Shown in pieces: positions 1 to 64,000 of a stretch of DNA of 64,000 bases. The stretch spans positions 26,823-90,822 of the forward strand of contig JAFGJQ010000501.1 of NCBI GenBank assembly GCA_016929015.1, given 5' to 3'. Origin of the DNA: Phycisphaerae bacterium (GTDB lineage: Bacteria; Planctomycetota; Phycisphaerae; UBA1845). The position numbers and the translations under genes are program-made. Position 1 is the first letter of the stretch, and every line of letters starts with the position of its first letter. The notes below the pieces were generated by a model. The model ran no database searches. It saw only the letters and a list, made by a program, of their open reading frames with translations, and was not told the DNA's origin.

Positions 1-1
1 C

Positions 2-88
2 CAATCCAGCCCCAATGCGTTTCTTTCCATCATCGAGCATTTCCGTCGCGAGATCCCGAGCCGGGTCCCCGTGACGGTCGAAGCGTAG
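2..88 (+). CDS. 3' end of a CDS entering from the left edge (possibly a NuoF/HydB-type flavoprotein subunit; product very tentative)
   Basis: Frame 2 is open from the window edge to TAG at 86-88, giving the tail QSSPNAFLSIIEHFRREIPSRVPVTVEA*. The stop is 9 nt before the hydrogenase ATG, which is operon-like spacing. The ..FR.E.. tail is reminiscent of NuoF-family C-termini, but 28 aa is too little for assignment. Confidence 0.3.
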   Translation, partial: QSSPNAFLSIIEHFRREIPSRVPVTVEA

Positions 89-97
89 GAGTGCCCC

Positions 98-2044
98 ATG
101 AGACAGCAGGATCCTCCCCCTGCCGGGACCGGTCACGCCCCGGTCCGACGGCCTTCCCAGGCAACAGACGTTCCCCACGGCGGTGATCTGATCGGCGCCC
201 TGGTCAGCGTTACGATCGACGACCACACCGTCAAGGTGCCCGTCGGCACGACGATCCTGGATGCGGCCCGCCGGGTCGGCGTGCATATCCCCACGCTGTG
301 CCACCACGACGATCTCTGCGTGGCCGGCGTCTGCCGCGTGTGCGTCGTTGAGGTGGAGGGCCAACGGACGCTCCAGGCGAGCTGCGCCTACCCCATCACC
401 CAGCCCACCACGGTGCGGACACACACCCGCCAGGTACGGCAGGCCCGGCGGCACATCATTGATCTGCTGCTGTCCGAGCATGCCGGCGAATGCACCACCT
501 GCTTCCGCAACGGCAACTGCGAACTCCAGGCGCTGGCCAAGGAGTACGGCGTTGATTCCTTCCGCTTCGGCCGGCCGGACCGGCCCCGGCACAAGGTGGA
601 TCGATCCAGCCACGCCGTGGTCCGCGACATGAACAAATGCGTGCTTTGCCGCCGGTGCGTGCGGACCTGCATCGACCTGCAGGAAGTCGGCGTCCTGGAG
701 GCCGTCGGTCGCGGAGAGGCGACGACGATCGCCACGTACCTGGACAAGCCGCTCGCCGAAATGATCTGCATCAACTGCGGCCAGTGCATCAACCGCTGCC
801 CCACCGGGGCGCTTCGTGCAAACGACCCGACTGACGAGGTCTGGGCCGCAATCGACGATCCGACAAAGCACGTGGTGATCCAGACGGCCCCCAGCCCGCG
901 CGCCGGGATCGGAGAGGAATTCGGCCTGGAGCCGGGCACGCCGATGACCTGGGAGATGAACACCGCACTGCGGCGATGCGGTTTCGACAAGGTGTTCGAC
1001 ACGAACTTCACCGCCGACCTGACGATCATCGAGGAAGGGACGGAGCTGGTTCTGCGGCTTCATAAAAACCTGGTTCAGGGCGATTCGTCGCTTCCGCTGC
1101 CGCAGTTCACGTCATGCAGTCCGGGGTGGATCAAGTACGTCGAGCATTTCTATCCGCAGTACCTGCCTCACGTCTCGACCTGCAAGAGCCCGCAGCAGAT
1201 GTTCGGCGCCCTGATCAAAACGTGGTACGCGCAACTCCACGGGATTGACCCGGCCGGCATCGTGTCGGTGGCGCTCATGCCGTGCTCGGCCAAGAAATTC
1301 GAATGCAACCGGCCGGAGATGTGCGACAGCGGGTACAAGGACGTTGACTACGGGCTGACCACGCGTGAACTGGCGCAGATGATTCGCGAGGCCGGTATCC
1401 ACCTGACCGAGATGCCCAGGAGCGATTTTGACGACCCGTTCGGAACGGCCAGCGGTTCCGGCGTCATCTTCGGTGCGACGGGCGGAGTGATGGAAGCGGC
1501 GCTCCGTTCGGTGATCGAGTTCGTCACCGGCAAGAAGGTCGAGGACTTCTACGCGCACGCGGACATCGTTCCCGTGCGAGGCTTCGAGGGATGCCGCCAT
1601 GCGGAGGTGCAGATTCCGAAGGAAGTGGGCCCCGTGCCGGGGCTCATCCGGCACCTCGTGCCCGACTGGAACTGGCTCAAGGGCGCGACGTTGAAGGTCG
1701 GCGTGGTTCACGGCACGGCCAACGCGCGCAAGGTGATGGAGGACATCAAGGCCGGCGGCCCGTTCAGCCAATGCCACTTCATCGAGTTCATGGCCTGTCC
1801 CGGCGGCTGTCTCGGTGGCGGCGGGCAGCCCATTCCGACCGGCCCCGCGATCCGCGCCGCACGGGCCCGAGCGATCTACGCCGAGGACGCGGCCTACGGC
1901 GAGGCGGGCAAGGCCCGCAAAAGCCATGACAACCCGGCGGTGCTGCGGCTGTACCAGGAGTTCCTGACGGACGGCCCGTGCGGTCACAAGAGCCACCATC
2001 TGCTGCACACGCACTATACGCCGCGCGGCAAGTACATCGGATAA
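98..2044 (+). CDS. hydA: [FeFe] hydrogenase catalytic subunit, CpI-like M3 architecture, with a variant L1 motif
   Basis: AGGAG lies about 6 nt upstream of the ATG. N-terminal 2Fe-2S motif (LCHHDDLCVAGVCRVC), His-ligated cluster (SEHAGECTTCFRNGNC) and two ferredoxin motifs (CVLCRRCVRTC, CINCGQCINRCP). H-domain motifs FDTNFTADLT, FTSCSPGW (L1 variant), MPCSAKKFE (L2), IFGATGGVMEAALR and EFMACPGGCLGGGGQP (L3). The sequence is collinear with my recollection of Clostridium pasteurianum CpI. Confidence 0.9.
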   Translation: MRQQDPPPAGTGHAPVRRPSQATDVPHGGDLIGALVSVTIDDHTVKVPVGTTILDAARRVGVHIPTLCHHDDLCVAGVCRVCVVEVEGQRTLQASCAYPITQPTTVRTHTRQVRQARRHIIDLLLSEHAGECTTCFRNGNCELQALAKEYGVDSFRFGRPDRPRHKVDRSSHAVVRDMNKCVLCRRCVRTCIDLQEVGVLEAVGRGEATTIATYLDKPLAEMICINCGQCINRCPTGALRANDPTDEVWAAIDDPTKHVVIQTAPSPRAGIGEEFGLEPGTPMTWEMNTALRRCGFDKVFDTNFTADLTIIEEGTELVLRLHKNLVQGDSSLPLPQFTSCSPGWIKYVEHFYPQYLPHVSTCKSPQQMFGALIKTWYAQLHGIDPAGIVSVALMPCSAKKFECNRPEMCDSGYKDVDYGLTTRELAQMIREAGIHLTEMPRSDFDDPFGTASGSGVIFGATGGVMEAALRSVIEFVTGKKVEDFYAHADIVPVRGFEGCRHAEVQIPKEVGPVPGLIRHLVPDWNWLKGATLKVGVVHGTANARKVMEDIKAGGPFSQCHFIEFMACPGGCLGGGGQPIPTGPAIRAARARAIYAEDAAYGEAGKARKSHDNPAVLRLYQEFLTDGPCGHKSHHLLHTHYTPRGKYIG

Positions 2045-2092
2045 CGCGTGCATGCGCAATGCGAGTTTCGACAGACACCGGGGAGCGGGAAA

Positions 2093-3160
2093 GTGAATCA
2101 CCTCACGGCGACGAAGAAGGACCTGCTCAGCGTTCCGATCGAGCATCTGGACCTCACGCAAGTCGACTACGCCCGCCAGGTGGACGCGATGGAACGCATG
2201 GCTTTCAGCAGCCGCGACTTGCACCGCGCGGCCCGGATCTACGGCACGATGCTCGGCGATCCGGACTGCGGCATCCTGCTGTGCCTGGCCGGCTCGCTGG
2301 TGTCGGCGGGCCTGAAGAAGGTCTTCGCTGACATGGTTCGCCACCGGATGGTTGACGCCGTTGTCAGCACCGGCGCGAACCTGATCGACCAGGACTTCTT
2401 CGAGGGCCTCGGGTTTCGGCACTACGTCGCCCCGGAACGCTACAAATCCGGCCTGGAGGACGACGTCCTCCGCGAACTCCACATCGACCGCATCTACGAC
2501 ACGTTCATCGACGAGGATGAGCTGCGCGTCTGTGACGACGTCTGCCGGCAGATCTTCGACGGCCTTGCGCCGGGGGTCTATTCCTCACGCGAACTGCTGC
2601 GTGAATTCGGCCGGCATCTCGATGCCCACGGCCGGAACCGAGACTCGCTGCTGCTGGCGGCCTATGAAACAGACGTGCCGGTCTTCGCGCCGGCGTTCTC
2701 CGACTGCTCGGCAGGCTTCGGGCTGGTCGGTCACATCGCCGCCCGTCAGGGAAAACCACGCCTTGTCTGGGACGGCGGCCGTGACTTCTACGAGCTGACG
2801 CAGTTGAAGATCCATTGTCCGAGAACGGGCCTCTTCATGATCGGCGGCGGAGTGCCCAAGAACTTTGCACAAGACATTGTGGTGGCCGCCGAGGTCCTCG
2901 GCCACGAGGTGGAAATGCATCGCTACGCGGTGCAGGTCACGGTGGCCGACGTGCGTGACGGGGCGCTGTCCGGCAGCACGCTCAAGGAGGCGTCGAGCTG
3001 GGGCAAAGTGGACACCGCGTTCGAGCAGATGGTCTACAGTGAGGCCACACTGGCCGTTCCGGCCATCGTCGGTCATGCGTACCACCAGGGCGTCTGGAAA
3101 AAGCGCGTTGCCCGACGCTGGCAGCGGTTCTTCGAGCAGGATGCACTCGCAACCGGCTGA
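2093..3160 (+). CDS. Deoxyhypusine synthase-like protein (DHS / homospermidine synthase family)
   Basis: Motifs LAGSLVSAGLKK, VVSTGANLIDQDFFE and MIGGGVPKNFAQD. The ORF opens at 2048. The start was set at the in-frame GTG 2093, so that the N-terminus (VNHLTATKKDLLSVPIEHLDL) resembles DHS N-termini. The start is uncertain. Confidence 0.75.
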   Translation: MNHLTATKKDLLSVPIEHLDLTQVDYARQVDAMERMAFSSRDLHRAARIYGTMLGDPDCGILLCLAGSLVSAGLKKVFADMVRHRMVDAVVSTGANLIDQDFFEGLGFRHYVAPERYKSGLEDDVLRELHIDRIYDTFIDEDELRVCDDVCRQIFDGLAPGVYSSRELLREFGRHLDAHGRNRDSLLLAAYETDVPVFAPAFSDCSAGFGLVGHIAARQGKPRLVWDGGRDFYELTQLKIHCPRTGLFMIGGGVPKNFAQDIVVAAEVLGHEVEMHRYAVQVTVADVRDGALSGSTLKEASSWGKVDTAFEQMVYSEATLAVPAIVGHAYHQGVWKKRVARRWQRFFEQDALATG

Positions 3161-3201
3161 TTCCGGCGGCCCGGTCAGACCGGCGACGCGTTCGGTGCGG
3201 C

Positions 3202-4362
3202 GTGTGGCGGACAATCGTGTCATTCACGCGAGCCGTCCACCGCCGGCAGGAGGGAGGCACATTGACCGCGACAGGCACTTCGACCGTATCTGCGTTGCCG
3301 CTGCCGGCGGATGAATCGCCAAAGCACTATCTGGTCACCGGCGGCGCGGGGTTCCTGGGCGTCAACCTCGTTCGCTATCTGCTCGCCCGCGGTCACCGGG
3401 TGACCTCGTTCGATCTGGCCCCGTTTGACTATGACGATTGCCGGGCGCTCGTCCGCGAGGTCCGTGGCGACATTCGCGATCCCGAATTCGTGCGTGAGGC
3501 GTTGAAGGGCGCCCAAATCGTGGTGCATTGCGCCGCCGCGCTGCCGCTTTACTCGCCGGAGGACATCCGGTCCACCGACGTGGACGGCACGCGTCAGGTG
3601 GCGGAGGCGGCCCGCGAAGCGAAGTGCGAGCGAATCATCCACGTCTCATCAACGGCGGTTTACGGCATTCCCGATCACCATCCGCTGCTGGAGGACGACG
3701 CCCTGGACGGCGTGGGCCCGTATGGGCGGGCCAAGGTGGACGCGGAGGCCGTCTGCGTCGAGATGCGGGAATGGCACGGTTTGTGCCTGCCGATCCTCCG
3801 ACCCAAGAGCTTCATCGGTCCGGAGCGGCTCGGCGTTTTTGCCCTGCTTTACGATTGGGCCAAGGACGGACACGGCTTCCCGATGATCGGGTCGGGCCGC
3901 AATCGGTACCAGTTGCTCGACGTGGAGGACCTATGCGACGCGATCTATCTGTGCTGCACGCTGGGCACCGAGCGGGTCAACGACGTGTTCAACGTCGGGG
4001 CGGCGGATTTTCTCACCATGCGCGAGGATTACCAGGCCGTTCTCGACCGTGCGGGCTTCGGGAAGAGGGTGGTCGGCCTGCCGGCCGGCCCGGCGATCCG
4101 GACGCTGCGCCTCCTCGAGCGGCTCAAGCTGAGCCCGCTGTACCAGTGGGTCTATGAAACGGCCTCAAGGGATTCGTTCGTGTCCATCGAGCGGGCCGAG
4201 CGGGTGCTGGGCTTTCGCCCGAAGTACAGCAACGCAGACGCACTCGTGAGAAACTACGAATGGTATCTGGCCAATCTGCAGAGGTTTCGAAGCGCCACCG
4301 GCATCTCGCATCGCGTGCCGTGGAGGCAGGGCGTCCTGCGCCTCGCGAAAGTGTTCTTCTGA
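3202..4362 (+). CDS. NAD-dependent epimerase/dehydratase (extended SDR)
   Basis: Rossmann motif YLVTGGAGFLGVNLVRYLLARGH and catalytic YGRAK (YxxxK). The true start is probably downstream of 3202, because the ORF has about 40 aa before the GxxGxxG. Confidence 0.8.
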   Translation: MWRTIVSFTRAVHRRQEGGTLTATGTSTVSALPLPADESPKHYLVTGGAGFLGVNLVRYLLARGHRVTSFDLAPFDYDDCRALVREVRGDIRDPEFVREALKGAQIVVHCAAALPLYSPEDIRSTDVDGTRQVAEAAREAKCERIIHVSSTAVYGIPDHHPLLEDDALDGVGPYGRAKVDAEAVCVEMREWHGLCLPILRPKSFIGPERLGVFALLYDWAKDGHGFPMIGSGRNRYQLLDVEDLCDAIYLCCTLGTERVNDVFNVGAADFLTMREDYQAVLDRAGFGKRVVGLPAGPAIRTLRLLERLKLSPLYQWVYETASRDSFVSIERAERVLGFRPKYSNADALVRNYEWYLANLQRFRSATGISHRVPWRQGVLRLAKVFF

Positions 4363-4383
4363 CGCGCGTACTGAGGGCGTGAC

Positions 4384-5334
4384 ATGATAGCGGTCACCGG
4401 CGCGGCCGGCTTCATCGGATCCAATCTGGCTCATCGTCTGGCACGCGACGGCTGCGAACTGCTTCTCGTCGACCGCAAGCCGACGGTGGAGAAGCTGCCG
4501 AATCTCGCCGGCCTGACAATCGCAAACGTGCTGCTCCACGACGAGTTCCTCGATCGGCTCGAATCGAACCGCGTGTCGCCGGACGCCGTGTTCCACATCG
4601 GCGCGTGCAGCACCACGACCGAGGCGAACTGGCCCTTCCTCGTCGAGACCAACGTTCACTATTCGCAGCGACTGTGGAATTGGTGCGCCGCACGCCGTCG
4701 CCCGTTTCTCTACGCCTCCAGCGCGGCCACCTACGGTGACGGCCGCCAGGGGTTCGACGACCGCACGCATCCGTCCCTGCTCCGGCCGCTGAATCTCTAC
4801 GGCCGGAGCAAGAACGATTTCGACGCATGGGCCCTGCGGCAGGCGGAACCGGGTCGGCCGGCGCCGCCGCGCTGGGCCGGGCTGAAGTTCTTCAACGTGT
4901 ACGGCCCCCGCGAGCAGCACAAGGGCCGCATGGCCAGCGTCGTTTGGCATGCGTACCGGCAGATTCGCAGGACGGGTGAAATGCGGCTGTTCCGCTCCGA
5001 TGATCCGGCCATTGCCGACGGCGAGCAGCGGCGCGACTTCGTGTTCGTGGAGGACTGCATCGAGCACATGCTGTGGCTGTGGAAGCGTTCCGCGCCCAAC
5101 GGTCTCTACAACTCCGGCACGGGAACGGCACGGACGTTCCTCGACCTGACCTGTGCCGTGTTCGCCGTTCTGGGAAGAGAGCCCTGCATTTCGTTTATCG
5201 ACCTGCCCGGCGACCTGGCGGGCCGGTACCAGAACCACACGCAAGCGGACATGAGCCGGCTGCACGGGGCCGGGTACGCCCGCCCGCCCACATCGCTCGA
5301 AGAGGGCGTGCGAAGAACGCTCCGCGACGCTTGA
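4384..5334 (+). CDS. hldD: ADP-L-glycero-D-manno-heptose 6-epimerase
   Basis: MIAVTGAAGFIGSNLAHRL, NLYGRSKNDFD, KFFNVYGPREQHKGRMASVV, RDFVFVEDC and GRYQNHTQADMSRL. The sequence is collinear with E. coli HldD/RfaD as I recall it. Confidence 0.85.
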   Translation: MIAVTGAAGFIGSNLAHRLARDGCELLLVDRKPTVEKLPNLAGLTIANVLLHDEFLDRLESNRVSPDAVFHIGACSTTTEANWPFLVETNVHYSQRLWNWCAARRRPFLYASSAATYGDGRQGFDDRTHPSLLRPLNLYGRSKNDFDAWALRQAEPGRPAPPRWAGLKFFNVYGPREQHKGRMASVVWHAYRQIRRTGEMRLFRSDDPAIADGEQRRDFVFVEDCIEHMLWLWKRSAPNGLYNSGTGTARTFLDLTCAVFAVLGREPCISFIDLPGDLAGRYQNHTQADMSRLHGAGYARPPTSLEEGVRRTLRDA

Positions 5335-5755
5335 CCACGTGCGACGACCGCTGTGACCGACCGAACGCGACGGGGCGGGCGGCAATGCAATCGGGAACAC
5401 GCGCGGGGGCCTGGATCGCGATTGGACACTCGCAAGCAGAGGGCGCCGTCGTGTGCTGCGCCGCCGGCTGCCGGGTTCACCCTTTCGTTCCCCCGGGGCA
5501 GAGCGGTCTCTCGTCCGAGAATCCCGTCTGTCGCATACACGGCGCTGCGGTGTCCACGGTTGCGGCCGGACAGACGCAAGAATGCCTCGGTTGCCGTTGC
5601 ACCGTCTCCGTCCGGCTCGGCAGGGGGTGTCCGATAACGCGTGCAAAAGAGGTAAACCCCGCGGCGGCTTTGGATTGGACGCCGTTTCACGGTTCTCCGA
5701 TGAATAGAGCGGAATTCCGCGATGGACGCACTTCCTGTCCCCGAAGGAGGATTCT

Positions 5756-8700
5756 TTGGATCTCGCGGAGGGCGTGCCGACAACTCAGCCGCAGGTCATC
5801 GCCGTTGACAAGGACAAGTGTGTCAACTGCCACGCCTGCATCTCGGCCTGTCCGGTCAAGTACTGCAACGACGGCAGCGGCGACTACGTAAAGGTCGACG
5901 CCGACACCTGCATCGGCTGCGGCAATTGCCTCAAGGCCTGTCTGCACGGGGCCCGCCGGTACGTCGATGACTTCGACGCATTCCTTGCGGACCTGGCGGA
6001 CGGCATGCCCATCGTGGGGATTGTCGCGCCTTCGGCGGCGGCGAGTTTCCCCGGAACGTACCTGAACCTCGTTGGTTGGCTGAAGGGCAAAGGCCTGCGA
6101 GGCGCATTCGACGTCAGTTTCGGCGCTGAACTGACTGCATACTCTCTGATCGAGCACATCCGGACGAATAGCCCCCGGCTTGTCATTGCCTCGCCGTGTC
6201 CTGCCATCGTTACGTTCATCCAGACGTACCGCCCGGAGCTGCTGGAGTACCTGGCCCCGATCGATTCACCGATGCTCCACACGATCAAGATGATCCGGGC
6301 GTACTACCCGCAGTTTGCCGACTGTCGGATCGCCGCCATCTCTCCCTGCGCCGCCAAAAAGCGGGAACTCGTGGACGGCGGGTGCGAAGGCTACAACATC
6401 ACGTTCCAATCCCTGGCTCGTTACCTCCGCGAAAGCGGCATCGACTTGTCGCGCGAGCCCGCGGGAGCATTCGAGAACCCGTCGGCTGAGCGTGCCGTAT
6501 CGTTCTCCACCCCGGGCGGCCTGCTCCACACGGCCCAGCGCTGGATGCCGGAGTTGGCCGAACGGACCCGGCAGATCGAAGGCAGCCCGGTCGTCTATGA
6601 ATACCTTCGGGCGCTGCCCGGCGTGCTGGCGCAGGGTCGCGCCCCGCTGCTGGTCGACTGCCTGAGCTGTGAATTCGGCTGCAACGCCGGTCCGGCCGCA
6701 CTGACGCGCGCCCAATCTCCGGATGAGATCGAGTACTGGATCCGCAAACGCATGGAGGCCGTGAAGACCCGGTGCGCGGATGCGGCGTCCGCAGGCCCCG
6801 ACGACGACGTCCGCGACATCACGGAGACGCTGTCCCGATACTGGCAGAGCGGTCTCTACGTGCGGCAGTACAGAGACCAGCACAGCCGGAACCGGATCCG
6901 GATTCCCGACGAGCGAAGCCGCTGGGTCATTCTCGGCCAGATGCACAAGTACTCGGAGGCCGACCTGTACAACTGCACGTCGTGCGGATACCTTTCGTGT
7001 GAGGGGATGGCCACCGCCATCTACAACGGCCGGAACAAACCCGAGAACTGCCACTTCTACCTGGCCCGGGAGCGGGAGATTTCTCATCGGGAGATGATCG
7101 AGCGAGAGAAGCGTTTTCGAAACATCCTCACCACGTGCATCGAGGGCTTCGTCTCCGTTGACAACGACTTCGTGATCCAGGAGATCAACCCGGCCCTCTG
7201 CCGCATGTTCGGCATGGGACCGGACCGGATCGTCGGCCGCAGTCTGCGCGACCTGACCGACGACTCGGGCAAAATGGAATTCGACCGCCAGCTCGAGCTT
7301 CGCAAGGCGGGCAACTCCAGTGTCTACGAAATCCGCATGATCCGCGGCGATGGCAAGGCCGTGGACTGCATCTTCAGCGCTTCGCCGATCCGGGACGGCA
7401 ACGGCCGCCGCGTGGGCTCCTTTGCGATGGTCACGGACATCACGGCGCGCAAGCAGGCCGAAGAGGCATTGCGGACGGCCCGTGACGACCTGGAACAGCG
7501 CGTTCAGGAGCGCACCGCGCAGTTGGCCCGAACAAACGAGAACCTGCACGTCGAGGTTGCCGAACGCAAGCGGGCGGAGGCCGCGCGGCATCTCAACGAA
7601 ATCCGGCTCGAGGCAATGCTCCGGCTCTACTCCATGAAGGAACGGAGCGTCAAAGAAATCAGCGACTTTGCCCTCGAACACGCCGTTGCCATCACGGACA
7701 GCCGGATCGGGTACCTGGCCTTCCTGAACGACGACGAAAGCGTTCTGACCATGTACTCCTGGTCCAGGAACGCGATGGCCGAGTGCGCCATCGTTGAAAA
7801 GCCGGTCGAGTACGCCGTGCACACGACGGGACTGTGGGGCGAGGCCGTTCGCCAACGCCGGCCGATCATCACGAACGACTACGCGGCGCCGAACCCGCAC
7901 AAGAAAGGCACACCGCCCGGCCACGTGCCGATCGTCCGCCACATGAACGTTCCCGTGTTCGAAGGCGACAGGATCGTGCTGGTGGCCGGCGTGGGCAACA
8001 AGGCCGCCGACTATGATGAGATGGACGTTCGGCAGCTCACCCTGCTGATGAACGGCATGTGGGACATCATCCGCCTCAAGCGGTCGCAAGAGGCCCTGCG
8101 GGCCGCCAAGGAGGCGGCGGAGGCGGCCACGCGTGCCAAGAGCGATTTTCTGGCGGTGATGAGCCATGAAATCCGCACGCCGATGAGCGGCGTGATCGGC
8201 ATGTTGGATGTGCTTCTCAAGTCACCCCAGCCGTCCGATCAGCAGCATAATACGCGGATGGCGCGAGACAGCGCGGAACTGCTGCTGGCGATCCTGGAGG
8301 ACATTCTGGACACGTCTCGGATCGAGGCCGGCAAGCTGTTGCTGGAAGCGATTCCCTTCCATCCCCGCGAAGTCCTCCTCCAGACCGTTGAGAGCTTCCA
8401 ATTACGGGCCCAGGCGAAGGGCCTGACCCTGACGTGCAACGTGGAAGCGAACGTTCCTCGGACGCTGGTCGGCGACCCGACGCGGCTCCGCCAGATCCTG
8501 AACAACCTGATTGCAAACGCCATCAAGTTCACCGATCAGGGCGGCGTGATCGTTCACGCCGTGTGCAAGGAGCGAACGGCAGGCGACGTGACCCTGGAGG
8601 TCAGCGTGCGTGACTCCGGCGTGGGCATTGCTCCGCATGCGTTGACCCGTCTGTTCGAGAAATTCCATCAGGCGGATACGTCCACCACCCGCAAGTACGG

Positions 8701-9760
8701 CGGAACGGGCCTGGGGTTGTCGATCTGCAAGGGACTGATCGATCTGATGGGCGGCACCATCGAAGTGGAGAGCGAACCGGGGCGTGGGTCCCTGTTCCGG
8801 TTCCGCGTGAAGCTGCCGATCGCAAGTCCCGAACAATCGGTCGAATCGTCCCGCAAGGACCGCCCTGTCGGCCCTGAGCCGCGACACGACCATTGCCTGC
8901 GCATCCTCTACGCGGAAGACGACCAGACGAATCAGGCGATTATCCGTATCCTGGTCGAACGCATGGGCCACCGGATTGACGTTGTAAACGACGGCCAGGA
9001 GGCCGTAGCCGCCCTGAGCGCTCGACGCTACGACGCCGTTCTCATGGACGGTCGGATGCCCGTGATGGACGGCTTTGCGGCGACCCGGGCCGTGCGCGAC
9101 CGCTCTTCGTTCGTGCTTGACCACGACGTGTACATCATTGCCCTCACCGCGAATACGTCGGCCGCGGACCGGGAGCGGTGTCTGGCCGCCGGCATGAACG
9201 ACTACCTGCGCAAGCCGGTCAAGGGGACCGAGCTGTTTGACGCCCTGGCTCGCACGATCCGCCATCTGACGTCGCACGGCGTGGCCCTCCCGGCGTTGTC
9301 CGGCCAGACGGAAGAATGCCCGGCTGCCCCGCCGGCCGTTCCGCCGCCCGCCCCGGTCCATCCCACGCCGGCGGTGGCGCCGGACGCGGCGCCGTCGATC
9401 GACCTGGCCACGGCGATTCAGGAACTCGGCGGACGGGACGTGGTTGACCGTCTGTTGGCTCGGTTTCTGACAGACGCCGAAACACAGCTTGGGATCCTGC
9501 ATGCGGCGCTGGAACCGCTGGAGCGCAAGACGTTGGAGCACATCGCGCACAAGCTCAAAGGCGCCGCGGCCGCATTGAAGGCCGCACCGCTGGCGCATCG
9601 CTCCGCCCAGCTCGAGGCGGCCGCCGCCACGGCGGAGCTCGCCGAGCTGCAGCGGCTCGCGCAATCCATGACGGAAGAACTGAAGCGCCTGGGCAACGTC
9701 GCGGGAGTCGTCCCGGATGTCGAGGAGAACGCATCACACGCCCGGCCTGCGAGTGGATGA
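5756..9760 (+). CDS. Hybrid sensor histidine kinase with an N-terminal ferredoxin plus [FeFe]-hydrogenase-like (HydS-type) sensory domain, then Fe-S domain, PAS, GAF, HisKA/HATPase, REC and Hpt
   Basis: AAGGAGG lies 5 nt upstream of a TTG start. 2x[4Fe-4S] ([23 protein letters not shown]). H-domain-like motifs [18 protein letters not shown] (L1-like), [10 protein letters not shown] (L2), FSTPGGLLH and [13 protein letters not shown] (L3-like). [17 protein letters not shown] is an RnfB/CFeSP-type Fe-S domain. PAS ([16 protein letters not shown]...), GAF ([14 protein letters not shown]...[18 protein letters not shown]), H-box [11 protein letters not shown]-box [11 protein letters not shown]-boxes DSGVGI and [13 protein letters not shown]. 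Receiver ([11 protein letters not shown]...[12 protein letters not shown]...KP) and Hpt ([13 protein letters not shown]). Confidence 0.9.
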
Positions 9761-9788
9761 CGTTTGTTCCGGGACGGCCCGGTTGCGG

Positions 9789-10370
9789 TCACCAGTCATC
9801 TGACACGCGAAACCAGTACCAATCCTCAGCCAGCGGATGCAGTTCGTAGTGGGCCCGGCCGAACGGCGTGCCCGCCCGGTTGGGCCGGTACACGAAGCCA
9901 TACGAGACGCAGTCAACCATGTCCGGGTGCCGGTATACGACCAGATACTGCCCCCCGGCCGGGTCTTCGGCGTGCTCGATGACGCGATACACGCCCAGCC
10001 GGTGCGCACTGCTGCCCGTGGGGTCTGATTCCGGCGCTTCGGCCACGAATTGTTCGAACGCGGATCGCGAAGCCGCGAAGGCGATTCGACGCGGCACGTA
10101 GAACTTCAAAAGGGCACACGTGAGGCAGAGGATTGCCGCCGCCGCGGCTGCCTGCCGCCACGGAACGCGGATCTGTTTCAGCTTTCCGCGCCGGGCCAGC
10201 ACGATCAGGCAAACGACCGCACCCAGGCCGACCACCGGCACGACGACCAGCGCCAGCAGCACGCCGAAGAACAACCCCTGATTCAGCACACCCGGGTAGA
10301 TGCTGACGCCCAGCGCAGCCGCGCAACAGATCGCCAGAAGAGCAACGCCGATGCTCGCCGCCGTCCTCAT
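9789..10370 (-). CDS. Hypothetical membrane protein
   Basis: The start was set at ATG 10370 (MRTAASIGVALLAICCAAALG...), because the longer ORF (to 10589) would read through the tRNA-Leu gene. There are three predicted hydrophobic helices and then a soluble C-terminal domain. No family was recognised. Confidence 0.5.
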   Translation of the reverse strand: MRTAASIGVALLAICCAAALGVSIYPGVLNQGLFFGVLLALVVVPVVGLGAVVCLIVLARRGKLKQIRVPWRQAAAAAAILCLTCALLKFYVPRRIAFAASRSAFEQFVAEAPESDPTGSSAHRLGVYRVIEHAEDPAGGQYLVVYRHPDMVDCVSYGFVYRPNRAGTPFGRAHYELHPLAEDWYWFRVSDDW

Positions 10371-10428
10371 TCGCGACTGCGCCTCGTTACGCCAGCAGCA
10401 CAGAAAGAAACGATCACCCGCGATAGAC

Positions 10429-10512
10429 TGCCGGAGGAGGGAATCGAACCCACACCCTGTTGCCAGGACGGGATTTTGAATCCCGCGCGTCTGCCAGTTC
10501 CGCCACTCCGGC
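10429..10512 (-). tRNA. tRNA-Leu (anticodon CAA), class II with a long variable arm
   Basis: The minus strand reads GCCGGAGTGGCGGAACTGGCAGACGCGCGGGATTCAAAATCCCGTCCTGGCAACAGGGTGTGGGTTCGATTCCCTCCTCCGGCA. The acceptor stem GCCGGAG/CTCCGGC pairs. The anticodon stem-loop is GGGAT-TTCAAAA-ATCCC. The T-arm is GTGGGTTCGATTCCC. No CCA is encoded. Confidence 0.9.
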
Positions 10513-10585
10513 TGTCCGAGAGACCGTGCAGGCGGGCCCTCGGAAGTGTGCGAGCCTCGTATTGTCGGGGCTGGCGAGGAAATCG

Positions 10586-11422
10586 TCAACGGGTCTGCCG
10601 GTCCTGCACTGCGGTAAAGATGCGCAGGCAGCGATCCAGCAGGGATTCCAGCCGGTCCAGGGGGTAGACGGTGGCCGGGTCGGACCGGGCCCGCTCCGGA
10701 TCGTCGTGGACCTCAAGAAACAGGGCGTTGGAGCCGGCCGCCACGCCGGCCAGGGCCAGGGGCTCGACAAACTCGCGCAGGCCGCCGCTCTGTGAGCCGG
10801 CGGCGCCGGGAAGCTGGCAACTGTGCGTCGCGTCCATGACCACCGGGGCGAACGCCTGCATCCGGCGGATGCCGGTGAAGTCGTTCACCAGCCGGTTGTA
10901 GCCGAAGAAGGTGCCACGCTCGGTGAGCAGCACGTTCTCGTTTCCCGTCGAGGTGATCTTGCCCACCACGTTGGCCATTTCGTCGGGAGACATGAACTGC
11001 CCCTTCTTGACGTTGACCGCCTTGCCGGCCTTCGCGACGGCCAGCAGCAGGTCCGTCTGACGGCACAGAAAGGCGGGAACCTGGAGGCAGTCCAGCACCT
11101 TCCCGGCCGGACCGGCCTGTTCCGGCGCATGCACGTCGGAAAGCACGGGGATGTCCAGCTCGCGCCGGACCTCGGCCAGAATGCGAAGCCCTTCCTCCAG
11201 ACCCGGGCCGCGAAAGCTGTTCACGCTGGTGCGGTTGGCCTTGTCGTAGCTGGCCTTGAAGATGAACGGCATCTCCAGCCGTCGGGTGATGCGAGCGATG
11301 CCGTCCGCCATCCGCAACGTGTGATCGCGGCTCTCAATGACGCACGGCCCGGCAATCAGCACCAGTGGCTGCCCGCGGCCAATCTCAATGTTCGCAACCT
11401 GGGTGACCTCGATCGTCGCCAT
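10586..11422 (-). CDS. kdsA: 3-deoxy-8-phosphooctulonate (KDO8P) synthase
   Basis: LVLIAGPCVIES, FIFKASYDKANRTS, LQVPAFLCRQTDLL, VNVKKGQFMSP and DATHSCQLPG. Confidence 0.9.
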   Translation of the reverse strand: MATIEVTQVANIEIGRGQPLVLIAGPCVIESRDHTLRMADGIARITRRLEMPFIFKASYDKANRTSVNSFRGPGLEEGLRILAEVRRELDIPVLSDVHAPEQAGPAGKVLDCLQVPAFLCRQTDLLLAVAKAGKAVNVKKGQFMSPDEMANVVGKITSTGNENVLLTERGTFFGYNRLVNDFTGIRRMQAFAPVVMDATHSCQLPGAAGSQSGGLREFVEPLALAGVAAGSNALFLEVHDDPERARSDPATVYPLDRLESLLDRCLRIFTAVQDRQTR

Positions 11423-11489
11423 AAATGGCTTTCCTCACGCCAAAACCGTTGGCACGCAAGGCAGAGGGTAAGGTGACAGCAACCGCCGG

Positions 11490-12980
11490 TCAATCGAGCG
11501 ATTGACCGCCGGATTCGCCAGACTCTCCTTCGCTGTGCTTCTCCCGCTCCAGCTCGGCGGCGGTGCGGATCTGCCCCTTGCCTGTCTTCTTCTTGCCGGC
11601 GGCCGGTTTCTTTCGCGGCGGGCGGCGGCCTTCGGCCACCTCCTCTTCGAACGTCTTCTTCCGGCGCAGAATGTGGTGGTAGTGCTGGGCGAAGCGGTGG
11701 GCCTCGTCGCGAACCTGCTGAAGCAGCCGAAGGGCCTCGTGGTTGCGAGCCAGCCGCACCGGGGCGGAACGGGCCTGAATGTAGATCTCCTCCTCCCGCT
11801 TGGCCAGCGAAATGACCATGGGTGGCCGGACGTCCATGGCGGCGAACCCCTCCAGCGCCGCGTGAAGCTGTCCCAGCCCGCCGTCGATCAGAATGACGTC
11901 CGGATAGAGCTCGTCGCCGGCGGCCGCGTGGCGGTACCGCCGCGTGACGACCTCGCGGATCATGGCGTAATCGTCCTGGCCCTGAACGTTCTGGATGCGG
12001 AAGCGGCGGTAGCCGGACTTGAACGGCTTGCCGTCGACGAAGCAGACCAGCGAGCCGACGGATTCGCCGCCCTGCAGATTCGCGATGTCGATGCCTTCGA
12101 TGGTGCGCGGCGGGTGATCGAGGTCCAGCAGCTCGCCGAGCTTCTCCAGCCCCTGCGTGGGATCGACAAAAAAAACCTCCGGCTGCACGTTCTCGTCCGG
12201 CGTGCCGGACAGGGAAAGCGACTGAATGGCCCGGATGCGGTCCCGCAGGGCGGCGGCGTCCTCAAATCGCAACTCCTTCGCCGCGTCGTCCATCTCCTTC
12301 TGCATCTGCCGCAACACAACGGATCGCTTGGACGCCATGAACCGCTTCAGCCGGTCGATGTCCAGCCGGTAGTCTTCGCGGCTGATTCGGTCGCCGCACG
12401 GGCCCGTGCACCGGTGGATCGAGTACAGCAGACACGGGCGGAAGAACCGTCGGGATTCGTCGTCCGTTCGAATGTCCAGTTCACACGTGCGGAAGCGGAA
12501 GACTTTTTGCAGGGCGTTCAGCGCCGCCCGGATGCTGAACGCGCTGGCGAACGGGCCGTAGAGCTTGCTGCCTTTCAATCGCGGCTGGCGCGTCACGTAT
12601 ACGGCGGGAAAGTCGTCGCCGGTGGTGATCTCCAGGTACGGAAACGTCTTGTCGTCGCGAAGCTGGGCGTTGAACGGCGGCTGGATGTCCTTGATCAGCC
12701 GGGCCTCGTGAAGCAGCGCGTCCACCTCCGTGTCCGCGTCCAGAAAGTCGATGTCGTCCACCAGGCCGACCATGCGGGCGATTTCCGGCCCGCGCGTGTT
12801 CAGCAGGTCGGCCGACTCCTGGAAGTAGCTGCTCACCCGCGACCGGAGGTCCTTGGCCTTGCCGATGTACAAAACCTTCCCCGTTCGGTCCTTCATCAGG
12901 TACACGCCGGGGGTCTTGGGGAACCTCGCGATGTGATCGCGAAGCCGCTGGATGCGCTCGTCGTCGCTGCCCACGCACAC
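11490..12980 (-). CDS. uvrC: Excinuclease ABC subunit C (short form lacking a recognisable C-terminal HhH2)
   Basis: GIY-YIG motif (GVYLMKDRTGKVLYIGKAKDLRSRVSSYF), UVR motif (ELRFEDAAALRDRIRAIQ) and a C-terminal endonuclease region (IEGIDIANLQG...LISLAKREEEIY...RDEAHRFA). The protein ends in a Lys/Arg/Glu-rich tail. Confidence 0.9.
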   Translation of the reverse strand: MCVGSDDERIQRLRDHIARFPKTPGVYLMKDRTGKVLYIGKAKDLRSRVSSYFQESADLLNTRGPEIARMVGLVDDIDFLDADTEVDALLHEARLIKDIQPPFNAQLRDDKTFPYLEITTGDDFPAVYVTRQPRLKGSKLYGPFASAFSIRAALNALQKVFRFRTCELDIRTDDESRRFFRPCLLYSIHRCTGPCGDRISREDYRLDIDRLKRFMASKRSVVLRQMQKEMDDAAKELRFEDAAALRDRIRAIQSLSLSGTPDENVQPEVFFVDPTQGLEKLGELLDLDHPPRTIEGIDIANLQGGESVGSLVCFVDGKPFKSGYRRFRIQNVQGQDDYAMIREVVTRRYRHAAAGDELYPDVILIDGGLGQLHAALEGFAAMDVRPPMVISLAKREEEIYIQARSAPVRLARNHEALRLLQQVRDEAHRFAQHYHHILRRKKTFEEEVAEGRRPPRKKPAAGKKKTGKGQIRTAAELEREKHSEGESGESGGQSLD

Positions 12981-13026
12981 ATTGTAGACCCGCCGGGCCG
13001 CGCCGGGAAACGGCGGTGGAATCCGC

Positions 13027-14370
13027 TCAGTGGACGGCGCCCTCGCCTGCGTCGTCCGTCAGGCCCGGGGCATCGGCCTCATCCGCAGGCAGGTCCTCGA
13101 CGGTGCGGAGCTTCCGTTCGATCGTTCGTGACTTCCTCGCGGCCGCGTCGATTTTGCCGGAGGCTTCTTCCAGCTTCTTCCGGACGGCCTCCAACGCCTC
13201 GCCGAACCGCCCGAACTCCCGCTTCACGACGGCCAGCAGGTTCCAGACCTCGCTGGAACGCTTCTGAATGGCCAGCGTCTTGAAGCCCATCTGGAGGGCG
13301 TTGAGCAGGGCGGCCAGTGTGGTAGGACCGGCCACGACGATGCGATAGTCGTGCTGAAGGGTCTCGGCCAGCCCCGGCCGGCGCAGCACCTCGGCATAGA
13401 GCCCCTCCGTAGGCAGGAACATCATGCCGAAATCCGTGGTGGCGGGCGGGCTGACGTACTTGTCGCGTATGTTCTTCGCGTCGTTGCGGATCTGCTGTTC
13501 GAGTTGCCGGATCGCCTGATCCGCCGCGGCCGCGTCGCCCGCTTCCTGTGCCTCCAGCAGCCGCTGGTAGTCGGCCTGCGGGAACTTGGCGTCGATGGGC
13601 AGCCAGACAACGTCCTGCCCTTCGTCCCGCCCGGGCAGGCGGATCGCAAACTCCACCCGTTCGCTGCTGCCCTCTTTTGTGGCCACGTTGCGGTCAAACT
13701 GTTCCGGCGTCAGCACCTGCGCCAGCAGCGATTCAAGCTGCACCTCGCCCCATGTGCCGCGGGTCTTGACGTTGGTCAGCACCTTCTTGAGGTCGCCCAC
13801 GCCGACGGCCAGCGTCTGCATCTCGCCGAGCCCCTTGTGGACCTGCTCGAGCCGCTCGCTGACCAGCCGGAACGACTCGCCCAGGCGTTTCTCCAGCGTG
13901 CCCTGGAGCTTCTCATCCACGGTCTGCCGCATCTGGTCGAGACGCTTGGCGTTGTCTTCCTGAATCGCCTTGAGCCGGGCGTCGACCGCGTTCCGCAGGC
14001 TCTCGAGCTGTTTCTCGTTGGTTTCGGTCAGCTTGCCCAGGCGCTGGGCAAATGAATCCAACTGGCCCTTCTGCAGCTCACCGATCGCCACCATCTGCTG
14101 GCGGACCGTGTCGTTGGCGGTTTTCTGCGAGCCGGCCAGTTCTTCCCGTAACTGCCGGTCGAGGCCGGCGGCCTCCTCGCGGGTCCGGGCCGCCTCCTCG
14201 CGGAATACCCTCTCCAGCCGTTCCTGGGCCCGCTCAGCCGATTCCAGGAACGGGCGCAGGGCTGTGGCGGCGTCTGCCGAGTCCCGCCGGGACCGGAGCC
14301 ACAGCAGCACCAGCCCGACCAGGTTCAGGCCCGCCAGGACCAGGAGAATCCAGAGCATCGCATCCGACAC
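13027..14370 (-). CDS. rmuC: DNA recombination protein RmuC
   Basis: An N-terminal TM helix is followed by a long coiled coil and then a nuclease-like core (VEFAIRLPG....VWLPIDAKFPQADYQRL; GMMFLPTEGLYAE), as is typical of the RmuC family. Confidence 0.85.
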   Translation of the reverse strand: MSDAMLWILLVLAGLNLVGLVLLWLRSRRDSADAATALRPFLESAERAQERLERVFREEAARTREEAAGLDRQLREELAGSQKTANDTVRQQMVAIGELQKGQLDSFAQRLGKLTETNEKQLESLRNAVDARLKAIQEDNAKRLDQMRQTVDEKLQGTLEKRLGESFRLVSERLEQVHKGLGEMQTLAVGVGDLKKVLTNVKTRGTWGEVQLESLLAQVLTPEQFDRNVATKEGSSERVEFAIRLPGRDEGQDVVWLPIDAKFPQADYQRLLEAQEAGDAAAADQAIRQLEQQIRNDAKNIRDKYVSPPATTDFGMMFLPTEGLYAEVLRRPGLAETLQHDYRIVVAGPTTLAALLNALQMGFKTLAIQKRSSEVWNLLAVVKREFGRFGEALEAVRKKLEEASGKIDAAARKSRTIERKLRTVEDLPADEADAPGLTDDAGEGAVH

Positions 14371-14540
14371 GACGTACGTTCCTGCTACATATCCCGATGG
14401 CCGGTGATGAACCCACCGCCGCCGGCAAAACCTCGGCCCGCGCCAGATTCGCTCCGATGCCGGGGCGCGTCAAGCATCGGCGTGTTTGGAAATGCGGGCC
14501 GCGGCACGCCATAATAGGCGGGCAGAGACACACAGTTGGA

Positions 14541-15428
14541 ATGTGCCACGGGAGATACATCATCGATACGACCAAACGGTATGAGCAGCGTGTGTTTGCC
14601 GACCATCCGCGGGAGTGGGGGGGGAACCGGTACGTCTACCCGGTCATCTCCCGCCGCAGCGGCGGCCTGAGCATCGGCGTGAACCTGAACCCGGACGCGG
14701 TGTGCAACTTTGCCTGCGTCTATTGCCAGGTGGACCGGTCGCAGCCGCCGCGCGTGCGGGACGTCGATACGGGCGTGCTGGAGCGGGAGCTGGACCAGAT
14801 GCTCGGCTGGGCGGTGGACGGCTCGATCTTCACGCACCCGCACTTTGCCGGCGTGCCGGAGACGCTGCATCGAATCAACGACATCGCGTTTTCCGGAGAC
14901 GGAGAGCCGACCACGTGTCCCGTGTTCCCGGAAAGTGTCAACGTGGCGGCGCGGCTCAAAGCGAAATGGGGCCTGCCCCAGGTGAAGCTCGTGCTGATCA
15001 CGAATGCCTGCTACCTCACCCGGCCGGCCGTGGCGGCGGCGCTGGACGTTCTGATGGCCAACAACGGGGAAATCTGGGCGAAGCTCGACGCGGGCACGGA
15101 TGACCGCCTGCGGAAAGTGAACCGCTCATCGTTTCCGCTGAAACACATTGTGGACGGAATTGCCGCGACGGCCGCGCGGTATCCGATCGTCGTTCAGTCG
15201 CTGTGGATGCGGCTGCACGACGCACCGCCGGACGCGTCGGAAGTGGAGGCATTCATCGACCGGCTGAACGAAATCCGCGACCGAGGGGGAACCGTCTCCC
15301 TCGTGCAGCTCTACGGTGTCGCCCGCCGACCGAGCGAACCGTTCGTCACCCCGCTTTCCAGCCAGGAACTGGGTGACATCGCTGCCCTCGTTCGCGACCG
15401 TACCGGCCTGAACGTCGTCACGTATTGA
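14541..15428 (+). CDS. Radical SAM protein (function unassigned)
   Basis: CxxxCxxC cluster motif CNFACVYCQV and FSGDGEPT (SAM-binding GGE-like). The start was moved to ATG 14541, because the 163-aa upstream extension of ORF 14052 is Pro/Arg/Gly-rich and antisense to rmuC. Confidence 0.8.
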   Translation: MCHGRYIIDTTKRYEQRVFADHPREWGGNRYVYPVISRRSGGLSIGVNLNPDAVCNFACVYCQVDRSQPPRVRDVDTGVLERELDQMLGWAVDGSIFTHPHFAGVPETLHRINDIAFSGDGEPTTCPVFPESVNVAARLKAKWGLPQVKLVLITNACYLTRPAVAAALDVLMANNGEIWAKLDAGTDDRLRKVNRSSFPLKHIVDGIAATAARYPIVVQSLWMRLHDAPPDASEVEAFIDRLNEIRDRGGTVSLVQLYGVARRPSEPFVTPLSSQELGDIAALVRDRTGLNVVTY

Positions 15429-15914
15429 CGTGCCGCGGCGTTCGTCCGGACCGTTCCCACGCTGGGGGGTTACGGACGGTGGATGATGATGTCGTCCATC
15501 TGCGTGATGACTTCGATCATGACACCCACCCCCTTCAAGCCGGGATCTGGTCGATGAAACAGAGCATCCACGAAACGAGATCCACCAGCCTCAGAACAAA
15601 CTCGGTGCTGCCTGCGAGCATTGGCGTTCCTCCTGAAGAACCCTCGAGACACCTCGTTTGATTCACCGCGTTACGAGCTGGCCTCGTTTCCTCCCCGGGG
15701 GCATTCCCCCGCTCCTGTGAAATTCAAGGGCCAAATGCCCTATCCTTCTCAAATGCCATACCTTACCACTGTCATAAACATCGGTGGAATGGTGGATAAC
15801 CTTTAACGGTTTCCGGGGATGGGGAAGGGAGTTACGGTGGCACTGAAAATCGAATGGGTGTTACCAGACGGGGGAACGGCATGGATGCGGGCTTCAGGGC
15901 GAGCCGTGCAGTGT

Positions 15915-15941
15915 CGAAACGGGCAATCCCGTCCCGTTTCG
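15915..15941. terminator. Perfect 9-bp-stem hairpin downstream of the cyclodeaminase gene (terminator candidate, no U-tract)
   Basis: cgaaacggg (15915-15923) pairs with cccgtttcg (15933-15941) across a 9-nt loop. The hairpin lies in the space between convergent genes, 27 nt past the minus-strand stop at 15968. Confidence 0.35.
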
Positions 15942-15967
15942 GTGCGGAAACGCTGTGCAGAGCCATT

Positions 15968-16624
15968 TCACCCCGCGGCCGTGCGGGGCGTGGGGCGAAT
16001 CGCCTCGGGCAGACCGGACTCGATCGCCGAGGTGGTGGCCGCGGCGCGACGGAGCACGTCCGCGACCTGCTCCAGAATTTCCCGGCGTTGCGCCGCGTTT
16101 TCCAGCAGCGGAGCATTCACGCGAACGCTGTAGGCTGCCGCACGGACGCAGGCGTCCGCCAAAACGGCGGCCACGCCGAGATCGCTGAGCAGGTGCGGGT
16201 TCGCGCGGGCCAGCAACTGCTGCATCACGGTGAGCGCGCTGCCGGCGACGGCGGCGGTTTCCAGCGGTACGGCCAAGGCCACGCCGACGGCCTGTTCGCG
16301 AGCCGAGGGTTCATCGTGACCCTGACGTTTGGCTCGTTGCGCGGCGGACAGGGCTTCGTAGGCTGCGGCGTCCTCGTCCATCAATCGCCGCAACATGCCG
16401 TCCGCCTGGGCAAGCTGGTCGCACAGCGATTGAAGCGTCTCACTGTGTTCGCCGTCGGGCTTCCTGCCGACGGAGTACGCTCCCACCATGCGGGCCAAGG
16501 CGGCGGCCAAGGCACCGGCCAGAGCGGCCGCGCTGCCGCCGCCGGGCGTGGGCGTTCGGTCCGCCAGTCCGTCGAGGAACGCGGTGAGGTTCAGGGCAGA
16601 CGGCGGCTCGCGGTGTGCGGTCAC
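15968..16624 (-). CDS. Cyclodeaminase/cyclohydrolase family protein (FtcD C-terminal domain-like)
   Basis: FLDGLADRTPTPGGGSAAALAGALAAALARMV is the characteristic N-terminal motif of formiminotetrahydrofolate cyclodeaminase-like proteins. There is a 4-nt overlap with the upstream response regulator gene. Confidence 0.75.
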   Translation of the reverse strand: MTAHREPPSALNLTAFLDGLADRTPTPGGGSAAALAGALAAALARMVGAYSVGRKPDGEHSETLQSLCDQLAQADGMLRRLMDEDAAAYEALSAAQRAKRQGHDEPSAREQAVGVALAVPLETAAVAGSALTVMQQLLARANPHLLSDLGVAAVLADACVRAAAYSVRVNAPLLENAAQRREILEQVADVLRRAAATTSAIESGLPEAIRPTPRTAAG

Positions 16625-17085
16625 GGTTGTTGCCTCCGGTCGGTCGGGCGTTTGTCATCGGGCGGTGAGGGCCGCAGTTGTTGGCGCAAACGGCGAAGCT
16701 CCAGGAGCGATTGGATTCGCATCCGCAGTTCCACGCGATTGACCGGCTTTCGCAGGTAGTCATCTGCGCCGGCCTCGTAGGCCCGCTCGTAGTCGGTGTC
16801 TGTATTCAAAGCCGTCACCACAATGATGGGGATGTCGCGGGTCTGCGGGTCTTCCTTGAGAATGCGGCAGGCCTCAAAGCCGGACATTCGCGGCATCATG
16901 ATGTCCAGCAGGATGAGATCGGGGTGCGAGTCCCGCACGCGGGCAAGGGCCTGCTCGCCGTTGCGGGCGGTGAGGGTGGACACGTCCGGCATGTCCGCGA
17001 GGAACGCCTCCAGGAGCTCGGCGACCTGCGGGTGGTCCTCCACGATCAGCACGCGGGCGATCGGATGGGGCGGCGGCGTGTTCAT
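16621..17085 (-). CDS. Single-domain response regulator (CheY-like receiver)
   Basis: VLIVEDHPQV, DLILLDIMMPRMSGFE, IPIIVVTA and DDYLRKP. No output domain is present. Confidence 0.85.
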   Translation of the reverse strand: MNTPPPHPIARVLIVEDHPQVAELLEAFLADMPDVSTLTARNGEQALARVRDSHPDLILLDIMMPRMSGFEACRILKEDPQTRDIPIIVVTALNTDTDYERAYEAGADDYLRKPVNRVELRMRIQSLLELRRLRQQLRPSPPDDKRPTDRRQQP

Positions 17086-17324
17086 CTTCGTTCCCCGGGC
17101 GTTCGGCTCGTCCGTTTCCCGCCGGCACCGTGCAGGCTCGCAGCGCCAGGCCGGTCAAACCCGTTCGGTGCCGAGGGCCGGATGCCCGGCCCGCCGCGAA
17201 ACGCTTCGCATCCCCCCTGCGTGCCGTCCCGCACGCGGGCGGCGTCATCCGGCGGGCGGGCGTGCCGAGGCGCCCGACCCGCCGGAATCGCCGATTGTTC
17301 CGCTGATTCCCGTCGGCAGCCGCC

Positions 17325-17780
17325 TCACGGCATCATCAGGAACATGAAGAAGCAGGAGAACAGACCCACGGTTTCGGCGATGCCCATGGCGATGATGGAG
17401 AAGACGAACGGCTTGCCTTCACCGTCGCTCATGGCTCGGATGCCGGCCGCGCCGATGGCCCCCTGCATCCAGGCGCTGAACAGTTCGCCCAGCCCGCAGG
17501 CCAGACCGATGCTGCACAGGGCGCCCGCATTCTCCGCCAGAAAACCGGCCTCGTAGACCTTTCCTTTGAGCAGCGCCAGCATGAGCACGAAGCCGTAGAT
17601 GGTCTGGCTCAGCGGCATGCCGGTCAGCGCAATATAGAGAAAGTTCAGCCGCTTGCCTTCACGGGCTTCCTTTGCCCAGGCACCGGCAGCCGCCTGGCCG
17701 GCGGCGCCAATGCCCAACGCGCTGCCCACGGCTCCGAGTCCCAGCGGCAACGCAAATCCCAACTGACCAAGCCATTCCAT
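17325..17780 (-). CDS. atpK: V-type ATPase subunit K (proteolipid, 4 TM)
   Basis: Gly/Ala-rich TM hairpins. PLSQTIYGF, SAWMQGAIGAAG and IAETVGLF align with the E. hirae NtpK segments PGTQGLYGF, IAQGKVAAAG and MVETYAILGF. The start was set at ATG 17780 (MEWLGQ...). Confidence 0.85.
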   Translation of the reverse strand: MEWLGQLGFALPLGLGAVGSALGIGAAGQAAAGAWAKEAREGKRLNFLYIALTGMPLSQTIYGFVLMLALLKGKVYEAGFLAENAGALCSIGLACGLGELFSAWMQGAIGAAGIRAMSDGEGKPFVFSIIAMGIAETVGLFSCFFMFLMMP

Positions 17781-17799
17781 ACCTGCGTCTCCTTCGATG

Positions 17800-19674
17800 C
17801 TATTGCCCGCTTTGGACCCTTTGGGCAAACGGGGTAAACGGATATCCGGCCCACTGGACGCCGGCGTTGCTGGAGAACTCCAGCATGTTCAACCGCACGC
17901 CGTGGGCGAAAATGGCAATGACGCCCAGCACAATGTTCAGGGAGTGCGCCAGCACCACAATCAGCACGCCGGCCGGCAGCAACCAGACCGACGGTGAGGC
18001 CACCTGGTAGGCCAGGCCGTTGAAGGCGCTGGCGATGTAGTAGCTGGCCAGCCCCACCGCCATCAGGCGGATGTAGCTGACCGTGTCCGAGAACGTGCTG
18101 ATCATCGGCAGGATGTTCGCCACCAGGCCCAGCCCCACGCGCTTGGCCGGGTTCGGGCTGGGGTACGTGAACAGGACGACCAGCACGGCGCCCACCGCGA
18201 GCAGGCCGATGGTCAGCGGGACCGGAATCCAGACCTGATCCGGGAAGAACAGCATCCAGATCACGCCGAACATGCCCACCAGAAAGCCGCTCCAGCCGAT
18301 CTGGGCCAGGAACCGCCGGTCCGGGGCCATTCCGATTGCCTGTCGGACGTGCGCCAGCACCAGGTGCGCCCCGCCGATCAGGAAGCTGACCTGGATGATC
18401 AGGTTCCGTGCGATCTCGTCGTCGGGGTTCCACAGCAGGCCGAACGCCAGCATCATCCGCCCCAAAGCGGCCCACAGGCCGGTCGCTTCGCGCAGGGCGG
18501 ACACGTCTTCAACCCCCGCCGCAAAGGCGAACTGTTTGGGGGTGATGCCGAAGCAGTTGGCGGTCAGCAGCCCCCAGACCAGCGTTGCGCCGCCGAATAC
18601 CAGGATCAGGTTGGCCGCATCGCGACTCACGCGGTCGGTGATGCGGCGATAGCCCAGCAGTCCGATCAACACGAAAACCAGACCGTAGCCGGCGTCGCCG
18701 AGAAGCATGGCCCCGAACAACGGCAGGGCGACCATGAAGAAAACCGACAGGTCGTACTCCCGGTATCCCGGGACCGTGCCCAGAATGGCGAACATGGCCC
18801 GTATGGGCTGGGCCCACTTGGGGTACCGGATCAGCGTAGGCGGAGTCTCGTCCGGGTCGGGCTCGACGGTCTTCATGGCCGCCACCAGGCCCATGCGGGC
18901 GAGATCCTGCTTGAGCGACGCAGCCGCGTCGGCCGGCATCCAGCCCTGCAGGGCAAACAGGTGTTCGTCGTCCATCGCCCCTCGCACGGCCCGCGTGTAG
19001 TCCGCCCGCTCCTGCAAGTCGGCCAGGTGTTCCTCGACTAGGGGACGCAGGTTCGCCAACTGCCCGAGGCGCTGGGCGTCATGCTCCATGGCCTCCTGGA
19101 CCTCAGCGGCTTCCGCGCGGATGGACGGCGCGTCGCGCGTCGGCAGGGGAACGTGTTGGGCCCGTTTCGGTGCCAGCACCTCGCGACGCTGATCAATGGC
19201 CGCCACCAGCACCTTCTCTCCCGGAAGCTTGCTGACCGGCTGCACGCACGCGGCGTGGACTTCGTCAACCAGCTCTTCCGGCACGATGAAGAAGTGGATC
19301 TTCAGACCCGCCTGCTGTAGCGCCTCAAGCTGCTCGACCCGCACGTCACCCCACAGCGCGACGGAATCCAGTTGGCGTTCCAGTACGGCCAGGCGGCTCA
19401 GGCGTTCCGCCGTCCGCCGGTGGATATCCAGCACCTCGCGAACGACCTCTGCGGGGTCCGTCTCCGGGGTCGACCCGGACGGCGTGACGCCTTCCAGAAT
19501 CTGGATCACGCGTTCCACGTCGTGGATGCTGCCGGCCGTCTTCTCGTCCAGCGCCGCGCGGGTCGGGTCCAGCGGCGTCAGATGAACGACGCCCAGTTCG
19601 CGCAGGGCCTGCAGCATTCGTTCGCGGTCGCTCTGCCGGGCCGCAAGAAACAGCTTGGCCATCGGTACGATCAT
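17800..19674 (-). CDS. atpI: V-type ATPase subunit I (a-type stator/channel)
   Basis: The N-terminal cytoplasmic domain is about 300 aa (MIVPMAKLFL...), followed by multiple TM helices ending in ...SYIRLMAVGLASYY.., which carries the conserved Arg. There is a 4-nt overlap with atpD. Confidence 0.85.
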   Translation of the reverse strand: MIVPMAKLFLAARQSDRERMLQALRELGVVHLTPLDPTRAALDEKTAGSIHDVERVIQILEGVTPSGSTPETDPAEVVREVLDIHRRTAERLSRLAVLERQLDSVALWGDVRVEQLEALQQAGLKIHFFIVPEELVDEVHAACVQPVSKLPGEKVLVAAIDQRREVLAPKRAQHVPLPTRDAPSIRAEAAEVQEAMEHDAQRLGQLANLRPLVEEHLADLQERADYTRAVRGAMDDEHLFALQGWMPADAAASLKQDLARMGLVAAMKTVEPDPDETPPTLIRYPKWAQPIRAMFAILGTVPGYREYDLSVFFMVALPLFGAMLLGDAGYGLVFVLIGLLGYRRITDRVSRDAANLILVFGGATLVWGLLTANCFGITPKQFAFAAGVEDVSALREATGLWAALGRMMLAFGLLWNPDDEIARNLIIQVSFLIGGAHLVLAHVRQAIGMAPDRRFLAQIGWSGFLVGMFGVIWMLFFPDQVWIPVPLTIGLLAVGAVLVVLFTYPSPNPAKRVGLGLVANILPMISTFSDTVSYIRLMAVGLASYYIASAFNGLAYQVASPSVWLLPAGVLIVVLAHSLNIVLGVIAIFAHGVRLNMLEFSSNAGVQWAGYPFTPFAQRVQSGQ

Positions 19675-20336
19675 GCCGTCTCCGTCTCTACGCCGCTTTC
19701 GGTGTCGTCGTCGGGCTCGTTGTCGTCCGACGTGGCGCTCTGGGCCAGCTTGCTCTTGGCGATCTTCGCCCGACCGACGCCCGCGGTCATCTCATCGCCC
19801 AGCTTGATACGAATGACGCGGATCGCGTTTCGCGATTCGGGAATCTTGACCTTTTCGAACAGGTTGACGCGCTGAACGATCCGGTTGAGCTCGCGGCTCA
19901 GCAGGCGATACGCCTCGTCCAGCACGTTCAGGCGGGCCTGGAATCGGCTGAGCCCGCGCAGGTCCTCGAGCGCCCGGTCCACCCAGGCCGGCGTGCCGAA
20001 CAGGCTGTACTCGGCCGGCGGGAACACCGCCTCCTCGAAGGCGGGCAGGCTAACGCCCGCGACGTTGAAACGGGACGTGCGGACCTCGGCCGGCTCCGCC
20101 CATTGCCGCAACGGCAGACCCGCCGGGTCCGCCAGCACCGCCTCGTATTTGCGGAACGCCCGTTTGGCCGCGTCCAGTTCGCTTTGCACCTCGGCCCGGT
20201 GCCGGGCCGCTTCCCGCAGCGTCATCTGCAACTGCTGCTGCTTGAGCTTCAGCATGGGCAGAAACCGCTGGTAGCGCGTCAGCCGGTCACGCTGGCGCTT
20301 CAGTTCGGGGCGTGTCAGTTTGATCTTTGTCGCCAC
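19671..20336 (-). CDS. atpD: V-type ATPase subunit D
   Basis: IKLTRPELKRQRDRLTRYQRFLPMLKLKQQQL is the typical subunit D N-terminus. The protein is predicted coiled-coil throughout. Confidence 0.8.
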   Translation of the reverse strand: MATKIKLTRPELKRQRDRLTRYQRFLPMLKLKQQQLQMTLREAARHRAEVQSELDAAKRAFRKYEAVLADPAGLPLRQWAEPAEVRTSRFNVAGVSLPAFEEAVFPPAEYSLFGTPAWVDRALEDLRGLSRFQARLNVLDEAYRLLSRELNRIVQRVNLFEKVKIPESRNAIRVIRIKLGDEMTAGVGRAKIAKSKLAQSATSDDNEPDDDTESGVETETA

Positions 20337-20355
20337 GTTCGGCCGATCTCCGCGG

Positions 20356-21657
20356 TCACGTCAACGGCTTGGGCCAGTGCTCCTCGATGATCGCCCGCCG
20401 GATGCCCGTCTCCGCCGGCTCGAAGCACTCCGCCAGAATCGCCCAGCACCGGTCCAGGGCCTCGAACAGCGGAATGTTGACCGACAGGTCCATGATCTTC
20501 TCTTCAAACAACGTTCCGTAGGTCAGCAACCGCTTATCCCACTCGGACATCTCGAAGCCCATGTCTCTCTTCTCACGGCTCTCGCGGCACAGGGCGTACA
20601 ACTGGATGCAGCCGTCCATGATGGCCCGGTGGTCGTCACGGGTCTTGCCGTTGACCTGCTGCTTCAGCCGCGACAGCGACCCGAAGGGCTCGATGCGCCC
20701 GTTTCGCAGGTAGAACTGTCCTTCCGTGATGTAGCCGGTGTTGTCCGGGACGGGATGGGTTACGTCGTCGCCCGGCATCGTGACGCAGGCCAGGACGGTC
20801 ATCGACCCGCTCCCGTCGAAGTCCACGGCCTTCTCGTAGCGGCGGGCCAGTTGCGTGTACAGGTCGCCCGGGTACCCCCGGTTCGACGGGATTTGCTCCA
20901 TGACGATCGCGATTTCCTTCAGCGCGTCGGCGAAGGCGGTCATGTCGGTCAGCAGCACGAGCACCGTCTTGCCCTGCAGGGCAAACTGCTCGCCGACCGC
21001 CAGGCACAGATCGGGAACCAGCAGGCACTCCACCACGGGATCGGCCGCGGTGTGAACGAACATGATGGCACGGCCGAGCACGCCGCCCTGTTCGAACGCG
21101 TCGCGGAACTTCAGGTAATCATCGTGTCGAAGGCCCATGCCGCCCAGAATGATGATGTCCGCGTTGGCCTGCAGCCCCACGCGGGCCAGCAGCTCGTTGT
21201 ACGGCTCGCCCGCCACGGAGAAGATCGGCAGCTTCTGCGACTCCACGAGCGAGTTGAAAATGTCAATCATCGGAATGCCGGTATGCACCATCTTGTCCGG
21301 CATGCGGCGCTTCACCGGGTTGATGGCGGGGGTGCCGAGGTCGATCGGCGGCGCGTCCACCGGACCGCGGCCGTCGCGCGGGCGGCCCGAGCCGTCAAAC
21401 ACGCGACCCAGCAGGGCGTCCGAGAAGGGCACCTGCATCGGCTTGTGCAGAAACCGCACCCGGTCGTTGTTCGAAACGCCCTGCGTGCCGGCGAACACCT
21501 GCAGACTCACCTCGCGGTCGTCCAGCCGGATCACCTGCGCCAGCGATTCGCCCCGGTCCGACGTCAGCACGGCCAGATCGTCGTAGCCCACGCCGCCGGC
21601 CTTCACCGTCACTACGTTCCCGGCAATCCGGGTGATATCGTCGAAGTACTTCCTCAT
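20356..21657 (-). CDS. atpB: V-type ATPase subunit B
   Basis: [38 protein letters not shown] and [18 protein letters not shown]. There is a 4-nt overlap with atpA. Confidence 0.9.
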
Positions 21658-23381
21658 TCCTCACGCCCCTTCGTGGCGATGAAATGGTTGATCCGCTCCA
21701 GCAGCGTGCGGTACTCGTCACCGTCGCTGGCGGCGTAATTCCAGTTGCGAAACAGGTCCGTCCCCCGCACGATCGTCTGACGCGCCACGGTCTTGTCGTC
21801 AAACCCGAAATCCAGGTCCAGGATCTCGAGAATCTTGTCAAAGACCACCCGTTGCCGATCGGCCGGCGTCGCCCCGTCCACTTCGTCGAAAGCGTTCTGC
21901 TGGAGATAGCAGTTGTCGAAGAAGTCGGCCTTCAGGGCGATGGTGAAGTCCTCCGTGGAGGTGCCTTCTTCGCCGACCACGGTCATCATCTGGCTGATCT
22001 CGTTGCCCCGGGCCAGCAGGTGGCGCACCCGGGCCACCTTGTCCGGATCAATGACGCCCTGGTACTTGCTCCACGACTCCAGGGGGTCGATGGCGGGGTA
22101 GCGGCGCGCGTCACTGCGCGCCCGCGACAGCCCGTGAAACGCGCCCACGACCTTCAGCGTGCCCTGCGTGACGGGCTCCTCGAAGTTCCCGCCCGCCGGG
22201 CTTACCGTCCCGCCGATGGTCAACGAGCCGATCTTCCCGTTTCGCAACTCGATGGCCCCGGCACGCTCGTAGAACGCCGCGATGCGGCTTTCCAGGTAGG
22301 CCGGGAAGGCCTCCTCGCCGGGAATCTCCTCCAGCCGGCCCGACAGCTCGCGCATCGCCTGGGCCCATCGTGACGTGGAGTCGGCCAGCAGCAGCACGTG
22401 CAGGCCCATCTGGCGGTAGTACTCGGCCAGGGTCGCGGCCGTGTACACCGACGCCTCCCGGGCCGCTACCGGCATGGCCGACGTGTTGCAGATGATGATT
22501 GTCCGCTCCATCAGGCTGCGCCCGGTGCGCGGGTCGATCAGCAGGGGGAACTCACGCAACGTCTCGACGACTTCGCCGGCCCGCTCGCCGCAGGCGGCCA
22601 CAATCATCACGTCGATCTCCGCGTGCCGCGCGGTGATCTGCTGCAGCACCGTCTTGCCCGCACCGAACGGACCGGGAATGCAGTACGTTCCGCCGCGCAC
22701 GATCGGGAACAGCGAGTCGATGATTCGCACACGCGTGGTCAACGGCTCCGACGGCATCAGCCGCCGGCGCGAGACGTTGAGCGGGACCTTCACCGGCCAA
22801 TCCTGCTGCATGCGCACGGTATGCGACTGCCCGGTAGAGTCCTTCAGCACGGCAATGTCGTCCGCGATGGTGTACTCACCCGCCGCCGCGATCGACTCGA
22901 CGGTGAACGTTCCCTTCCAACTGAAGGGCACCATGATCTGGTGTGTGAAGATGCCCTCCGGCACGGAGCCCAGCGCATCGCCGCACTCCACCGTCGCGCC
23001 CGGGGCCACCTCCGGGGTGAACGCCCATTGCCGGTCGGGCAGCAGGCCGTCGATGTACGTGCCGGGCTGCAGGAAGAACCCCACCTGCCCCGCCAGCTTG
23101 GGCAGCGGATTCTGCAGGCCGTCGTAAATCTGGCCGAGAAGCCCGGGCCCAAGCATCACGGACAGCATCTCGCGGCGGAACTCGACCTCGTCGCCGACCT
23201 TCAGCCCGCGGGTCTCCTCAAAAACCTGCAGGTCCGCCACGTTCCCGCGAACCCGCACCACCTCCGACAACAGCCGTACACCGTCGGATCGCACGCAGTA
23301 CCCGACCGAGTTCTGCACCACCCGGGTATCCGTCTCGGCGATCACGAGGTTTCCGAACACCGCTACGATCTTGCCAGTCAA
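21654..23381 (-). CDS. atpA: V-type ATPase catalytic subunit A
   Basis: Walker [11 protein letters not shown], Walker [26 protein letters not shown] and [21 protein letters not shown]. Confidence 0.92.
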
Positions 23382-24121
23382 CCTGTTGCCCTTTCGAGAG
23401 AGAGTGACGACTCGTCTGCGGAAGTGCCGGCAAGGCCGCCCTCCTCGGCGTCAACCACTCGCTTCCATTGCTGCATCAGCGCCAGCTTGGCCGCGAAGGC
23501 CGCCAGTTCGTCGTCCTGGAACGAGTACCACGCTTCGTGCGCCGTCAGCCAGTTCCACCGCGTGCGGATCAGCACCCGCAGCCCGTCCAGGGGAGTCGTT
23601 GCGGCCGACCACTCGTTCAGTACCGTCTCCAACGCCGCCTGGGGGTCTGCCAGGTCCGCCGCGACCCGAAAGCCGACTTCGTCGAGCCCCAGCCGTTTTG
23701 CCCGTGCCACCACCAGCGCGTCTCGCAAAGCCACCTCGAACCCGACCCAATGCTTCAGGAAAGCACTCCCGCATTGGCAGGCCACACGATGTGCATGACG
23801 AAAAGCCGCCTCCCACAGGCCGTCGACCCGCGAGACCAGCGATCCCGACTCGGCGGGCACCGCCAGGTGCGGCGGCAGAGGAGCCTCGTTTCGCGTCTGA
23901 GCGGCCGTGAGCACCGCCGGCTCGACCGCTCGGAGTTCTCCCGCCAGAAACGCCTCCCGCTGCACCAGATCGTCAAACAGCAGGATCGATTCCACCAGGG
24001 CACTCGCGCATGGCAGGGCGGCTACGTGCTCAAGCAGCCAGCCCGGGCTGACCGGTGGCGTCGTCCCTAGCTCGCCCAATGCGGGTAAAGCGGAGATGTA
24101 AAAACAACGGTCGCTTTTCAT
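23378..24121 (-). CDS. DUF2764-like protein embedded in the V-ATPase operon (putative C/d-subunit analogue)
   Basis: It sits between the E and A subunit genes, with a 4-nt overlap with atpA. The N-terminus CFYISALPALGE resembles the YYL.SSLP.L start of DUF2764 proteins found at the same operon position in Bacteroidota-type V-ATPase operons. Assigned from memory, not from a profile search. Confidence 0.6.
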   Translation of the reverse strand: MKSDRCFYISALPALGELGTTPPVSPGWLLEHVAALPCASALVESILLFDDLVQREAFLAGELRAVEPAVLTAAQTRNEAPLPPHLAVPAESGSLVSRVDGLWEAAFRHAHRVACQCGSAFLKHWVGFEVALRDALVVARAKRLGLDEVGFRVAADLADPQAALETVLNEWSAATTPLDGLRVLIRTRWNWLTAHEAWYSFQDDELAAFAAKLALMQQWKRVVDAEEGGLAGTSADESSLSLERATG

Positions 24122-24125
24122 ATTC

Positions 24126-24755
24126 TCAGTGGTCGTCGGTCGCGGCGTGGAAGACGATGTTCTTCAACTCCGGCCCCACGATGCCGGCCAGTACCTCCAC
24201 CACGGATTCCAGCGTCACCTCGACTGTCCCGTCGACCAGCGTGTACTCGAATCCGTCGGCTTTGAGGTTCTTGTCCAGCACAACTCCCAGGCCGCCCTTT
24301 CCGGCGTTTTCGACCAGGGTGCCGACGCCATAGTCCACCAGTTGATGATGCATCGACTCCGGGATGTTGATGGTCATTGTCTCCCGGCCCTCGATGTCCG
24401 CCTTCACATACTCCATCACGACTTCGCGCAGGAGTTTTGCGAAGAATTCCGGATCTGTCAGCTCTCTCTGGGCCGCTCTGGTCAGGATGTCCCGCATGGC
24501 CCGATTGAGCGAACCCTGCAGCCGGACGATGGTGTCACGGGCCGCGAGGTGCAGTTCCGTCGCCGCGCGGGCCTCAATCTTCTCACGCTTGGCTTCCGCA
24601 CTGGCAAGCAACTGCTCCGCCCGGGCCTCGGCCTCGGCGATCACCTGCTTGGCCTGCTCCTCCGCCTCGGCGCGAATCTTGTCCGCGGCCATCTGGCCCG
24701 CTCGCACTCCGTCAGCCTGAAGCTTGCTGACGAAAGCTTCTAGTGTCTCTGGCAT
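24126..24755 (-). CDS. atpE: V-type ATPase subunit E
   Basis: First gene of the operon. N-terminal coiled coil (KIRAEAEEQAKQVIAEAEARAEQLLASAEAKREKIEARA) followed by a globular C-terminal domain. Confidence 0.7.
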   Translation of the reverse strand: MPETLEAFVSKLQADGVRAGQMAADKIRAEAEEQAKQVIAEAEARAEQLLASAEAKREKIEARAATELHLAARDTIVRLQGSLNRAMRDILTRAAQRELTDPEFFAKLLREVVMEYVKADIEGRETMTINIPESMHHQLVDYGVGTLVENAGKGGLGVVLDKNLKADGFEYTLVDGTVEVTLESVVEVLAGIVGPELKNIVFHAATDDH

Positions 24756-25742
24756 CTCACGACTCCATTCACTACGCCGCTGCCCGGCGTGCGCATTGGC
24801 CCCGCCCCGTCCGAATGGCCGGGCCGGTAGATTACCTTATCGGCCATTCTCCCTCTCATCCCCCTGTTTTCCGTATCCCGTCGGCCGGGACCCGGCTCGA
24901 CCGGTCTGGTCACGCGATGCCTGTCAGGGGCGGGCCGGAGCCAGGGCCTGTCACCGCCGCGGGCGTCTCGGTCCCGGATCGGTCCAGGCAAAACGGCGCT
25001 CCCCCGACAGGCCGACCGCGGCCCGCGGCAGATGACCTGGCGTGCCGATCCACGCTTTGTGGCGCGGACAGACCCCCGCGCGATGCGAGACGCATTCTCC
25101 CGCGCCCTCTGACGCAGAATCGGACACCCGGAACCGGCCGGCCGAATCGTCGTCGCTGTATCGACCGGGTTCCGGCATACGCTTGCCGCCAATCGCATCA
25201 TGGGGCGAGGCGGCGCCCCGTCCCCACCCTCACGCCGCACGCCAGGCGGGTATCATGGCGGCAAGCCCGGCAAATTTCCACTGTCGTCCGATAAAATCCG
25301 CCGGAACCCGTTGTAGCATGGGAGCTAACGCAAGACAACGGGCGACTGCGGCAACATGCGGCCCGCGGTCCCCGGGCGGGCCGATTGCCTTGACTTCCGG
25401 GCCCACGTTCGATTAACGTCAAGGCTGATCGAGCCGGGGAACTGGCACCTGTCCGTTCCCCATGGAGCGGTCCAGGGAGAACACAGGACTGTATCGAGCC
25501 CGTCAACACATTGCACCACCGGGGTAGAGAACGTCGGCCGGCATTGCAAAGATGGTTCCGGAACCACGAGGGCCCGGCGCAATCTACGGGCCGGCCCGGC
25601 CCATCGCCCGTCGGCAAGGCGCGCATCGCTTCGCGTGATCCGGGTGTGCAGACCGTCCGCGATCGGGCTCGCGCAGGTAGCTCGGGATGACAGCCCAAGG
25701 CTTCTGTGACGGAGCGTTTGCCCACGCAGGCTAGGAACCAAG

Positions 25743-27284
25743 ATGAACGACACACCACGCCCGACGGAGTCTGCCACATCGGCGGACACGCCTCTTTCGC
25801 CCGACCCGGATGCTTCACTCGGCTTCGCCCTGACCCCGGAGGAGGAGGAGGCACTGGCCGGAATGTCCATGTTTGATGTCACGGACACCGCAGACCCGTC
25901 GTCGGCGCCCACGGAAGGAGCGGAGACGGTGATCCGGGTGAAGATCGTCAAGGTTCACCGGGACGACGTGTTCGTGGAGCTGGGGGCGAAGGCCGAAGGC
26001 GTCGTGCCGCGGGTCCAGTTCAAGGGGGGCGAAGACGAACCCGTCGAGGGGCGGATCATCGACGTCGTGTTTGACCGGTACGACCGGGAATCAAACCTCC
26101 AGATCTTCTCTCGGGAAGGCGCGGCCCGGATCGCAAGCTGGGAGTCGCTGAAGCCGGGCCTGGTCGTGGAAGGACGCGTTTCCGGCATGAATAAGGGCGG
26201 CCTCGAAGTCGACATGAAGGGCATTCGCGGGTTCATGCCGGCCTCTCACTGCGACGTGGACCGTACATTCGACATCTCAAATCTGATCGGCGACGTGGTC
26301 CGCTGCCAGGTGCTGGAGGTGGATCGCCGCGACAAGAATGTCCTGGTCAGCCGCCGAAAGGTCCAGGAAGCCGAGTTCATGGAGGCCCGCAAGCAGTTGC
26401 TCACCGAGCTGGCGGAGGGCCAGCTCCGCCAGGGCGTGGTCCGTAACGTTACAGACTATGGGGCGTTCGTGGACATAGGCGGGGTGGACGGGCTGTTGCA
26501 CGTCAGCGACATGAGCTGGTCGCAGGTGGACAAACCCAGCGACATGGTGCATGTAGGCCAGCGCGTGGACGTGAAAGTGCTGAAGATCAAGCAGGGCGAA
26601 GAGGGCAAGCTGCGCATTTCGCTTGGGCTCAAACAAGCCACACCCGACCCCTGGGCGAACGTCGAGCGGGACTTCCCCGTCGGCACCTCGCTGAAGGCCC
26701 GCGTCGTGCGGCTGACCGACTTCGGCGCGTTCGCGGAGGTCACCCAGGGGGTGGAGGCCCTGATTCCGATCAGTGAGATGAGCTGGGGCCGGATCAACCG
26801 GCCCAAGGACCTGCTTTCCGTCGGGGAAATGGTGGACGTGGTCATCATCCGGCTGGAGCTGGACAAGCGGCGGATGGCCCTCAGCATGAAACAGGCCGCG
26901 CCGGACCCGTGGGAGGGCGTGGACGCCGATTTCCCGGCGGAGGCCGTGGTCACCGGCCGAGTCACGAAGACCGCCGATTTCGGCGCTTTCGTGGAGCTTC
27001 GGCCCGGCGTGGAAGGCCTGATCCACATCTCGGAACTTTCCGACAGCCACGTGCGCCGGCCGACCGACGTGGTGCAGGCGGGCCAGGATGTGCAGGTCAA
27101 AGTGCTGGGTGTGGACATGGAGCATCGGCGGATATCCCTGTCCATCAAGGCTCTGACCGCGTCTGCCGTTGCGGAGGCGCTGGCAGAAACCGCACCGGCC
27201 AAACAGACCAAGAAGCGTAAAAAACCCCTGCGCGGCGGGTATAGCACGGAGGGCGGCGGGCTCTTTGACGGCCTGCTGCGCTGA
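25743..27284 (+). CDS. rpsA: 30S ribosomal protein S1
   Basis: Repeated S1 OB-fold motifs: GVVRNVTDYGAFVDIGGVDGLLHVSDMSW, ARVVRLTDFGAFAEVTQGVEALIPISEMSW, GRVTKTADFGAFVELRPGVEGLIHISELS and others. There is an acidic N-terminal extension, so the start is somewhat uncertain. Confidence 0.9.
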   Translation: MNDTPRPTESATSADTPLSPDPDASLGFALTPEEEEALAGMSMFDVTDTADPSSAPTEGAETVIRVKIVKVHRDDVFVELGAKAEGVVPRVQFKGGEDEPVEGRIIDVVFDRYDRESNLQIFSREGAARIASWESLKPGLVVEGRVSGMNKGGLEVDMKGIRGFMPASHCDVDRTFDISNLIGDVVRCQVLEVDRRDKNVLVSRRKVQEAEFMEARKQLLTELAEGQLRQGVVRNVTDYGAFVDIGGVDGLLHVSDMSWSQVDKPSDMVHVGQRVDVKVLKIKQGEEGKLRISLGLKQATPDPWANVERDFPVGTSLKARVVRLTDFGAFAEVTQGVEALIPISEMSWGRINRPKDLLSVGEMVDVVIIRLELDKRRMALSMKQAAPDPWEGVDADFPAEAVVTGRVTKTADFGAFVELRPGVEGLIHISELSDSHVRRPTDVVQAGQDVQVKVLGVDMEHRRISLSIKALTASAVAEALAETAPAKQTKKRKKPLRGGYSTEGGGLFDGLLR

Positions 27285-27330
27285 GCCGGCCCGCTGACGC
27301 GCTGCCTGATCAGGCGTATCATCCACCGCC

Positions 27331-28491
27331 ATGACGGTGGCCGAGCATTCCATCCGGGCCAAGGTTGACGCGGGACGTCGCCTATCCGCCGAGGACGGCC
27401 AATGGCTGTACGCCTCCGCGGACCTGCACACGCTGGGACAACTGGCCAACCAAGTCCGGGAACGCCGGCACGGGCGCAGCGCCTACTACAACATCAACCG
27501 GCACATCAACTACACGAACTACTGCGTGCTGCGCTGCAAGTTCTGCTCGTTTTTCCGCCCGTGGCAAAAGGAGGCGGCGGACGGGTACGAGCTGACCGTC
27601 CCACAGATCGCCGATCAGGCGGCAGAGGCTTGCTCACGCGGGGCGACGGAAGTGCATATCGTGGGCGGGCTGCATCCGCGGCTGCCGTTCTCGTACTACA
27701 CCGACATGTGCCGGGAGATTCGCCGCCGCTGCCCGCGGATGTGCATCAAGGCCTTCACCGCCATTGAGATCATCCATTTCACCCGCATCGCCAAGCCACG
27801 GATGAGCATTCGCGACGTGCTGGTGGCGCTGCGGGAGGCGGGGCTGGACGCATTGCCGGGCGGCGGGGCGGAGATCTTCGATCCACGCGTGCACGACGAA
27901 GCGTTCAAGAACAAGGTGGGCGAGGCGGAGTGGTTCGAGGTGCATCGAACGGCCCACGAACTGGGCATCTTCACCAACGCGACCATGCTCTACGGCCACG
28001 TGGAGACGCCGGCGGAACGGATCGCCCACCTGATCAAGCTGCGCGAGCACCAGGACGAATCCTTGCGGTCGCGGCCGGCAAATTTCAACTGCCTGGTGCC
28101 GCTGCCGTTCGTTCCGGAAGGCAGCGCCCTGTCGCACCTGCCCGGCCCCACCGGCCTGACGAACCTGCGGACGCTGGCCGTCTGCCGGCTGATGGCCGAC
28201 AACATTCCGCACCTTAAGGCGTTCTGGATCATGCAGGGGATCAAGCTGTCGCAGGTTTCGCTGAACTGGGGCGTGGACGACCTGGACGGCACGGTCGTCC
28301 ATTACGACATCACCAAGCGGGACGGCGCCTCCACGCACCAGGAGATCACCGTGGACACGCTGCATCGCCTCATCCGCGAGGCCGGCTGCACCCCCATCGA
28401 GCGCGACACCCTCTACCGCCGCGTCCTCCGCACCCCCGACGCCTGGACAACCGGCGATCCCGTTGATCCCGGTTGCGGAACCGGCTCCTGA
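27331..28491 (+). CDS. Futalosine-pathway radical SAM enzyme (MqnE/MqnC family; the two cannot be separated by eye)
   Basis: INYTNYCVLRCKFCSFFR (CxxxCxxC), VHIVGGLHP, LPGGGAEIF, NATMLYGHVETPAERI and FIPLPF-like LVPLPFVPEG. Confidence 0.75.
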   Translation: MTVAEHSIRAKVDAGRRLSAEDGQWLYASADLHTLGQLANQVRERRHGRSAYYNINRHINYTNYCVLRCKFCSFFRPWQKEAADGYELTVPQIADQAAEACSRGATEVHIVGGLHPRLPFSYYTDMCREIRRRCPRMCIKAFTAIEIIHFTRIAKPRMSIRDVLVALREAGLDALPGGGAEIFDPRVHDEAFKNKVGEAEWFEVHRTAHELGIFTNATMLYGHVETPAERIAHLIKLREHQDESLRSRPANFNCLVPLPFVPEGSALSHLPGPTGLTNLRTLAVCRLMADNIPHLKAFWIMQGIKLSQVSLNWGVDDLDGTVVHYDITKRDGASTHQEITVDTLHRLIREAGCTPIERDTLYRRVLRTPDAWTTGDPVDPGCGTGS

Positions 28492-28504
28492 TGGATGACC
28501 GGCC

Positions 28505-28588
28505 TCTGGTGTGGAACCCGTTTCTGGTGTGGCAGCTGTTTCTGGTGTGGCAGCCGTCTCTGGTGTGGGACCGGCTTTCCAGCCGGTC
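28505..28588. repeat. Repeat family A, site 1: four tandem 18-bp units plus a 7-bp-stem hairpin
   Basis: tctggtgtgg recurs at 28505, 28523, 28541 and 28559, an exact 18-bp period. A hairpin gaccggc/tttcca/gccggtc follows at 28569-28588. The site lies immediately 3' of the mqn gene stop, in a convergent intergenic space. Confidence 0.9.
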
Positions 28589-28930
28589 TCTGCTGTTGGG
28601 CCGGTCATCCGTCGGTGAGGTCGCGTTTGCGTTCGAACGCCGTGGTCTCACTACCCGCGTGGTTCACGGACGATGTCCGAAAGCAGATGAAAGCCGGCGA
28701 GGCGCGTCTATTCCGGATCGTCGCCGGTGACGGCATCCGGGCTGGCCGGGTCGAAACTGTCGCGAACGCGTCGCTTGGCCTTCAGAAGGCGACTCGTCGG
28801 CGTGCCGTGGTCACGCGGTACGTCCGTCAGCGGGCCCGGCGCGGGCCGTCAGCCGGCGAATGGCCTGCGGCGTGAATTCCACCGCACCCCCGTCGCCCTC
28901 ACGGCCGCTCGTGCGGAATCGCGAACGTGT

Positions 28931-29221
28931 CTACTTCCCCTTGCCGAATGCGGACTTGACGAGCGCGACGATGGCCAGCAGCACGCCGCCGCCCACGCCG
29001 CCCGACGCGATGCTGCTGATGACGCTCGTCAGGTCGAGCGACCCGCCTTCCGACACGCCGATCCCCGCCTGGTTGAGGAGCTGACCGCCGAGTCCTCCGC
29101 CAAGAATGCCGGCGATCGAGTTGAGCGGCGTGCCCAGGTCGATCTTCTTGATGAGCCTGCCGGCCGCATTGCCACCCACCGCGCCACAGATGAGCTGGAT
29201 GATCAGAGCCAGTGCGTTCAT
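28931..29221 (-). CDS. GlsB/YeaQ/YmgE-family small membrane protein (transglycosylase-associated)
   Basis: 96 aa, Gly-rich TM helices: LICGAVGGNAAGRL, SIAGILGGGLGGQLL and GGVGGGVLLAIVAL. Confidence 0.75.
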   Translation of the reverse strand: MNALALIIQLICGAVGGNAAGRLIKKIDLGTPLNSIAGILGGGLGGQLLNQAGIGVSEGGSLDLTSVISSIASGGVGGGVLLAIVALVKSAFGKGK

Positions 29222-29822
29222 CTCAATCTCCTTCGGTGTAACAGATTTGCACCCACCGTTCCCGCGCCCCGATGCTCGTTCGGTGCCCCTTGGATCGAAA
29301 TGGGAAACGGCCCGCGAATCAGCTTGTTCGGCGCCACTCTTCGGGGCCTTGAGCCGGGCGACGATCCGTCAAACCGCGGACGCACGCCAACGCCGGAGTC
29401 GCCGAGAACAATGAACAAGAGCCTGAACGCTTCGGTCGGAGCCTGCACGAACCGGAACTGGGACTGCCAACCCCCATCCCCCCGACCCTCCGCTCGTCCG
29501 AACGACGATGCGGTTACCCACGTCTGCTCCGACACGCAGGATTATCGAGACAACCCACAACCGCGGCAAGGATGACCTGACGCGAATGTGCCTGTCACGC
29601 AGACGGAGCCGGCCCGGCGAGGCCAAGGTGGAAAGCTGCTGTAATTCCCTGACAAATAGAGCGTTACGCGGCGTGTCCGGCTGCGCGAATCGCCGGCCGT
29701 TCGTGCGATGGTCTGCCGGATCGGAATTCTCTGTCATCCATCGGGGTCTGCCGCTCGTCACGAAGTACAGGCGGAACCGTCGGTGGCACCGCGTGTTCCG
29801 CCCGTCTGAGGAGGCTTGGGGT

Positions 29823-30779
29823 ATGTCCCGGCGGTGTCCGTCCGAACGTGGGCGAGCGTTCACGCTCATCGAGCTGCTGGTCGTCATCTCGATCATCGCG
29901 CTGCTGCTGTCCATTCTGCTGCCGTCGCTGTCCAGCGCCAGGCATCAGGTCCGCACCGTCGTATGCCGCTCGAACATGAAGCAGCTCATGAACGGCATGT
30001 TTCTCTACAACGCCGACTATGACGCATTCCCCGGCACGCACGGCCTGTTCTGGTTCCAGCGGATGTTCGGGGCAGAGTGGCCCCGGCCGGCCGGCGTCAC
30101 CTGGGACGGCGCACGCGACCGGATCGTGAACGTCAGTGTCACCCCCCCGTACGAGAAGCCCTACCACACGGACCCGGAGTTCGTCGCCGACGTGCCGGGC
30201 AAAGGCACTCTCTTCAAGTACCTTCGCGACCAGTCCGTCTACACGTGCCCCGCCGACCGTCCGGGCCCCGCCGAAGACTCGCCCATCGGCGGCGGCGGCA
30301 ACGGCAGGCTCAGTTACTCGCTGAACGCGTTTGTCGGATACAGACCGCCCGAAAGCCTGGGCAGCTTCACGTACGCGGCTGACTCGCTCGACAACGCGCT
30401 GCCCGGCGACCGCGGGACGCGCTCGTTCACCGCCGGCCAGCGCGTCGTGTTTCCCCCGTCGCGCTTCATGACGCTGTTCGAGGAACACCCAAACTTCAAC
30501 GTCAACGCCGCCTTCCCCGACGGCAACTTCAACGGCCTGGATCGAATCGCCACACGCCACATGGCCGGCGCCGCGTCGGCCGGCCAGACTCCCATGGGCC
30601 GCACCGGCATTGCATACCTCGACGGCCACGCGGAAAGCCCGAAATACCCTGCCAAGACGGAAGGCCGCCAGCTCTTCCCCGAGTACGGCCAGCCCTACTT
30701 CTGGCGCGCCTCCGGCCCCCCCGACACCGCAAACGTGTCCAACTTCATCAAGAAGCTAAGCGGCCCCTGCCCCTGGTGA
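29823..30779 (+). CDS. Prepilin-type N-terminal cleavage/methylation domain protein, DUF1559 (H-X9-DG)-like
   Basis: GAGGAGG lies upstream of ATG 29823. The N-terminus RGRAFTLIELLVVISIIALLLSILLPSL is a class III signal/pseudopilin helix. The C-terminal ..IAYLDGHAE is like the DUF1559 DGH/DGS motif. The upstream 105 aa of ORF 29508 were rejected. Confidence 0.85.
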   Translation: MSRRCPSERGRAFTLIELLVVISIIALLLSILLPSLSSARHQVRTVVCRSNMKQLMNGMFLYNADYDAFPGTHGLFWFQRMFGAEWPRPAGVTWDGARDRIVNVSVTPPYEKPYHTDPEFVADVPGKGTLFKYLRDQSVYTCPADRPGPAEDSPIGGGGNGRLSYSLNAFVGYRPPESLGSFTYAADSLDNALPGDRGTRSFTAGQRVVFPPSRFMTLFEEHPNFNVNAAFPDGNFNGLDRIATRHMAGAASAGQTPMGRTGIAYLDGHAESPKYPAKTEGRQLFPEYGQPYFWRASGPPDTANVSNFIKKLSGPCPW

Positions 30780-30802
30780 CACTTGAATCAGCGACAGGTC
30801 TT

Positions 30803-30902
30803 GTGCTACTGCTCTTGAGCTGTGCTCCTCCTCCCGTGCCACTGCTTGTCGAGCAGTGCTTCTCCCCCGCGCGCCACTGATCTTCAGCCGTGCCTGTTCT
30901 CC
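30803..30902. repeat. Repeat family B, site 1: three tandem ~33-bp hairpin units
   Basis: The three units are gtgctactgctcttgagctgtgctcctcctccc, gtgccactgcttgtcgagcagtgcttctccccc and gcgcgccactgatcttcagccgtgcctgttctcc. The best unit contains the inverted repeat cactgct....agcagtg. Confidence 0.85.
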
Positions 30903-31250
30903 GGTCTCCGCTCCAAGGCCCTTTCACGCTCCTTCCCCGCCGCAAGCGTGCAGGGTCCACTGCGCGGACCATTCCTTCCAGTCTGTTGCGGTAGGGATGG
31001 CCCTCGCGGGCCACCCTTACCGCAACAAGCAGGGAAGACCGCTTGGTCTTCGCAGGTTCCGGCGCGCCGGTTCTCCGCAGGCGACTCGCCGTGGCGAGAT
31101 GGCGAGAAGGCCGGTGCCATAGGGAAAGACGCAGCTTGTCGGGCGGTTTGGGCGCGCTATCATCCATCATGGTGCGCCGTGCCGTTCCGCGGCGATTCGC
31201 GCGGAGGATCGCCGGGCCGGCCGGTCGCAACAGGCTGGAGGGCAGATGCC

Positions 31251-32414
31251 ATGTGCCGAACTCACACCATTCTGTGCACGGTCGCGGGTTGGCTGTTACT
31301 GGCCGGCTGCGCTGCGAAAACCGCGGATCTGCCTGCCCCGAGCGACCCGGAACTGCAGGCGGGCATCATTGCCGCACGGTACATCGCCGGCGAGTACCCG
31401 GACGCGATCGACAGCACGCGCGGCGGGACCCACGTCATCTACCACTGGAAATATACGCAAGGTGTTACGCTTTGGGCCCTGCTGCTGCTGCACGAGCAGA
31501 CCGGTACGCCCGCCCACCTGCAGCAGGTTCGCGCATCGCTGGCCAGCTACGACGCCAACGGGCGCATCCGTGTGCACGGCGGCAGCGAGCCGATCGACTA
31601 CATCGGCGCCATGGCGCACGCCATCCTGGAGTACTCCCTTCGCAGCGGCGACCATCAGTTTCTCGACGGCGCGCTGGAAGCGGCGCGCTTCTTCCGGGAC
31701 GACGTCGCCCGGACGCCCGACGGCCTGATCGCCTACCACGCCGACCCGGCGCGCGGCCGCATCTGGGCCGACGCGCTCTTCATGGTCGCCCCGTTGATGG
31801 CGAAGACCGGCACCTACCTCGGCGACACGTCCTACTACGACGATGTTCTGGAGCAGTTCCGGGGGTTCGCCCAGAAGCTTCGCGATCCGCAGGTGGGCCT
31901 GTACCACCAGGGCTGGAACTGGCATGGGGACGGCGCATCGCCCGGGTACTGGGGACGGGCCAACGGCTGGGTCGCCCTGGCCATGGTCGAGGTGCTCGAC
32001 ACGATCCCCGAAGGGCATCCCGGCCGCGATGACCTGCTTGCGTCGTACCAGGACTTCGCCCGGGCGATCGTGCGGCACCAGGGCATCAGCGGCATGTGGC
32101 ATCAACTGCTGAACCGCCCGGACAGCTACGAGGAGACGTCGTGCACCGGCATGTTCCTCTATGCCCTAGCCCGGGGGGTCCAGCGGGGCTGGCTGGACGT
32201 GTCGTACGTCGACGCGATTGAACGAGGCCACGCCGGCCTGTCACGCATGATCTCATTGAAGGGAAACATCGACAACATCTGTCCCGGCACGTCCACGCAG
32301 CCGTCCGAGCAGGCCTATCTGAATAGGGGTCCGCAGCGCAACGAGTCGCACGGCATCGGCCCGGTCCTGCTGGCGACGCATGGCGTGATGATCACGCGTG
32401 AAACGGCGGAATGA
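31251..32414 (+). CDS. Glycoside hydrolase family 88/105 (unsaturated glucuronyl/rhamnogalacturonyl hydrolase-like) lipoprotein
   Basis: The start was set at ATG 31251, giving the signal/lipobox MCRTHTILCTVAGWLLLAGC. Motifs WKYTQGVTLWAL, IWADALFMVAPLMAK, GLYHQGWNW, GYWGRANGWVALAMVE and GMWHQLLNRPDSYEETSCTGMFLYAL. Confidence 0.8.
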   Translation: MCRTHTILCTVAGWLLLAGCAAKTADLPAPSDPELQAGIIAARYIAGEYPDAIDSTRGGTHVIYHWKYTQGVTLWALLLLHEQTGTPAHLQQVRASLASYDANGRIRVHGGSEPIDYIGAMAHAILEYSLRSGDHQFLDGALEAARFFRDDVARTPDGLIAYHADPARGRIWADALFMVAPLMAKTGTYLGDTSYYDDVLEQFRGFAQKLRDPQVGLYHQGWNWHGDGASPGYWGRANGWVALAMVEVLDTIPEGHPGRDDLLASYQDFARAIVRHQGISGMWHQLLNRPDSYEETSCTGMFLYALARGVQRGWLDVSYVDAIERGHAGLSRMISLKGNIDNICPGTSTQPSEQAYLNRGPQRNESHGIGPVLLATHGVMITRETAE

Positions 32415-32426
32415 GTTATCGAGTAT

Positions 32427-32554
32427 GACCGGCTGGAATCCCGGGGCGCCGGGACGGTCCCACAAGAGCACTCCCTTGACCGGCTGGAAAGCCGGTCCCA
32501 CAAAGGCAGCCGGTCCCACATAAGAAGCCGGTCCCAGAGCAAGCCGGTGTCACA
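32427..32554. repeat. Repeat family A, site 2 (inverted relative to site 1): hairpin plus four tandem ~18-bp units
   Basis: Hairpin gaccggc/tggaaa/gccggtc at 32478-32497. gccggt(c/g).. units start at 32491, 32509, 32527 and 32543. A partial extra copy lies at 32427-32464. The 25 nt at 32478-32502 are the exact reverse complement of 28564-28588. Confidence 0.9.
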
Positions 32555-32578
32555 GCAGAGGAGGAAGTCCAAGCATGG

Positions 32579-33733
32579 TCAGCGAGAGGATCGCCCCTGC
32601 ATGCGGAATCGCTCGCGGAGGAATTCCGCCGTGCGATCGCGAAGCTGCTGTGCGGCCGTCGCCGGAGAGGCGGGCACGGGGTCTTGCGGACCGCTCACCG
32701 CGCAGAGCGCGGAAATCCCGTCCGCTTCACAGAGCGAAGCGTCGCCAGCGACACTGCCGGCCACTACCACGACCGGCACACCGGTCCGGCGGACGCAGGC
32801 CACAACGCCCCACACCGCTTTTCCCATACGTGACTGGGCGTCGAACCGGCCTTCACCGGTAATCACCAGGTCGGCGCCTTGCACACGCTCGAACAGCCGT
32901 GTCAACATAATGACACTCTCCACGCCGCTTTGCATCCGGCCGCCCAGAAACGCGACCAGCCCGGCGGCCAGCCCACCCGATGCCCCGCCGCCCGACACAT
33001 CGGCGACGGCAATGCCCAGATCACGCTCGATCACCCGCGCCAGATGCCGCAGATTCGTTTCCAGCCGGCGCACCTGCTCTGGCCCGGCGCCCTTCTGCGG
33101 GCCGTACACCGCCGATGCACCGTTCGGCCCGCACAGAGGGTTCTGAACGTCACACAAGACGACCAACTCCACGGCATCCAGACGCGCATCGCGTGCTGAG
33201 ACATCAATGCGGTGGATCTCATGCAGATCGCCGCCCGGCAGCCCGGCCGGCAGAACCGTACCGTCCTCCGAGAGGAACTGAACGCCCAGTGCCTGGGCAC
33301 AGCCGCAGCCTCCGTCCACCGTGGCGCTGCCGCCCACGCCGATCAGCAAGCGTGTCGCCCCCGCGTCCAGGGCGGCCGACAGTTGCTGGCCCGTGCCAAA
33401 CGTGCTCGTGCGCAGCGGGTCGCGCTCGTTGAAGCGCAGCAGCGTCAGGCCGCTCGAAGCGGCCATTTCCACGATGGCCGTCCGCCCGTCAGGCAGTTGG
33501 CCGAACGCTGCCCGCACCGGCCGGCCCAGCGGGTCGAGCACCTCCGCTTCGATCCGACTGCCGCCCGCGCCGGCCAGCACGGCTTCCACCGTGCCCTCGC
33601 CCCCGTCGGCCATGGGAACGACGATCACCTCCGCATCGGGCCGCACCCGCAGAACGCCCTCACGCATCGCGTGTCCGGCCTCCACGGATGAGAGCGTTCC
33701 CTTGAAGCTGTCCGTGGCGACAACGATCTTCAC
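32579..33733 (-). CDS. Glycerate kinase
   Basis: MKIVVATDSFKGTLSS..., VVPMADGGEGT, LLIGVGGSATVDGGCG and DLVITGEGRFDAQS. There is a 4-nt overlap with the upstream glycosyltransferase gene. Confidence 0.85.
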   Translation of the reverse strand: MKIVVATDSFKGTLSSVEAGHAMREGVLRVRPDAEVIVVPMADGGEGTVEAVLAGAGGSRIEAEVLDPLGRPVRAAFGQLPDGRTAIVEMAASSGLTLLRFNERDPLRTSTFGTGQQLSAALDAGATRLLIGVGGSATVDGGCGCAQALGVQFLSEDGTVLPAGLPGGDLHEIHRIDVSARDARLDAVELVVLCDVQNPLCGPNGASAVYGPQKGAGPEQVRRLETNLRHLARVIERDLGIAVADVSGGGASGGLAAGLVAFLGGRMQSGVESVIMLTRLFERVQGADLVITGEGRFDAQSRMGKAVWGVVACVRRTGVPVVVVAGSVAGDASLCEADGISALCAVSGPQDPVPASPATAAQQLRDRTAEFLRERFRMQGRSSR

Positions 33734-35274
33734 GGATTCGCTCCTTGCGTTGAGTCCGCCGAGCCCCGCGGCATCAGACGCAGCACCTCCAATTCCGCGA
33801 GCTTCCAGTGCCCGTGAACCACACGCACGGATTCGATGTCCGACTGAACGTGCTTGAATTGCGTGCGGGCCAGCACGAGCCAGGCCGGTCCGTCCTGCTG
33901 CCGGAGCTGGTCCAGCATGTCGTCAAACGGAATCGCGGGATTGGACGTGTACCCTTCGAAATCACTGCGGCGTTGAGTCCGAGCCAGAACGGGAACGATT
34001 CTCGCGTCGCCGTCGAGGTAGTAGGCCAGCGGGAACGTGCAGTAGTCGCGGTACATGTAGATCGGGGCAGCGTCCGGGCCCGAATCTTGGATGACGCGGG
34101 CCGCGTCACGCCAGTCCTCGATCACCAGGGGATAGTCCGCGCTGGGAGGTTCTCGCAGGCTGACGGCGGCCAAAATGGCCATCGCCACGATCGGCCGGCG
34201 CACCGCCAGCCGGGCCAGAAGCAGGATCGCGGCCGGCTGGGCCACGATAGTGTACTTGATGTGGAATATCGGCGTGGCCACGCACGACCAGGCAAACGGC
34301 AGCCCGATCGGAAGGACCAGCCACAGAAGCAGCAGGAAGACCGGGGACTTGCCGCCGCTTCCACGCGGCGGCGGCACGTTGCTCACGCCTTCCCGCACTC
34401 TTCGCACGACCGCGACCACCGCCACGGTTGCGGCGAGCCCCGCCACGGCATACCGGGTGATCGCCCAGCGCAATGGAGTCAAATGGTCATACAGGCATAC
34501 CAGCGGCTCCACGGCACGAGGACGCGGTATCCAGTATCCGGCCAGGACGGTTCGGACCTGGTCCGCCAGGATCACCACCCACGGCAGAAAACTGATGATG
34601 ACGATCCCGCCCGCGATCGCGGCCCCGCGCAGCAATCGCCTGCGTTCGGAGCGGTCTGTGCTTCGCCACGCCAGCAGCACGACCCACGCCAGGTGCGCCG
34701 CCAGAACCGGCCAGGCAAAAGTGTGGAGCCAGACGAACGTTATGGCCAAGGCCGTGTACCCCAGACCGGTCCGCCGGCGCGGGGCACGAATCCACGCATG
34801 CGCCATCGATGTAGTCAAAATGGCCATGAGCTCGATCAGGGCATAAAACCGAGCCTCCTGAGCATACGCGACGGCCATGTTGCTGACAGCGAGCAGGCCC
34901 GCTGCCCACAGGCCGGTCGACCGGTCCCACAGTCGCCGGCCCAGTTCGTAGAGGGCCCGGACGGACAACACGCTGAAGATGACGGAAGGGGCCCGTACCG
35001 CAACCTCGCTGGCGCCGAACGCGTCGACCCAGAGGGAAAGGAGAAAGTGGTACAGGGGCGGGTTCGTTCCGGTCCGACGCAGCGCGATCACGTCCTGCCA
35101 ATCCAACTGGGCGTAGAGCACGCTGAACGCCTCATCCAGCCAGAGGCTCCGCGTCCCGAGGCCCCAGATACGCACAAAGGCGGCCAGCGCCAGGAAGAGG
35201 ATCAGCAGAACGGCCGGCCTGGCGTCTGCCGACGGTCGGAGGGAGGGCGTCGCTGATTCAGTCGTCACATCCAT
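33730..35274 (-). CDS. Glycosyltransferase family 39/83-like integral membrane protein (ArnT/PMT-type)
   Basis: The start was set at ATG 35274 (MDVTTES...). There are at least 10 hydrophobic helices, and the first loop carries SLWLDEAFSV (DE motif). The C-terminal domain is soluble. The 112-aa Arg/Pro-rich upstream extension was rejected. Confidence 0.7.
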   Translation of the reverse strand: MDVTTESATPSLRPSADARPAVLLILFLALAAFVRIWGLGTRSLWLDEAFSVLYAQLDWQDVIALRRTGTNPPLYHFLLSLWVDAFGASEVAVRAPSVIFSVLSVRALYELGRRLWDRSTGLWAAGLLAVSNMAVAYAQEARFYALIELMAILTTSMAHAWIRAPRRRTGLGYTALAITFVWLHTFAWPVLAAHLAWVVLLAWRSTDRSERRRLLRGAAIAGGIVIISFLPWVVILADQVRTVLAGYWIPRPRAVEPLVCLYDHLTPLRWAITRYAVAGLAATVAVVAVVRRVREGVSNVPPPRGSGGKSPVFLLLLWLVLPIGLPFAWSCVATPIFHIKYTIVAQPAAILLLARLAVRRPIVAMAILAAVSLREPPSADYPLVIEDWRDAARVIQDSGPDAAPIYMYRDYCTFPLAYYLDGDARIVPVLARTQRRSDFEGYTSNPAIPFDDMLDQLRQQDGPAWLVLARTQFKHVQSDIESVRVVHGHWKLAELEVLRLMPRGSADSTQGANP

Positions 35275-35636
35275 GAGAAACGCCCTTATCGGACGGGGTC
35301 TGAAACACCACGCGGGAGCATTATGCAGGCGGCACCTCGACAGGGCCAGTTTGCCACGCCTTGGTGTGGCGACACAGGGCCGAGCCCGGCTCTCGCCAAA
35401 CCGGCGCGGCACTGTTTGCCGTGGCGCGAACTGACGAAGAAGAGAGACACGAGGCCGAGGGTGCGTCGGCCGATGTTGCAGGGGGGCCGGGTCCCACAGT
35501 CGCACGTCGGCCCGCGAGGGCCGGTGCCGCCCCGCCCACTTCCACTTGCCGGGGGGCGGCAGAAAGTGTGTAATGACGGCGACCCGAGCGGGCGGTTTGA
35601 CCCGTGGCAAGAGGGGATGACGATGGACGTTACGCG

Positions 35637-37673
35637 ATGACCGAGCAAAACTCAGTTCAGCCCGCCCAGGACGGCGATGGCGGCCTGCTTGACCACAGGG
35701 TCACCTTCATCGCCCGCCATCGGACGGTCATCTCCGTGTTCGCCCACGGATTCCTGTTTGCCGTGGCCCTGCTGATGGCCTTTGGCCTGGCCTACAACTT
35801 CTACCAGGTGCTCCCGGAGACGCTCTATTCCCCTGACGAGGCCCGGGTCATTACCCGAGGCGGCTGGCTGCTCTATCTGTATTTGCCTATGGCCGCGATG
35901 GCCGTCCCCATCAAGCTGATCGTCTTTGCTTTGTTCCAGCAGTACCGGCGGTCGTGGCGATACGTGGGCCTGCGCGATTTGTTGGGTGTGGTTTCCGCGG
36001 CGTACGCCGGCTCGTTCTTGTTCATGCTGTCGTACTTCGGGCTGGCCATGTTCCGGCCGGAGGTTGCAGAGCGGCTGGTTGAAGCGTCCGGGCTGGGGTT
36101 CCGGCAAGCGGCGGTGTTTCTGTCGGACCTCGTGGCCACCATCGGTCTGGTCTCGGTGACGCGAGTCGTCTGGCGGCTGTATCACGAGGAGATACGCCGG
36201 GGCTCGGAGGAGGGGCGGCGGCGCATGCTGGTGATCGGCGCCGGCCGGGCCGGTGAGACCGTCGCGCGGGAGATTCTGACGTCGGGCGAGGGGCACGAAC
36301 TGGTCGGGTTCCTGGATGACGATGTGTCGCGGCTGCACAACCGGATCCACGGCGTGGAGATTCTGGGGCCCGTTGCGGACCTGCCCCGGATTGCGGAAGA
36401 AGAGGAGGTGGAGGAAATCCTCATCGCTCTGCCGGGTGCTTCGCCAAAGGATATCCGGCGGATTGTCGAGTCGTGCCAGGGGGCCAGCATCACGTTTCGC
36501 ACCATCCCCTCCGTCAGCGACCTGATCGAGGGTCGAGTCGAAGTCAGCCAGATCCGAACCGTGAGCATCGAGGACATTCTGGGTCGGGAGCCTGTGCGGC
36601 TGGACACGGAGGCGATCGGCCGGGAACTGGCGGGACGGCGGGTCGCGGTCACGGGGGCGGGCGGCAGCATCGGCTCGGAAATGTGCCGGCAAATTGCCCG
36701 ATTCGGCCCGCAGCGCCTGCTGCTGATCGAACAGGCGGAGAACGGCCTGTTCGAGATCGATCGAGAGCTTCGAGCGAGCTTCCCGACCCTGGACATCGTG
36801 CCCTGCGTGGCGGACATCTGCGACCGCGAACGGCTGGATCGGCTTTTTGCTGCGCATGAGCCATCCGCCGTGTTTCACGCGGCCGCCCACAAGCACGTCC
36901 CCATGATGGAGTTGAATCCGGGCGAAGCAATCAAGAACAACGTGGTGGGAACACGAACCGTGGCGGACACCGCCGTGGCCGCCGGCGTATCCAAGATGGT
37001 GATGATCTCCACGGACAAGGCCGTCAACCCCACCAGCATTATGGGTTGCAGCAAGAGGGTGGCCGAGTTGTACGTGCAGCAACTCAGCGCGCGGACCTCC
37101 ACGCAGTTCGTGACGGTGCGGTTCGGCAACGTGCTGGGCAGCAGCGGGAGCGTGGTGCCCATTTTCCGGCGGCAGATCGAGGAGGGGGGACCCGTCACCG
37201 TCACGCACCCCGAGATGAAGCGGTACTTCATGACCATCCCCGAGGCGGCTCAACTCGTGCTGGAGGCGGGAGCCATGGGTCGGGGCGGAGAGATCTTCGT
37301 GCTGGACATGGGCGAGCCGGTGAAGATCGTGGATTTGGCGCGTGACATGATTCAGCTTTCCGGCCTGCGTCCGAACGTGGACATCGACATCGTGTTCACG
37401 GGAATGCGTCCCGGGGAGAAACTTTTCGAGGAGCTCTCGATCGCAGGCGAGGACGTGAGCGTCACCAAGCACCCCAAGATCGGCATCTGGCGTCACCGGC
37501 CGGAAGACTGGGACCGGCTTTGTGCGGGAATCCGATCGCTGGTGGCCATTGCGGACGACGCTTCTCACCCGGAGATCGTGGCTTGCCTCAAGTCGCTGGT
37601 TCCGGAGTTCCAGCCGGAGCAGAACGGACTGGCGGTCGGCGACGCATCGCAGAAGTGCGCTGCCGCTCCTTGA
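35637..37673 (+). CDS. Polysaccharide biosynthesis protein, membrane-anchored NDP-sugar 4,6-dehydratase (CapD/PglF/WbpM family)
   Basis: N-terminal TM helices, then two Rossmann regions: MLVIGAGRAGE and VTGAGGSIGSEMCRQI. Also FHAAAHKHVPMME and STDKAVNPTSIMGCSKRVAE. The start is either ATG 35637 or GTG 35604. Confidence 0.85.
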   Translation: MTEQNSVQPAQDGDGGLLDHRVTFIARHRTVISVFAHGFLFAVALLMAFGLAYNFYQVLPETLYSPDEARVITRGGWLLYLYLPMAAMAVPIKLIVFALFQQYRRSWRYVGLRDLLGVVSAAYAGSFLFMLSYFGLAMFRPEVAERLVEASGLGFRQAAVFLSDLVATIGLVSVTRVVWRLYHEEIRRGSEEGRRRMLVIGAGRAGETVAREILTSGEGHELVGFLDDDVSRLHNRIHGVEILGPVADLPRIAEEEEVEEILIALPGASPKDIRRIVESCQGASITFRTIPSVSDLIEGRVEVSQIRTVSIEDILGREPVRLDTEAIGRELAGRRVAVTGAGGSIGSEMCRQIARFGPQRLLLIEQAENGLFEIDRELRASFPTLDIVPCVADICDRERLDRLFAAHEPSAVFHAAAHKHVPMMELNPGEAIKNNVVGTRTVADTAVAAGVSKMVMISTDKAVNPTSIMGCSKRVAELYVQQLSARTSTQFVTVRFGNVLGSSGSVVPIFRRQIEEGGPVTVTHPEMKRYFMTIPEAAQLVLEAGAMGRGGEIFVLDMGEPVKIVDLARDMIQLSGLRPNVDIDIVFTGMRPGEKLFEELSIAGEDVSVTKHPKIGIWRHRPEDWDRLCAGIRSLVAIADDASHPEIVACLKSLVPEFQPEQNGLAVGDASQKCAAAP

Positions 37674-37746
37674 TCGGCACGCGCCGGCCCTGGAGGCAGG
37701 CCCACCATCGCCCGCAAGGGAACGACACCCCAGGCAACCCGCGACT

Positions 37747-38568
37747 CTACTCCGACGGTTCCGGTTCGGTTTCGGATGTCTTCTCTTCAGGGGCGAGTTC
37801 AGCAGACGGTTCGTCGGAGGCGGGTTCCGGTGCGGCGATCGGCTCGGCATCCGATGAGGCGTTCTCCGGCGTAATCGTGATTTCGGGCGGGAGGGCTGCG
37901 GGCGGGGAAGCCGCTGCCATCTTCACCGGCTGGAATGTGTGATCCAGTTCGTTCAGCGCCGCCAGTGCACGTTCCATGTACGGCGTGGCAGTGAAGAGCT
38001 TTCGTTCGTTCCGGGTGATCTGCTCCAGATACTCCCGAGCCTTGTCCTTGTGGCTGGAATCTGCATCCAGAGCGAACCGGTTGCCCTCGATGGTGACCAA
38101 CTGCAACAGCGCCGTACCCACGGCGACGGCCTCATTGCCGTAGTCACGAATCAGCCGTTTGCAGGCCCCTTCCGCGGCCTGAAGCGATTCCGGAGTGATG
38201 CTCTGGGGATCGTTCAACGCCAGATCCAGCACGCCGCTGGACAGTTGCATCAGGGCTCGCCTGGTCAGGTCGGGCTCCTTGTTCTCTTCCGCCACCCGCT
38301 CAAGGGTCTGGATCGTGTTGGTCAAGGCCGCACCGCTCAGCGGCCGGCCGTCCGCGTCGACGAACTCGGCCGATTCGATCTTCTGGATGACGTCCGTCCG
38401 ACCGGCGGCCCTGGAGTGCCGCACGTACATGAACAGCACGGCCACGGCCGCCACCACGACCACGCCGCCGATCAGGTAGTTGCCATACCGGGAGAGGTAC
38501 TGGCGAGCATCCATGAGCATCTGCGCCAGTTCATTCGTCTGCAGTTCCTGCTTTCGCTCTTTTTTCAT
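37747..38568 (-). CDS. Hypothetical single-pass membrane protein with a helical (TPR/YfgM-like) domain and an acidic tail
   Basis: The N-terminus MKKERKQELQTNELAQ.. is followed by the TM helix LIGGVVVVAAVAVLFMYV and then a helical periplasmic domain. The C-terminus is Glu/Pro/Ser-rich. There is a 4-nt overlap with the upstream lipoprotein gene. Confidence 0.55.
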   Translation of the reverse strand: MKKERKQELQTNELAQMLMDARQYLSRYGNYLIGGVVVVAAVAVLFMYVRHSRAAGRTDVIQKIESAEFVDADGRPLSGAALTNTIQTLERVAEENKEPDLTRRALMQLSSGVLDLALNDPQSITPESLQAAEGACKRLIRDYGNEAVAVGTALLQLVTIEGNRFALDADSSHKDKAREYLEQITRNERKLFTATPYMERALAALNELDHTFQPVKMAAASPPAALPPEITITPENASSDAEPIAAPEPASDEPSAELAPEEKTSETEPEPSE

Positions 38569-39047
38569 TGTCTCGTCCGCGGCTCGCCGGGCGACGTGCC
38601 GCGCTCCTCCTGCACCACCACCGCCTCAATCTGCGTGTTCGCACTGAGGCTGCGACCCGCGTCGCGAATCGTGATCGTGCAGGCTTCACCGCCCTTCTCA
38701 AACCGGAGGGCAAACGTGCCCTTGACATTCCGGTTGCTCACCAGGGTCCACCGGGCCCGCGGCATCTGCTCCTCGTAGAAACTCCGCACCGCGAGCTTGT
38801 CTCGAGACCGTCCCTCGTACGTATGCCGCAAATACAGTCGCCGAGTCCCCGTCAACTGGTCCTCGCACGCATCTTCAACCATCCTGAATCCCATCGGCAC
38901 GGGAATATCCCGTGCATACGGGTTGGCCTGCGGCAGCAGGCGGCCATCCTTGCCGGTCTGCACACCCTGTGAACAACCGGCCGACATCATCCCGATGATG
39001 GCCAGGGCCCCCAGGACACCAATCCGCGTAACTTTATTCAAAATCAT
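38565..39047 (-). CDS. Hypothetical lipoprotein
   Basis: Signal peptide with lipobox (GVLGALAIIGMMSAGCSQG). No family was recognised. Confidence 0.55.
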   Translation of the reverse strand: MILNKVTRIGVLGALAIIGMMSAGCSQGVQTGKDGRLLPQANPYARDIPVPMGFRMVEDACEDQLTGTRRLYLRHTYEGRSRDKLAVRSFYEEQMPRARWTLVSNRNVKGTFALRFEKGGEACTITIRDAGRSLSANTQIEAVVVQEERGTSPGEPRTRQ

Positions 39048-39132
39048 GCGTTACGACTCCTGGTGCCGTTACGCCAGCCGGGGCGCCGCCGCCATGACAC
39101 GCGCTACAGAGTAGGGCAACCGGGTCAAAGCG

Positions 39133-40452
39133 TCAATCCGGCCGAGCGGCGCCGCCGGAGGATGCGAAAAGCTCCACCAGCATCGCATCGCCCGGTGCCA
39201 GCTCCACCGGCACCAGGATCCGTCCACGACGAGCGTCAAACACCCGGCCCCCGACCACTCCCGGATCCCCGGGCACCTCCACGGCCCGGTCGGCCGCCGC
39301 GCCCCCGGCTTCCGCGGGCAGGAATACCTCGCTCCGCGAATACCCGGAGGCAGAGACGTTCCAGAGCAGTACCCACCGGCGATGCTGCCTCGTAAACAGC
39401 GTTACCCGCAGATTGCGGTCGTAGCACTGCCACCCGTCCAGGGGGACGACGGCCGAGCCCCTCAGGTGCGGCGCCCACGCGCACGCCCGGTGAAGGATTC
39501 GCTTGACCGCGGCCGCCCGGGCGACGGCCACGCTGTCTGCCGCATCGACCAGACCCTCCTGGCGACCGCGAACCTCCGCCCAGGCGTCCAGAATGACGCC
39601 TTCCGTAGCGCCGGCCGACAGCCCGGCGTGGTACATCCCCAGCCAGGTCCGGACCGATTCGGCGAGGTCTTCACTCCGGCCGGACACCGGGATCATCATC
39701 ATCCCGGGTTGGGGCAGAGGAGAAGGGGGGTTGAACGGTCCGCTCGGGTCGGCCGGTTCGCACACGCGCACAATCGGTGTGATGTGTCGCAGCCTGTCGC
39801 CCGACAGCGGCGGATCCGTACGCACGGTGGCGGCAAGCGGGAGTGATGGAACGCATTGCGCCGCCTCCTCTGCAATGTGGGCCGCCCGACGCAATCCATC
39901 GTCATCGGCAATCTCACCGATGTGGAGCACAAGCGGCAGGATGTCCGCCCCGAAAGCAGACACATTCCGGAGCCGTTCCTCGATGTTTACCGCTCGGTCG
40001 TCCACCGGGGCCGCCAGGCAGTAGCGATGGAGGACCGGGTCCGTCAGAATCGTCGTGAGCCCGTGCGTCCGTGCAGCCTGCATGACCGCTTCACGCCGAT
40101 CGTCTGCCAGGTGGGCTGCAAGCACGCTGTTGAAGCCCAGTTCCCGAATCCGCTGAAAGTCGGTCGACAGCCGGTGGCCGGGGTCGCCCGCTTCCCCCGT
40201 GCAGAGGGGTTCCACCGGATAGCGTACGGCGACCAGGAACGGGACCGATCGTTGGGCCGCAGCCGGCGGAAGACAGCCGGCTGCCAGCAATCCGCATGCG
40301 GCGGCCGGGAGCCATCGGATTGTTCCGCGAAAGGAAAGGCCGGAGAGTCTTTTCTTGACACGATCCGACAGTGCCGAATAGACTTCCCGCGGTACGATGG
40401 GTTTGGTTGGCGCGACCGTCGATCCGGATGCTTGCCCGTGAAACTGAAACAT
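39133..40452 (-). CDS. Hypothetical secreted/lipoprotein, possibly a TIM-barrel glycosidase-like fold
   Basis: The start was set at the only canonical start before the signal-like segment (ATG 40452; ...IRWLPAAACGLLAAGC). FQRIRELGFNSVLAAH...THGLTTILTD is reminiscent of GH42/GH5-type beta1-alpha1 segments. The product call is weak. Confidence 0.45.
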   Translation of the reverse strand: MFQFHGQASGSTVAPTKPIVPREVYSALSDRVKKRLSGLSFRGTIRWLPAAACGLLAAGCLPPAAAQRSVPFLVAVRYPVEPLCTGEAGDPGHRLSTDFQRIRELGFNSVLAAHLADDRREAVMQAARTHGLTTILTDPVLHRYCLAAPVDDRAVNIEERLRNVSAFGADILPLVLHIGEIADDDGLRRAAHIAEEAAQCVPSLPLAATVRTDPPLSGDRLRHITPIVRVCEPADPSGPFNPPSPLPQPGMMMIPVSGRSEDLAESVRTWLGMYHAGLSAGATEGVILDAWAEVRGRQEGLVDAADSVAVARAAAVKRILHRACAWAPHLRGSAVVPLDGWQCYDRNLRVTLFTRQHRRWVLLWNVSASGYSRSEVFLPAEAGGAAADRAVEVPGDPGVVGGRVFDARRGRILVPVELAPGDAMLVELFASSGGAARPD

Positions 40453-40980
40453 TGGGTTCGATTCCTGTTGCTGTCGGTTGTGGTGGCCGGTACCGCATGT
40501 ACTCCGAAGGCCGCTTCCCTGGATGATCCCCAGACGCGGGACTCGCTCGCCTTGCTGATGCCCGAGCGAATCGGCATCATGCCATTTACCCGGGTGGAGA
40601 GCTTTGACGACGACAACCGTCCGGACGGCATCGCCATGCTGCTCCGCCCGATCAACGTGTTGGGCGACCCCGTGAACATTGTCGGGCAGGTTCGGGCGGA
40701 GTTGTACGAGTATACGCCGGCTTCCGGACTGCGGACGGGGCCCCGCCTGGCCATGTGGGAGGTCCTGCTGAACACCAAGGAGGATCAGCGGCGGTACTGG
40801 AGTTCCACGACGCAGATGTACGAGTTTCATCTTGAGCTCAACACGGGCGTGGTGTCCCAGAGGCCCAAATATGTATTGGCCGTCACGTACAACACGCCCC
40901 TCGGCACGCACCTGACAGATGAATATATCCTGGAAGTGCCGATTGCAAGCGAGCCGTTCGCGAGCGAAAAGCCGGGTTGA
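40438..40980 (+). CDS. Hypothetical lipoprotein
   Basis: The in-frame GTG 40438 gives (M)KLKHWVRFLLLSVVVAGTACTPK, a signal peptide with lipobox. The upstream 194 aa of ORF 39856 are antisense to the neighbouring gene and were rejected. Confidence 0.5.
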   Translation: MKLKHWVRFLLLSVVVAGTACTPKAASLDDPQTRDSLALLMPERIGIMPFTRVESFDDDNRPDGIAMLLRPINVLGDPVNIVGQVRAELYEYTPASGLRTGPRLAMWEVLLNTKEDQRRYWSSTTQMYEFHLELNTGVVSQRPKYVLAVTYNTPLGTHLTDEYILEVPIASEPFASEKPG

Positions 40981-41077
40981 GGCGGACGGTCGACCCTAAC
41001 CTCCGCCCGACGGCGAGGGTCTATTCAACGGAGACGGCCGGCGCCGGGCCGCAAGGGAAGCTACGGAGGAACAAATC

Positions 41078-41431
41078 ATGACCAGGAAGTGCGGATTCAC
41101 ATTATTGGTTCTGACGGGGCTGTTGTGCGTCCCTCTCTGCGGCTGTGCCGACAAGCTGACCCGTGAGCATTACGAGATGATCGTAGTGGACACCTCCACC
41201 AAGACGGACGTGGAGTATACGCTGGGTGAGCCGAGCAACCAACTGCCCGACCAGTGGCACTACGAACGTCCGGACAAGCACCTGAACGTGTTCATCCACT
41301 TCAGCGACCAGGATGTCGTGACTCGCAAGCAATGGGTGGACTCGATGTCCACGGAGTGGGACGACACGCAGTCTCCGCCCGCGGACCGTTCGCACCACGA
41401 GTCGACCACCATTCGGACGATCAACCAATAA
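41078..41431 (+). CDS. Hypothetical small lipoprotein
   Basis: GGAGG lies 8 nt upstream of the ATG. Signal peptide with lipobox MTRKCGFTLLVLTGLLCVPLCGCADK. Confidence 0.6.
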   Translation: MTRKCGFTLLVLTGLLCVPLCGCADKLTREHYEMIVVDTSTKTDVEYTLGEPSNQLPDQWHYERPDKHLNVFIHFSDQDVVTRKQWVDSMSTEWDDTQSPPADRSHHESTTIRTINQ

Positions 41432-41461
41432 CCGTCCGGGGATCGCCCGCGACCCGGACGG
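41432..41461. terminator. Strong hairpin between convergent genes (bidirectional terminator candidate)
   Basis: ccgtccggg (41432-41440) pairs with cccggacgg (41453-41461) as a perfect 9-bp GC-rich stem with a 12-nt loop, starting 1 nt after the stop codon. There is no clean U-tract. Confidence 0.45.
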
Positions 41462-41524
41462 CACGGCGCCGGCGTGTTTCCCGGCCAGCCGCGCCGACGG
41501 TCGTCGTCCGAACCGTTCCGCTCA

Positions 41525-43375
41525 CTATGGTTCCGGGAAGATCATGGCGTCTGCGAAGGCGGATTGGAATCCCGCATCGACGGACAGCTCCACGTGCCGG
41601 GTTTGCCGGGCCAGCGTCTCCGCGTGCTCACGGGCCACCACCGACAAAAGGGCTAGGCGCGCTCCCGCCAGCGACGTGTTGCCCACGTGGTGAATCCGCG
41701 CGTGATCGACCTCGGTGGGGATCAGGCCGATTCGCCGGGCGTGGTTGCGGCGGATGAAACTCCCGAATCCGCCGGCAAGGAGAACGGACTTGAGAGCGGC
41801 GGGCGCCAGACCCGCCTCGCGCAGGAGTATGGAAATACCCGCCCGAATGGCGCCGCACCCCAGTTGAAGCTCGCGAATGTCGCGTTGCGTAAGCGAGATT
41901 GTCTTCCCCGGCTTCCCTTCCGGAGGATCGGCCACCACAAACCGGGTGTGGTTGTTCGGGTCCACCCGGACCCGTCGGGCCAGCGCCGGGCTCAGATTCT
42001 TCGGCAATTCCTCCGGGCGGCACAGACGCCCATCGGGCGAGACGATGTCGTGACGCAGCAGTCCGGCCAGCAGATCGATCATGCCACTGCCGCAGATGCC
42101 CAACGGGGCCAGGCCGCCGATGACCTGCAGCCGCACGTCGTCATCGAGGATCACCTTTTCGATCGCGCCCTGCGTGCCGCGCATGCCGCAACTGATGCGG
42201 GCGCCCTCAAATGCGGGGCCGGCGGCCGTGGACGCCGCCAGCAGGCGGCCGTCATGTGCCAGGACGATCTCTCCGTTGGTGCCGATGTCCACCATCAGGG
42301 CGGGCCGGTCTGCTGAATCCACACGGGCGGCCAGCATCCCCGCGACCGTGTCCCCGCCCACAAATCCCCCGATCACGGGGAACACGTAGGCTGTTCCCCG
42401 CGGGTGAATCGGTATTTCCATGTCTCTGGCCGACACCAACAACCCCCGACCACAGGCCGGAGCAAAAGGGACCTCGCCCAATGATGATGGATCGACGCCG
42501 CACAGGATGTGCTGCATGGTCGTGTTGCCCGCGAAGGCGATTTCGTACGTGTGCCGGGCGCTGACCCCGGTTTCGCGGTAGAGGGCCTCGACCATCCGAG
42601 CGGCCTCTTCGATGACCGCGCGGCGGAGTTCGTCCAGGCCGTTTGGGCAAGAGAAGGAATGCCGGATTCGCGAGAGGACGTCGTCTCCCAGGCTGGCCTG
42701 TGGATTGAGTCGGGAGGCAACCGCCCGTTCCTGCCCGGTGCAGAGATCCACCAGCGAGGCAACCAGGGTGGTCGTGCCGATGTCAAACGCCACGCCGAAG
42801 CATTCGTTCGCAGTATTGCCGCTCTCGAAATCAATCAACCGGCGGCCTGCAAGGACGGCCGTTCCCGTGAAGCCCTGGGTTCGCAAACGGCTCGGTATTT
42901 GCCGAAGCAAGGGCAAGTCCGCCTCAAAGGGGCCGATCTGCCGCTCCAGGCGGAGCAGATCGGGCACGGCGTCCGCCAGCGTGGGCGGCGAAAGTTCAAC
43001 GTATGCCTTGCGGACGGCAGGCTTGATGTCTCCGGGTTGGCCGACGGTGGCGCCTTCGACGATCTGGTGACCGCCTGCGAACAGGGAGGTGGGCGGAATA
43101 TGGACCGTCATGCCGTCCGACGTGGGGTTCTGACACGCCAGTCGCCAGCCGTCGTTGATATGTTCCGGGGAAAAAAACAGCCGATCCGCCTCGGTCGGAT
43201 GCCCCGCACCGCGGGTCACCTGAACACGACACTTTCCGCACGTTCCGGCGCCGCCGCACGGCGTGTCGAGCACCAGTCCGGCACCGGCGGCGGCCTCCAG
43301 GATCGTGGAGCCCTCCAGAACCGATACGGCACGGCCGGTCGGCTCAAACGTCAGTTGATCTTGCTTCTCCGGCAC
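41525..43375 (-). CDS. 2Fe-2S ferredoxin plus ASKHA ATPase (DUF4445) protein, RACo-like corrinoid reductive activase family
   Basis: The N-terminus carries a plant-type ferredoxin motif DTPCGGAGTCGKCRVQV....C. The ASKHA phosphate motifs are GVAFDIGTTTLVASL and LMVDIGTNGEIVLA. The C-terminal part is ...LLAGGFGSFI. Confidence 0.8.
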   Translation of the reverse strand: MPEKQDQLTFEPTGRAVSVLEGSTILEAAAGAGLVLDTPCGGAGTCGKCRVQVTRGAGHPTEADRLFFSPEHINDGWRLACQNPTSDGMTVHIPPTSLFAGGHQIVEGATVGQPGDIKPAVRKAYVELSPPTLADAVPDLLRLERQIGPFEADLPLLRQIPSRLRTQGFTGTAVLAGRRLIDFESGNTANECFGVAFDIGTTTLVASLVDLCTGQERAVASRLNPQASLGDDVLSRIRHSFSCPNGLDELRRAVIEEAARMVEALYRETGVSARHTYEIAFAGNTTMQHILCGVDPSSLGEVPFAPACGRGLLVSARDMEIPIHPRGTAYVFPVIGGFVGGDTVAGMLAARVDSADRPALMVDIGTNGEIVLAHDGRLLAASTAAGPAFEGARISCGMRGTQGAIEKVILDDDVRLQVIGGLAPLGICGSGMIDLLAGLLRHDIVSPDGRLCRPEELPKNLSPALARRVRVDPNNHTRFVVADPPEGKPGKTISLTQRDIRELQLGCGAIRAGISILLREAGLAPAALKSVLLAGGFGSFIRRNHARRIGLIPTEVDHARIHHVGNTSLAGARLALLSVVAREHAETLARQTRHVELSVDAGFQSAFADAMIFPEP

Positions 43376-43473
43376 CTGTACGATCCATTCTCGCCGGGCC
43401 GCGGGCCTTCAGGTCCCCCAGGGGATTCCTCCCCTTTCGGCCGTTGTCGACTTCCTGATTGTGTCGCCTCTGT

Positions 43474-44379
43474 CTACCGATCGAAGTCATCGTCGGGACC
43501 CGCCGCAGCATTCTGCGAACCCATTTCGTGCTTTCGCAAGACCATGTCGCCCAGGCGGCATCGCAGGTCCCGGGCGATGATGACACATTTGACCTTCAGC
43601 AGGAAGAAAAGGTTGCGGTGCCCGCACTCGCTCAGCGTCTCGTAGTTGCCCTGCCCCTTGGCGATGATCAACTCCGCGGCATCAAACCGTTCGCGGAACG
43701 AGGGACTGCACAGATCCAGAACGGTCCCCGGAGCATCGCTGCCGTTGTCAATGATCTCGACCATGTCCGCCAGGCCGGCGGCTTCCGCATCTTCCCGCGT
43801 CGCATCGTTGATGATCGGGCCCCCCTTCACTACGACCGTCACCCGGCCGAGCGGCATCTGCTCAATCAGAAGGCGATCAAGGACGATTTCCCCCGCGTTG
43901 TCCGCCAGATACAGAATGTCGCCTGCGGACACGATCGATTGCCGCAACGCCTCCACGGCGCCGGGATCCATCTGACCCTCGACGGCCTCATCAACGGCCG
44001 CGCGGATTTCGCTTTCCGTCAACGCCGACTTGACGCCAAGGTCCATCACGTTTCCCGCAATTGCCATTCGAACGGCCATCGCCAGCGGATCGCTCGAGCG
44101 ATGGACCAACTGCTCCAGATTCGGATAGAGCTGCAGGGCAAACGCATTGGCCGTCTTCTTGGCGTCGCGGTACGGATCGGCCTGGCCGGTCAGTTCGCGA
44201 AGCCGACGATGGATCAGCCGGCCCATCAGCGGCGGCGGGCTGTCGAAGGACAGGTTCGCGGCCATGGTTAGCGCTTCGCGCAGCAACTGCTCGTGTATTT
44301 CCGGCAAATCCGTGCAGCGACGAGCGGAGTCAAGGGCCTGACGAACGAAACACGGCACACAATCAAGGTAGGTTCGCAC
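43474..44379 (-). CDS. DUF89 (ARMT1-like / damage-control phosphatase) family protein
   Basis: The N-terminus is MRTYLDCVPCFVRQAL. Also ILYLADNAGEIVLD and IIAKGQGNYETL, which is the DUF89 metal-site region. Confidence 0.75.
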   Translation of the reverse strand: MRTYLDCVPCFVRQALDSARRCTDLPEIHEQLLREALTMAANLSFDSPPPLMGRLIHRRLRELTGQADPYRDAKKTANAFALQLYPNLEQLVHRSSDPLAMAVRMAIAGNVMDLGVKSALTESEIRAAVDEAVEGQMDPGAVEALRQSIVSAGDILYLADNAGEIVLDRLLIEQMPLGRVTVVVKGGPIINDATREDAEAAGLADMVEIIDNGSDAPGTVLDLCSPSFRERFDAAELIIAKGQGNYETLSECGHRNLFFLLKVKCVIIARDLRCRLGDMVLRKHEMGSQNAAAGPDDDFDR

Positions 44380-44599
44380 ATCTCCTCCAGGTCAAAGGGG
44401 GGATACGCAGGGCCTGCGCGGTATCGAAACAGGCGTGGCGGCAGTCCTCATTCTGCAGCAACCACAGCCGACCAGCGGTAACTGCGGTACCAGGCAGGCA
44501 TCCCTCCCGGGGAAACCGATGGGTCCGCTCCTATGAGAGGGTTACGCGATATTGCCTTCCGAGGCAAGGCCTGGGTAGAGTTGCTTGCTGCGAAGCAAT

Positions 44600-44690
44600 G
44601 CGGAGGCGTGCTGGACGTGAAGGTGCCGAATGCCGGGCGGGGACACGCCACCGGAGAAGAAGAACCAGCCGGCCGGAGACCGGAAGACGC
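44600..44690 (+). promoter_or_regulatory. Tentative cobalamin-riboswitch-like core in the 5' leader of the methyltransferase gene
   Basis: GGTGCCGAATGCCGGGCGGGGACACGCCACCGGAGAAGA parallels the btuB-leader core AGUGCGAAUCUGGAGCUGACGCGCAGCGGUAAGGA and the consensus GGUG..AAU.CC...GC.G...C.CGCCAC.G. The downstream AGCCGGCCGGAGACCGG resembles the B12 box (AGCC.GGAGACC.GCC). The alignment was done by hand and the peripheral helices were not verified. Confidence 0.3.
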
Positions 44691-44793
44691 GACCGACGGG
44701 CCCACGGACGGCGCCGGCGAGCAGATTGACGGCCGCCCCCGTTTCTTCGAAGAGCACGCTTGAGGGAAGCTGATTCCCCGAGGAGGGACGAGG

Positions 44794-45480
44794 TTGTCGC
44801 ACGTATTCGATCCCATCGCGGGCGCCTACGACCGGTGGTACGACACCACGGACGGGCAGGCGATTTTCCGCGCCGAAGCAACTTGTCTTCGTTCGCTTTG
44901 CCCGCGGTGTGAGGGGCGGTGGCTTGAGGTGGGCGTGGGAACCGGCCGCTTCGCCTCGATGCTGGGCATTGCCGAGGGCGTCGATCCGTCACCTCGAATG
45001 CATGCAATCGCGGCCGGCCGCGGCATCCGGACGGGCACCGCATACGCAGAGAAGCTGCCTTTCACAGACGGAGCGTTTGACGGTGTGCTCATGTCGTTGA
45101 CGCTCTGCTTCGTGGCCGATCCCGGGCAGGCGATCGGGGAATGCCGGCGCGTGCTGCGTCCCGACGGTACGCTTCTCGTCGGGACCGTTCCGGCGGACGG
45201 TCCGTGGGGCCGGCACTATGAAGCGAAGAAGGCAGCGGGGCACTCCATCTACGCTCACGCTCAATTCCTGACGGCCCACGAGATCGGAGTGCTGATCGAA
45301 GAGGCCGGGTTCGAACGGCTGGCAGCGGCGAGCACGTTGTTCTGGGGCCCGGACGGCCCGCCGGAGACCGAACCGCGCGTCCAGGCCGGCATCGTTCCGG
45401 AAGCGGGATTTCTGAGTCTGCTGTTCCGCAAGGTCGGCGCGGCGGGCAGGCGGGGAACGGCCCGCGAAGAACAGCCATGA
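44794..45480 (+). CDS. Class I SAM-dependent methyltransferase (Methyltransf_11-like)
   Basis: GAGGAGGGA lies upstream of a TTG start. Motif I WLEVGVGTGRFA. Also FDGVLMSLTLCFVADP and RVLRPDGTLLV. Confidence 0.8.
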   Translation: MSHVFDPIAGAYDRWYDTTDGQAIFRAEATCLRSLCPRCEGRWLEVGVGTGRFASMLGIAEGVDPSPRMHAIAAGRGIRTGTAYAEKLPFTDGAFDGVLMSLTLCFVADPGQAIGECRRVLRPDGTLLVGTVPADGPWGRHYEAKKAAGHSIYAHAQFLTAHEIGVLIEEAGFERLAAASTLFWGPDGPPETEPRVQAGIVPEAGFLSLLFRKVGAAGRRGTAREEQP

Positions 45481-45547
45481 CCATCACAAACGCCGTCACA
45501 GAAACGAGCGGCCTCGCCCGGAGGGCGCACGCTGGTTGCCAGGGACT

Positions 45548-47377
45548 TCAGGCCCTGGGAGAATGCAATCCGGCCCAGCCGCCGCGGGACAGGTAGAGGG
45601 CCGTGCAGATGCCGATGATCGCCAGGTCGGCCGCGCCGATCAGCGCGGCCCGGAACACGACGGTCCCGGCGGTCCCGAAGCCGTACGAGTGCAGGCCGGT
45701 GCCCAGTACGTAGTTCACGCCGACGTACGTCATGCCGATCAGCCAGGCGCCCAGAATGCTCTTGACGGCGGTGGTTAACGGGTCACCCCGGCCGATCACG
45801 AAGATCAGCAGGCCCACCGCCGCAAAGAACATGACGACCCACTGCCACGGGGCCATCGGGGCGAACAGCGTAATCAGCTTCACAAACATGGCGCCCGCCA
45901 GCACCACACACCCGATCTTGAGCCAGGTGGGCATCCGGTCACGGTCCGCCCGGACGTGCAGAATGGCCAGGTACGCGACGTACGCGATGAGCGACCACAC
46001 TTCCTTCGGGTCCCAGCCCCAGTAGCGGCCCCAGGCATACGCACCCCACATGCTTCCGGTGGCTATGCCGGCAAAAAGCAGCAGTGCCCCGATATTCAGG
46101 AACCAGTAGTGCAACTGGTCGACGGACTGGATCAGCTCGCGGCGGCGCGGGGCGGCCGCCAGTACGATCAACTGGATATGCGCGATCACGAACGCGTCAA
46201 ACAGCACCGAGTACGACACCATGATGATGGGTACGTGGATGGCCATCCAGGCCGTATCCAGCAGGGCCGGCATCACGGGCCGGATGGTCCAGTCCCATCC
46301 GAGGAAGTTCACCAGCGCCAGGGCGCCGGTCGCGACGAGCGCGCACTTGAACGAGACGATCGGCTGCCGAAGGGCCAGGATGGCGACCAGGTCAAACGCA
46401 CCCACGCCCCAGGCCAGAAACAGCATGGATTCGTACATGTTGGCGGCCGGAATGCGCCCGGCCAAATGCCAGCGCACGCCAATGCCCCACGTGACGAACG
46501 CGAACCCGACCAGGATCGTCAGAAAAGTGAGCGTGCTGAGCACCCGCCGCGGCCGACCCGCGCGAATGAACATGTTCGGAATGGATAGAACCGTTGCGAC
46601 CAACGTCAGCCAGAATGCGACGCGGTACGGTCGAAGCCGGTTGAGCTGAACCTCCATCGCCAGGTCACCGGGGTCGGGCCGATGGCCGGCGGGCAAACCG
46701 TCCAGCTTCTGCAGCAGCGCCGCCACGGCCTGGTCAAACCGAGCGGCATCCCCGGCGCGAAATGCCTCGCCGACGGCGTTCCATTCGGCCTCAACCGGAC
46801 CGGCCACCTGACGTCGCATGAGCCAGCCGCCGGCGGGCCCCCAGACGCCGTCCGGATCGGTCGGATGCGGCACCGGACAGATGAGTTCTCCCGTGAGGGC
46901 GTCGCTGAACACGCCGATCTGCTTGCCAATGTCAGAGACTTCCCGATCCAGCGGGTCCATCGTCTTGCCGGATTTGCCGCGCAGCCCGTGCATCACTTCC
47001 ATGAAGCGACCGCTGCTCACCAGCTCCCGATACGACAGACTCTCTCGATCCGGCAGGTCCAGTTCGTCGCGCACCCTGGCGTCGCCGACGGTGAACAGGG
47101 GAGCGTCGAGCCACGGTTCCGGGTCAAACGTCCAGGCCAGCAGCAGAGCGACGGGATCGCACCCGCGGTAGTGAATGGTGCCGGTGACCTGCTCGACCAC
47201 GTTGCGGGCCACGGTGTCCAGCGGCGGCCAGCGCCCGTCCGATTGCACACCCATCGACCGAATGGCGGACAAATCCAACGAGGCGGGCGGCGCAGGCAGG
47301 TCCACCGCGGCGGCAGCCGCGGCAGCCACCAGCGTGGCCGCGCCCACCAGCCCCAGGATGGTCATCCGGCGTCTCAT
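45548..47377 (-). CDS. ccsA: Cytochrome c biogenesis protein CcsA (System II heme handling), long form with an N-terminal periplasmic domain
   Basis: Trp-rich heme-handling motif WGRYWGWDPKEVWSLI and multiple TM helices. The start was set at ATG 47377, which forms an ATGA overlap with the resB stop. The ORF-track start at 47491 was rejected. Confidence 0.85.
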   Translation of the reverse strand: MRRRMTILGLVGAATLVAAAAAAAVDLPAPPASLDLSAIRSMGVQSDGRWPPLDTVARNVVEQVTGTIHYRGCDPVALLLAWTFDPEPWLDAPLFTVGDARVRDELDLPDRESLSYRELVSSGRFMEVMHGLRGKSGKTMDPLDREVSDIGKQIGVFSDALTGELICPVPHPTDPDGVWGPAGGWLMRRQVAGPVEAEWNAVGEAFRAGDAARFDQAVAALLQKLDGLPAGHRPDPGDLAMEVQLNRLRPYRVAFWLTLVATVLSIPNMFIRAGRPRRVLSTLTFLTILVGFAFVTWGIGVRWHLAGRIPAANMYESMLFLAWGVGAFDLVAILALRQPIVSFKCALVATGALALVNFLGWDWTIRPVMPALLDTAWMAIHVPIIMVSYSVLFDAFVIAHIQLIVLAAAPRRRELIQSVDQLHYWFLNIGALLLFAGIATGSMWGAYAWGRYWGWDPKEVWSLIAYVAYLAILHVRADRDRMPTWLKIGCVVLAGAMFVKLITLFAPMAPWQWVVMFFAAVGLLIFVIGRGDPLTTAVKSILGAWLIGMTYVGVNYVLGTGLHSYGFGTAGTVVFRAALIGAADLAIIGICTALYLSRGGWAGLHSPRA

Positions 47378-48867
47378 TCCCCGGCCTGCTCCGCCATCAG
47401 GGCCCGGCCCCTTCGATACACCGCAATCCGGGTGATCAACACCACCACCATGCCCAGCATGGCCAGTCCGTACCCGGCGAAGACAACCCACATGCCCGGG
47501 TCATGCACCACGGCCAGCGTGCTGTACGTTCCGCTGTGGTCCTCGTGAAAGCTGGACTGGAACAGGTCGTACCCGCCATACGCCAGCGGTGCGTTCATGC
47601 TCACCCGGCCGCCCAGCATCTGCCCGGTCTGCGGGTCGCGGATGCGGACGTCGCTTTCATACGAGCGCGGGGCAATGGTGCCGGGATAGGTTCGGACGCG
47701 GAAATCATCCAGGGTCAATTCGAACCCCAGGGGCACCTCCTCCGGCGCGTATTCCAGGTCGTAGAAGTTCTCGCCCAGTTGCACCGTGCGGCGAGTGCCC
47801 CTGCGCAAGCTCAACTCCAGGCGGGCCTCGCCCTGCGACATCTCCAACTCCAGCGCCGGCCGGGGCGCGTCGCCCGGCGGGGTGCGGGCCTCCAGCGCAT
47901 CCACCGCGCGGGCGTGGTCCAGCCGTTCCAGCACCGTCAGCGTGACGGAGCCCCACGGCGTCTTGACGGGCTCTCCGATCACGACCGGTACGCCAACCGG
48001 CTCACCGGCGGCGGGCGAGAACACCACGTGCATCGCGCCGTCCGGCCCGGCGAGGATGACGGCCGCAAGCGCCCGTGGATCGACGGACTGCGCCGCGGTG
48101 GCGACGCTCTCGTCCAGGGACTCACCGGCCGGCAGCGGCCGTACGTCCACGCGGATCGGCTCCGCACGGGCGGGCGTGCCGTCGAACACCCAGCCGGACG
48201 TCTCGTGGTTCTCATCTCGGATGGACACGCGCACGGCCAGGCTGGGTTGCGGATTGTCGTTCAGCACACGACGAACGGGAACGGCATCGGGCAGGTAGCG
48301 TCGGACACGAACGGTCATCGCCCCCAGGGTCAGCGGCGAGACACCCGGCGCATCCACCGGTCGATCGGACGACAGGTCCACCGCCACGGACTGCTTTTCG
48401 CCGGTGGCGTGGTTACGGACGGCCAGCATCAGGCGCTGGGACTGGAAGACGGAGCAGGTCTCCCCCTCGCGCAGAATCACGTGGCCCCGTTGCCCGTAGA
48501 CGCCGGTCACCACTGCTCCGCCCAGGATGACCAGCACGGCCGCGTGGGTAATCACGAATCCGATCTGCCGCCGGCTGTACGGCCATCGCACGACGAGGGC
48601 CAGCAGGGTGTTTACGGCAAGGAGGCCCAGGATGAGCTGGAACCAGGGGTGCTCGTAGATGGCGAAGAGCGTGTGTTCCAGTCCGTGTCGCTGCTCATAC
48701 ATCGTGGCATAAGCCATCGAGACCAGCAGCATCATGAGCAACACGGCCGCCAGGCGCAAAGACGCCAGCGGGTGGACAATCGCGTTCACTCTGCTCATGG
48801 GTGCCCGAACGTCCGCCCCCGGGTTACCGGACATATCGCGTGACATCCTATCCGCCGATCGCGCCAA
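47374..48867 (-). CDS. resB: Cytochrome c biogenesis protein ResB/Ccs1
   Basis: N-terminal TM helices (LRLAAVLLMMLLVSMAYATMYE; VITHAAVLVILGGAV), a large periplasmic domain, and a C-terminal ..YSTLAVVHDPGMWVVFAGYGLAMLGM. The gene is coupled to ccsA. The true start may be the internal ATG at 48798. Confidence 0.8.
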   Translation of the reverse strand: MARSADRMSRDMSGNPGADVRAPMSRVNAIVHPLASLRLAAVLLMMLLVSMAYATMYEQRHGLEHTLFAIYEHPWFQLILGLLAVNTLLALVVRWPYSRRQIGFVITHAAVLVILGGAVVTGVYGQRGHVILREGETCSVFQSQRLMLAVRNHATGEKQSVAVDLSSDRPVDAPGVSPLTLGAMTVRVRRYLPDAVPVRRVLNDNPQPSLAVRVSIRDENHETSGWVFDGTPARAEPIRVDVRPLPAGESLDESVATAAQSVDPRALAAVILAGPDGAMHVVFSPAAGEPVGVPVVIGEPVKTPWGSVTLTVLERLDHARAVDALEARTPPGDAPRPALELEMSQGEARLELSLRRGTRRTVQLGENFYDLEYAPEEVPLGFELTLDDFRVRTYPGTIAPRSYESDVRIRDPQTGQMLGGRVSMNAPLAYGGYDLFQSSFHEDHSGTYSTLAVVHDPGMWVVFAGYGLAMLGMVVVLITRIAVYRRGRALMAEQAGE

Positions 48868-49159
48868 AGCCTGTAACGGCTCGCAAGCTTAGTCTGTTTC
48901 GGCTTTTCAGGCCATAGGGCGGTCGGGTTACCGGACGTTTCGGGACCGGGCCGAGCGGCAGGGTCTGCCGCGGCGCCATTCGGACGGAGCGCGAAGCAAT
49001 CCCGCTTTGCAGTTCTCCCATAACGGAAGTGGCCCCCGTGTGCATCCGACGAATAGGAAGCTGCGCAGGGCGCTGCCTCTGCGCCGCGGATTGAACCGCC
49101 GCCCGGCGGCCGGATCGGGTCGTACGCCCGCTCCGCGACGCCGTGCCCGGATCGGCCTG

Positions 49160-51412
49160 ATGTCGACGTTTCCGCTGACCTTCAAGATCGTCCGCAACGG
49201 GGGAGTGGAGGAAGTGCGCGTCGACGACCGCCCCGAGCTGGTCCGCCTTCGGACCGAGTTGGAGCTGATCCGCCAATACGGCCGAGGGGCCGATCGATCG
49301 GTGGTCGATGCTCTGCAGGCGATCGCCGCCAGGAGCGGCGACGACGTCCGGGAGCTGCTGACCATCCTGCAGGACGCGATGAACCCGCTCGTGGAGGCCG
49401 GCATCACGCGGATCGACCGCGAGTTTCCCGGCGTCCGCCGGGAGATGTCCGAGCCGGTCATCGCCTCCGAGGCCGCAAAGTTTCGCAGCGACGTGGCGGC
49501 CTGCATCCGGCGATCCGCGCGGCCGGACGCCGCCGCGCTGGCGGACGCCTATCTCCGCCGATCGCAACTGGAACTGCAGGATATCGAGCTGCCCGCGGAA
49601 ACGGGCGTTGCCGCCGCCGGCCCGGTGATCGGTTCGGCGAGCGGGCCGACGCCTCAACAGGAACGCAACACGATGAGCACAAATGCATCCAATTCGCAGA
49701 ACGGCGATCTCGAGGCCTTGGGCAAGGACATCGATGCTGCCGTCGACTCGTCCGCCCGAGCGGCGGCCGACGACAACGTGGAGGCCGTCCTGAAAGCCGC
49801 CGTGGAAGCGGCCGACCAACTTGAGGTCAACGATACCAACGACGAGGTGGATCAGTTTCTCGATGACGCGCTGGCCCAGCTCGACGGCATCGAAGACAAG
49901 ACCGAGGATCCCGGCCCGAGCGCGCCGGCGGCAACCGCGCCCGTCAAGACAAACGACGAAGCCGTGGATGTCGACGCCTTCATCGCCGCGGTGGAAGAGG
50001 CCGACCAACTGGAGGTCTCCGACTCCAATCAGGAGGTCGCTGAGCTGCTGAGCGAGGCGCTCCAGCAGGCAGACCAGGGATCGCCCGCGGTCCAGGACGA
50101 TCTGAAGGCAGCGGACCTGGACGCGCTCACCGCCGCAGTGGAACAGGCGGACCGGCTGGTTGTTGGAGACGCGAACGATGAAATCCAGAGCGTGTTGAGC
50201 GACGCGCTGAAGGAGACGAGTACCCACGAGCCTCCGGCCGATGCCGCCGCGGAGGATGCGCAAGTGGACCTGGAAGCGTTCGCCGCCGCGGTGGAAGAGG
50301 CCGACAAGCAGGAAATCGGCGATTCGAATGAAGACATCGACAATTTCCTTGCCCAGGCCCTGGAGCAGGTCGACGCCGTCGCTACGCCCGAACCGGAAGC
50401 GTCCCCCGTGTCCGGCCCGGAGCAGCTCGAACAGATCGCACGCGGCGAACCCCGCCCACAGCCCTCGCAATGCACCGACGTGGCCCAGACCGTCGAGGCC
50501 GCGATCGACGAGGTGGAGTCGCATTTGGAACAAGTGGCATCGCAGGTGGACGTTGGGGCGGACGAGGTGACGACCACCGCCGTCCCGACGGCCAGTGTGG
50601 ACTTGGAATCGGGCGCCGCTGCCGATGACGTGCTGGCCGACGTGGAAGAGGGCGTGACGGCACTGGCAAACGCCGTGGGGCAGCCGCCGGCACCGGAGGG
50701 GCCCGCCCTGCCGCAGGCGGCGGAAGCGGTCGCGCCGACGTCTCCCGCGCCTTCCCCGCAGACGCCTTCGCCGGATGCCGGCAAAACCGCCGCGGCTCCG
50801 CCGGTCGCCGCCGTGGAATCTGCGGTTGTCCCGGAAAACATTCAGCCGCCGACACAGCCCGCCGCCGCGGCGAAGCCGCCCGTCGAAACAGGCAAGTCCA
50901 GGGAACCGGCTCCGAAGCCCCAAACGGCGGAATCACCTGCCAAAGCTCAGGACGCCGTTTCCGCTGCCTCCGCTCCGGAGAATGCTGTCGCGGAAGAGAC
51001 CGTGACGAACGCCCTTCCCGCCGCGGCCGTCGACGACATCGAACGCGGTGTCGGCCGGCTTGCCCATTTCCTGTCCGGCGAGGTGTTGCAGCTCTGGACG
51101 GAGGCCAAGCGGGCGATGCAGGAGGCCCAGGCCTTCCGCGACGAGTCGCAGCGCGTCCACGCGGAGGCCGGCCGGATGCTCAAGGAAGTCCAGGCTATGC
51201 AGCAGGAGGTCGCCGCGGCCCGCGAGCAGACGCAGGGCGATCGCCAGGAAGCACAAAACCTTCGCGATGACATTCGCAAGACGCTGGAACGCGTTCGCCA
51301 GTGTGCCGGCGAAGCGGCAAACGCCGCGGACGCAGCCCAGGCCGAAGCACGCAACGCCGCCGCATTTGCGCAGCAGGCCCGGCCTTCCCAGACGCCGAAG
51401 CAGGACCCCTGA
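49160..51412 (+). CDS. Hypothetical acidic repeat protein with a C-terminal coiled coil
   Basis: The start was set at ATG 49160 (MSTFPLTFKIV...). There are four tandem copies of an ~35-aa core: AAVE(A/E/Q)AD(Q/R/K)LEV.D.N.E(V/I)..(F/L)L..AL.Q. A Pro/Ala-rich linker and a C-terminal heptad-like region (EAQAFRDESQRVHAEAGRMLKEVQAMQQEVAAAREQ) follow. No family was recognised. Confidence 0.6.
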   Translation: MSTFPLTFKIVRNGGVEEVRVDDRPELVRLRTELELIRQYGRGADRSVVDALQAIAARSGDDVRELLTILQDAMNPLVEAGITRIDREFPGVRREMSEPVIASEAAKFRSDVAACIRRSARPDAAALADAYLRRSQLELQDIELPAETGVAAAGPVIGSASGPTPQQERNTMSTNASNSQNGDLEALGKDIDAAVDSSARAAADDNVEAVLKAAVEAADQLEVNDTNDEVDQFLDDALAQLDGIEDKTEDPGPSAPAATAPVKTNDEAVDVDAFIAAVEEADQLEVSDSNQEVAELLSEALQQADQGSPAVQDDLKAADLDALTAAVEQADRLVVGDANDEIQSVLSDALKETSTHEPPADAAAEDAQVDLEAFAAAVEEADKQEIGDSNEDIDNFLAQALEQVDAVATPEPEASPVSGPEQLEQIARGEPRPQPSQCTDVAQTVEAAIDEVESHLEQVASQVDVGADEVTTTAVPTASVDLESGAAADDVLADVEEGVTALANAVGQPPAPEGPALPQAAEAVAPTSPAPSPQTPSPDAGKTAAAPPVAAVESAVVPENIQPPTQPAAAAKPPVETGKSREPAPKPQTAESPAKAQDAVSAASAPENAVAEETVTNALPAAAVDDIERGVGRLAHFLSGEVLQLWTEAKRAMQEAQAFRDESQRVHAEAGRMLKEVQAMQQEVAAAREQTQGDRQEAQNLRDDIRKTLERVRQCAGEAANAADAAQAEARNAAAFAQQARPSQTPKQDP

Positions 51413-51458
51413 CGCTCGGCGGCGCAGCACCCGTACGCCGCCCGGTTCGGAGAATCTC

Positions 51459-52928
51459 ATGCGCTCGCTGATCCGGTTCGTCGTTCCATGCCTGGTGCCG
51501 ATTCTGCTGGCTTCATCGGCGTTCGCCAGCTCGCCCCTTCGGCCGCAGCGCGTCCGGCAGGCTGACCTGCCCAAGCCGGTGGATTCCGTCGTGGAACCCG
51601 CCCAACTGGCGTCCGGCGTGACCTTCACGGTGACGATTGACGATCCGGGCGACGCGTACGCCGCCTATCACGAGAACGTCCAGGCCGTCATCGAGGCCGC
51701 CGCCACGGAGTGGGCGCAACACCTGAACGGCCGGGCGACCATCGAGCTGCGCGTGGGTTTCGAGGCGGGTGATTTCCTCATGGCCTCTCGGGCCATGGTG
51801 GCCGTCGAGACGGGCCGAACGTTCGACGGGCACGACGTCTACCAGATCGGCCCGATCTGGGAGATCGCCGGCTACGGCGATCCGAACGGACTGGTCGCCG
51901 ACGGAGAGATTGTCGTCGCCACCGAATCAATCGACATGTTGTTCTGGGGTTACCCGGCCGATCCGCCGGGCGATCGTTACGACGCTTTTGAAACCGCGCT
52001 GCACGAACTGGGCCATATCCTGGGTTTCGCGTGCTCCGACGACTATTACGCCGGGCTGGCCGATTGGCTCACCTCGTACGATCAGCATGTGGTGGTGTCC
52101 GGCACAACGGCCACATTCACCGGGCCGCAGGCCGTCGCGGTCTTCGGACGGGCCGTGCCACTGTCTGACGCCACCTCGCCCGGTTCGTGGCCGCACACGG
52201 ACATTCAGAGCGGCCCGGGCGCCTTGATGTACCCGTTTGCCGATCCGGGCACGCGGCTGGGGATTACGGATCTGGAGCTGGCCATCCTGGCGGATGCCGG
52301 AATGCCGATTCGGGAGGCCTGTGTCGATCCGGACACCGGAGAAGTGCTGGACGCAGACGCGGATGGGGTCACCGATTGCGACGACAATTGCCCGGACGAC
52401 GTGAATCCGGATCAGGCGGACGCCGACGCCGACGGCGCGGGCGATGCCTGCGACGGCTGCCCGAACAATCCGCACCTCACCGCGCCGACCGGACCGTGTG
52501 GCTGCACGAGCGGAACGCTGGACAGCGATCAGGACGGGACGCTCGACTGCCTGGACGGCTGTCCGGACGATCCAGACAAGACCGATCCCGGCCTCTGCGG
52601 CTGCGGACTTGATGACACGGACACCGATGCGGATGGCACGCCTGATTGCGAGGACGGATGCCCGGATGACGCAAACAAGACCGATCCCGGTGTTTGTGGA
52701 TGCGACAGGCCCGATGTAGACGCCGACGGCGACGGCCTGCCGGATTGCGATCAGCCGTTCATCACCATTGATGATGATCCGGACGACGGTGGACCGGTGA
52801 CCCCGTCCCGGTCAGGTGGGGGCGGCCGCTCCGTCGCCTGCGGCGCCGGCGTCGCTCCGACGCTGCCGCTGACGGCGGGTCTGTTCCTCGCCATGCGTTT
52901 CACACGCCGTTCCCGCGGACGCAAATGA
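51459..52928 (+). CDS. Secreted zinc-metalloprotease-like protein with thrombospondin type-3-like Ca-binding repeats and a C-terminal hydrophobic/basic anchor
   Basis: Signal peptide MRSLIRFVVPCLVPILLASSAFASS, HExxH in ETALHELGHILGF, and repeated DxDxDGxxDxxDxCP motifs (DADADGVTDCDDNCPDDVNPDQADADADGAGDACDGCP; DSDQDGTLDCLDGCPDDPDKTDPGLCGCG; DTDADGTPDCEDGCPDDANKTDPGVCGC). The tail is ...LPLTAGLFLAMRFTRRSRGRK. Confidence 0.65.
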   Translation: MRSLIRFVVPCLVPILLASSAFASSPLRPQRVRQADLPKPVDSVVEPAQLASGVTFTVTIDDPGDAYAAYHENVQAVIEAAATEWAQHLNGRATIELRVGFEAGDFLMASRAMVAVETGRTFDGHDVYQIGPIWEIAGYGDPNGLVADGEIVVATESIDMLFWGYPADPPGDRYDAFETALHELGHILGFACSDDYYAGLADWLTSYDQHVVVSGTTATFTGPQAVAVFGRAVPLSDATSPGSWPHTDIQSGPGALMYPFADPGTRLGITDLELAILADAGMPIREACVDPDTGEVLDADADGVTDCDDNCPDDVNPDQADADADGAGDACDGCPNNPHLTAPTGPCGCTSGTLDSDQDGTLDCLDGCPDDPDKTDPGLCGCGLDDTDTDADGTPDCEDGCPDDANKTDPGVCGCDRPDVDADGDGLPDCDQPFITIDDDPDDGGPVTPSRSGGGGRSVACGAGVAPTLPLTAGLFLAMRFTRRSRGRK

Positions 52929-53027
52929 CGAGCCTGTCACATCGCGTCCGCACGCCCTGCCTTCCGCACATCCAGCCGCCGTCCGCGGGAATTCTGGGAA
53001 TGGACTACACAACCGTGGCAAAGTCTG

Positions 53028-53033
53028 TATAAT
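53028..53033 (+). promoter_or_regulatory. Consensus -10 hexamer TATAAT upstream of the sORF (promoter candidate)
   Basis: An exact TATAAT lies in an otherwise GC-rich genome, about 80 nt upstream of the sORF's ATG. No convincing -35 hexamer was seen. Confidence 0.3.
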
Positions 53034-53114
53034 CCCCGCGCAATTGCCTATCGTTCCGGCGCGTACCGGTTGGTTGTTTTTTGGCGCGTTCATCTTGAGA
53101 AGGAGGTAGACACA

Positions 53115-53186
53115 ATGTATTGGTTGTTGATTCTGATTGGTCTGATCGCTTACGGCTTTTCCACGGGTGGCACACTCGCCCTCTGA
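53115..53186 (+). CDS. Candidate small hydrophobic peptide (23 aa), not in the ORF track
   Basis: AAGGAGG lies 7 nt upstream of the ATG. The translation is MYWLLILIGLIAYGFSTGGTLAL*, a single TM helix. The gene lies in a locally AT-richer intergenic region and is followed by hairpins and a terminator. Confidence 0.35.
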   Translation: MYWLLILIGLIAYGFSTGGTLAL

Positions 53187-53248
53187 CGGCGGGTCGGTTT
53201 CTTGCGGGCCCTGACCCGCGAGGAGTCTGATTTGCGCATGGGCGCATG

Positions 53249-53287
53249 GAGCGGTCTGTTCGAGAAACGGGCCGCTCCCTTTTTCTT
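53249..53287 (+). terminator. Rho-independent terminator candidate
   Basis: gagcggtc (53249-53256) pairs with ggccgctc (53270-53277) as an 8-bp stem with one G-U pair and a 13-nt loop. It is followed by cctttttctt, whose T-run starts at 53280. Confidence 0.5.
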
Positions 53288-53443
53288 GCCTCCTTCCGAT
53301 CGGGCCGGCCGGGTCCGGGGGTCTTCCCGGCTTGCGTTGCGTGGATAACTGTTACATATTTGTTTGTACTGAGCGACCACATACGTGGGCACCGGCTAGT
53401 GCGGCATGGCGACCCGCGTCTGGGCGTTGGAGGAAACGCAGCC

Positions 53444-54640
53444 ATGAGACGATCGCTGATCTTCGCCTTCGCGATGGTTGTGCTGTTGAGTCGTGCAGTC
53501 CCCGCTGGCGCACAGCCCGCCGCGTCTGCACCGAGCGCGGTTGTCCCCGCGACCGCGGAACAACCGCGCATGGTGCTGCTGTACTACGGATTTGACGCAA
53601 AGGGCCCGCGAGACTGGCCGACGGACCGGCTCCGCCATTACCTGGCCTACCACGTCGATCGGGGCACCGAGAAAGAGCGGCCGGCAGACACGCTGTTCGA
53701 CACCGTGCTGTGGATGTATCGCACGAGCTCACGCGGACGCCTGTTTGAGACCTCGGCCAGGCATGAGCCCACCACGGAAACCGACTGGCGCGAGTGCATG
53801 GACCGGCTGTTCGCCCCGGACCTGCAACTGAACGCGCTGGAAACGGCCGCCGCGAGCCTGGAACGCGAACTCGGCCGGCCGGTGCGCGTGAACGTCGTGC
53901 TGACGCTGCCCTACCCCGACGTGCGGATCGCGAACTGGTCCGACGCGCCGGACGGGCCGAAGTGGGATTTCCGTCGTGACGACGAGGGCCGCCGGCAGGC
54001 CGTCCAGTGGTACATCCGCGAGGCCCTGCAACGCTGGCAAGCCGCCCGCTTCGGCCACCTTCGGCTGCTCGGCTTCTACTGGTTCAACGAGGGGCACGCA
54101 AACCTGCGCGCGGCGGAGGAGACGCCGGATGAGTCGCTCCGCACGGACGTCGCCCTCATCCAAAACACCGCCCGCTTCGTTCACTCGCTGAAGGTGGACG
54201 GCCGCCCGCTTACGCTGACGTGGATTCCCTACAGCCCCTACGGGCAGGATCGGCTGCCCGTCGTGCGGGACCTTCTGGCCGCCCCGGCGGAAGCGCGGGT
54301 GGATTACCTGATGATCCAGCCGAACTACTTCTTCGCGCGATGGAAGAAGCAGCGGGAGGACCTGGTGAAGATCGTGCGCGGCGCGGCATCCGTGAGGGCC
54401 GGCGTGGAACTGGAGTGTGACGAGGCCCTGGTCAAGGACGAAGCCATGCGCCAGCGCTGGCTGGAGTACCTGGAAGTCGTATCGACGGAGCACCCGGGCT
54501 GGCGTCAGACTCCCGTGTCGTGCTACCAGGGCCTGCGCGCCGTCCACGAAATGGCCACCCGCCCGGAGCTGGCCCCCTGCTACGACGCCCTCTACAAATT
54601 CCTGAAGCAGCACCGGCGTAACGAGGGAAGCCCTCCGTAG
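53444..54640 (+). CDS. Hypothetical secreted protein (possibly DUF4855-like; tentative)
   Basis: The start was set at ATG 53444, giving the signal peptide MRRSLIFAFAMVVLLSRAVPAGAQP. The ORF-track start at 53246 would read through the terminator. Segments LLGFYWFNEGH and TWIPYSPYG recall DUF4855-type proteins, but this has not been verified. Confidence 0.6.
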   Translation: MRRSLIFAFAMVVLLSRAVPAGAQPAASAPSAVVPATAEQPRMVLLYYGFDAKGPRDWPTDRLRHYLAYHVDRGTEKERPADTLFDTVLWMYRTSSRGRLFETSARHEPTTETDWRECMDRLFAPDLQLNALETAAASLERELGRPVRVNVVLTLPYPDVRIANWSDAPDGPKWDFRRDDEGRRQAVQWYIREALQRWQAARFGHLRLLGFYWFNEGHANLRAAEETPDESLRTDVALIQNTARFVHSLKVDGRPLTLTWIPYSPYGQDRLPVVRDLLAAPAEARVDYLMIQPNYFFARWKKQREDLVKIVRGAASVRAGVELECDEALVKDEAMRQRWLEYLEVVSTEHPGWRQTPVSCYQGLRAVHEMATRPELAPCYDALYKFLKQHRRNEGSPP

Positions 54641-54738
54641 GTTGCGCCTTCCTTCAACGCGCTGCCGCCGCTCCCGGACGAAGGACCCGGCATCCAGCCC
54701 CTTTTCCATGCTCCTGCGTTCGCTATACTGGTCCGGCT

Positions 54739-56043
54739 ATGCGCAAGGTGTATGTCCTGGATACCAACGTTCTGCTGCACGACCCGGCGTCCCTCATGCG
54801 TTTCGAGGACAACCAGGTCATCATCCCCATTGACGTCATTCAGGAGGTGGACCGCTTCAAGCACGAGCAGAGCGAACGCGGCCAGAACGCCCGGCAGGTC
54901 TCCCGCCTGCTGGACAGCCTGCGGAACGGATCGAGCCTGGCGGAAGGCGTCCACCTGGACAACGGCGTCGAGCTGCGCGTCCTCTGCGACCCGAACGATC
55001 CGCTCAGCTCCAGCGGCGAGAAGGCCGACAACCACATCCTCCGCATCGCAAGGGACATCCAGCGCCAGCAACCGCAACTTCCCGTCATCATCGTGACGAA
55101 GGACATCAACCTGCGCATCCGCGCGGATGCCATGGGCCTGCGGGCCCAGGACTACGAATCGGATCGCGTCTTCCTGTCCGACCTCTACACCGGCCACGCG
55201 GAACTCGACCTGCCGGCCGCGGACGTGGAAAGGCTGCGCAGTCAGAAAAGCCTTCCGCTGCCGGACGCAACGGACCTGAGCCCCAACCAATACGCGCTGG
55301 TCCGGCCAGCCGACGGCTCCAAAGGCACCGTGCTGGCCCGGCGGCTGGGCGCAGAGCCGCGGCTCAAGGCGCTCGACCGCTTTGAAGAGGGCGTCTGCGG
55401 CATTCTGCCCCGCAATAAGGAGCAGTTCTACGCCCTCGACGCCCTGCTCGACGACGACGTCAAGCTGGTCACCATCATGGGCAAGGCCGGCACCGGCAAA
55501 ACGCTGCTGGCCATCGCCGCCGCCCTGCACCAGGTGCTGGTGAGACGCCGGTGGCGCGGCGTCGTGGTCGCCCGGCCCACCGTGGCCGTCGGAAAGGAAA
55601 TCGGCTTCCTGCCCGGCGACATCGAAAGCAAGATGGCCCCGTGGATGCGGCCGATCGTCGACACCATCGAGTTCTTATTCGATACGGCCAAGGGCATTAG
55701 CCGCAAGACGGACCTGAACGGGTTGCTCAAAAGCGGCGTCATTGAGATCCAGCCCCTGTCCTACATCCGCGGCCGGAGCATCAGCAACCGCTTCATCGTG
55801 GTGGACGAGGCGCAGAACCTCTCGCCGTTGGAGGTCAAGACGGTCATCACGCGCGTGGGCTACGCCTCAAAGGTGATTATGACCGGCGACCCGTACCAGA
55901 TCGACAACCCCTACGTCGATTCCGCCAGCAACGGCTTCAACGCCCTGGTGGAGCGGTTCCGCCCGCAGCCCATCGCCGCCCACGTCGAGCTTCGCAAGGG
56001 CGAGCGCAGCGAACTGGCCGAACTGGCGGCAAACCTGCTCTGA
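54739..56043 (+). CDS. PhoH-family ATPase with an N-terminal PIN domain (YlaK-like)
   Basis: PIN domain YVLDTNVLLHDP...IIPIDVIQEVD, Walker A GKAGTGKTLLA, Walker B FIVVDEAQNL, and GDPYQID. Confidence 0.9.
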   Translation: MRKVYVLDTNVLLHDPASLMRFEDNQVIIPIDVIQEVDRFKHEQSERGQNARQVSRLLDSLRNGSSLAEGVHLDNGVELRVLCDPNDPLSSSGEKADNHILRIARDIQRQQPQLPVIIVTKDINLRIRADAMGLRAQDYESDRVFLSDLYTGHAELDLPAADVERLRSQKSLPLPDATDLSPNQYALVRPADGSKGTVLARRLGAEPRLKALDRFEEGVCGILPRNKEQFYALDALLDDDVKLVTIMGKAGTGKTLLAIAAALHQVLVRRRWRGVVVARPTVAVGKEIGFLPGDIESKMAPWMRPIVDTIEFLFDTAKGISRKTDLNGLLKSGVIEIQPLSYIRGRSISNRFIVVDEAQNLSPLEVKTVITRVGYASKVIMTGDPYQIDNPYVDSASNGFNALVERFRPQPIAAHVELRKGERSELAELAANLL

Positions 56044-56046
56044 ATC

Positions 56047-56066
56047 GCCAAAAGTGTGGCTTTTTT
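56047..56066 (+). terminator. Weak terminator candidate after the phoH-like gene
   Basis: A 4-bp stem gcca/tggc with a 6-nt loop is followed by TTTTTT (56061-56066), starting 4 nt after the stop codon. The stem is short. Confidence 0.3.
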
Positions 56067-56126
56067 ATCGCAACCCGCCCCCGCCCCATCTCATCCCTTG
56101 CCATTTCGCAACCCTGCCGCGCCGGG

Positions 56127-56167
56127 ATTCGCAATTCGCAATTCATAATTCGCAATTCGCAATTCAT
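56127..56167. repeat. Repeat family C, site 1: six tandem 7-bp units (a 21-bp unit x2)
   Basis: The units are attcgca attcgca attcata attcgca attcgca attcat, directly abutting the permease stop codon (56168-56170). Confidence 0.9.
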
Positions 56168-57154
56168 TCACGTTGCCCTTCGCATCCGCCACTGATCGAT
56201 TGCGACCGCGATAATGATAATGTGCCCGACGATGATCTCCTGGACGTAGTTCTGCCAGAGCAGGGCCGTGCAGCGGTTGCGGAGGTAGGCCATAAGGAAC
56301 GCGCCGATCAGCGTGCCGACGATGGAGCCCTGTCCGCCGGCCAGCGACGCGCCGCCGATGACGACGGCGGCGATCACATCCAGTTCCAGCCCCACCGCCA
56401 CCGTCGGGTCCCCCTGGGTGAGCCGGGCAAACTGCATCAATCCGGCCCAGCCGACAAGCAATCCGGCGGTCACATAGATCAGGACCTTCGTTCGCGGGAC
56501 ACGGATGCCGCACAGCCGCGCCGTGGATTCGTTCGAGCCGATCGCGAACGCGTATCGACCCAGCAGTGAATACCGAAGCACGACAACCATCAGCAGGCCC
56601 AGGCCGATCGTGATCCAGACGGCCGGGGCGAACACAAGCCAGGGGTAATCCTTGGGCGGCTGCGGATTCACCCAGATTTCCATACCCAGAGTCGGCGCAT
56701 TCACGGTCTGGCTCTTGGCAAGCCACTTGGCCACGCCGCGAAAGAACCCCAGCGTGCCCAGCGTCGCGATAAACGGAGGCAGTCGCAGCACCGTCACCAG
56801 CAGACCGTTGTACAGCCCGCAAATCGCCCCCGTGCCGATGGCGACGACGATCCCGACGGAAAGGGGGTATCCGCCGGCCAGCGTCAACGCGGCCATCACG
56901 CTGCACAGGGCGATGGCCGATCCGACGGACAGGTCGATTCCGCCGCTGATGATGATCAGCGTCATGCCCATGGCGCAAGTGCCGACGATGACCGTATGCA
57001 CCGCGATGGTCCGGAGGTCGAGCAGCGACACGCCGCGATGCGGCGGAATCGCGTAGAAAATCACCATGACGACGGCCAGGCCGATGAACGGCGCCAGCAC
57101 GCTCATCAGGCGAGAGCCCGTCTGGCGGGCGGAAGCGGAAAAGCCGGCACTCAC
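56168..57154 (-). CDS. Sugar ABC transporter permease (RbsC/AraH family)
   Basis: There are about 10 TM helices. The motif GGIDLSVGS is typical of the family. The start was set at GTG 57154, which forms a GTGA overlap with the ATPase stop. The ORF-track start at 57268 was rejected. Confidence 0.85.
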   Translation of the reverse strand: MSAGFSASARQTGSRLMSVLAPFIGLAVVMVIFYAIPPHRGVSLLDLRTIAVHTVIVGTCAMGMTLIIISGGIDLSVGSAIALCSVMAALTLAGGYPLSVGIVVAIGTGAICGLYNGLLVTVLRLPPFIATLGTLGFFRGVAKWLAKSQTVNAPTLGMEIWVNPQPPKDYPWLVFAPAVWITIGLGLLMVVVLRYSLLGRYAFAIGSNESTARLCGIRVPRTKVLIYVTAGLLVGWAGLMQFARLTQGDPTVAVGLELDVIAAVVIGGASLAGGQGSIVGTLIGAFLMAYLRNRCTALLWQNYVQEIIVGHIIIIAVAIDQWRMRRAT

Positions 57155-58671
57155 GCAGAAGCCTCCCGGCCACCGGCCGCCGCGGCGATGATGGCGTGTT
57201 CCGTCCATTCCCCGGCCGGTCGAGGCGGCACCAGCCGGCCGCGATGCATCACCGCGATGCGATCGCAAATGCCCAGCAGCTCGGGCACGTAGCTGCTGAT
57301 GACGAGCACCGCCTTGCCCCGGGCGGCCAACTCGCCGATCAGCCGGTAGATCTGGGCCTTGCTGGCCACGTCAATTCCGCGCGTCGGCTCGTCGAGGATC
57401 AGCACGTCCACGTCATGGTGGAGCAGGCGAGCGAGGGCCACCTTCTGCTGGTTGCCGCCGGACAACTCGCGGACCGCCTGGTTGGACCCGCGAACGCGAA
57501 TCCCCAAAGCGTCGATCCAGCGCGACGTGGCCCGGTGCATCCCGCGCAAACTGACGAAGCCCCAGCGCGTGAACGGGGCCGGCCGGCTCAGCGTGACGTT
57601 CTCCGCCACCGTGCGCCCGACGGCCAGGCCCTCGCTTTGGCGGTCTTCGCTCAGCAGGCCCACTCCCTCGCGAAGCCGATCGGCCGGACTGTGCTTGCTT
57701 CGCGAAACACCGGCCACACGCACCATGCCGCCGCGAACGATGTCCAGGCCGAATATGGCCCGGGCCAGTTCCGTCCGCCCGGCCCCGACCAGCCCGGCCA
57801 GGCCAAGGATTTCACCGCGATGTAGGGTGAGACTGGCGCCTGCCGTCATCCGCGCGCCGAGCAGCTCCTTCAGCTCCAACACCGGCGGGCCGGGCGCATG
57901 AGGGACCTGCGGAAACATCTCGTCCAGCTTGCGCCCGATCATGAGCTCTACCAGTCGGTCCTGGGTCGCGTCTGCCAGGCGGCCGGTGCCGACGGTCCGG
58001 CCATCGCGGAGCACGGTGTAGCGGTCGGCCACTTGCTGCACTTCTTCGAGGAAGTGGGAGATGTAGACGACAGACACGCCGGATTGCCGCAATGCGTCGA
58101 TGACGAGGAACAGGTGCTCGATGTCGGCCAGGCCGAGGCTGCTGGTCGGCTCGTCCATGACGAGGATGCGAGCGTCCAGCAAAAGCGCCCGGGCGATTTC
58201 CACAAGCTGGCGGCCGGCCGGCGAGAGGCGGCGTACGGGCGCGTCCGGGCGCAGTTCCGGGTGGTTCAGGCAGGCCAGGGCATCGGCCACGCGATCGCGG
58301 TAGGCGCCGCGCTGAATGAATCCGAGCCGGTGATGCTCCACGCCCAGGGTCAGGTTCTGCTCCACCGTCAGGTGCGGGGCGAGCGTGAGCTCCTGGTAGA
58401 TCATGGCGACGCCCGCGGCCCGGGCGGCCAGCGGCCCGACCGGCGCGAACGCCTGTCCGTCGAGCTGCATGGTGCCGGCGTCAGGCCGGACGGCGCCGGA
58501 AAGCACCTTCATCAGCGTCGACTTGCCGGCGCCGTTCTCGCCGATCAGCGCGTGCACTTCGCCGGGCGCCACGGTCAGGTCCACGCCGTCCAGGGCGAGC
58601 GTGGCCCCGAACCGCTTGACCACCCCGCGCATCTGCAGGCGGGGACCGTGCGTGGCGGGCGGTGATGCCAT
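57151..58671 (-). CDS. Sugar ABC transporter ATP-binding protein (duplicated ABC domains, RbsA-like)
   Basis: Walker A GENGAGKSTLMK, signature LSPAGRQLVEIARAL, Walker B ILVMDEPTSSL, and the second-half signature LSGGNQQKVALARLL with LILDEPTRGID. Confidence 0.9.
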   Translation of the reverse strand: MASPPATHGPRLQMRGVVKRFGATLALDGVDLTVAPGEVHALIGENGAGKSTLMKVLSGAVRPDAGTMQLDGQAFAPVGPLAARAAGVAMIYQELTLAPHLTVEQNLTLGVEHHRLGFIQRGAYRDRVADALACLNHPELRPDAPVRRLSPAGRQLVEIARALLLDARILVMDEPTSSLGLADIEHLFLVIDALRQSGVSVVYISHFLEEVQQVADRYTVLRDGRTVGTGRLADATQDRLVELMIGRKLDEMFPQVPHAPGPPVLELKELLGARMTAGASLTLHRGEILGLAGLVGAGRTELARAIFGLDIVRGGMVRVAGVSRSKHSPADRLREGVGLLSEDRQSEGLAVGRTVAENVTLSRPAPFTRWGFVSLRGMHRATSRWIDALGIRVRGSNQAVRELSGGNQQKVALARLLHHDVDVLILDEPTRGIDVASKAQIYRLIGELAARGKAVLVISSYVPELLGICDRIAVMHRGRLVPPRPAGEWTEHAIIAAAAGGREASA

Positions 58672-58680
58672 GTCAATGCG

Positions 58681-59736
58681 TCATTTGAGATATTGGTCCA
58701 GGTCCGGTTCGATCAGTTCACGGTTCTCGGGGAGCTCGACGTTCTCCGGCGTGATGATGGTGACGCCCGTGTCCTGCCGCGGCGGAACCGGCTTGCCGTC
58801 CAGATGATCCACCGCGGACTTGACGCCGAGGTATCCCATACGCATCGGGTTCTGCACAACCAGCCCGTCGATCTCATCTTTGCGAAGGGCCTCCACGAGG
58901 CCCACGCTGGAGTCGAACCCCACAAAGCGGATCTTGCCGGCCAGCCCGCGTGCTCGCAGGGCCAGCAACATGCCGAAGGTGGAGGACTCGTTCGGGCAGA
59001 AAATGCCGTCCACGTGGTCGTAGGCGGTCAGCAGGTTCTCGCTGGCCTGCTGGGCCGTGTCGCGCGTGGCCCCGGCGTATCGTTTGGGATCGACCAGCTC
59101 GATGCCTTCGTGCTTCGCCAGCGTATCCGTGAAGCCCTTCTCACGCTGCACGGTGCTGGCCGAGCCCTCCTGGTACCGCAGCAGCAGCACCTTGCCCTTG
59201 CCGCCGAGCACTTCGGCCATTCGCTCGGCGGCGAGCACGCCGCCCTGGTAGTTGTCCGTGGCGACGAAGCTGACGAAATCTTTGCCCGCTTCGGCGGTCA
59301 GGTCGGAGTCGATGATGACCACGGGAATGCCGGCCTGGGTGGCCTGTCGAACGGGCGCCGCGAGGGACCGATCATCCAGCGGCGCCAGGACGATGGCATC
59401 CACTTCCCGACTGACGAAGTTCTGAACCAGTGCGATCTGCTGTTCTCGGTCGTCCTCGCGCTCCGGCCCGCGGAACACAATGTTCACGTTGCCCAGTTCA
59501 CGCTGGGCCTTGACGGCCCCCGCGTGCACGGACTTCCAGAAGTCGTGCGTCGTGCCCTTCGGGATGACCGCGATTTCCCGGGTCTTGGCGGCGCCGCCGC
59601 TCGCAGCCATGCCGGTCTTGTCGGCCGCGGTTGTCGAATCCGTTCCGGCGGCGGGCTCTTCCCGGTTGCAGCCGGCCCACGTCAGGGCCAGGATGCAGAT
59701 GCACACCCATCGCTTCATGACGCGTTCTCCCTTCAT
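58681..59736 (-). CDS. Sugar ABC transporter substrate-binding lipoprotein (periplasmic binding protein type I)
   Basis: Lipobox ILALTWAGC. Also IAVIPKGTTHDFWKSV, VDAIVLAPLD and VATDNYQGG. The true start may be the internal ATG at 59718 (MKRWVCICIL). Confidence 0.85.
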   Translation of the reverse strand: MKGERVMKRWVCICILALTWAGCNREEPAAGTDSTTAADKTGMAASGGAAKTREIAVIPKGTTHDFWKSVHAGAVKAQRELGNVNIVFRGPEREDDREQQIALVQNFVSREVDAIVLAPLDDRSLAAPVRQATQAGIPVVIIDSDLTAEAGKDFVSFVATDNYQGGVLAAERMAEVLGGKGKVLLLRYQEGSASTVQREKGFTDTLAKHEGIELVDPKRYAGATRDTAQQASENLLTAYDHVDGIFCPNESSTFGMLLALRARGLAGKIRFVGFDSSVGLVEALRKDEIDGLVVQNPMRMGYLGVKSAVDHLDGKPVPPRQDTGVTIITPENVELPENRELIEPDLDQYLK

Positions 59737-59889
59737 ACGACAAACCTGCGAATTCTTCGCATCCCGCGCCTATCTTAACGGCCGCCAAGGCCCACGCAAC
59801 GTTGGCCCGGCCTGCGCTGTTTGGACAGGGAATCAGGACTGACGCGCGCCCGAAACGGCTGTCGCACCCGCCGCCACCGTGCGCTCCGC

Positions 59890-60086
59890 GTGCCACTCTT
59901 GAGCAGTGCTCGTTCCCCCTGGTGCCACTGCTTCTTGAGCAGTGGTCGTCCCCGCATCAGGGCCGTAGGCCCACCCGAGACCAGCCCGCCGTTTCAACGG
60001 CGGGTCCGCTCCGCCCCACCCCAATCCCCCGGTCCTGTAGGGACCGGATGAATCTGTGCCACTGCTTCTTGAGCAGTGCTTCCGAC
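59890..60086. repeat. Repeat family B, site 2: three hairpin units (two adjacent, one ~100 bp further on)
   Basis: gtgccactcttgagcagtgctcgttccccct (59890-59920), ggtgccactgcttcttgagcagtggtcgtcccc (59921-59953) and gtgccactgcttcttgagcagtgcttccgac (60056-60086). The core is cactgct-tcttg-agcagtg. The same family occurs at 30803-30902. Confidence 0.85.
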
Positions 60087-60563
60087 ACACTCACAGACGG
60101 CCCGTCAATCACGCCCGTCGAACCGATCTTGTTCGGCCCCCCTCCATCCTCCGCAAGCCACCTCGCCCTTCGCTCAGATGTGAGCATCAGATGTTCCGTT
60201 TGGCCCCGCTCATTCCGCCCACAACGGGGGCGGCGGAGTGTGGCCACGGGCGAAGCGCAGCGCAGCCCGTGGATCGCCGATCCCCCCCAAAAAATCCACT
60301 TGCCCCGGCAGGGGCAGAGGAACGGATCGCCCGCCCTCGGAGTTGTTCCGGTAGGGTTTCTCTTGGGTCGGCTTCAGCCGATCGGCCAGTGCTCCCATCT
60401 TCAGATGGGGGTGGCCGGGACCTTCATCACTCCCGTTCTTCTTCGTCCTCCTCCTCGCGACGGCCGACCGGCCGCCACGTCCCGAATACCAGCACGCCGG
60501 CCACCGCGGGAGCCGGCCCCGGCAATTGCAGCCGGGCTTAAGCCCGGTGCCACCGAGGGGAGG

Positions 60564-60591
60564 CTGTGGACTGTGGACTGTGGACTGTGGG
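60564..60591. repeat. Tandem heptamer (ctgtgga)x3 plus ctgtggg
   Basis: ctgtggactgtggactgtggactgtggg. It is preceded by the perfect 16-bp palindrome ccgggcttaagcccgg (60532-60547). Confidence 0.9.
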
Positions 60592-60726
60592 CCGGAGGCA
60601 GAGGGGCCGCCGGGAAGGCGGCACGTTGTCCGGGAAGTAGAAGAGGCATGGGCGGTTCTCCTGGACGGGGGCGCGGACTGCGCGCGGGGCCGTGTAGAGA
60701 TGGAACATGGCAGGCGGACGCGGAAG

Positions 60727-60758
60727 GAATTGCGAATCGCGAACGATGAATTGCGAAT
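60727..60758. repeat. Repeat family C, site 2 (inverted relative to site 1)
   Basis: gaattgcgaat occurs at 60727 and 60748, a 21-bp period. It is the reverse complement of attcgcaattc found at 56127-56167. Confidence 0.8.
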
Positions 60759-60786
60759 GGCGGGCTTTGCCCGCGAACGGAGGTTA

Positions 60787-60945
60787 CGGGGCGGGGGGGG
60801 CGTTCTGGTGCGGGTCGGCTTTCGGAAAACAGTTCCGATCCGCGTCAGTCCGCCAGAAAAGATTCCTGACCCCTTTGTCTTTCCGAGCGAGGCTCGTTCC
60901 GTAATCGGGGGCGGGGGCGCGTTCTGCTGCGGGTCGGCTTTCGGA
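60787..60945. repeat. ~39-bp direct repeat pair
   Basis: ggggcggggggggcgttctggtgcgggtcggctttcgga (60787-60825) and gggggcgggggcgcgttctgctgcgggtcggctttcgga (60907-60945). Confidence 0.85.
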
Positions 60946-61086
60946 GGGGATGCCTGACGTCGATAGCCTTGGCCCCGGTAGTCCCGGCGTTCGTCCAAAG
61001 AAGGAAGAATCGCCTACGGGAGTCTTTTCAACTTGACAGAGCGGGGGCTAATCGGTGCCCCCTTTGTCCGGTGTGCTGGCCCGGCA

Positions 61087-61611
61087 TCAGGTCGATCCTC
61101 TCCATTCATAACGCACCACGAGTTCGTGGAGCATCGCAAACGTGTCCTTGTAGGCCACATTGAACTGCGCACAGACATCGGGCAGCAGAATTCGGTTTCG
61201 CGATTGAGGCCGCGGTTGCTCGTTCGTGACGACCGGGATGCCATGCACCAGCGCGTACGCGACAAGCCAACCATCCGCTTCCGTGGCGAACTTCGCCTTG
61301 GCCTGATCGAAATACTGCGCGCTCCGCTGTACCCACAGCATCACTCGTCCATACGCATCGGTGACGGCTTCCTCATCCGTATCCAGAAAGAACGCCGGCG
61401 GCAATTGCTCCTTGACCCATCGCACGAGATCTTCGGTCTTGCGGCCGGCGAGCAGTTCGCCCCTGACCCGATCAATACTGCGGACGTTTCCCGCGTCGCA
61501 GTGATGAATCAGGCTGTCCCAGAACCCCGGACAGATCGCGAACGCGTAGTAGCTGTTCTTCGCCGCGATGAACACGTCCGAATCCAACAGGTAAGGGCGA
61601 TCGGCACTCAC
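61087..61611 (-). CDS. DUF4411-like (PIN-like nuclease fold) protein; putative toxin/effector partner of the upstream ImmA/IrrE gene
   Basis: The N-terminus (M)SADRPYLLDSDVFIAAKNSYY, with acidic residues early in the first strand, is PIN-like. The length (~174 aa) and the pairing with an HTH-ImmA gene match what I recall of DUF4411. The GTG start forms a GTGA overlap with the upstream stop. Confidence 0.65.
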   Translation of the reverse strand: MSADRPYLLDSDVFIAAKNSYYAFAICPGFWDSLIHHCDAGNVRSIDRVRGELLAGRKTEDLVRWVKEQLPPAFFLDTDEEAVTDAYGRVMLWVQRSAQYFDQAKAKFATEADGWLVAYALVHGIPVVTNEQPRPQSRNRILLPDVCAQFNVAYKDTFAMLHELVVRYEWRGST

Positions 61612-62756
61612 GGCAGTTGCACCCCCAGGCGGCTGGCGTATTCCTGGAACGCCCCCCCGCGCAGCCCGGTCAGATCATACGCCTCCTTGAAACTCAGCCG
61701 GCCGCCTTTCGCCGCGAGAATCACGTGAACGGCGAACCGCTCGCCCACCCGCGTGTTTTGGTTGTTATAGAAGTCGCCTCCACCCGCAGCGGAACGTTGC
61801 CGCCGCTCTCGTGCGGCGTATTGCTCGTAGAAGGCGAAGAAGGCCTCGCGACTCAGCAGACGCAGGTCCAGTGCGCGACGGCCAGCCACGATGGGGCTGA
61901 CCTTGTACCGGCGGGCGAGAATCTCGAACGGCGCCGCTGCCCGCCGGATATCGCGCCAGCACGCTTTTAGCTCCTGCGCCGGCACAAGGAACTCGGCCGC
62001 CGCTCCATCGCACCACGCCTCGGTCTCCTGCGCAGGCAGGGATGTCACGCCCGTGTCCGTCAACGCGCTTTGCCCAAGCCAGATGTGCGCCAGTTCGTGT
62101 GCGAGCGTGAACATCTGGGCCGACTTCGCGTCGGCCCCGTTCACGAAAACCAGGGGGGCGTATTCGTCGCTCAGGGCGAAGCCGCGGAACTCGTCAACCT
62201 CCAGCTTGCGATGCGTGTTGTTCCCGACCACGCCGTTGATGACCGCCATCACGCCCAGTTCTTCGATGGCGCGGCGCAATTCGCCAACCGCCTCGCGCCA
62301 GGTGCGCACCGCCTCGGCCCAGCCGTCGCCCAGGCCGACCATCCGCCGCATTTCACGCCCAACACCCTCCGCATCTTCTGCCAGGCGGGCGCTGCCGACG
62401 AATTCGAGCGGCTCCGCGTCACACTCAATCAACTCCTCGCGCAGCCAAGCCTGCCGCCGCTGCATGGCATGAATGGTGTCCAGCAGGTCAGGGCTCGCGT
62501 GGCTGATCTCCTCGTGACGGATCGTTCGGAGGTCGGGAATCGGGATATGCTCTTCCGGCGGCTCGGGCAGAAAAAGGTATCCGAAGGGCACGTATGTCGC
62601 TTTGGCGAAGTCCTCCAACTGCTTGAGCGTGGGCCGCGCCTCGCCGCGCTCCCATTCGGCCAGCTTCCTGAAGCGCGCGCCGAAATCCTCCACGCGGCGT
62701 CCCGCGCGCTCACGCGCCCAGCGCAGCAACTCGGGCTTGACCGGGGCGCCCGGCAT
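61608..62756 (-). CDS. HTH (XRE-like) plus ImmA/IrrE-family zinc metallopeptidase (COG2856/M78)
   Basis: The N-terminus LLRWARERAGRRVEDFGARFRKLAEWERGEARPTLKQLEDFAKATYVPFGYLFL is HTH-like. The peptidase core is FRGFALSDEYAPLVFVNGADAKSAQMFTLAHELAHIWLG (HExxH). A helical C-terminal domain follows. Confidence 0.8.
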   Translation of the reverse strand: MPGAPVKPELLRWARERAGRRVEDFGARFRKLAEWERGEARPTLKQLEDFAKATYVPFGYLFLPEPPEEHIPIPDLRTIRHEEISHASPDLLDTIHAMQRRQAWLREELIECDAEPLEFVGSARLAEDAEGVGREMRRMVGLGDGWAEAVRTWREAVGELRRAIEELGVMAVINGVVGNNTHRKLEVDEFRGFALSDEYAPLVFVNGADAKSAQMFTLAHELAHIWLGQSALTDTGVTSLPAQETEAWCDGAAAEFLVPAQELKACWRDIRRAAAPFEILARRYKVSPIVAGRRALDLRLLSREAFFAFYEQYAARERRQRSAAGGGDFYNNQNTRVGERFAVHVILAAKGGRLSFKEAYDLTGLRGGAFQEYASRLGVQLP

Positions 62757-62877
62757 CAGGCAACCTCCTTCCGCACGGCAATTCTACCGGCGGCCACACG
62801 ACGCCGCTCCAGCCGGCCGAAGAATATCTCACGCGCGTGCGCGGAGTGCCCAACGGCAAAAAGCATGCGTCTTGCAG

Positions 62878-63855
62878 TCATTCTTTGGCAGACTCCCAAT
62901 TCCGCATCGGACCGAAGATCGCAATACCGTCGGTCCCGGCATAGCCCCTGTCATCGCGCGGCAACTCCCGCACTGCTTCCGATGCTCGCTCGGGCATTTC
63001 GTAAATAGCGGCTAGCAATCCGAGCTCGAGCGGCCGTTCAACGAACGGTGGTGGTGGGAGATAGTGAAAAAACTCCCAGAAGAACGGGAACAGTGGCACC
63101 GTCACAAAGCGAGCGCTGCCAAGCATCTGCTCACGACGCGGGCCAAGCTCACGCAGGTATTCGATGATGCCGCGATAATACTGCCTGAAGAAATCCTCGT
63201 CAGGAATCCGCCATCGCTCACCGGCGCCTTCCTCGCTTGCAGAAGGGTCGTCAAGGAGGACAGAAATAGGTTGGGTGAAGAGCGAGGTAATGCAGGCCGA
63301 TGTCGTGGACGGCGGTTGGCCGTTGACCGACGTTACCGTTGCGGCCTGCCGCTTCGCCTTGGTAACGAGCGACGCCGAATACGAGTTGCTGCGGCCCTTG
63401 GCCTCGATCACATGCCACGCGCCCTGGATGTCCCGCCCGACAAGGTCGCCACGCTCGTTGGTGCTGGAAGTAATTGTCAGCGCGCCGCTGTCGCGCATCT
63501 GATCCACGTGCGCTAGCCAATGAACCCCGAGCTCAACGTCGGCTGTGATCTTGGCCAAGGCCATTCCGTACCAGTAGGTCGATGCTCCTTTCTCGGACGC
63601 ATCCAGCGAGCCATATCGACTGGAAAGGCAAAGACCCGTGGGCGACTGCTCCAGAAACGAGAAGGCGGACAATCCCATGCCGAAGCGGTGCAGGAGACCA
63701 CGCCACCCGACGGAGAATACGTCGAGGAACCGTTGCGCGCCGACCGTGACCACCGCCCGCAGGACCGCGCGCCGTGACACGTCGCGCGGGCGTGTGCCGT
63801 TCGTGGCCGCATATGCGCCTGGGAATTTCCTGCACGTGACGGTCACGTTCGCCAT
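62878..63855 (-). CDS. Hypothetical protein with a PD-(D/E)xK nuclease-like motif
   Basis: ERGDLVGRDIQGAWHVIEAKGRS fits D...(D/E)xK. The start was set at ATG 63855 (MANVTVT...), 4 nt after the hsdS-like stop. The alternative ATG 63876 would overlap that gene by 17 nt. Hand counts of a few 60-nt lines give roughly 53-55% GC, against the low-to-high 60s elsewhere. No family was recognised. Confidence 0.55.
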   Translation of the reverse strand: MANVTVTCRKFPGAYAATNGTRPRDVSRRAVLRAVVTVGAQRFLDVFSVGWRGLLHRFGMGLSAFSFLEQSPTGLCLSSRYGSLDASEKGASTYWYGMALAKITADVELGVHWLAHVDQMRDSGALTITSSTNERGDLVGRDIQGAWHVIEAKGRSNSYSASLVTKAKRQAATVTSVNGQPPSTTSACITSLFTQPISVLLDDPSASEEGAGERWRIPDEDFFRQYYRGIIEYLRELGPRREQMLGSARFVTVPLFPFFWEFFHYLPPPPFVERPLELGLLAAIYEMPERASEAVRELPRDDRGYAGTDGIAIFGPMRNWESAKE

Positions 63856-63859
63856 GCGA

Positions 63860-64000
63860 TCAGGTACTCCGTACATCGATCTTGCCCGTTATGGCTGCCG
63901 AGATCAGGCCGGTTCGCAACTCGAGTAGCCCGCTAATGCTCTGCTCGACCTTCGCAGCAAGCGAGTCGGTACGGCTGGTCTCCGCGTCAACGTGGGCGGC
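63860..64000 (-). CDS. hsdS: 3' end of a type I restriction-modification specificity subunit (HsdS)-like gene, truncated by the window edge
   Basis: The minus-strand frame is open from 64000 to the TGA at 63860-63862: AAHVDAETSRTDSLAAKVEQSISGLLELRTGLISAAITGKIDVRST*. The ..L(R/K)..LIS.A(V/I)TGKIDVR ending is the conserved C-terminal helix of HsdS proteins as I recall it. This ORF is not in the ORF track because it is a partial ORF. Confidence 0.5.
   Translation of the reverse strand, partial: AAHVDAETSRTDSLAAKVEQSISGLLELRTGLISAAITGKIDVRST

Follow-up and report, generated by a model that had tools for sequence, protein, structure and literature searches.

The gene of interest occupies positions 5756–9760 on the forward strand of the window, the whole 64-kb stretch of DNA that was analysed. 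All Pfam domains of the encoded protein were called above their gathering scores. The features of the locus are:

98–2044, forward strand: hydA, encoding a canonical HydA; its end lies 3.7 kb upstream of the sensor-kinase gene
5593–5755, forward strand: conserved 5' leader or promoter region, delimited by nucleotide comparison, with the Shine-Dalgarno sequence AAGGAGG at 5744–5750
5756–9760, forward strand: sensor-kinase gene, an intact and complete open reading frame of 1334 amino acids (aa)
5795–5995, forward strand: F-domain with two [4Fe-4S] ferredoxin-like sites, aa 14–80 (Pfam Fer4 families; cysteines invariant in alignments)
6011–6694, forward strand: H-domain, aa 86–313 (Pfam Fe_hyd_lg_C, PF02906, E = 1.2e-26)
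6968–7054, forward strand: accessory C-terminal [4Fe-4S] domain, aa 405–433 (Pfam FeS, PF04060)
7112–7456, forward strand: PAS domain, aa 453–567 (Pfam PAS_9, PAS_4 and PAS)
7640–8071, forward strand: GAF_2 domain, aa 629–772 (Pfam)
8135–8818, forward strand: kinase core, HisKA/DHp at aa 794–859 and HATPase_c at aa 906–1021 (Pfam)
8903–9247, forward strand: receiver domain Response_reg, aa 1050–1164 (Pfam)
9449–9691, forward strand: Hpt domain, aa 1232–1312, with His1265 in the motif HKLKG (Pfam)

The start codon is TTG, and the Shine-Dalgarno sequence lies five bases before it. Nucleotide homology with the closest relatives begins at position 5593, and the sequence farther upstream is unrelated in every relative. 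In the 420 bp upstream, no regulatory RNA was detected with Rfam at gathering scores, and scans for sigma-70 promoters and terminators performed no better than on shuffled sequences. Same-length orthologues are 95%, 90% and 88% identical to the protein, and the overall dN/dS of the gene relative to close orthologues is 0.13–0.16. The Kyte-Doolittle hydropathy in 19-residue windows reaches a maximum of 1.41, so no transmembrane segment is predicted and the protein is expected to be soluble. The domains are ordered as two ferredoxin-type [4Fe-4S] sites, H-domain, Cx2Cx4Cx16C Fe-S domain, PAS, GAF, HisKA, HATPase, REC and Hpt. The first-pass annotation had read the gene as a HydS-like module fused to a PAS-GAF hybrid kinase with REC and Hpt in a single 1334-aa polypeptide, and the open reading frame, the Pfam calls and the motif alignment agree with that reading.

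The F-domain contains two Pfam Fer4 matches at residues 16–66 with the cluster motifs C22xxC25xxC28xxxC32P and C52xxC55xxC58xxxC62. The motifs of the H-cluster were read by alignment to the canonical HydA encoded in the same window, which passes the NCBIfam model NF040763 (789.6 bits, cut-off 765). The L1 motif is IASPCP, in which Pro147 replaces Cys299 and the ligand Cys148 is kept. In L2, Ser196 replaces Met353, and Cys198, Lys201 (Lys358) and Glu204 (Glu361) are kept. In L3, DCLSCEFGC, Leu303 replaces Met497, and Cys305 and Cys309 are kept. All four H-cluster ligands (Cys148, Cys198, Cys305 and Cys309) are therefore present and align with those of HydA. Elsewhere in the proton pathway, Ser stands in place of E279, Ala in place of S319 and Thr in place of R286; none of the Group A catalytic residues Cys299, Met353, Met497, E279, S319 and R286 is kept, and the catalytic proton pathway has been lost. 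The Ala-Pro-Ser motif is kept as A91-P92-S93; we take the equivalent A230-P231-S232 of CpI to contact the CN- ligands of [2Fe]. The retention of the four cysteines and the lysine, and the replacement of the proton-relay cysteine and both methionines, had been noted from the sequence before, as had the resemblance to sensory groups C and D; the substitution pattern does fit these putative sensory groups (PMC10055695, PMC8163306, PMC10407848).

A Pfam check of the N-terminal region, set beforehand, returned the PF02906 H-domain, in which the alignment to HydA shows all H-cluster ligands. The AlphaFold model of residues 1–600 has a mean pLDDT of 90.2, and the top 50 PDB matches listed by Foldseek for it are all true [FeFe]-hydrogenases (best E = 1.5e-21). 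The H-domain fold matches include CbA5H, DdHydAB, TmHydA and CpI, with E-values from 1e-21 to 1e-17. Among the NCBIfam hydrogenase models, the best match of the 1334-aa protein reaches 128 bits, well short of the cut-off of 450. By its ligands, [2Fe]-site residues and modelled fold, the H-domain appears to be of the true [FeFe]-hydrogenase type and not a generic ferredoxin; binding of [2Fe] is putative.

The accessory domain, previously described as an Fe-S domain of RnfB/CFeSP type and recovered here by Pfam, carries the motif C407-x2-C410-x4-C415-x16-C432. The Cx2Cx4Cx16C cluster is a hallmark of the M2e and M2f putative sensory hydrogenases (PMC8163306). The protein has the M2f plan of two [4Fe-4S] sites, H-domain and C-terminal cluster with PAS directly after; Group D (M2e) enzymes lack PAS, which is present here at aa 453–567. 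Across 361 sensor modules with any output domain, the H-cluster ligands are conserved in about 100%, Lys358 in 97%, Glu361 in 100%, the proline of the Ala-Pro-Ser motif in 99% and the C-terminal cysteine motif in 98%. This conservation of the H-cluster and C-terminal cysteines argues for selection on cluster binding. The Pro/Ser/Leu active-site triad is common to the whole cassette family.

In the AlphaFold model, the PAS domain is followed by a long helix (aa 563–599). The GAF_2 domain is confined to a Phycisphaerae clade among these fusions, and it is the PAS-GAF insertion alone that is lineage-specific. No segment of the protein is more constrained than the GAF domain; the combined PAS-GAF dN/dS is 0.009–0.13 relative to close orthologues, the lowest value being that for the 95%-identical one. 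The domain shares 55–69% identity with GAF domains from otherwise unrelated signalling proteins of bacteria and archaea, including proteins of Methanolobus and Methanoregula. Of 100 homologous GAF domains, 98% keep Cys677, 98% keep His723 and 93% keep His729. A PDB sequence search with the GAF region gave no match. The GAF model (pLDDT 93.5) has as its best PDB fold matches the haem-bound GAF-A domains of DosS and DosT, at 7e-8 compared with 3e-7 for cGMP-type and other GAF domains; the TM-score to DosS GAF-A is 0.71–0.78, whereas identity to DosS/DosT is just 15–16%. The near-invariant Cys677 and His723, together with the narrow lead of DosS/DosT in the fold search, make a second cofactor input possible. 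A second input, dependent on a putative cofactor, is probably contributed by this domain.

The phospho-acceptor His804 lies in the H box SHEIRTP, and the N, G1, F and G2 boxes of HATPase_c are present (N917–N921, D953xGxG, G982GTGLGL). The receiver has the acidic pocket E1053-D1054-D1055, the phospho-acceptor Asp1098 (LMDGRMP) and Lys1150. An Ala/Pro-rich linker (aa 1169–1231) precedes the Hpt domain, and constraint is weaker in the Hpt stretch than anywhere else in the protein. All catalytic residues of the kinase, receiver and Hpt domains are present, as expected of an intact HisKA-HATPase-REC-Hpt phosphorelay. Orthology to TorS, BarA or ArcB was rejected on the NCBIfam equivalog cut-offs (398.7 bits against 676.5, 370.4 against 890 and 295.9 against 838, respectively).

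In relatives, the sensor cassette, at 45–57% identity, is joined to kinases, methyl-accepting chemotaxis proteins (MCPs) or PP2C phosphatases, and some cassettes stop soon after the sensor module or the PAS domain, without a detected output domain. One cassette with varied outputs is what would be expected of a signalling input module. Among the 150 closest 50%-identity clusters, taken from an exhaustive search of representatives, a fused kinase core occurs in 61, an MCP in 51 and a PP2C in 15, so kinase fusion is the commonest output among the closest relatives sampled. An apparent predominance of MCP, PAS-only and PP2C forms (at most 57% identity), obtained with aa 1–450 as the query, was an artefact that the full-length and exhaustive representative searches corrected. 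Of the 120 clusters at 90% identity that were listed for the full-length query, nearly all are kinase fusions, and about one third of the 120 have Hpt. Most HydS-kinase fusions have no GAF domain. A rough neighbour-joining tree, built without a HydDB reference set, places the protein among kinase-fused sensors, beside MCP, PP2C and PAS-only forms, and Hydrogenedentota homologues are among the matches of the homologue search. The hydrogenase-sensor/kinase design is common in uncultured anaerobes. The first-pass annotation had presented the single-chain fusion as unusual, and this novelty was overstated, given the 61 clusters, the C1 class of HydDB (PMC5037454) and fused kinases already in print (PMC11406978). 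Its statement that experimental characterisation of such a fusion is lacking is in line with our literature search, which found none; this is absence of evidence only.

The position of hydA upstream on the same strand had been reported correctly. This neighbourhood is not shared even by the orthologues of 95%, 90% and 88% identity, and the flank upstream of the 95% one is a different sequence. In comparison with the closest relatives, synteny is lost about 100–160 bp before the start codon. When 88 related loci were searched by tblastn, with either the complete window HydA or its first 250 aa as the query, only the sensors themselves were returned; no hydrogenase gene is conserved beside any of these loci. 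The gene was therefore rejected as an operon partner of hydA, and the proximity lends little support to regulation of that hydA. As noted in the first pass, neither hydE, hydF or hydG nor a DNA-binding response regulator is found among the open reading frames scanned in the window, of which the short ones were scanned in part. Two radical-SAM reading frames were considered as HydE/HydG and rejected: 27331–28491 is MqnE (444 bits, cut-off 434.55), and 14052–15428 has no NCBIfam match. The canonical HydA implies that the organism makes H-clusters and has a maturation system in its genome. Downstream of the 62–64% identical orthologues lies a translationally coupled gene for a 249-aa REC protein; the window contains no copy, only a weak match to the CheY-like gene at 16621–17085.

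We consider it fairly likely that the protein is a cytoplasmic one-chain sensor kinase with a putative sensory [FeFe]-hydrogenase input of Group C (HydS/M2f-type, by domain plan and motifs). It is a probable hydrogen or redox sensor. [quoted passage not shown] The change would be relayed through the long helix and GAF to the DHp helices, where autokinase activity at His804 would be switched, and the phosphoryl group would pass from His804 to Asp1098, to His1265 and on to a response regulator encoded elsewhere. The regulated target need not be the nearby hydA. A more elaborate possibility, speculative and rather unlikely, is that the Phycisphaerae form with PAS-GAF works as a gas/redox coincidence detector whose two inputs gate the multistep phosphorelay, with the H-cluster for H2 and a cofactor GAF (haem or a redox thiol, at Cys677/His723) for redox state, CO or O2. 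Since no hydrogenase gene is conserved beside the sensor, such a relay would control a wider anaerobic programme and not hydrogenase expression.

Several observations speak against the H2-sensor reading. The Pro/Ser/Leu triad differs from those of both characterised enzymes, TmHydS and TamHydS; CpI with the M497L change did not take up the [2Fe] subcluster (PMC10055695); hydE, hydF and hydG are not found among the reading frames scanned in the window; and there is no conserved hydrogenase neighbour. H2 sensing by Group C was still termed putative in 2026, with no Group C enzyme shown to signal (PMC13104023). The protein could instead be a general redox, O2 or CO sensor in which ferredoxin or cellular redox poise, or oxidant damage, is reported by the two N-terminal clusters, by the low-potential C-terminal one or by the H-cluster, H2 being incidental. 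We regard this alternative as unlikely. H2 does not reduce the C-terminal cluster of TamHydS, for which a stronger reductant is required, and the 2026 study thereby undermines the favoured model of a simple relay from H-cluster to C-terminal cluster to PAS (PMC13104023). Furthermore, conservation across the clade is highest in the Fer4 and FeS domains, linkage to hydrogenase genes is not conserved, and sensitivity to O2 and CO is an intrinsic property of H-clusters (PMC8163306). However, a plain redox sensor would not need the four ligands, Lys358 and Glu361 that are kept at 97–100% in the 361 proteins, and TmHydS and TamHydS do react with H2 (PMC10055695, PMC8163306).

The loss of [2Fe] integration in M497L CpI bears on a further reading, in which the H-domain holds a [4Fe-4S] cluster only, as in Nar1/NARF or apo-HydA, and acts as an Fe-S scaffold or status sensor. 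The leucine at the Met497 position and the failure to find hydEFG among the reading frames scanned in the window are consistent with it, and the authors of the Hydrogenedentota study could not recognise the P1–P3 motifs in C1 enzymes and doubted H2 sensing (PMC11406978). Nevertheless, Lys358, Glu361 and the Ala-Pro-Ser motif are kept, TamHydS incorporates [2Fe] with the same Ser/Leu pair (PMC8163306), the window HydA implies a maturation system, and all sequence and fold matches listed are genuine hydrogenases, which makes this reading very improbable. It is also improbable that the GAF domain is the dominant input, a haem or thiol gas/redox sensor like MsmS/RdmS or DosS/DosT, with the hydrogenase-like module only modulating it. 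The strong constraint on the GAF, its similarity to GAF domains of unrelated signalling proteins, the conserved Cys677 and His723 and the haem-bound top fold matches point in that direction; the Foldseek margin is small, however, identity is low and the cofactor is putative. Moreover, the sensor module works without GAF, as most HydS-kinase fusions lack it.

Two open questions of the field are whether [FeFe]-hydrogenases of Groups C and D sense H2 and by what route the signal leaves the H-domain. A single-chain sensor kinase offers a direct biochemical read-out, autophosphorylation under H2 compared with inert gas, which is absent from the stand-alone HydS proteins studied so far; this is an advantage of the whole large fusion class and not of this gene. 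Specialist interest may lie in the kinase fusion being the commonest output in the sample and in the Pro/Ser/Leu triad, since no characterised enzyme has a Pro-type triad.

TmHydS of Thermotoga maritima (Group C, M2f) resembles the window protein in its two [4Fe-4S] sites, H-domain, Cx2Cx4Cx16C motif and PAS, in the kept ligands, in the replacement of Cys299, Met353 and Met497, and in the lost proton pathway (PMC10055695, PMC8163306). It is described with nothing after PAS (PMC10055695), whereas the window protein continues with GAF, HisKA, HATPase, REC and Hpt; the triad of TmHydS is Ala/Gly/Ser, and the window protein, unlike TmHydS, has no conserved hydrogenase neighbour. TamHydS of Thermoanaerobacter mathranii (Group D, M2e) has the same Ser/Leu at Met353/Met497 and the same C-terminal cluster motif (PMC8163306), but Ala in place of Pro at the Cys299 position (triad Ala/Ser/Leu; PMC10407848) and neither the PAS nor the fused output of the window protein. 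Its gene is flanked by one for a kinase-like ATPase (PMC8163306) and lies upstream of a bifurcating hydrogenase. Both enzymes carry equivalent substitutions and nevertheless bind the [2Fe] subcluster and behave as slow, sensor-like hydrogenases (PMC10055695, PMC8163306, PMC10407848).

HydDB names Group C1 'histidine kinase-linked (putative)' (PMC5037454), and HATPase/His-kinase domains fused to Group C enzymes of Hydrogenedentota were noted in 2024 (PMC11406978). As here, a sensory-type H-domain is coupled to histidine-kinase signalling; these published cases are described by domain annotation only, and no description of the PAS-GAF insertion with the full REC-Hpt relay of this clade was found in that literature. 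The regulatory [NiFe]-hydrogenases of Group 2b with HoxJ/HupT are functional analogues, slow and inhibitor-tolerant, that report H2 to a PAS kinase (PMC5037454, PMC8163306). However, they have an unrelated metal centre and belong to an unrelated family, and their sensor and kinase are separate polypeptides, the kinase without the REC-Hpt hybrid form. TorS, BarA and ArcB share the HisKA-HATPase-REC-Hpt layout and the His/Asp/His sites, TorS being the best NCBIfam match, whereas the window protein is soluble, has no transmembrane or periplasmic sensing parts and has a wholly different input. The GAF domain shares its fold with GAF-A of DosS, which, like DosT GAF-A and the GAF of MsmS from Methanosarcina acetivorans, binds haem. 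The haem sites of MsmS are presumably Cys656 and His702, with the same 46-residue spacing as Cys677 and His723.

The sensor gene is an uninterrupted open reading frame (5756..9760, + strand) encoding 1334 residues. Its GC content at third codon positions, 0.82, is typical for coding frames in this DNA (window GC 65%), and the sequence AAGGAGG is positioned five bases 5' of the TTG start codon. Pfam domains, each scoring above its own gathering score, are arranged along the protein as follows:

Residues 16-66, + strand: two 4Fe-4S ferredoxin motifs
Residues 86-313, + strand: Fe_hyd_lg_C (E 1.2e-26)
Residues 405-433, + strand: small "FeS" domain PF04060
Residues 453-567, + strand: PAS
Residues 629-772 (window 7640-8071), + strand: GAF_2
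Residues 794-859, + strand: HisKA
Residues 906-1021, + strand: HATPase_c
Residues 1050-1164, + strand: Response_reg
Residues 1232-1312, + strand: Hpt

No hydrophobic stretch of the protein reaches transmembrane length.

The H-cluster residues were assigned by aligning the N-terminal part of the protein to the canonical HydA of the window (98..2044), and the key columns were tabulated across 361 related sensor modules. The ligand cysteines Cys148, Cys198, Cys305, and Cys309 are all kept and are ~100% conserved among these modules. Lys201 and Glu204, equivalent to Lys358 and Glu361 of catalytic [FeFe]-hydrogenases, are also kept, with family conservation of 97% and 100%, respectively. The positions of Cys299, Met353, and Met497 are occupied by Pro147, Ser196, and Leu303, and the proton pathway is altered further by the replacement of E279 by Ser, S319 by Ala, and R286 by Thr. 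The C-terminal cluster (C407, C410, C415, and C432) matches exactly the motif Cx2Cx4Cx16C, described for the putative sensory enzymes M2e/M2f (PMC8163306). The AlphaFold model of residues 1-600, built from 37 homologues, has a mean pLDDT of 90.2. All of its best 50 PDB matches are genuine [FeFe]-hydrogenases, including CbA5H, DdHydAB, TmHydA, and CpI, with E-values of 1e-21 to 1e-17. The uninterrupted frame, the Pfam order, the H-cluster motifs, and the fold matches therefore confirm in full the first-pass annotation of a hydrogenase module joined to a hybrid histidine kinase.

The phospho-acceptor motifs of the kinase half are intact (His804 in SHEIRTP and His1265 in HKLKG), as are the ATPase signatures (N box, DxGxG, and GGTGLGL). 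The receiver is complete, with an acidic pocket, Asp1098, and Lys1150. The highest NCBIfam scores are those for TorS, BarA, and ArcB, which are tripartite kinases, and all are far below the equivalog cut-offs. Judged by these scores, the kinase is of the TorS/BarA/ArcB kind, yet the orthologue of no named one.

The residue pattern shows a module that is predicted to be H-cluster-competent and proton-pathway-deficient, and the domain order shows it physically coupled, via the Fe-S domain, PAS, a helix, and GAF, to a complete His-Asp-His relay. Group C/D enzymes have only been proposed to be sensors. If the protein is one, H2 would reduce the H-cluster and cause a conformational change in the adjacent signalling domains, which would set the autokinase activity, and the phosphoryl group would leave through Hpt to an unlinked regulator. 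The C-terminal cluster of TamHydS is not reduced by H2 (PMC13104023), which weakens the case for signal exit through this cluster. A separate redox input may act through the Fe-S clusters or GAF.

Coupling of such sensors to histidine kinases is already on record. The HydDB subgroup C1 is defined as "histidine kinase-linked (putative)" (PMC5037454), and a 2024 survey of Hydrogenedentota reported HATPase and His-kinase domains within Group C proteins (PMC11406978). Of the best 120 clusters (90% identity) in a full-length homologue search, nearly all join Fe_hyd_lg_C to HisKA/HATPase, in most cases together with REC, and about a third also contain Hpt. The named sources of the fusions include Phycisphaerae, Anaerohalosphaeraceae, Smithellaceae, Kapabacteria, Hydrogenedentes, and Desulfobacterales. 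Negative results of the word-indexed homologue search have to be treated cautiously: a 450-residue N-terminal query missed orthologues of 88-95% identity that the full-length query recovers. The sensor module was the sole query of an exhaustive HMMER search against 1.84 billion representatives, which is therefore unbiased toward output type. The search identified 687 representatives at E <= 1e-30, and output types were assigned to the best 150 of these by probe-based classification.

Output types of the best 150 representatives
Kinase core: 61
MCP domain: 51
PP2C phosphatase: 15
Short (< 600 residues), no output domain detected: 13
Other: 10

Kinase fusion is thus the commonest output of the sensor cassette among the best 150 representatives, and not an unusual architecture.

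Among the best 120 clusters, the GAF domain is found only in the eleven closest (P0121-P0131). A rough neighbour-joining tree groups these eleven and the window protein in a single clade, and they reduce to one representative at 50% identity. The named members are metagenome-assembled genomes from Phycisphaerae or other Planctomycetota, and the DUF1559/N_methyl proteins encoded in the window fit Planctomycetota. The GAF of the window protein is 55-69% identical to sequences of the same GAF_2 subtype (P0362-P0481) in many unrelated signalling proteins, in which the domain is combined with HAMP, STAS, REC, or PAS. They are bacterial and archaeal, from Methanolobus, Methanoregula, Trichloromonas, and Anaerolineaceae, for example, and even include one Anaeramoeba protein. 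Across 100 homologous GAF domains, Cys677, His723, and His729 are conserved at 98%, 98%, and 93%, respectively, and the near-invariant motifs of the subtype are Cys, His, GLWGE, NDY, and GVGNK. This shared conservation suggests a common cofactor or ligand. The GAF model is confident (pLDDT 93.5). Within the PDB it is matched best by the GAF-A domains of DosS/DosT with bound haem (TM 0.71-0.78, identity 15-16%), which have a small lead over cGMP-type and other GAFs. In the kinase MsmS, the haem is reportedly attached within a GAF domain, at sites we take to be Cys656 and His702; their 46-residue spacing is the same as that of Cys677 and His723, which is a lead only. MsmS, from Methanosarcina acetivorans, contains covalently bound haem (PMC8396549, PMC6944256).

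Relative to close orthologues, the sensor gene has an overall dN/dS of 0.13-0.16, with the minimum in the PAS-GAF segment (0.009-0.13) and the maximum in the Ala/Pro linker and Hpt (0.2-0.7); identity per domain agrees with this pattern. The clade members P0130 and P0131 are 79-85% identical to the window protein in PAS and GAF, 87-90% in Fer4, and 73-76% in the H-domain. Their kinase core is different (46-58% identity), and they have no Hpt. The input unit is therefore the conserved part and outputs are exchanged, and the alignments indicate that the output module has been swapped within the PAS-GAF clade.

The hydA gene upstream of the sensor gene (98-2044, + strand) passes the NCBIfam model NF040763 "NADH-dependent [FeFe] hydrogenase, group A6" (789.6 bits, cut-off 765). 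Its L1 motif reads TSCSPGW instead of TSCCPxW; the PDB alignment shows this variant in HydA1 of Acetobacterium woodii (7q4v) as well. A truncated reading frame (window 1-88), with the tail ...SIIEHFRREIPSRVPVTVEA*, stops ten bases before the hydA start and may be the end of a NuoF-like HydB subunit; hydA may thus close an operon for a multimeric hydrogenase. The stretch between hydA and the sensor gene holds three genes, the first for a deoxyhypusine synthase homologue and the other two for NAD-dependent epimerases/dehydratases, and then a 420-bp gap. The sensor gene is followed by a convergent region with a tRNA gene.

2048-3160, + strand: bacterial deoxyhypusine synthase homologue, directly after hydA (Pfam DS, E 3e-85)
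10429-10512, - strand: tRNA-Leu(CAA), inside the mechanical reading frame 9789..10589(-)

No Pfam family matches the frame 9789..10589(-), which probably is either spurious or shorter than its listed extent.

The proximity of hydA, raised in the first-pass annotation, deserves little weight, as the surroundings of the sensor gene differ between orthologues. Those of 95% and 90% identity adjoin purine and ProRS genes, that of 88% adjoins an Nqr operon, and those of 62-64% adjoin sulfatase and glycosidase genes. At none of 88 related loci was a hydA of Group A found within 10 kb. The tRNA-Leu gene stays near the sensor gene in three relatives (L089, L090, and L013), and each genome has a different upstream flank. 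At the nucleotide level, homology with the closest relatives starts only at window 5593-5660 and stops soon after the stop codon, except in L089, in which it continues to the contig end, within the tRNA-Leu gene. In the 62-64% orthologues, a translationally coupled gene for a 249-residue protein overlaps the kinase stop codon (L001 14002-14751; also L009, L011, and L082). The N-terminal part of this protein is a receiver, and its C-terminal half is helical and matches no Pfam family. It is a likely phosphorelay partner, and it is absent from the window, in which the sensor gene looks monocistronic and orphan.

Other genes of the window include:

16621-24755 region, - strand: V/A-type ATPase cluster (subunits K, I, D, B, and A)
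16621..17085, - strand: stand-alone CheY-like receiver gene, directly downstream of the ATPase cluster
15968..16624, - strand: FTCD_C-domain gene, directly downstream of the ATPase cluster
27331-28491, + strand: aminofutalosine synthase MqnE of the futalosine route to menaquinone (444 bits, cut-off 434.55)
41525-43375, - strand: RACo-type reductive activator of corrinoid proteins (Fer2 and RACo domains)

A match to the Acido-Lenti-1 sRNA (59959-60004, - strand), barely over the Rfam gathering score (39.9 bits, threshold 37), falls in this apparently planctomycetotal genome.

The window protein is a Phycisphaerae-specific addition, marked by the PAS-GAF insertion, to a recognised and very common class, and the interest of the finding is modest. 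Group C (M2f) enzymes are reported to have PAS after the C-terminal cluster and to be without Cys299, Met353, and Met497 (PMC10055695, PMC8163306, PMC10407848), and the window protein shares this plan. At the three altered positions, the 361 sensor modules contain Pro in 92%, Ser in 96%, and Leu in 99%. In the sensory set of HydDB, Pro occurs in only ~10% and Ser in ~32% at the corresponding positions (PMC10055695). As aligned, the Pro/Ser/Leu triad is common to the whole cassette family and differs from both characterised enzymes, TmHydS with Ala/Gly/Ser and TamHydS with Ala/Ser/Leu.
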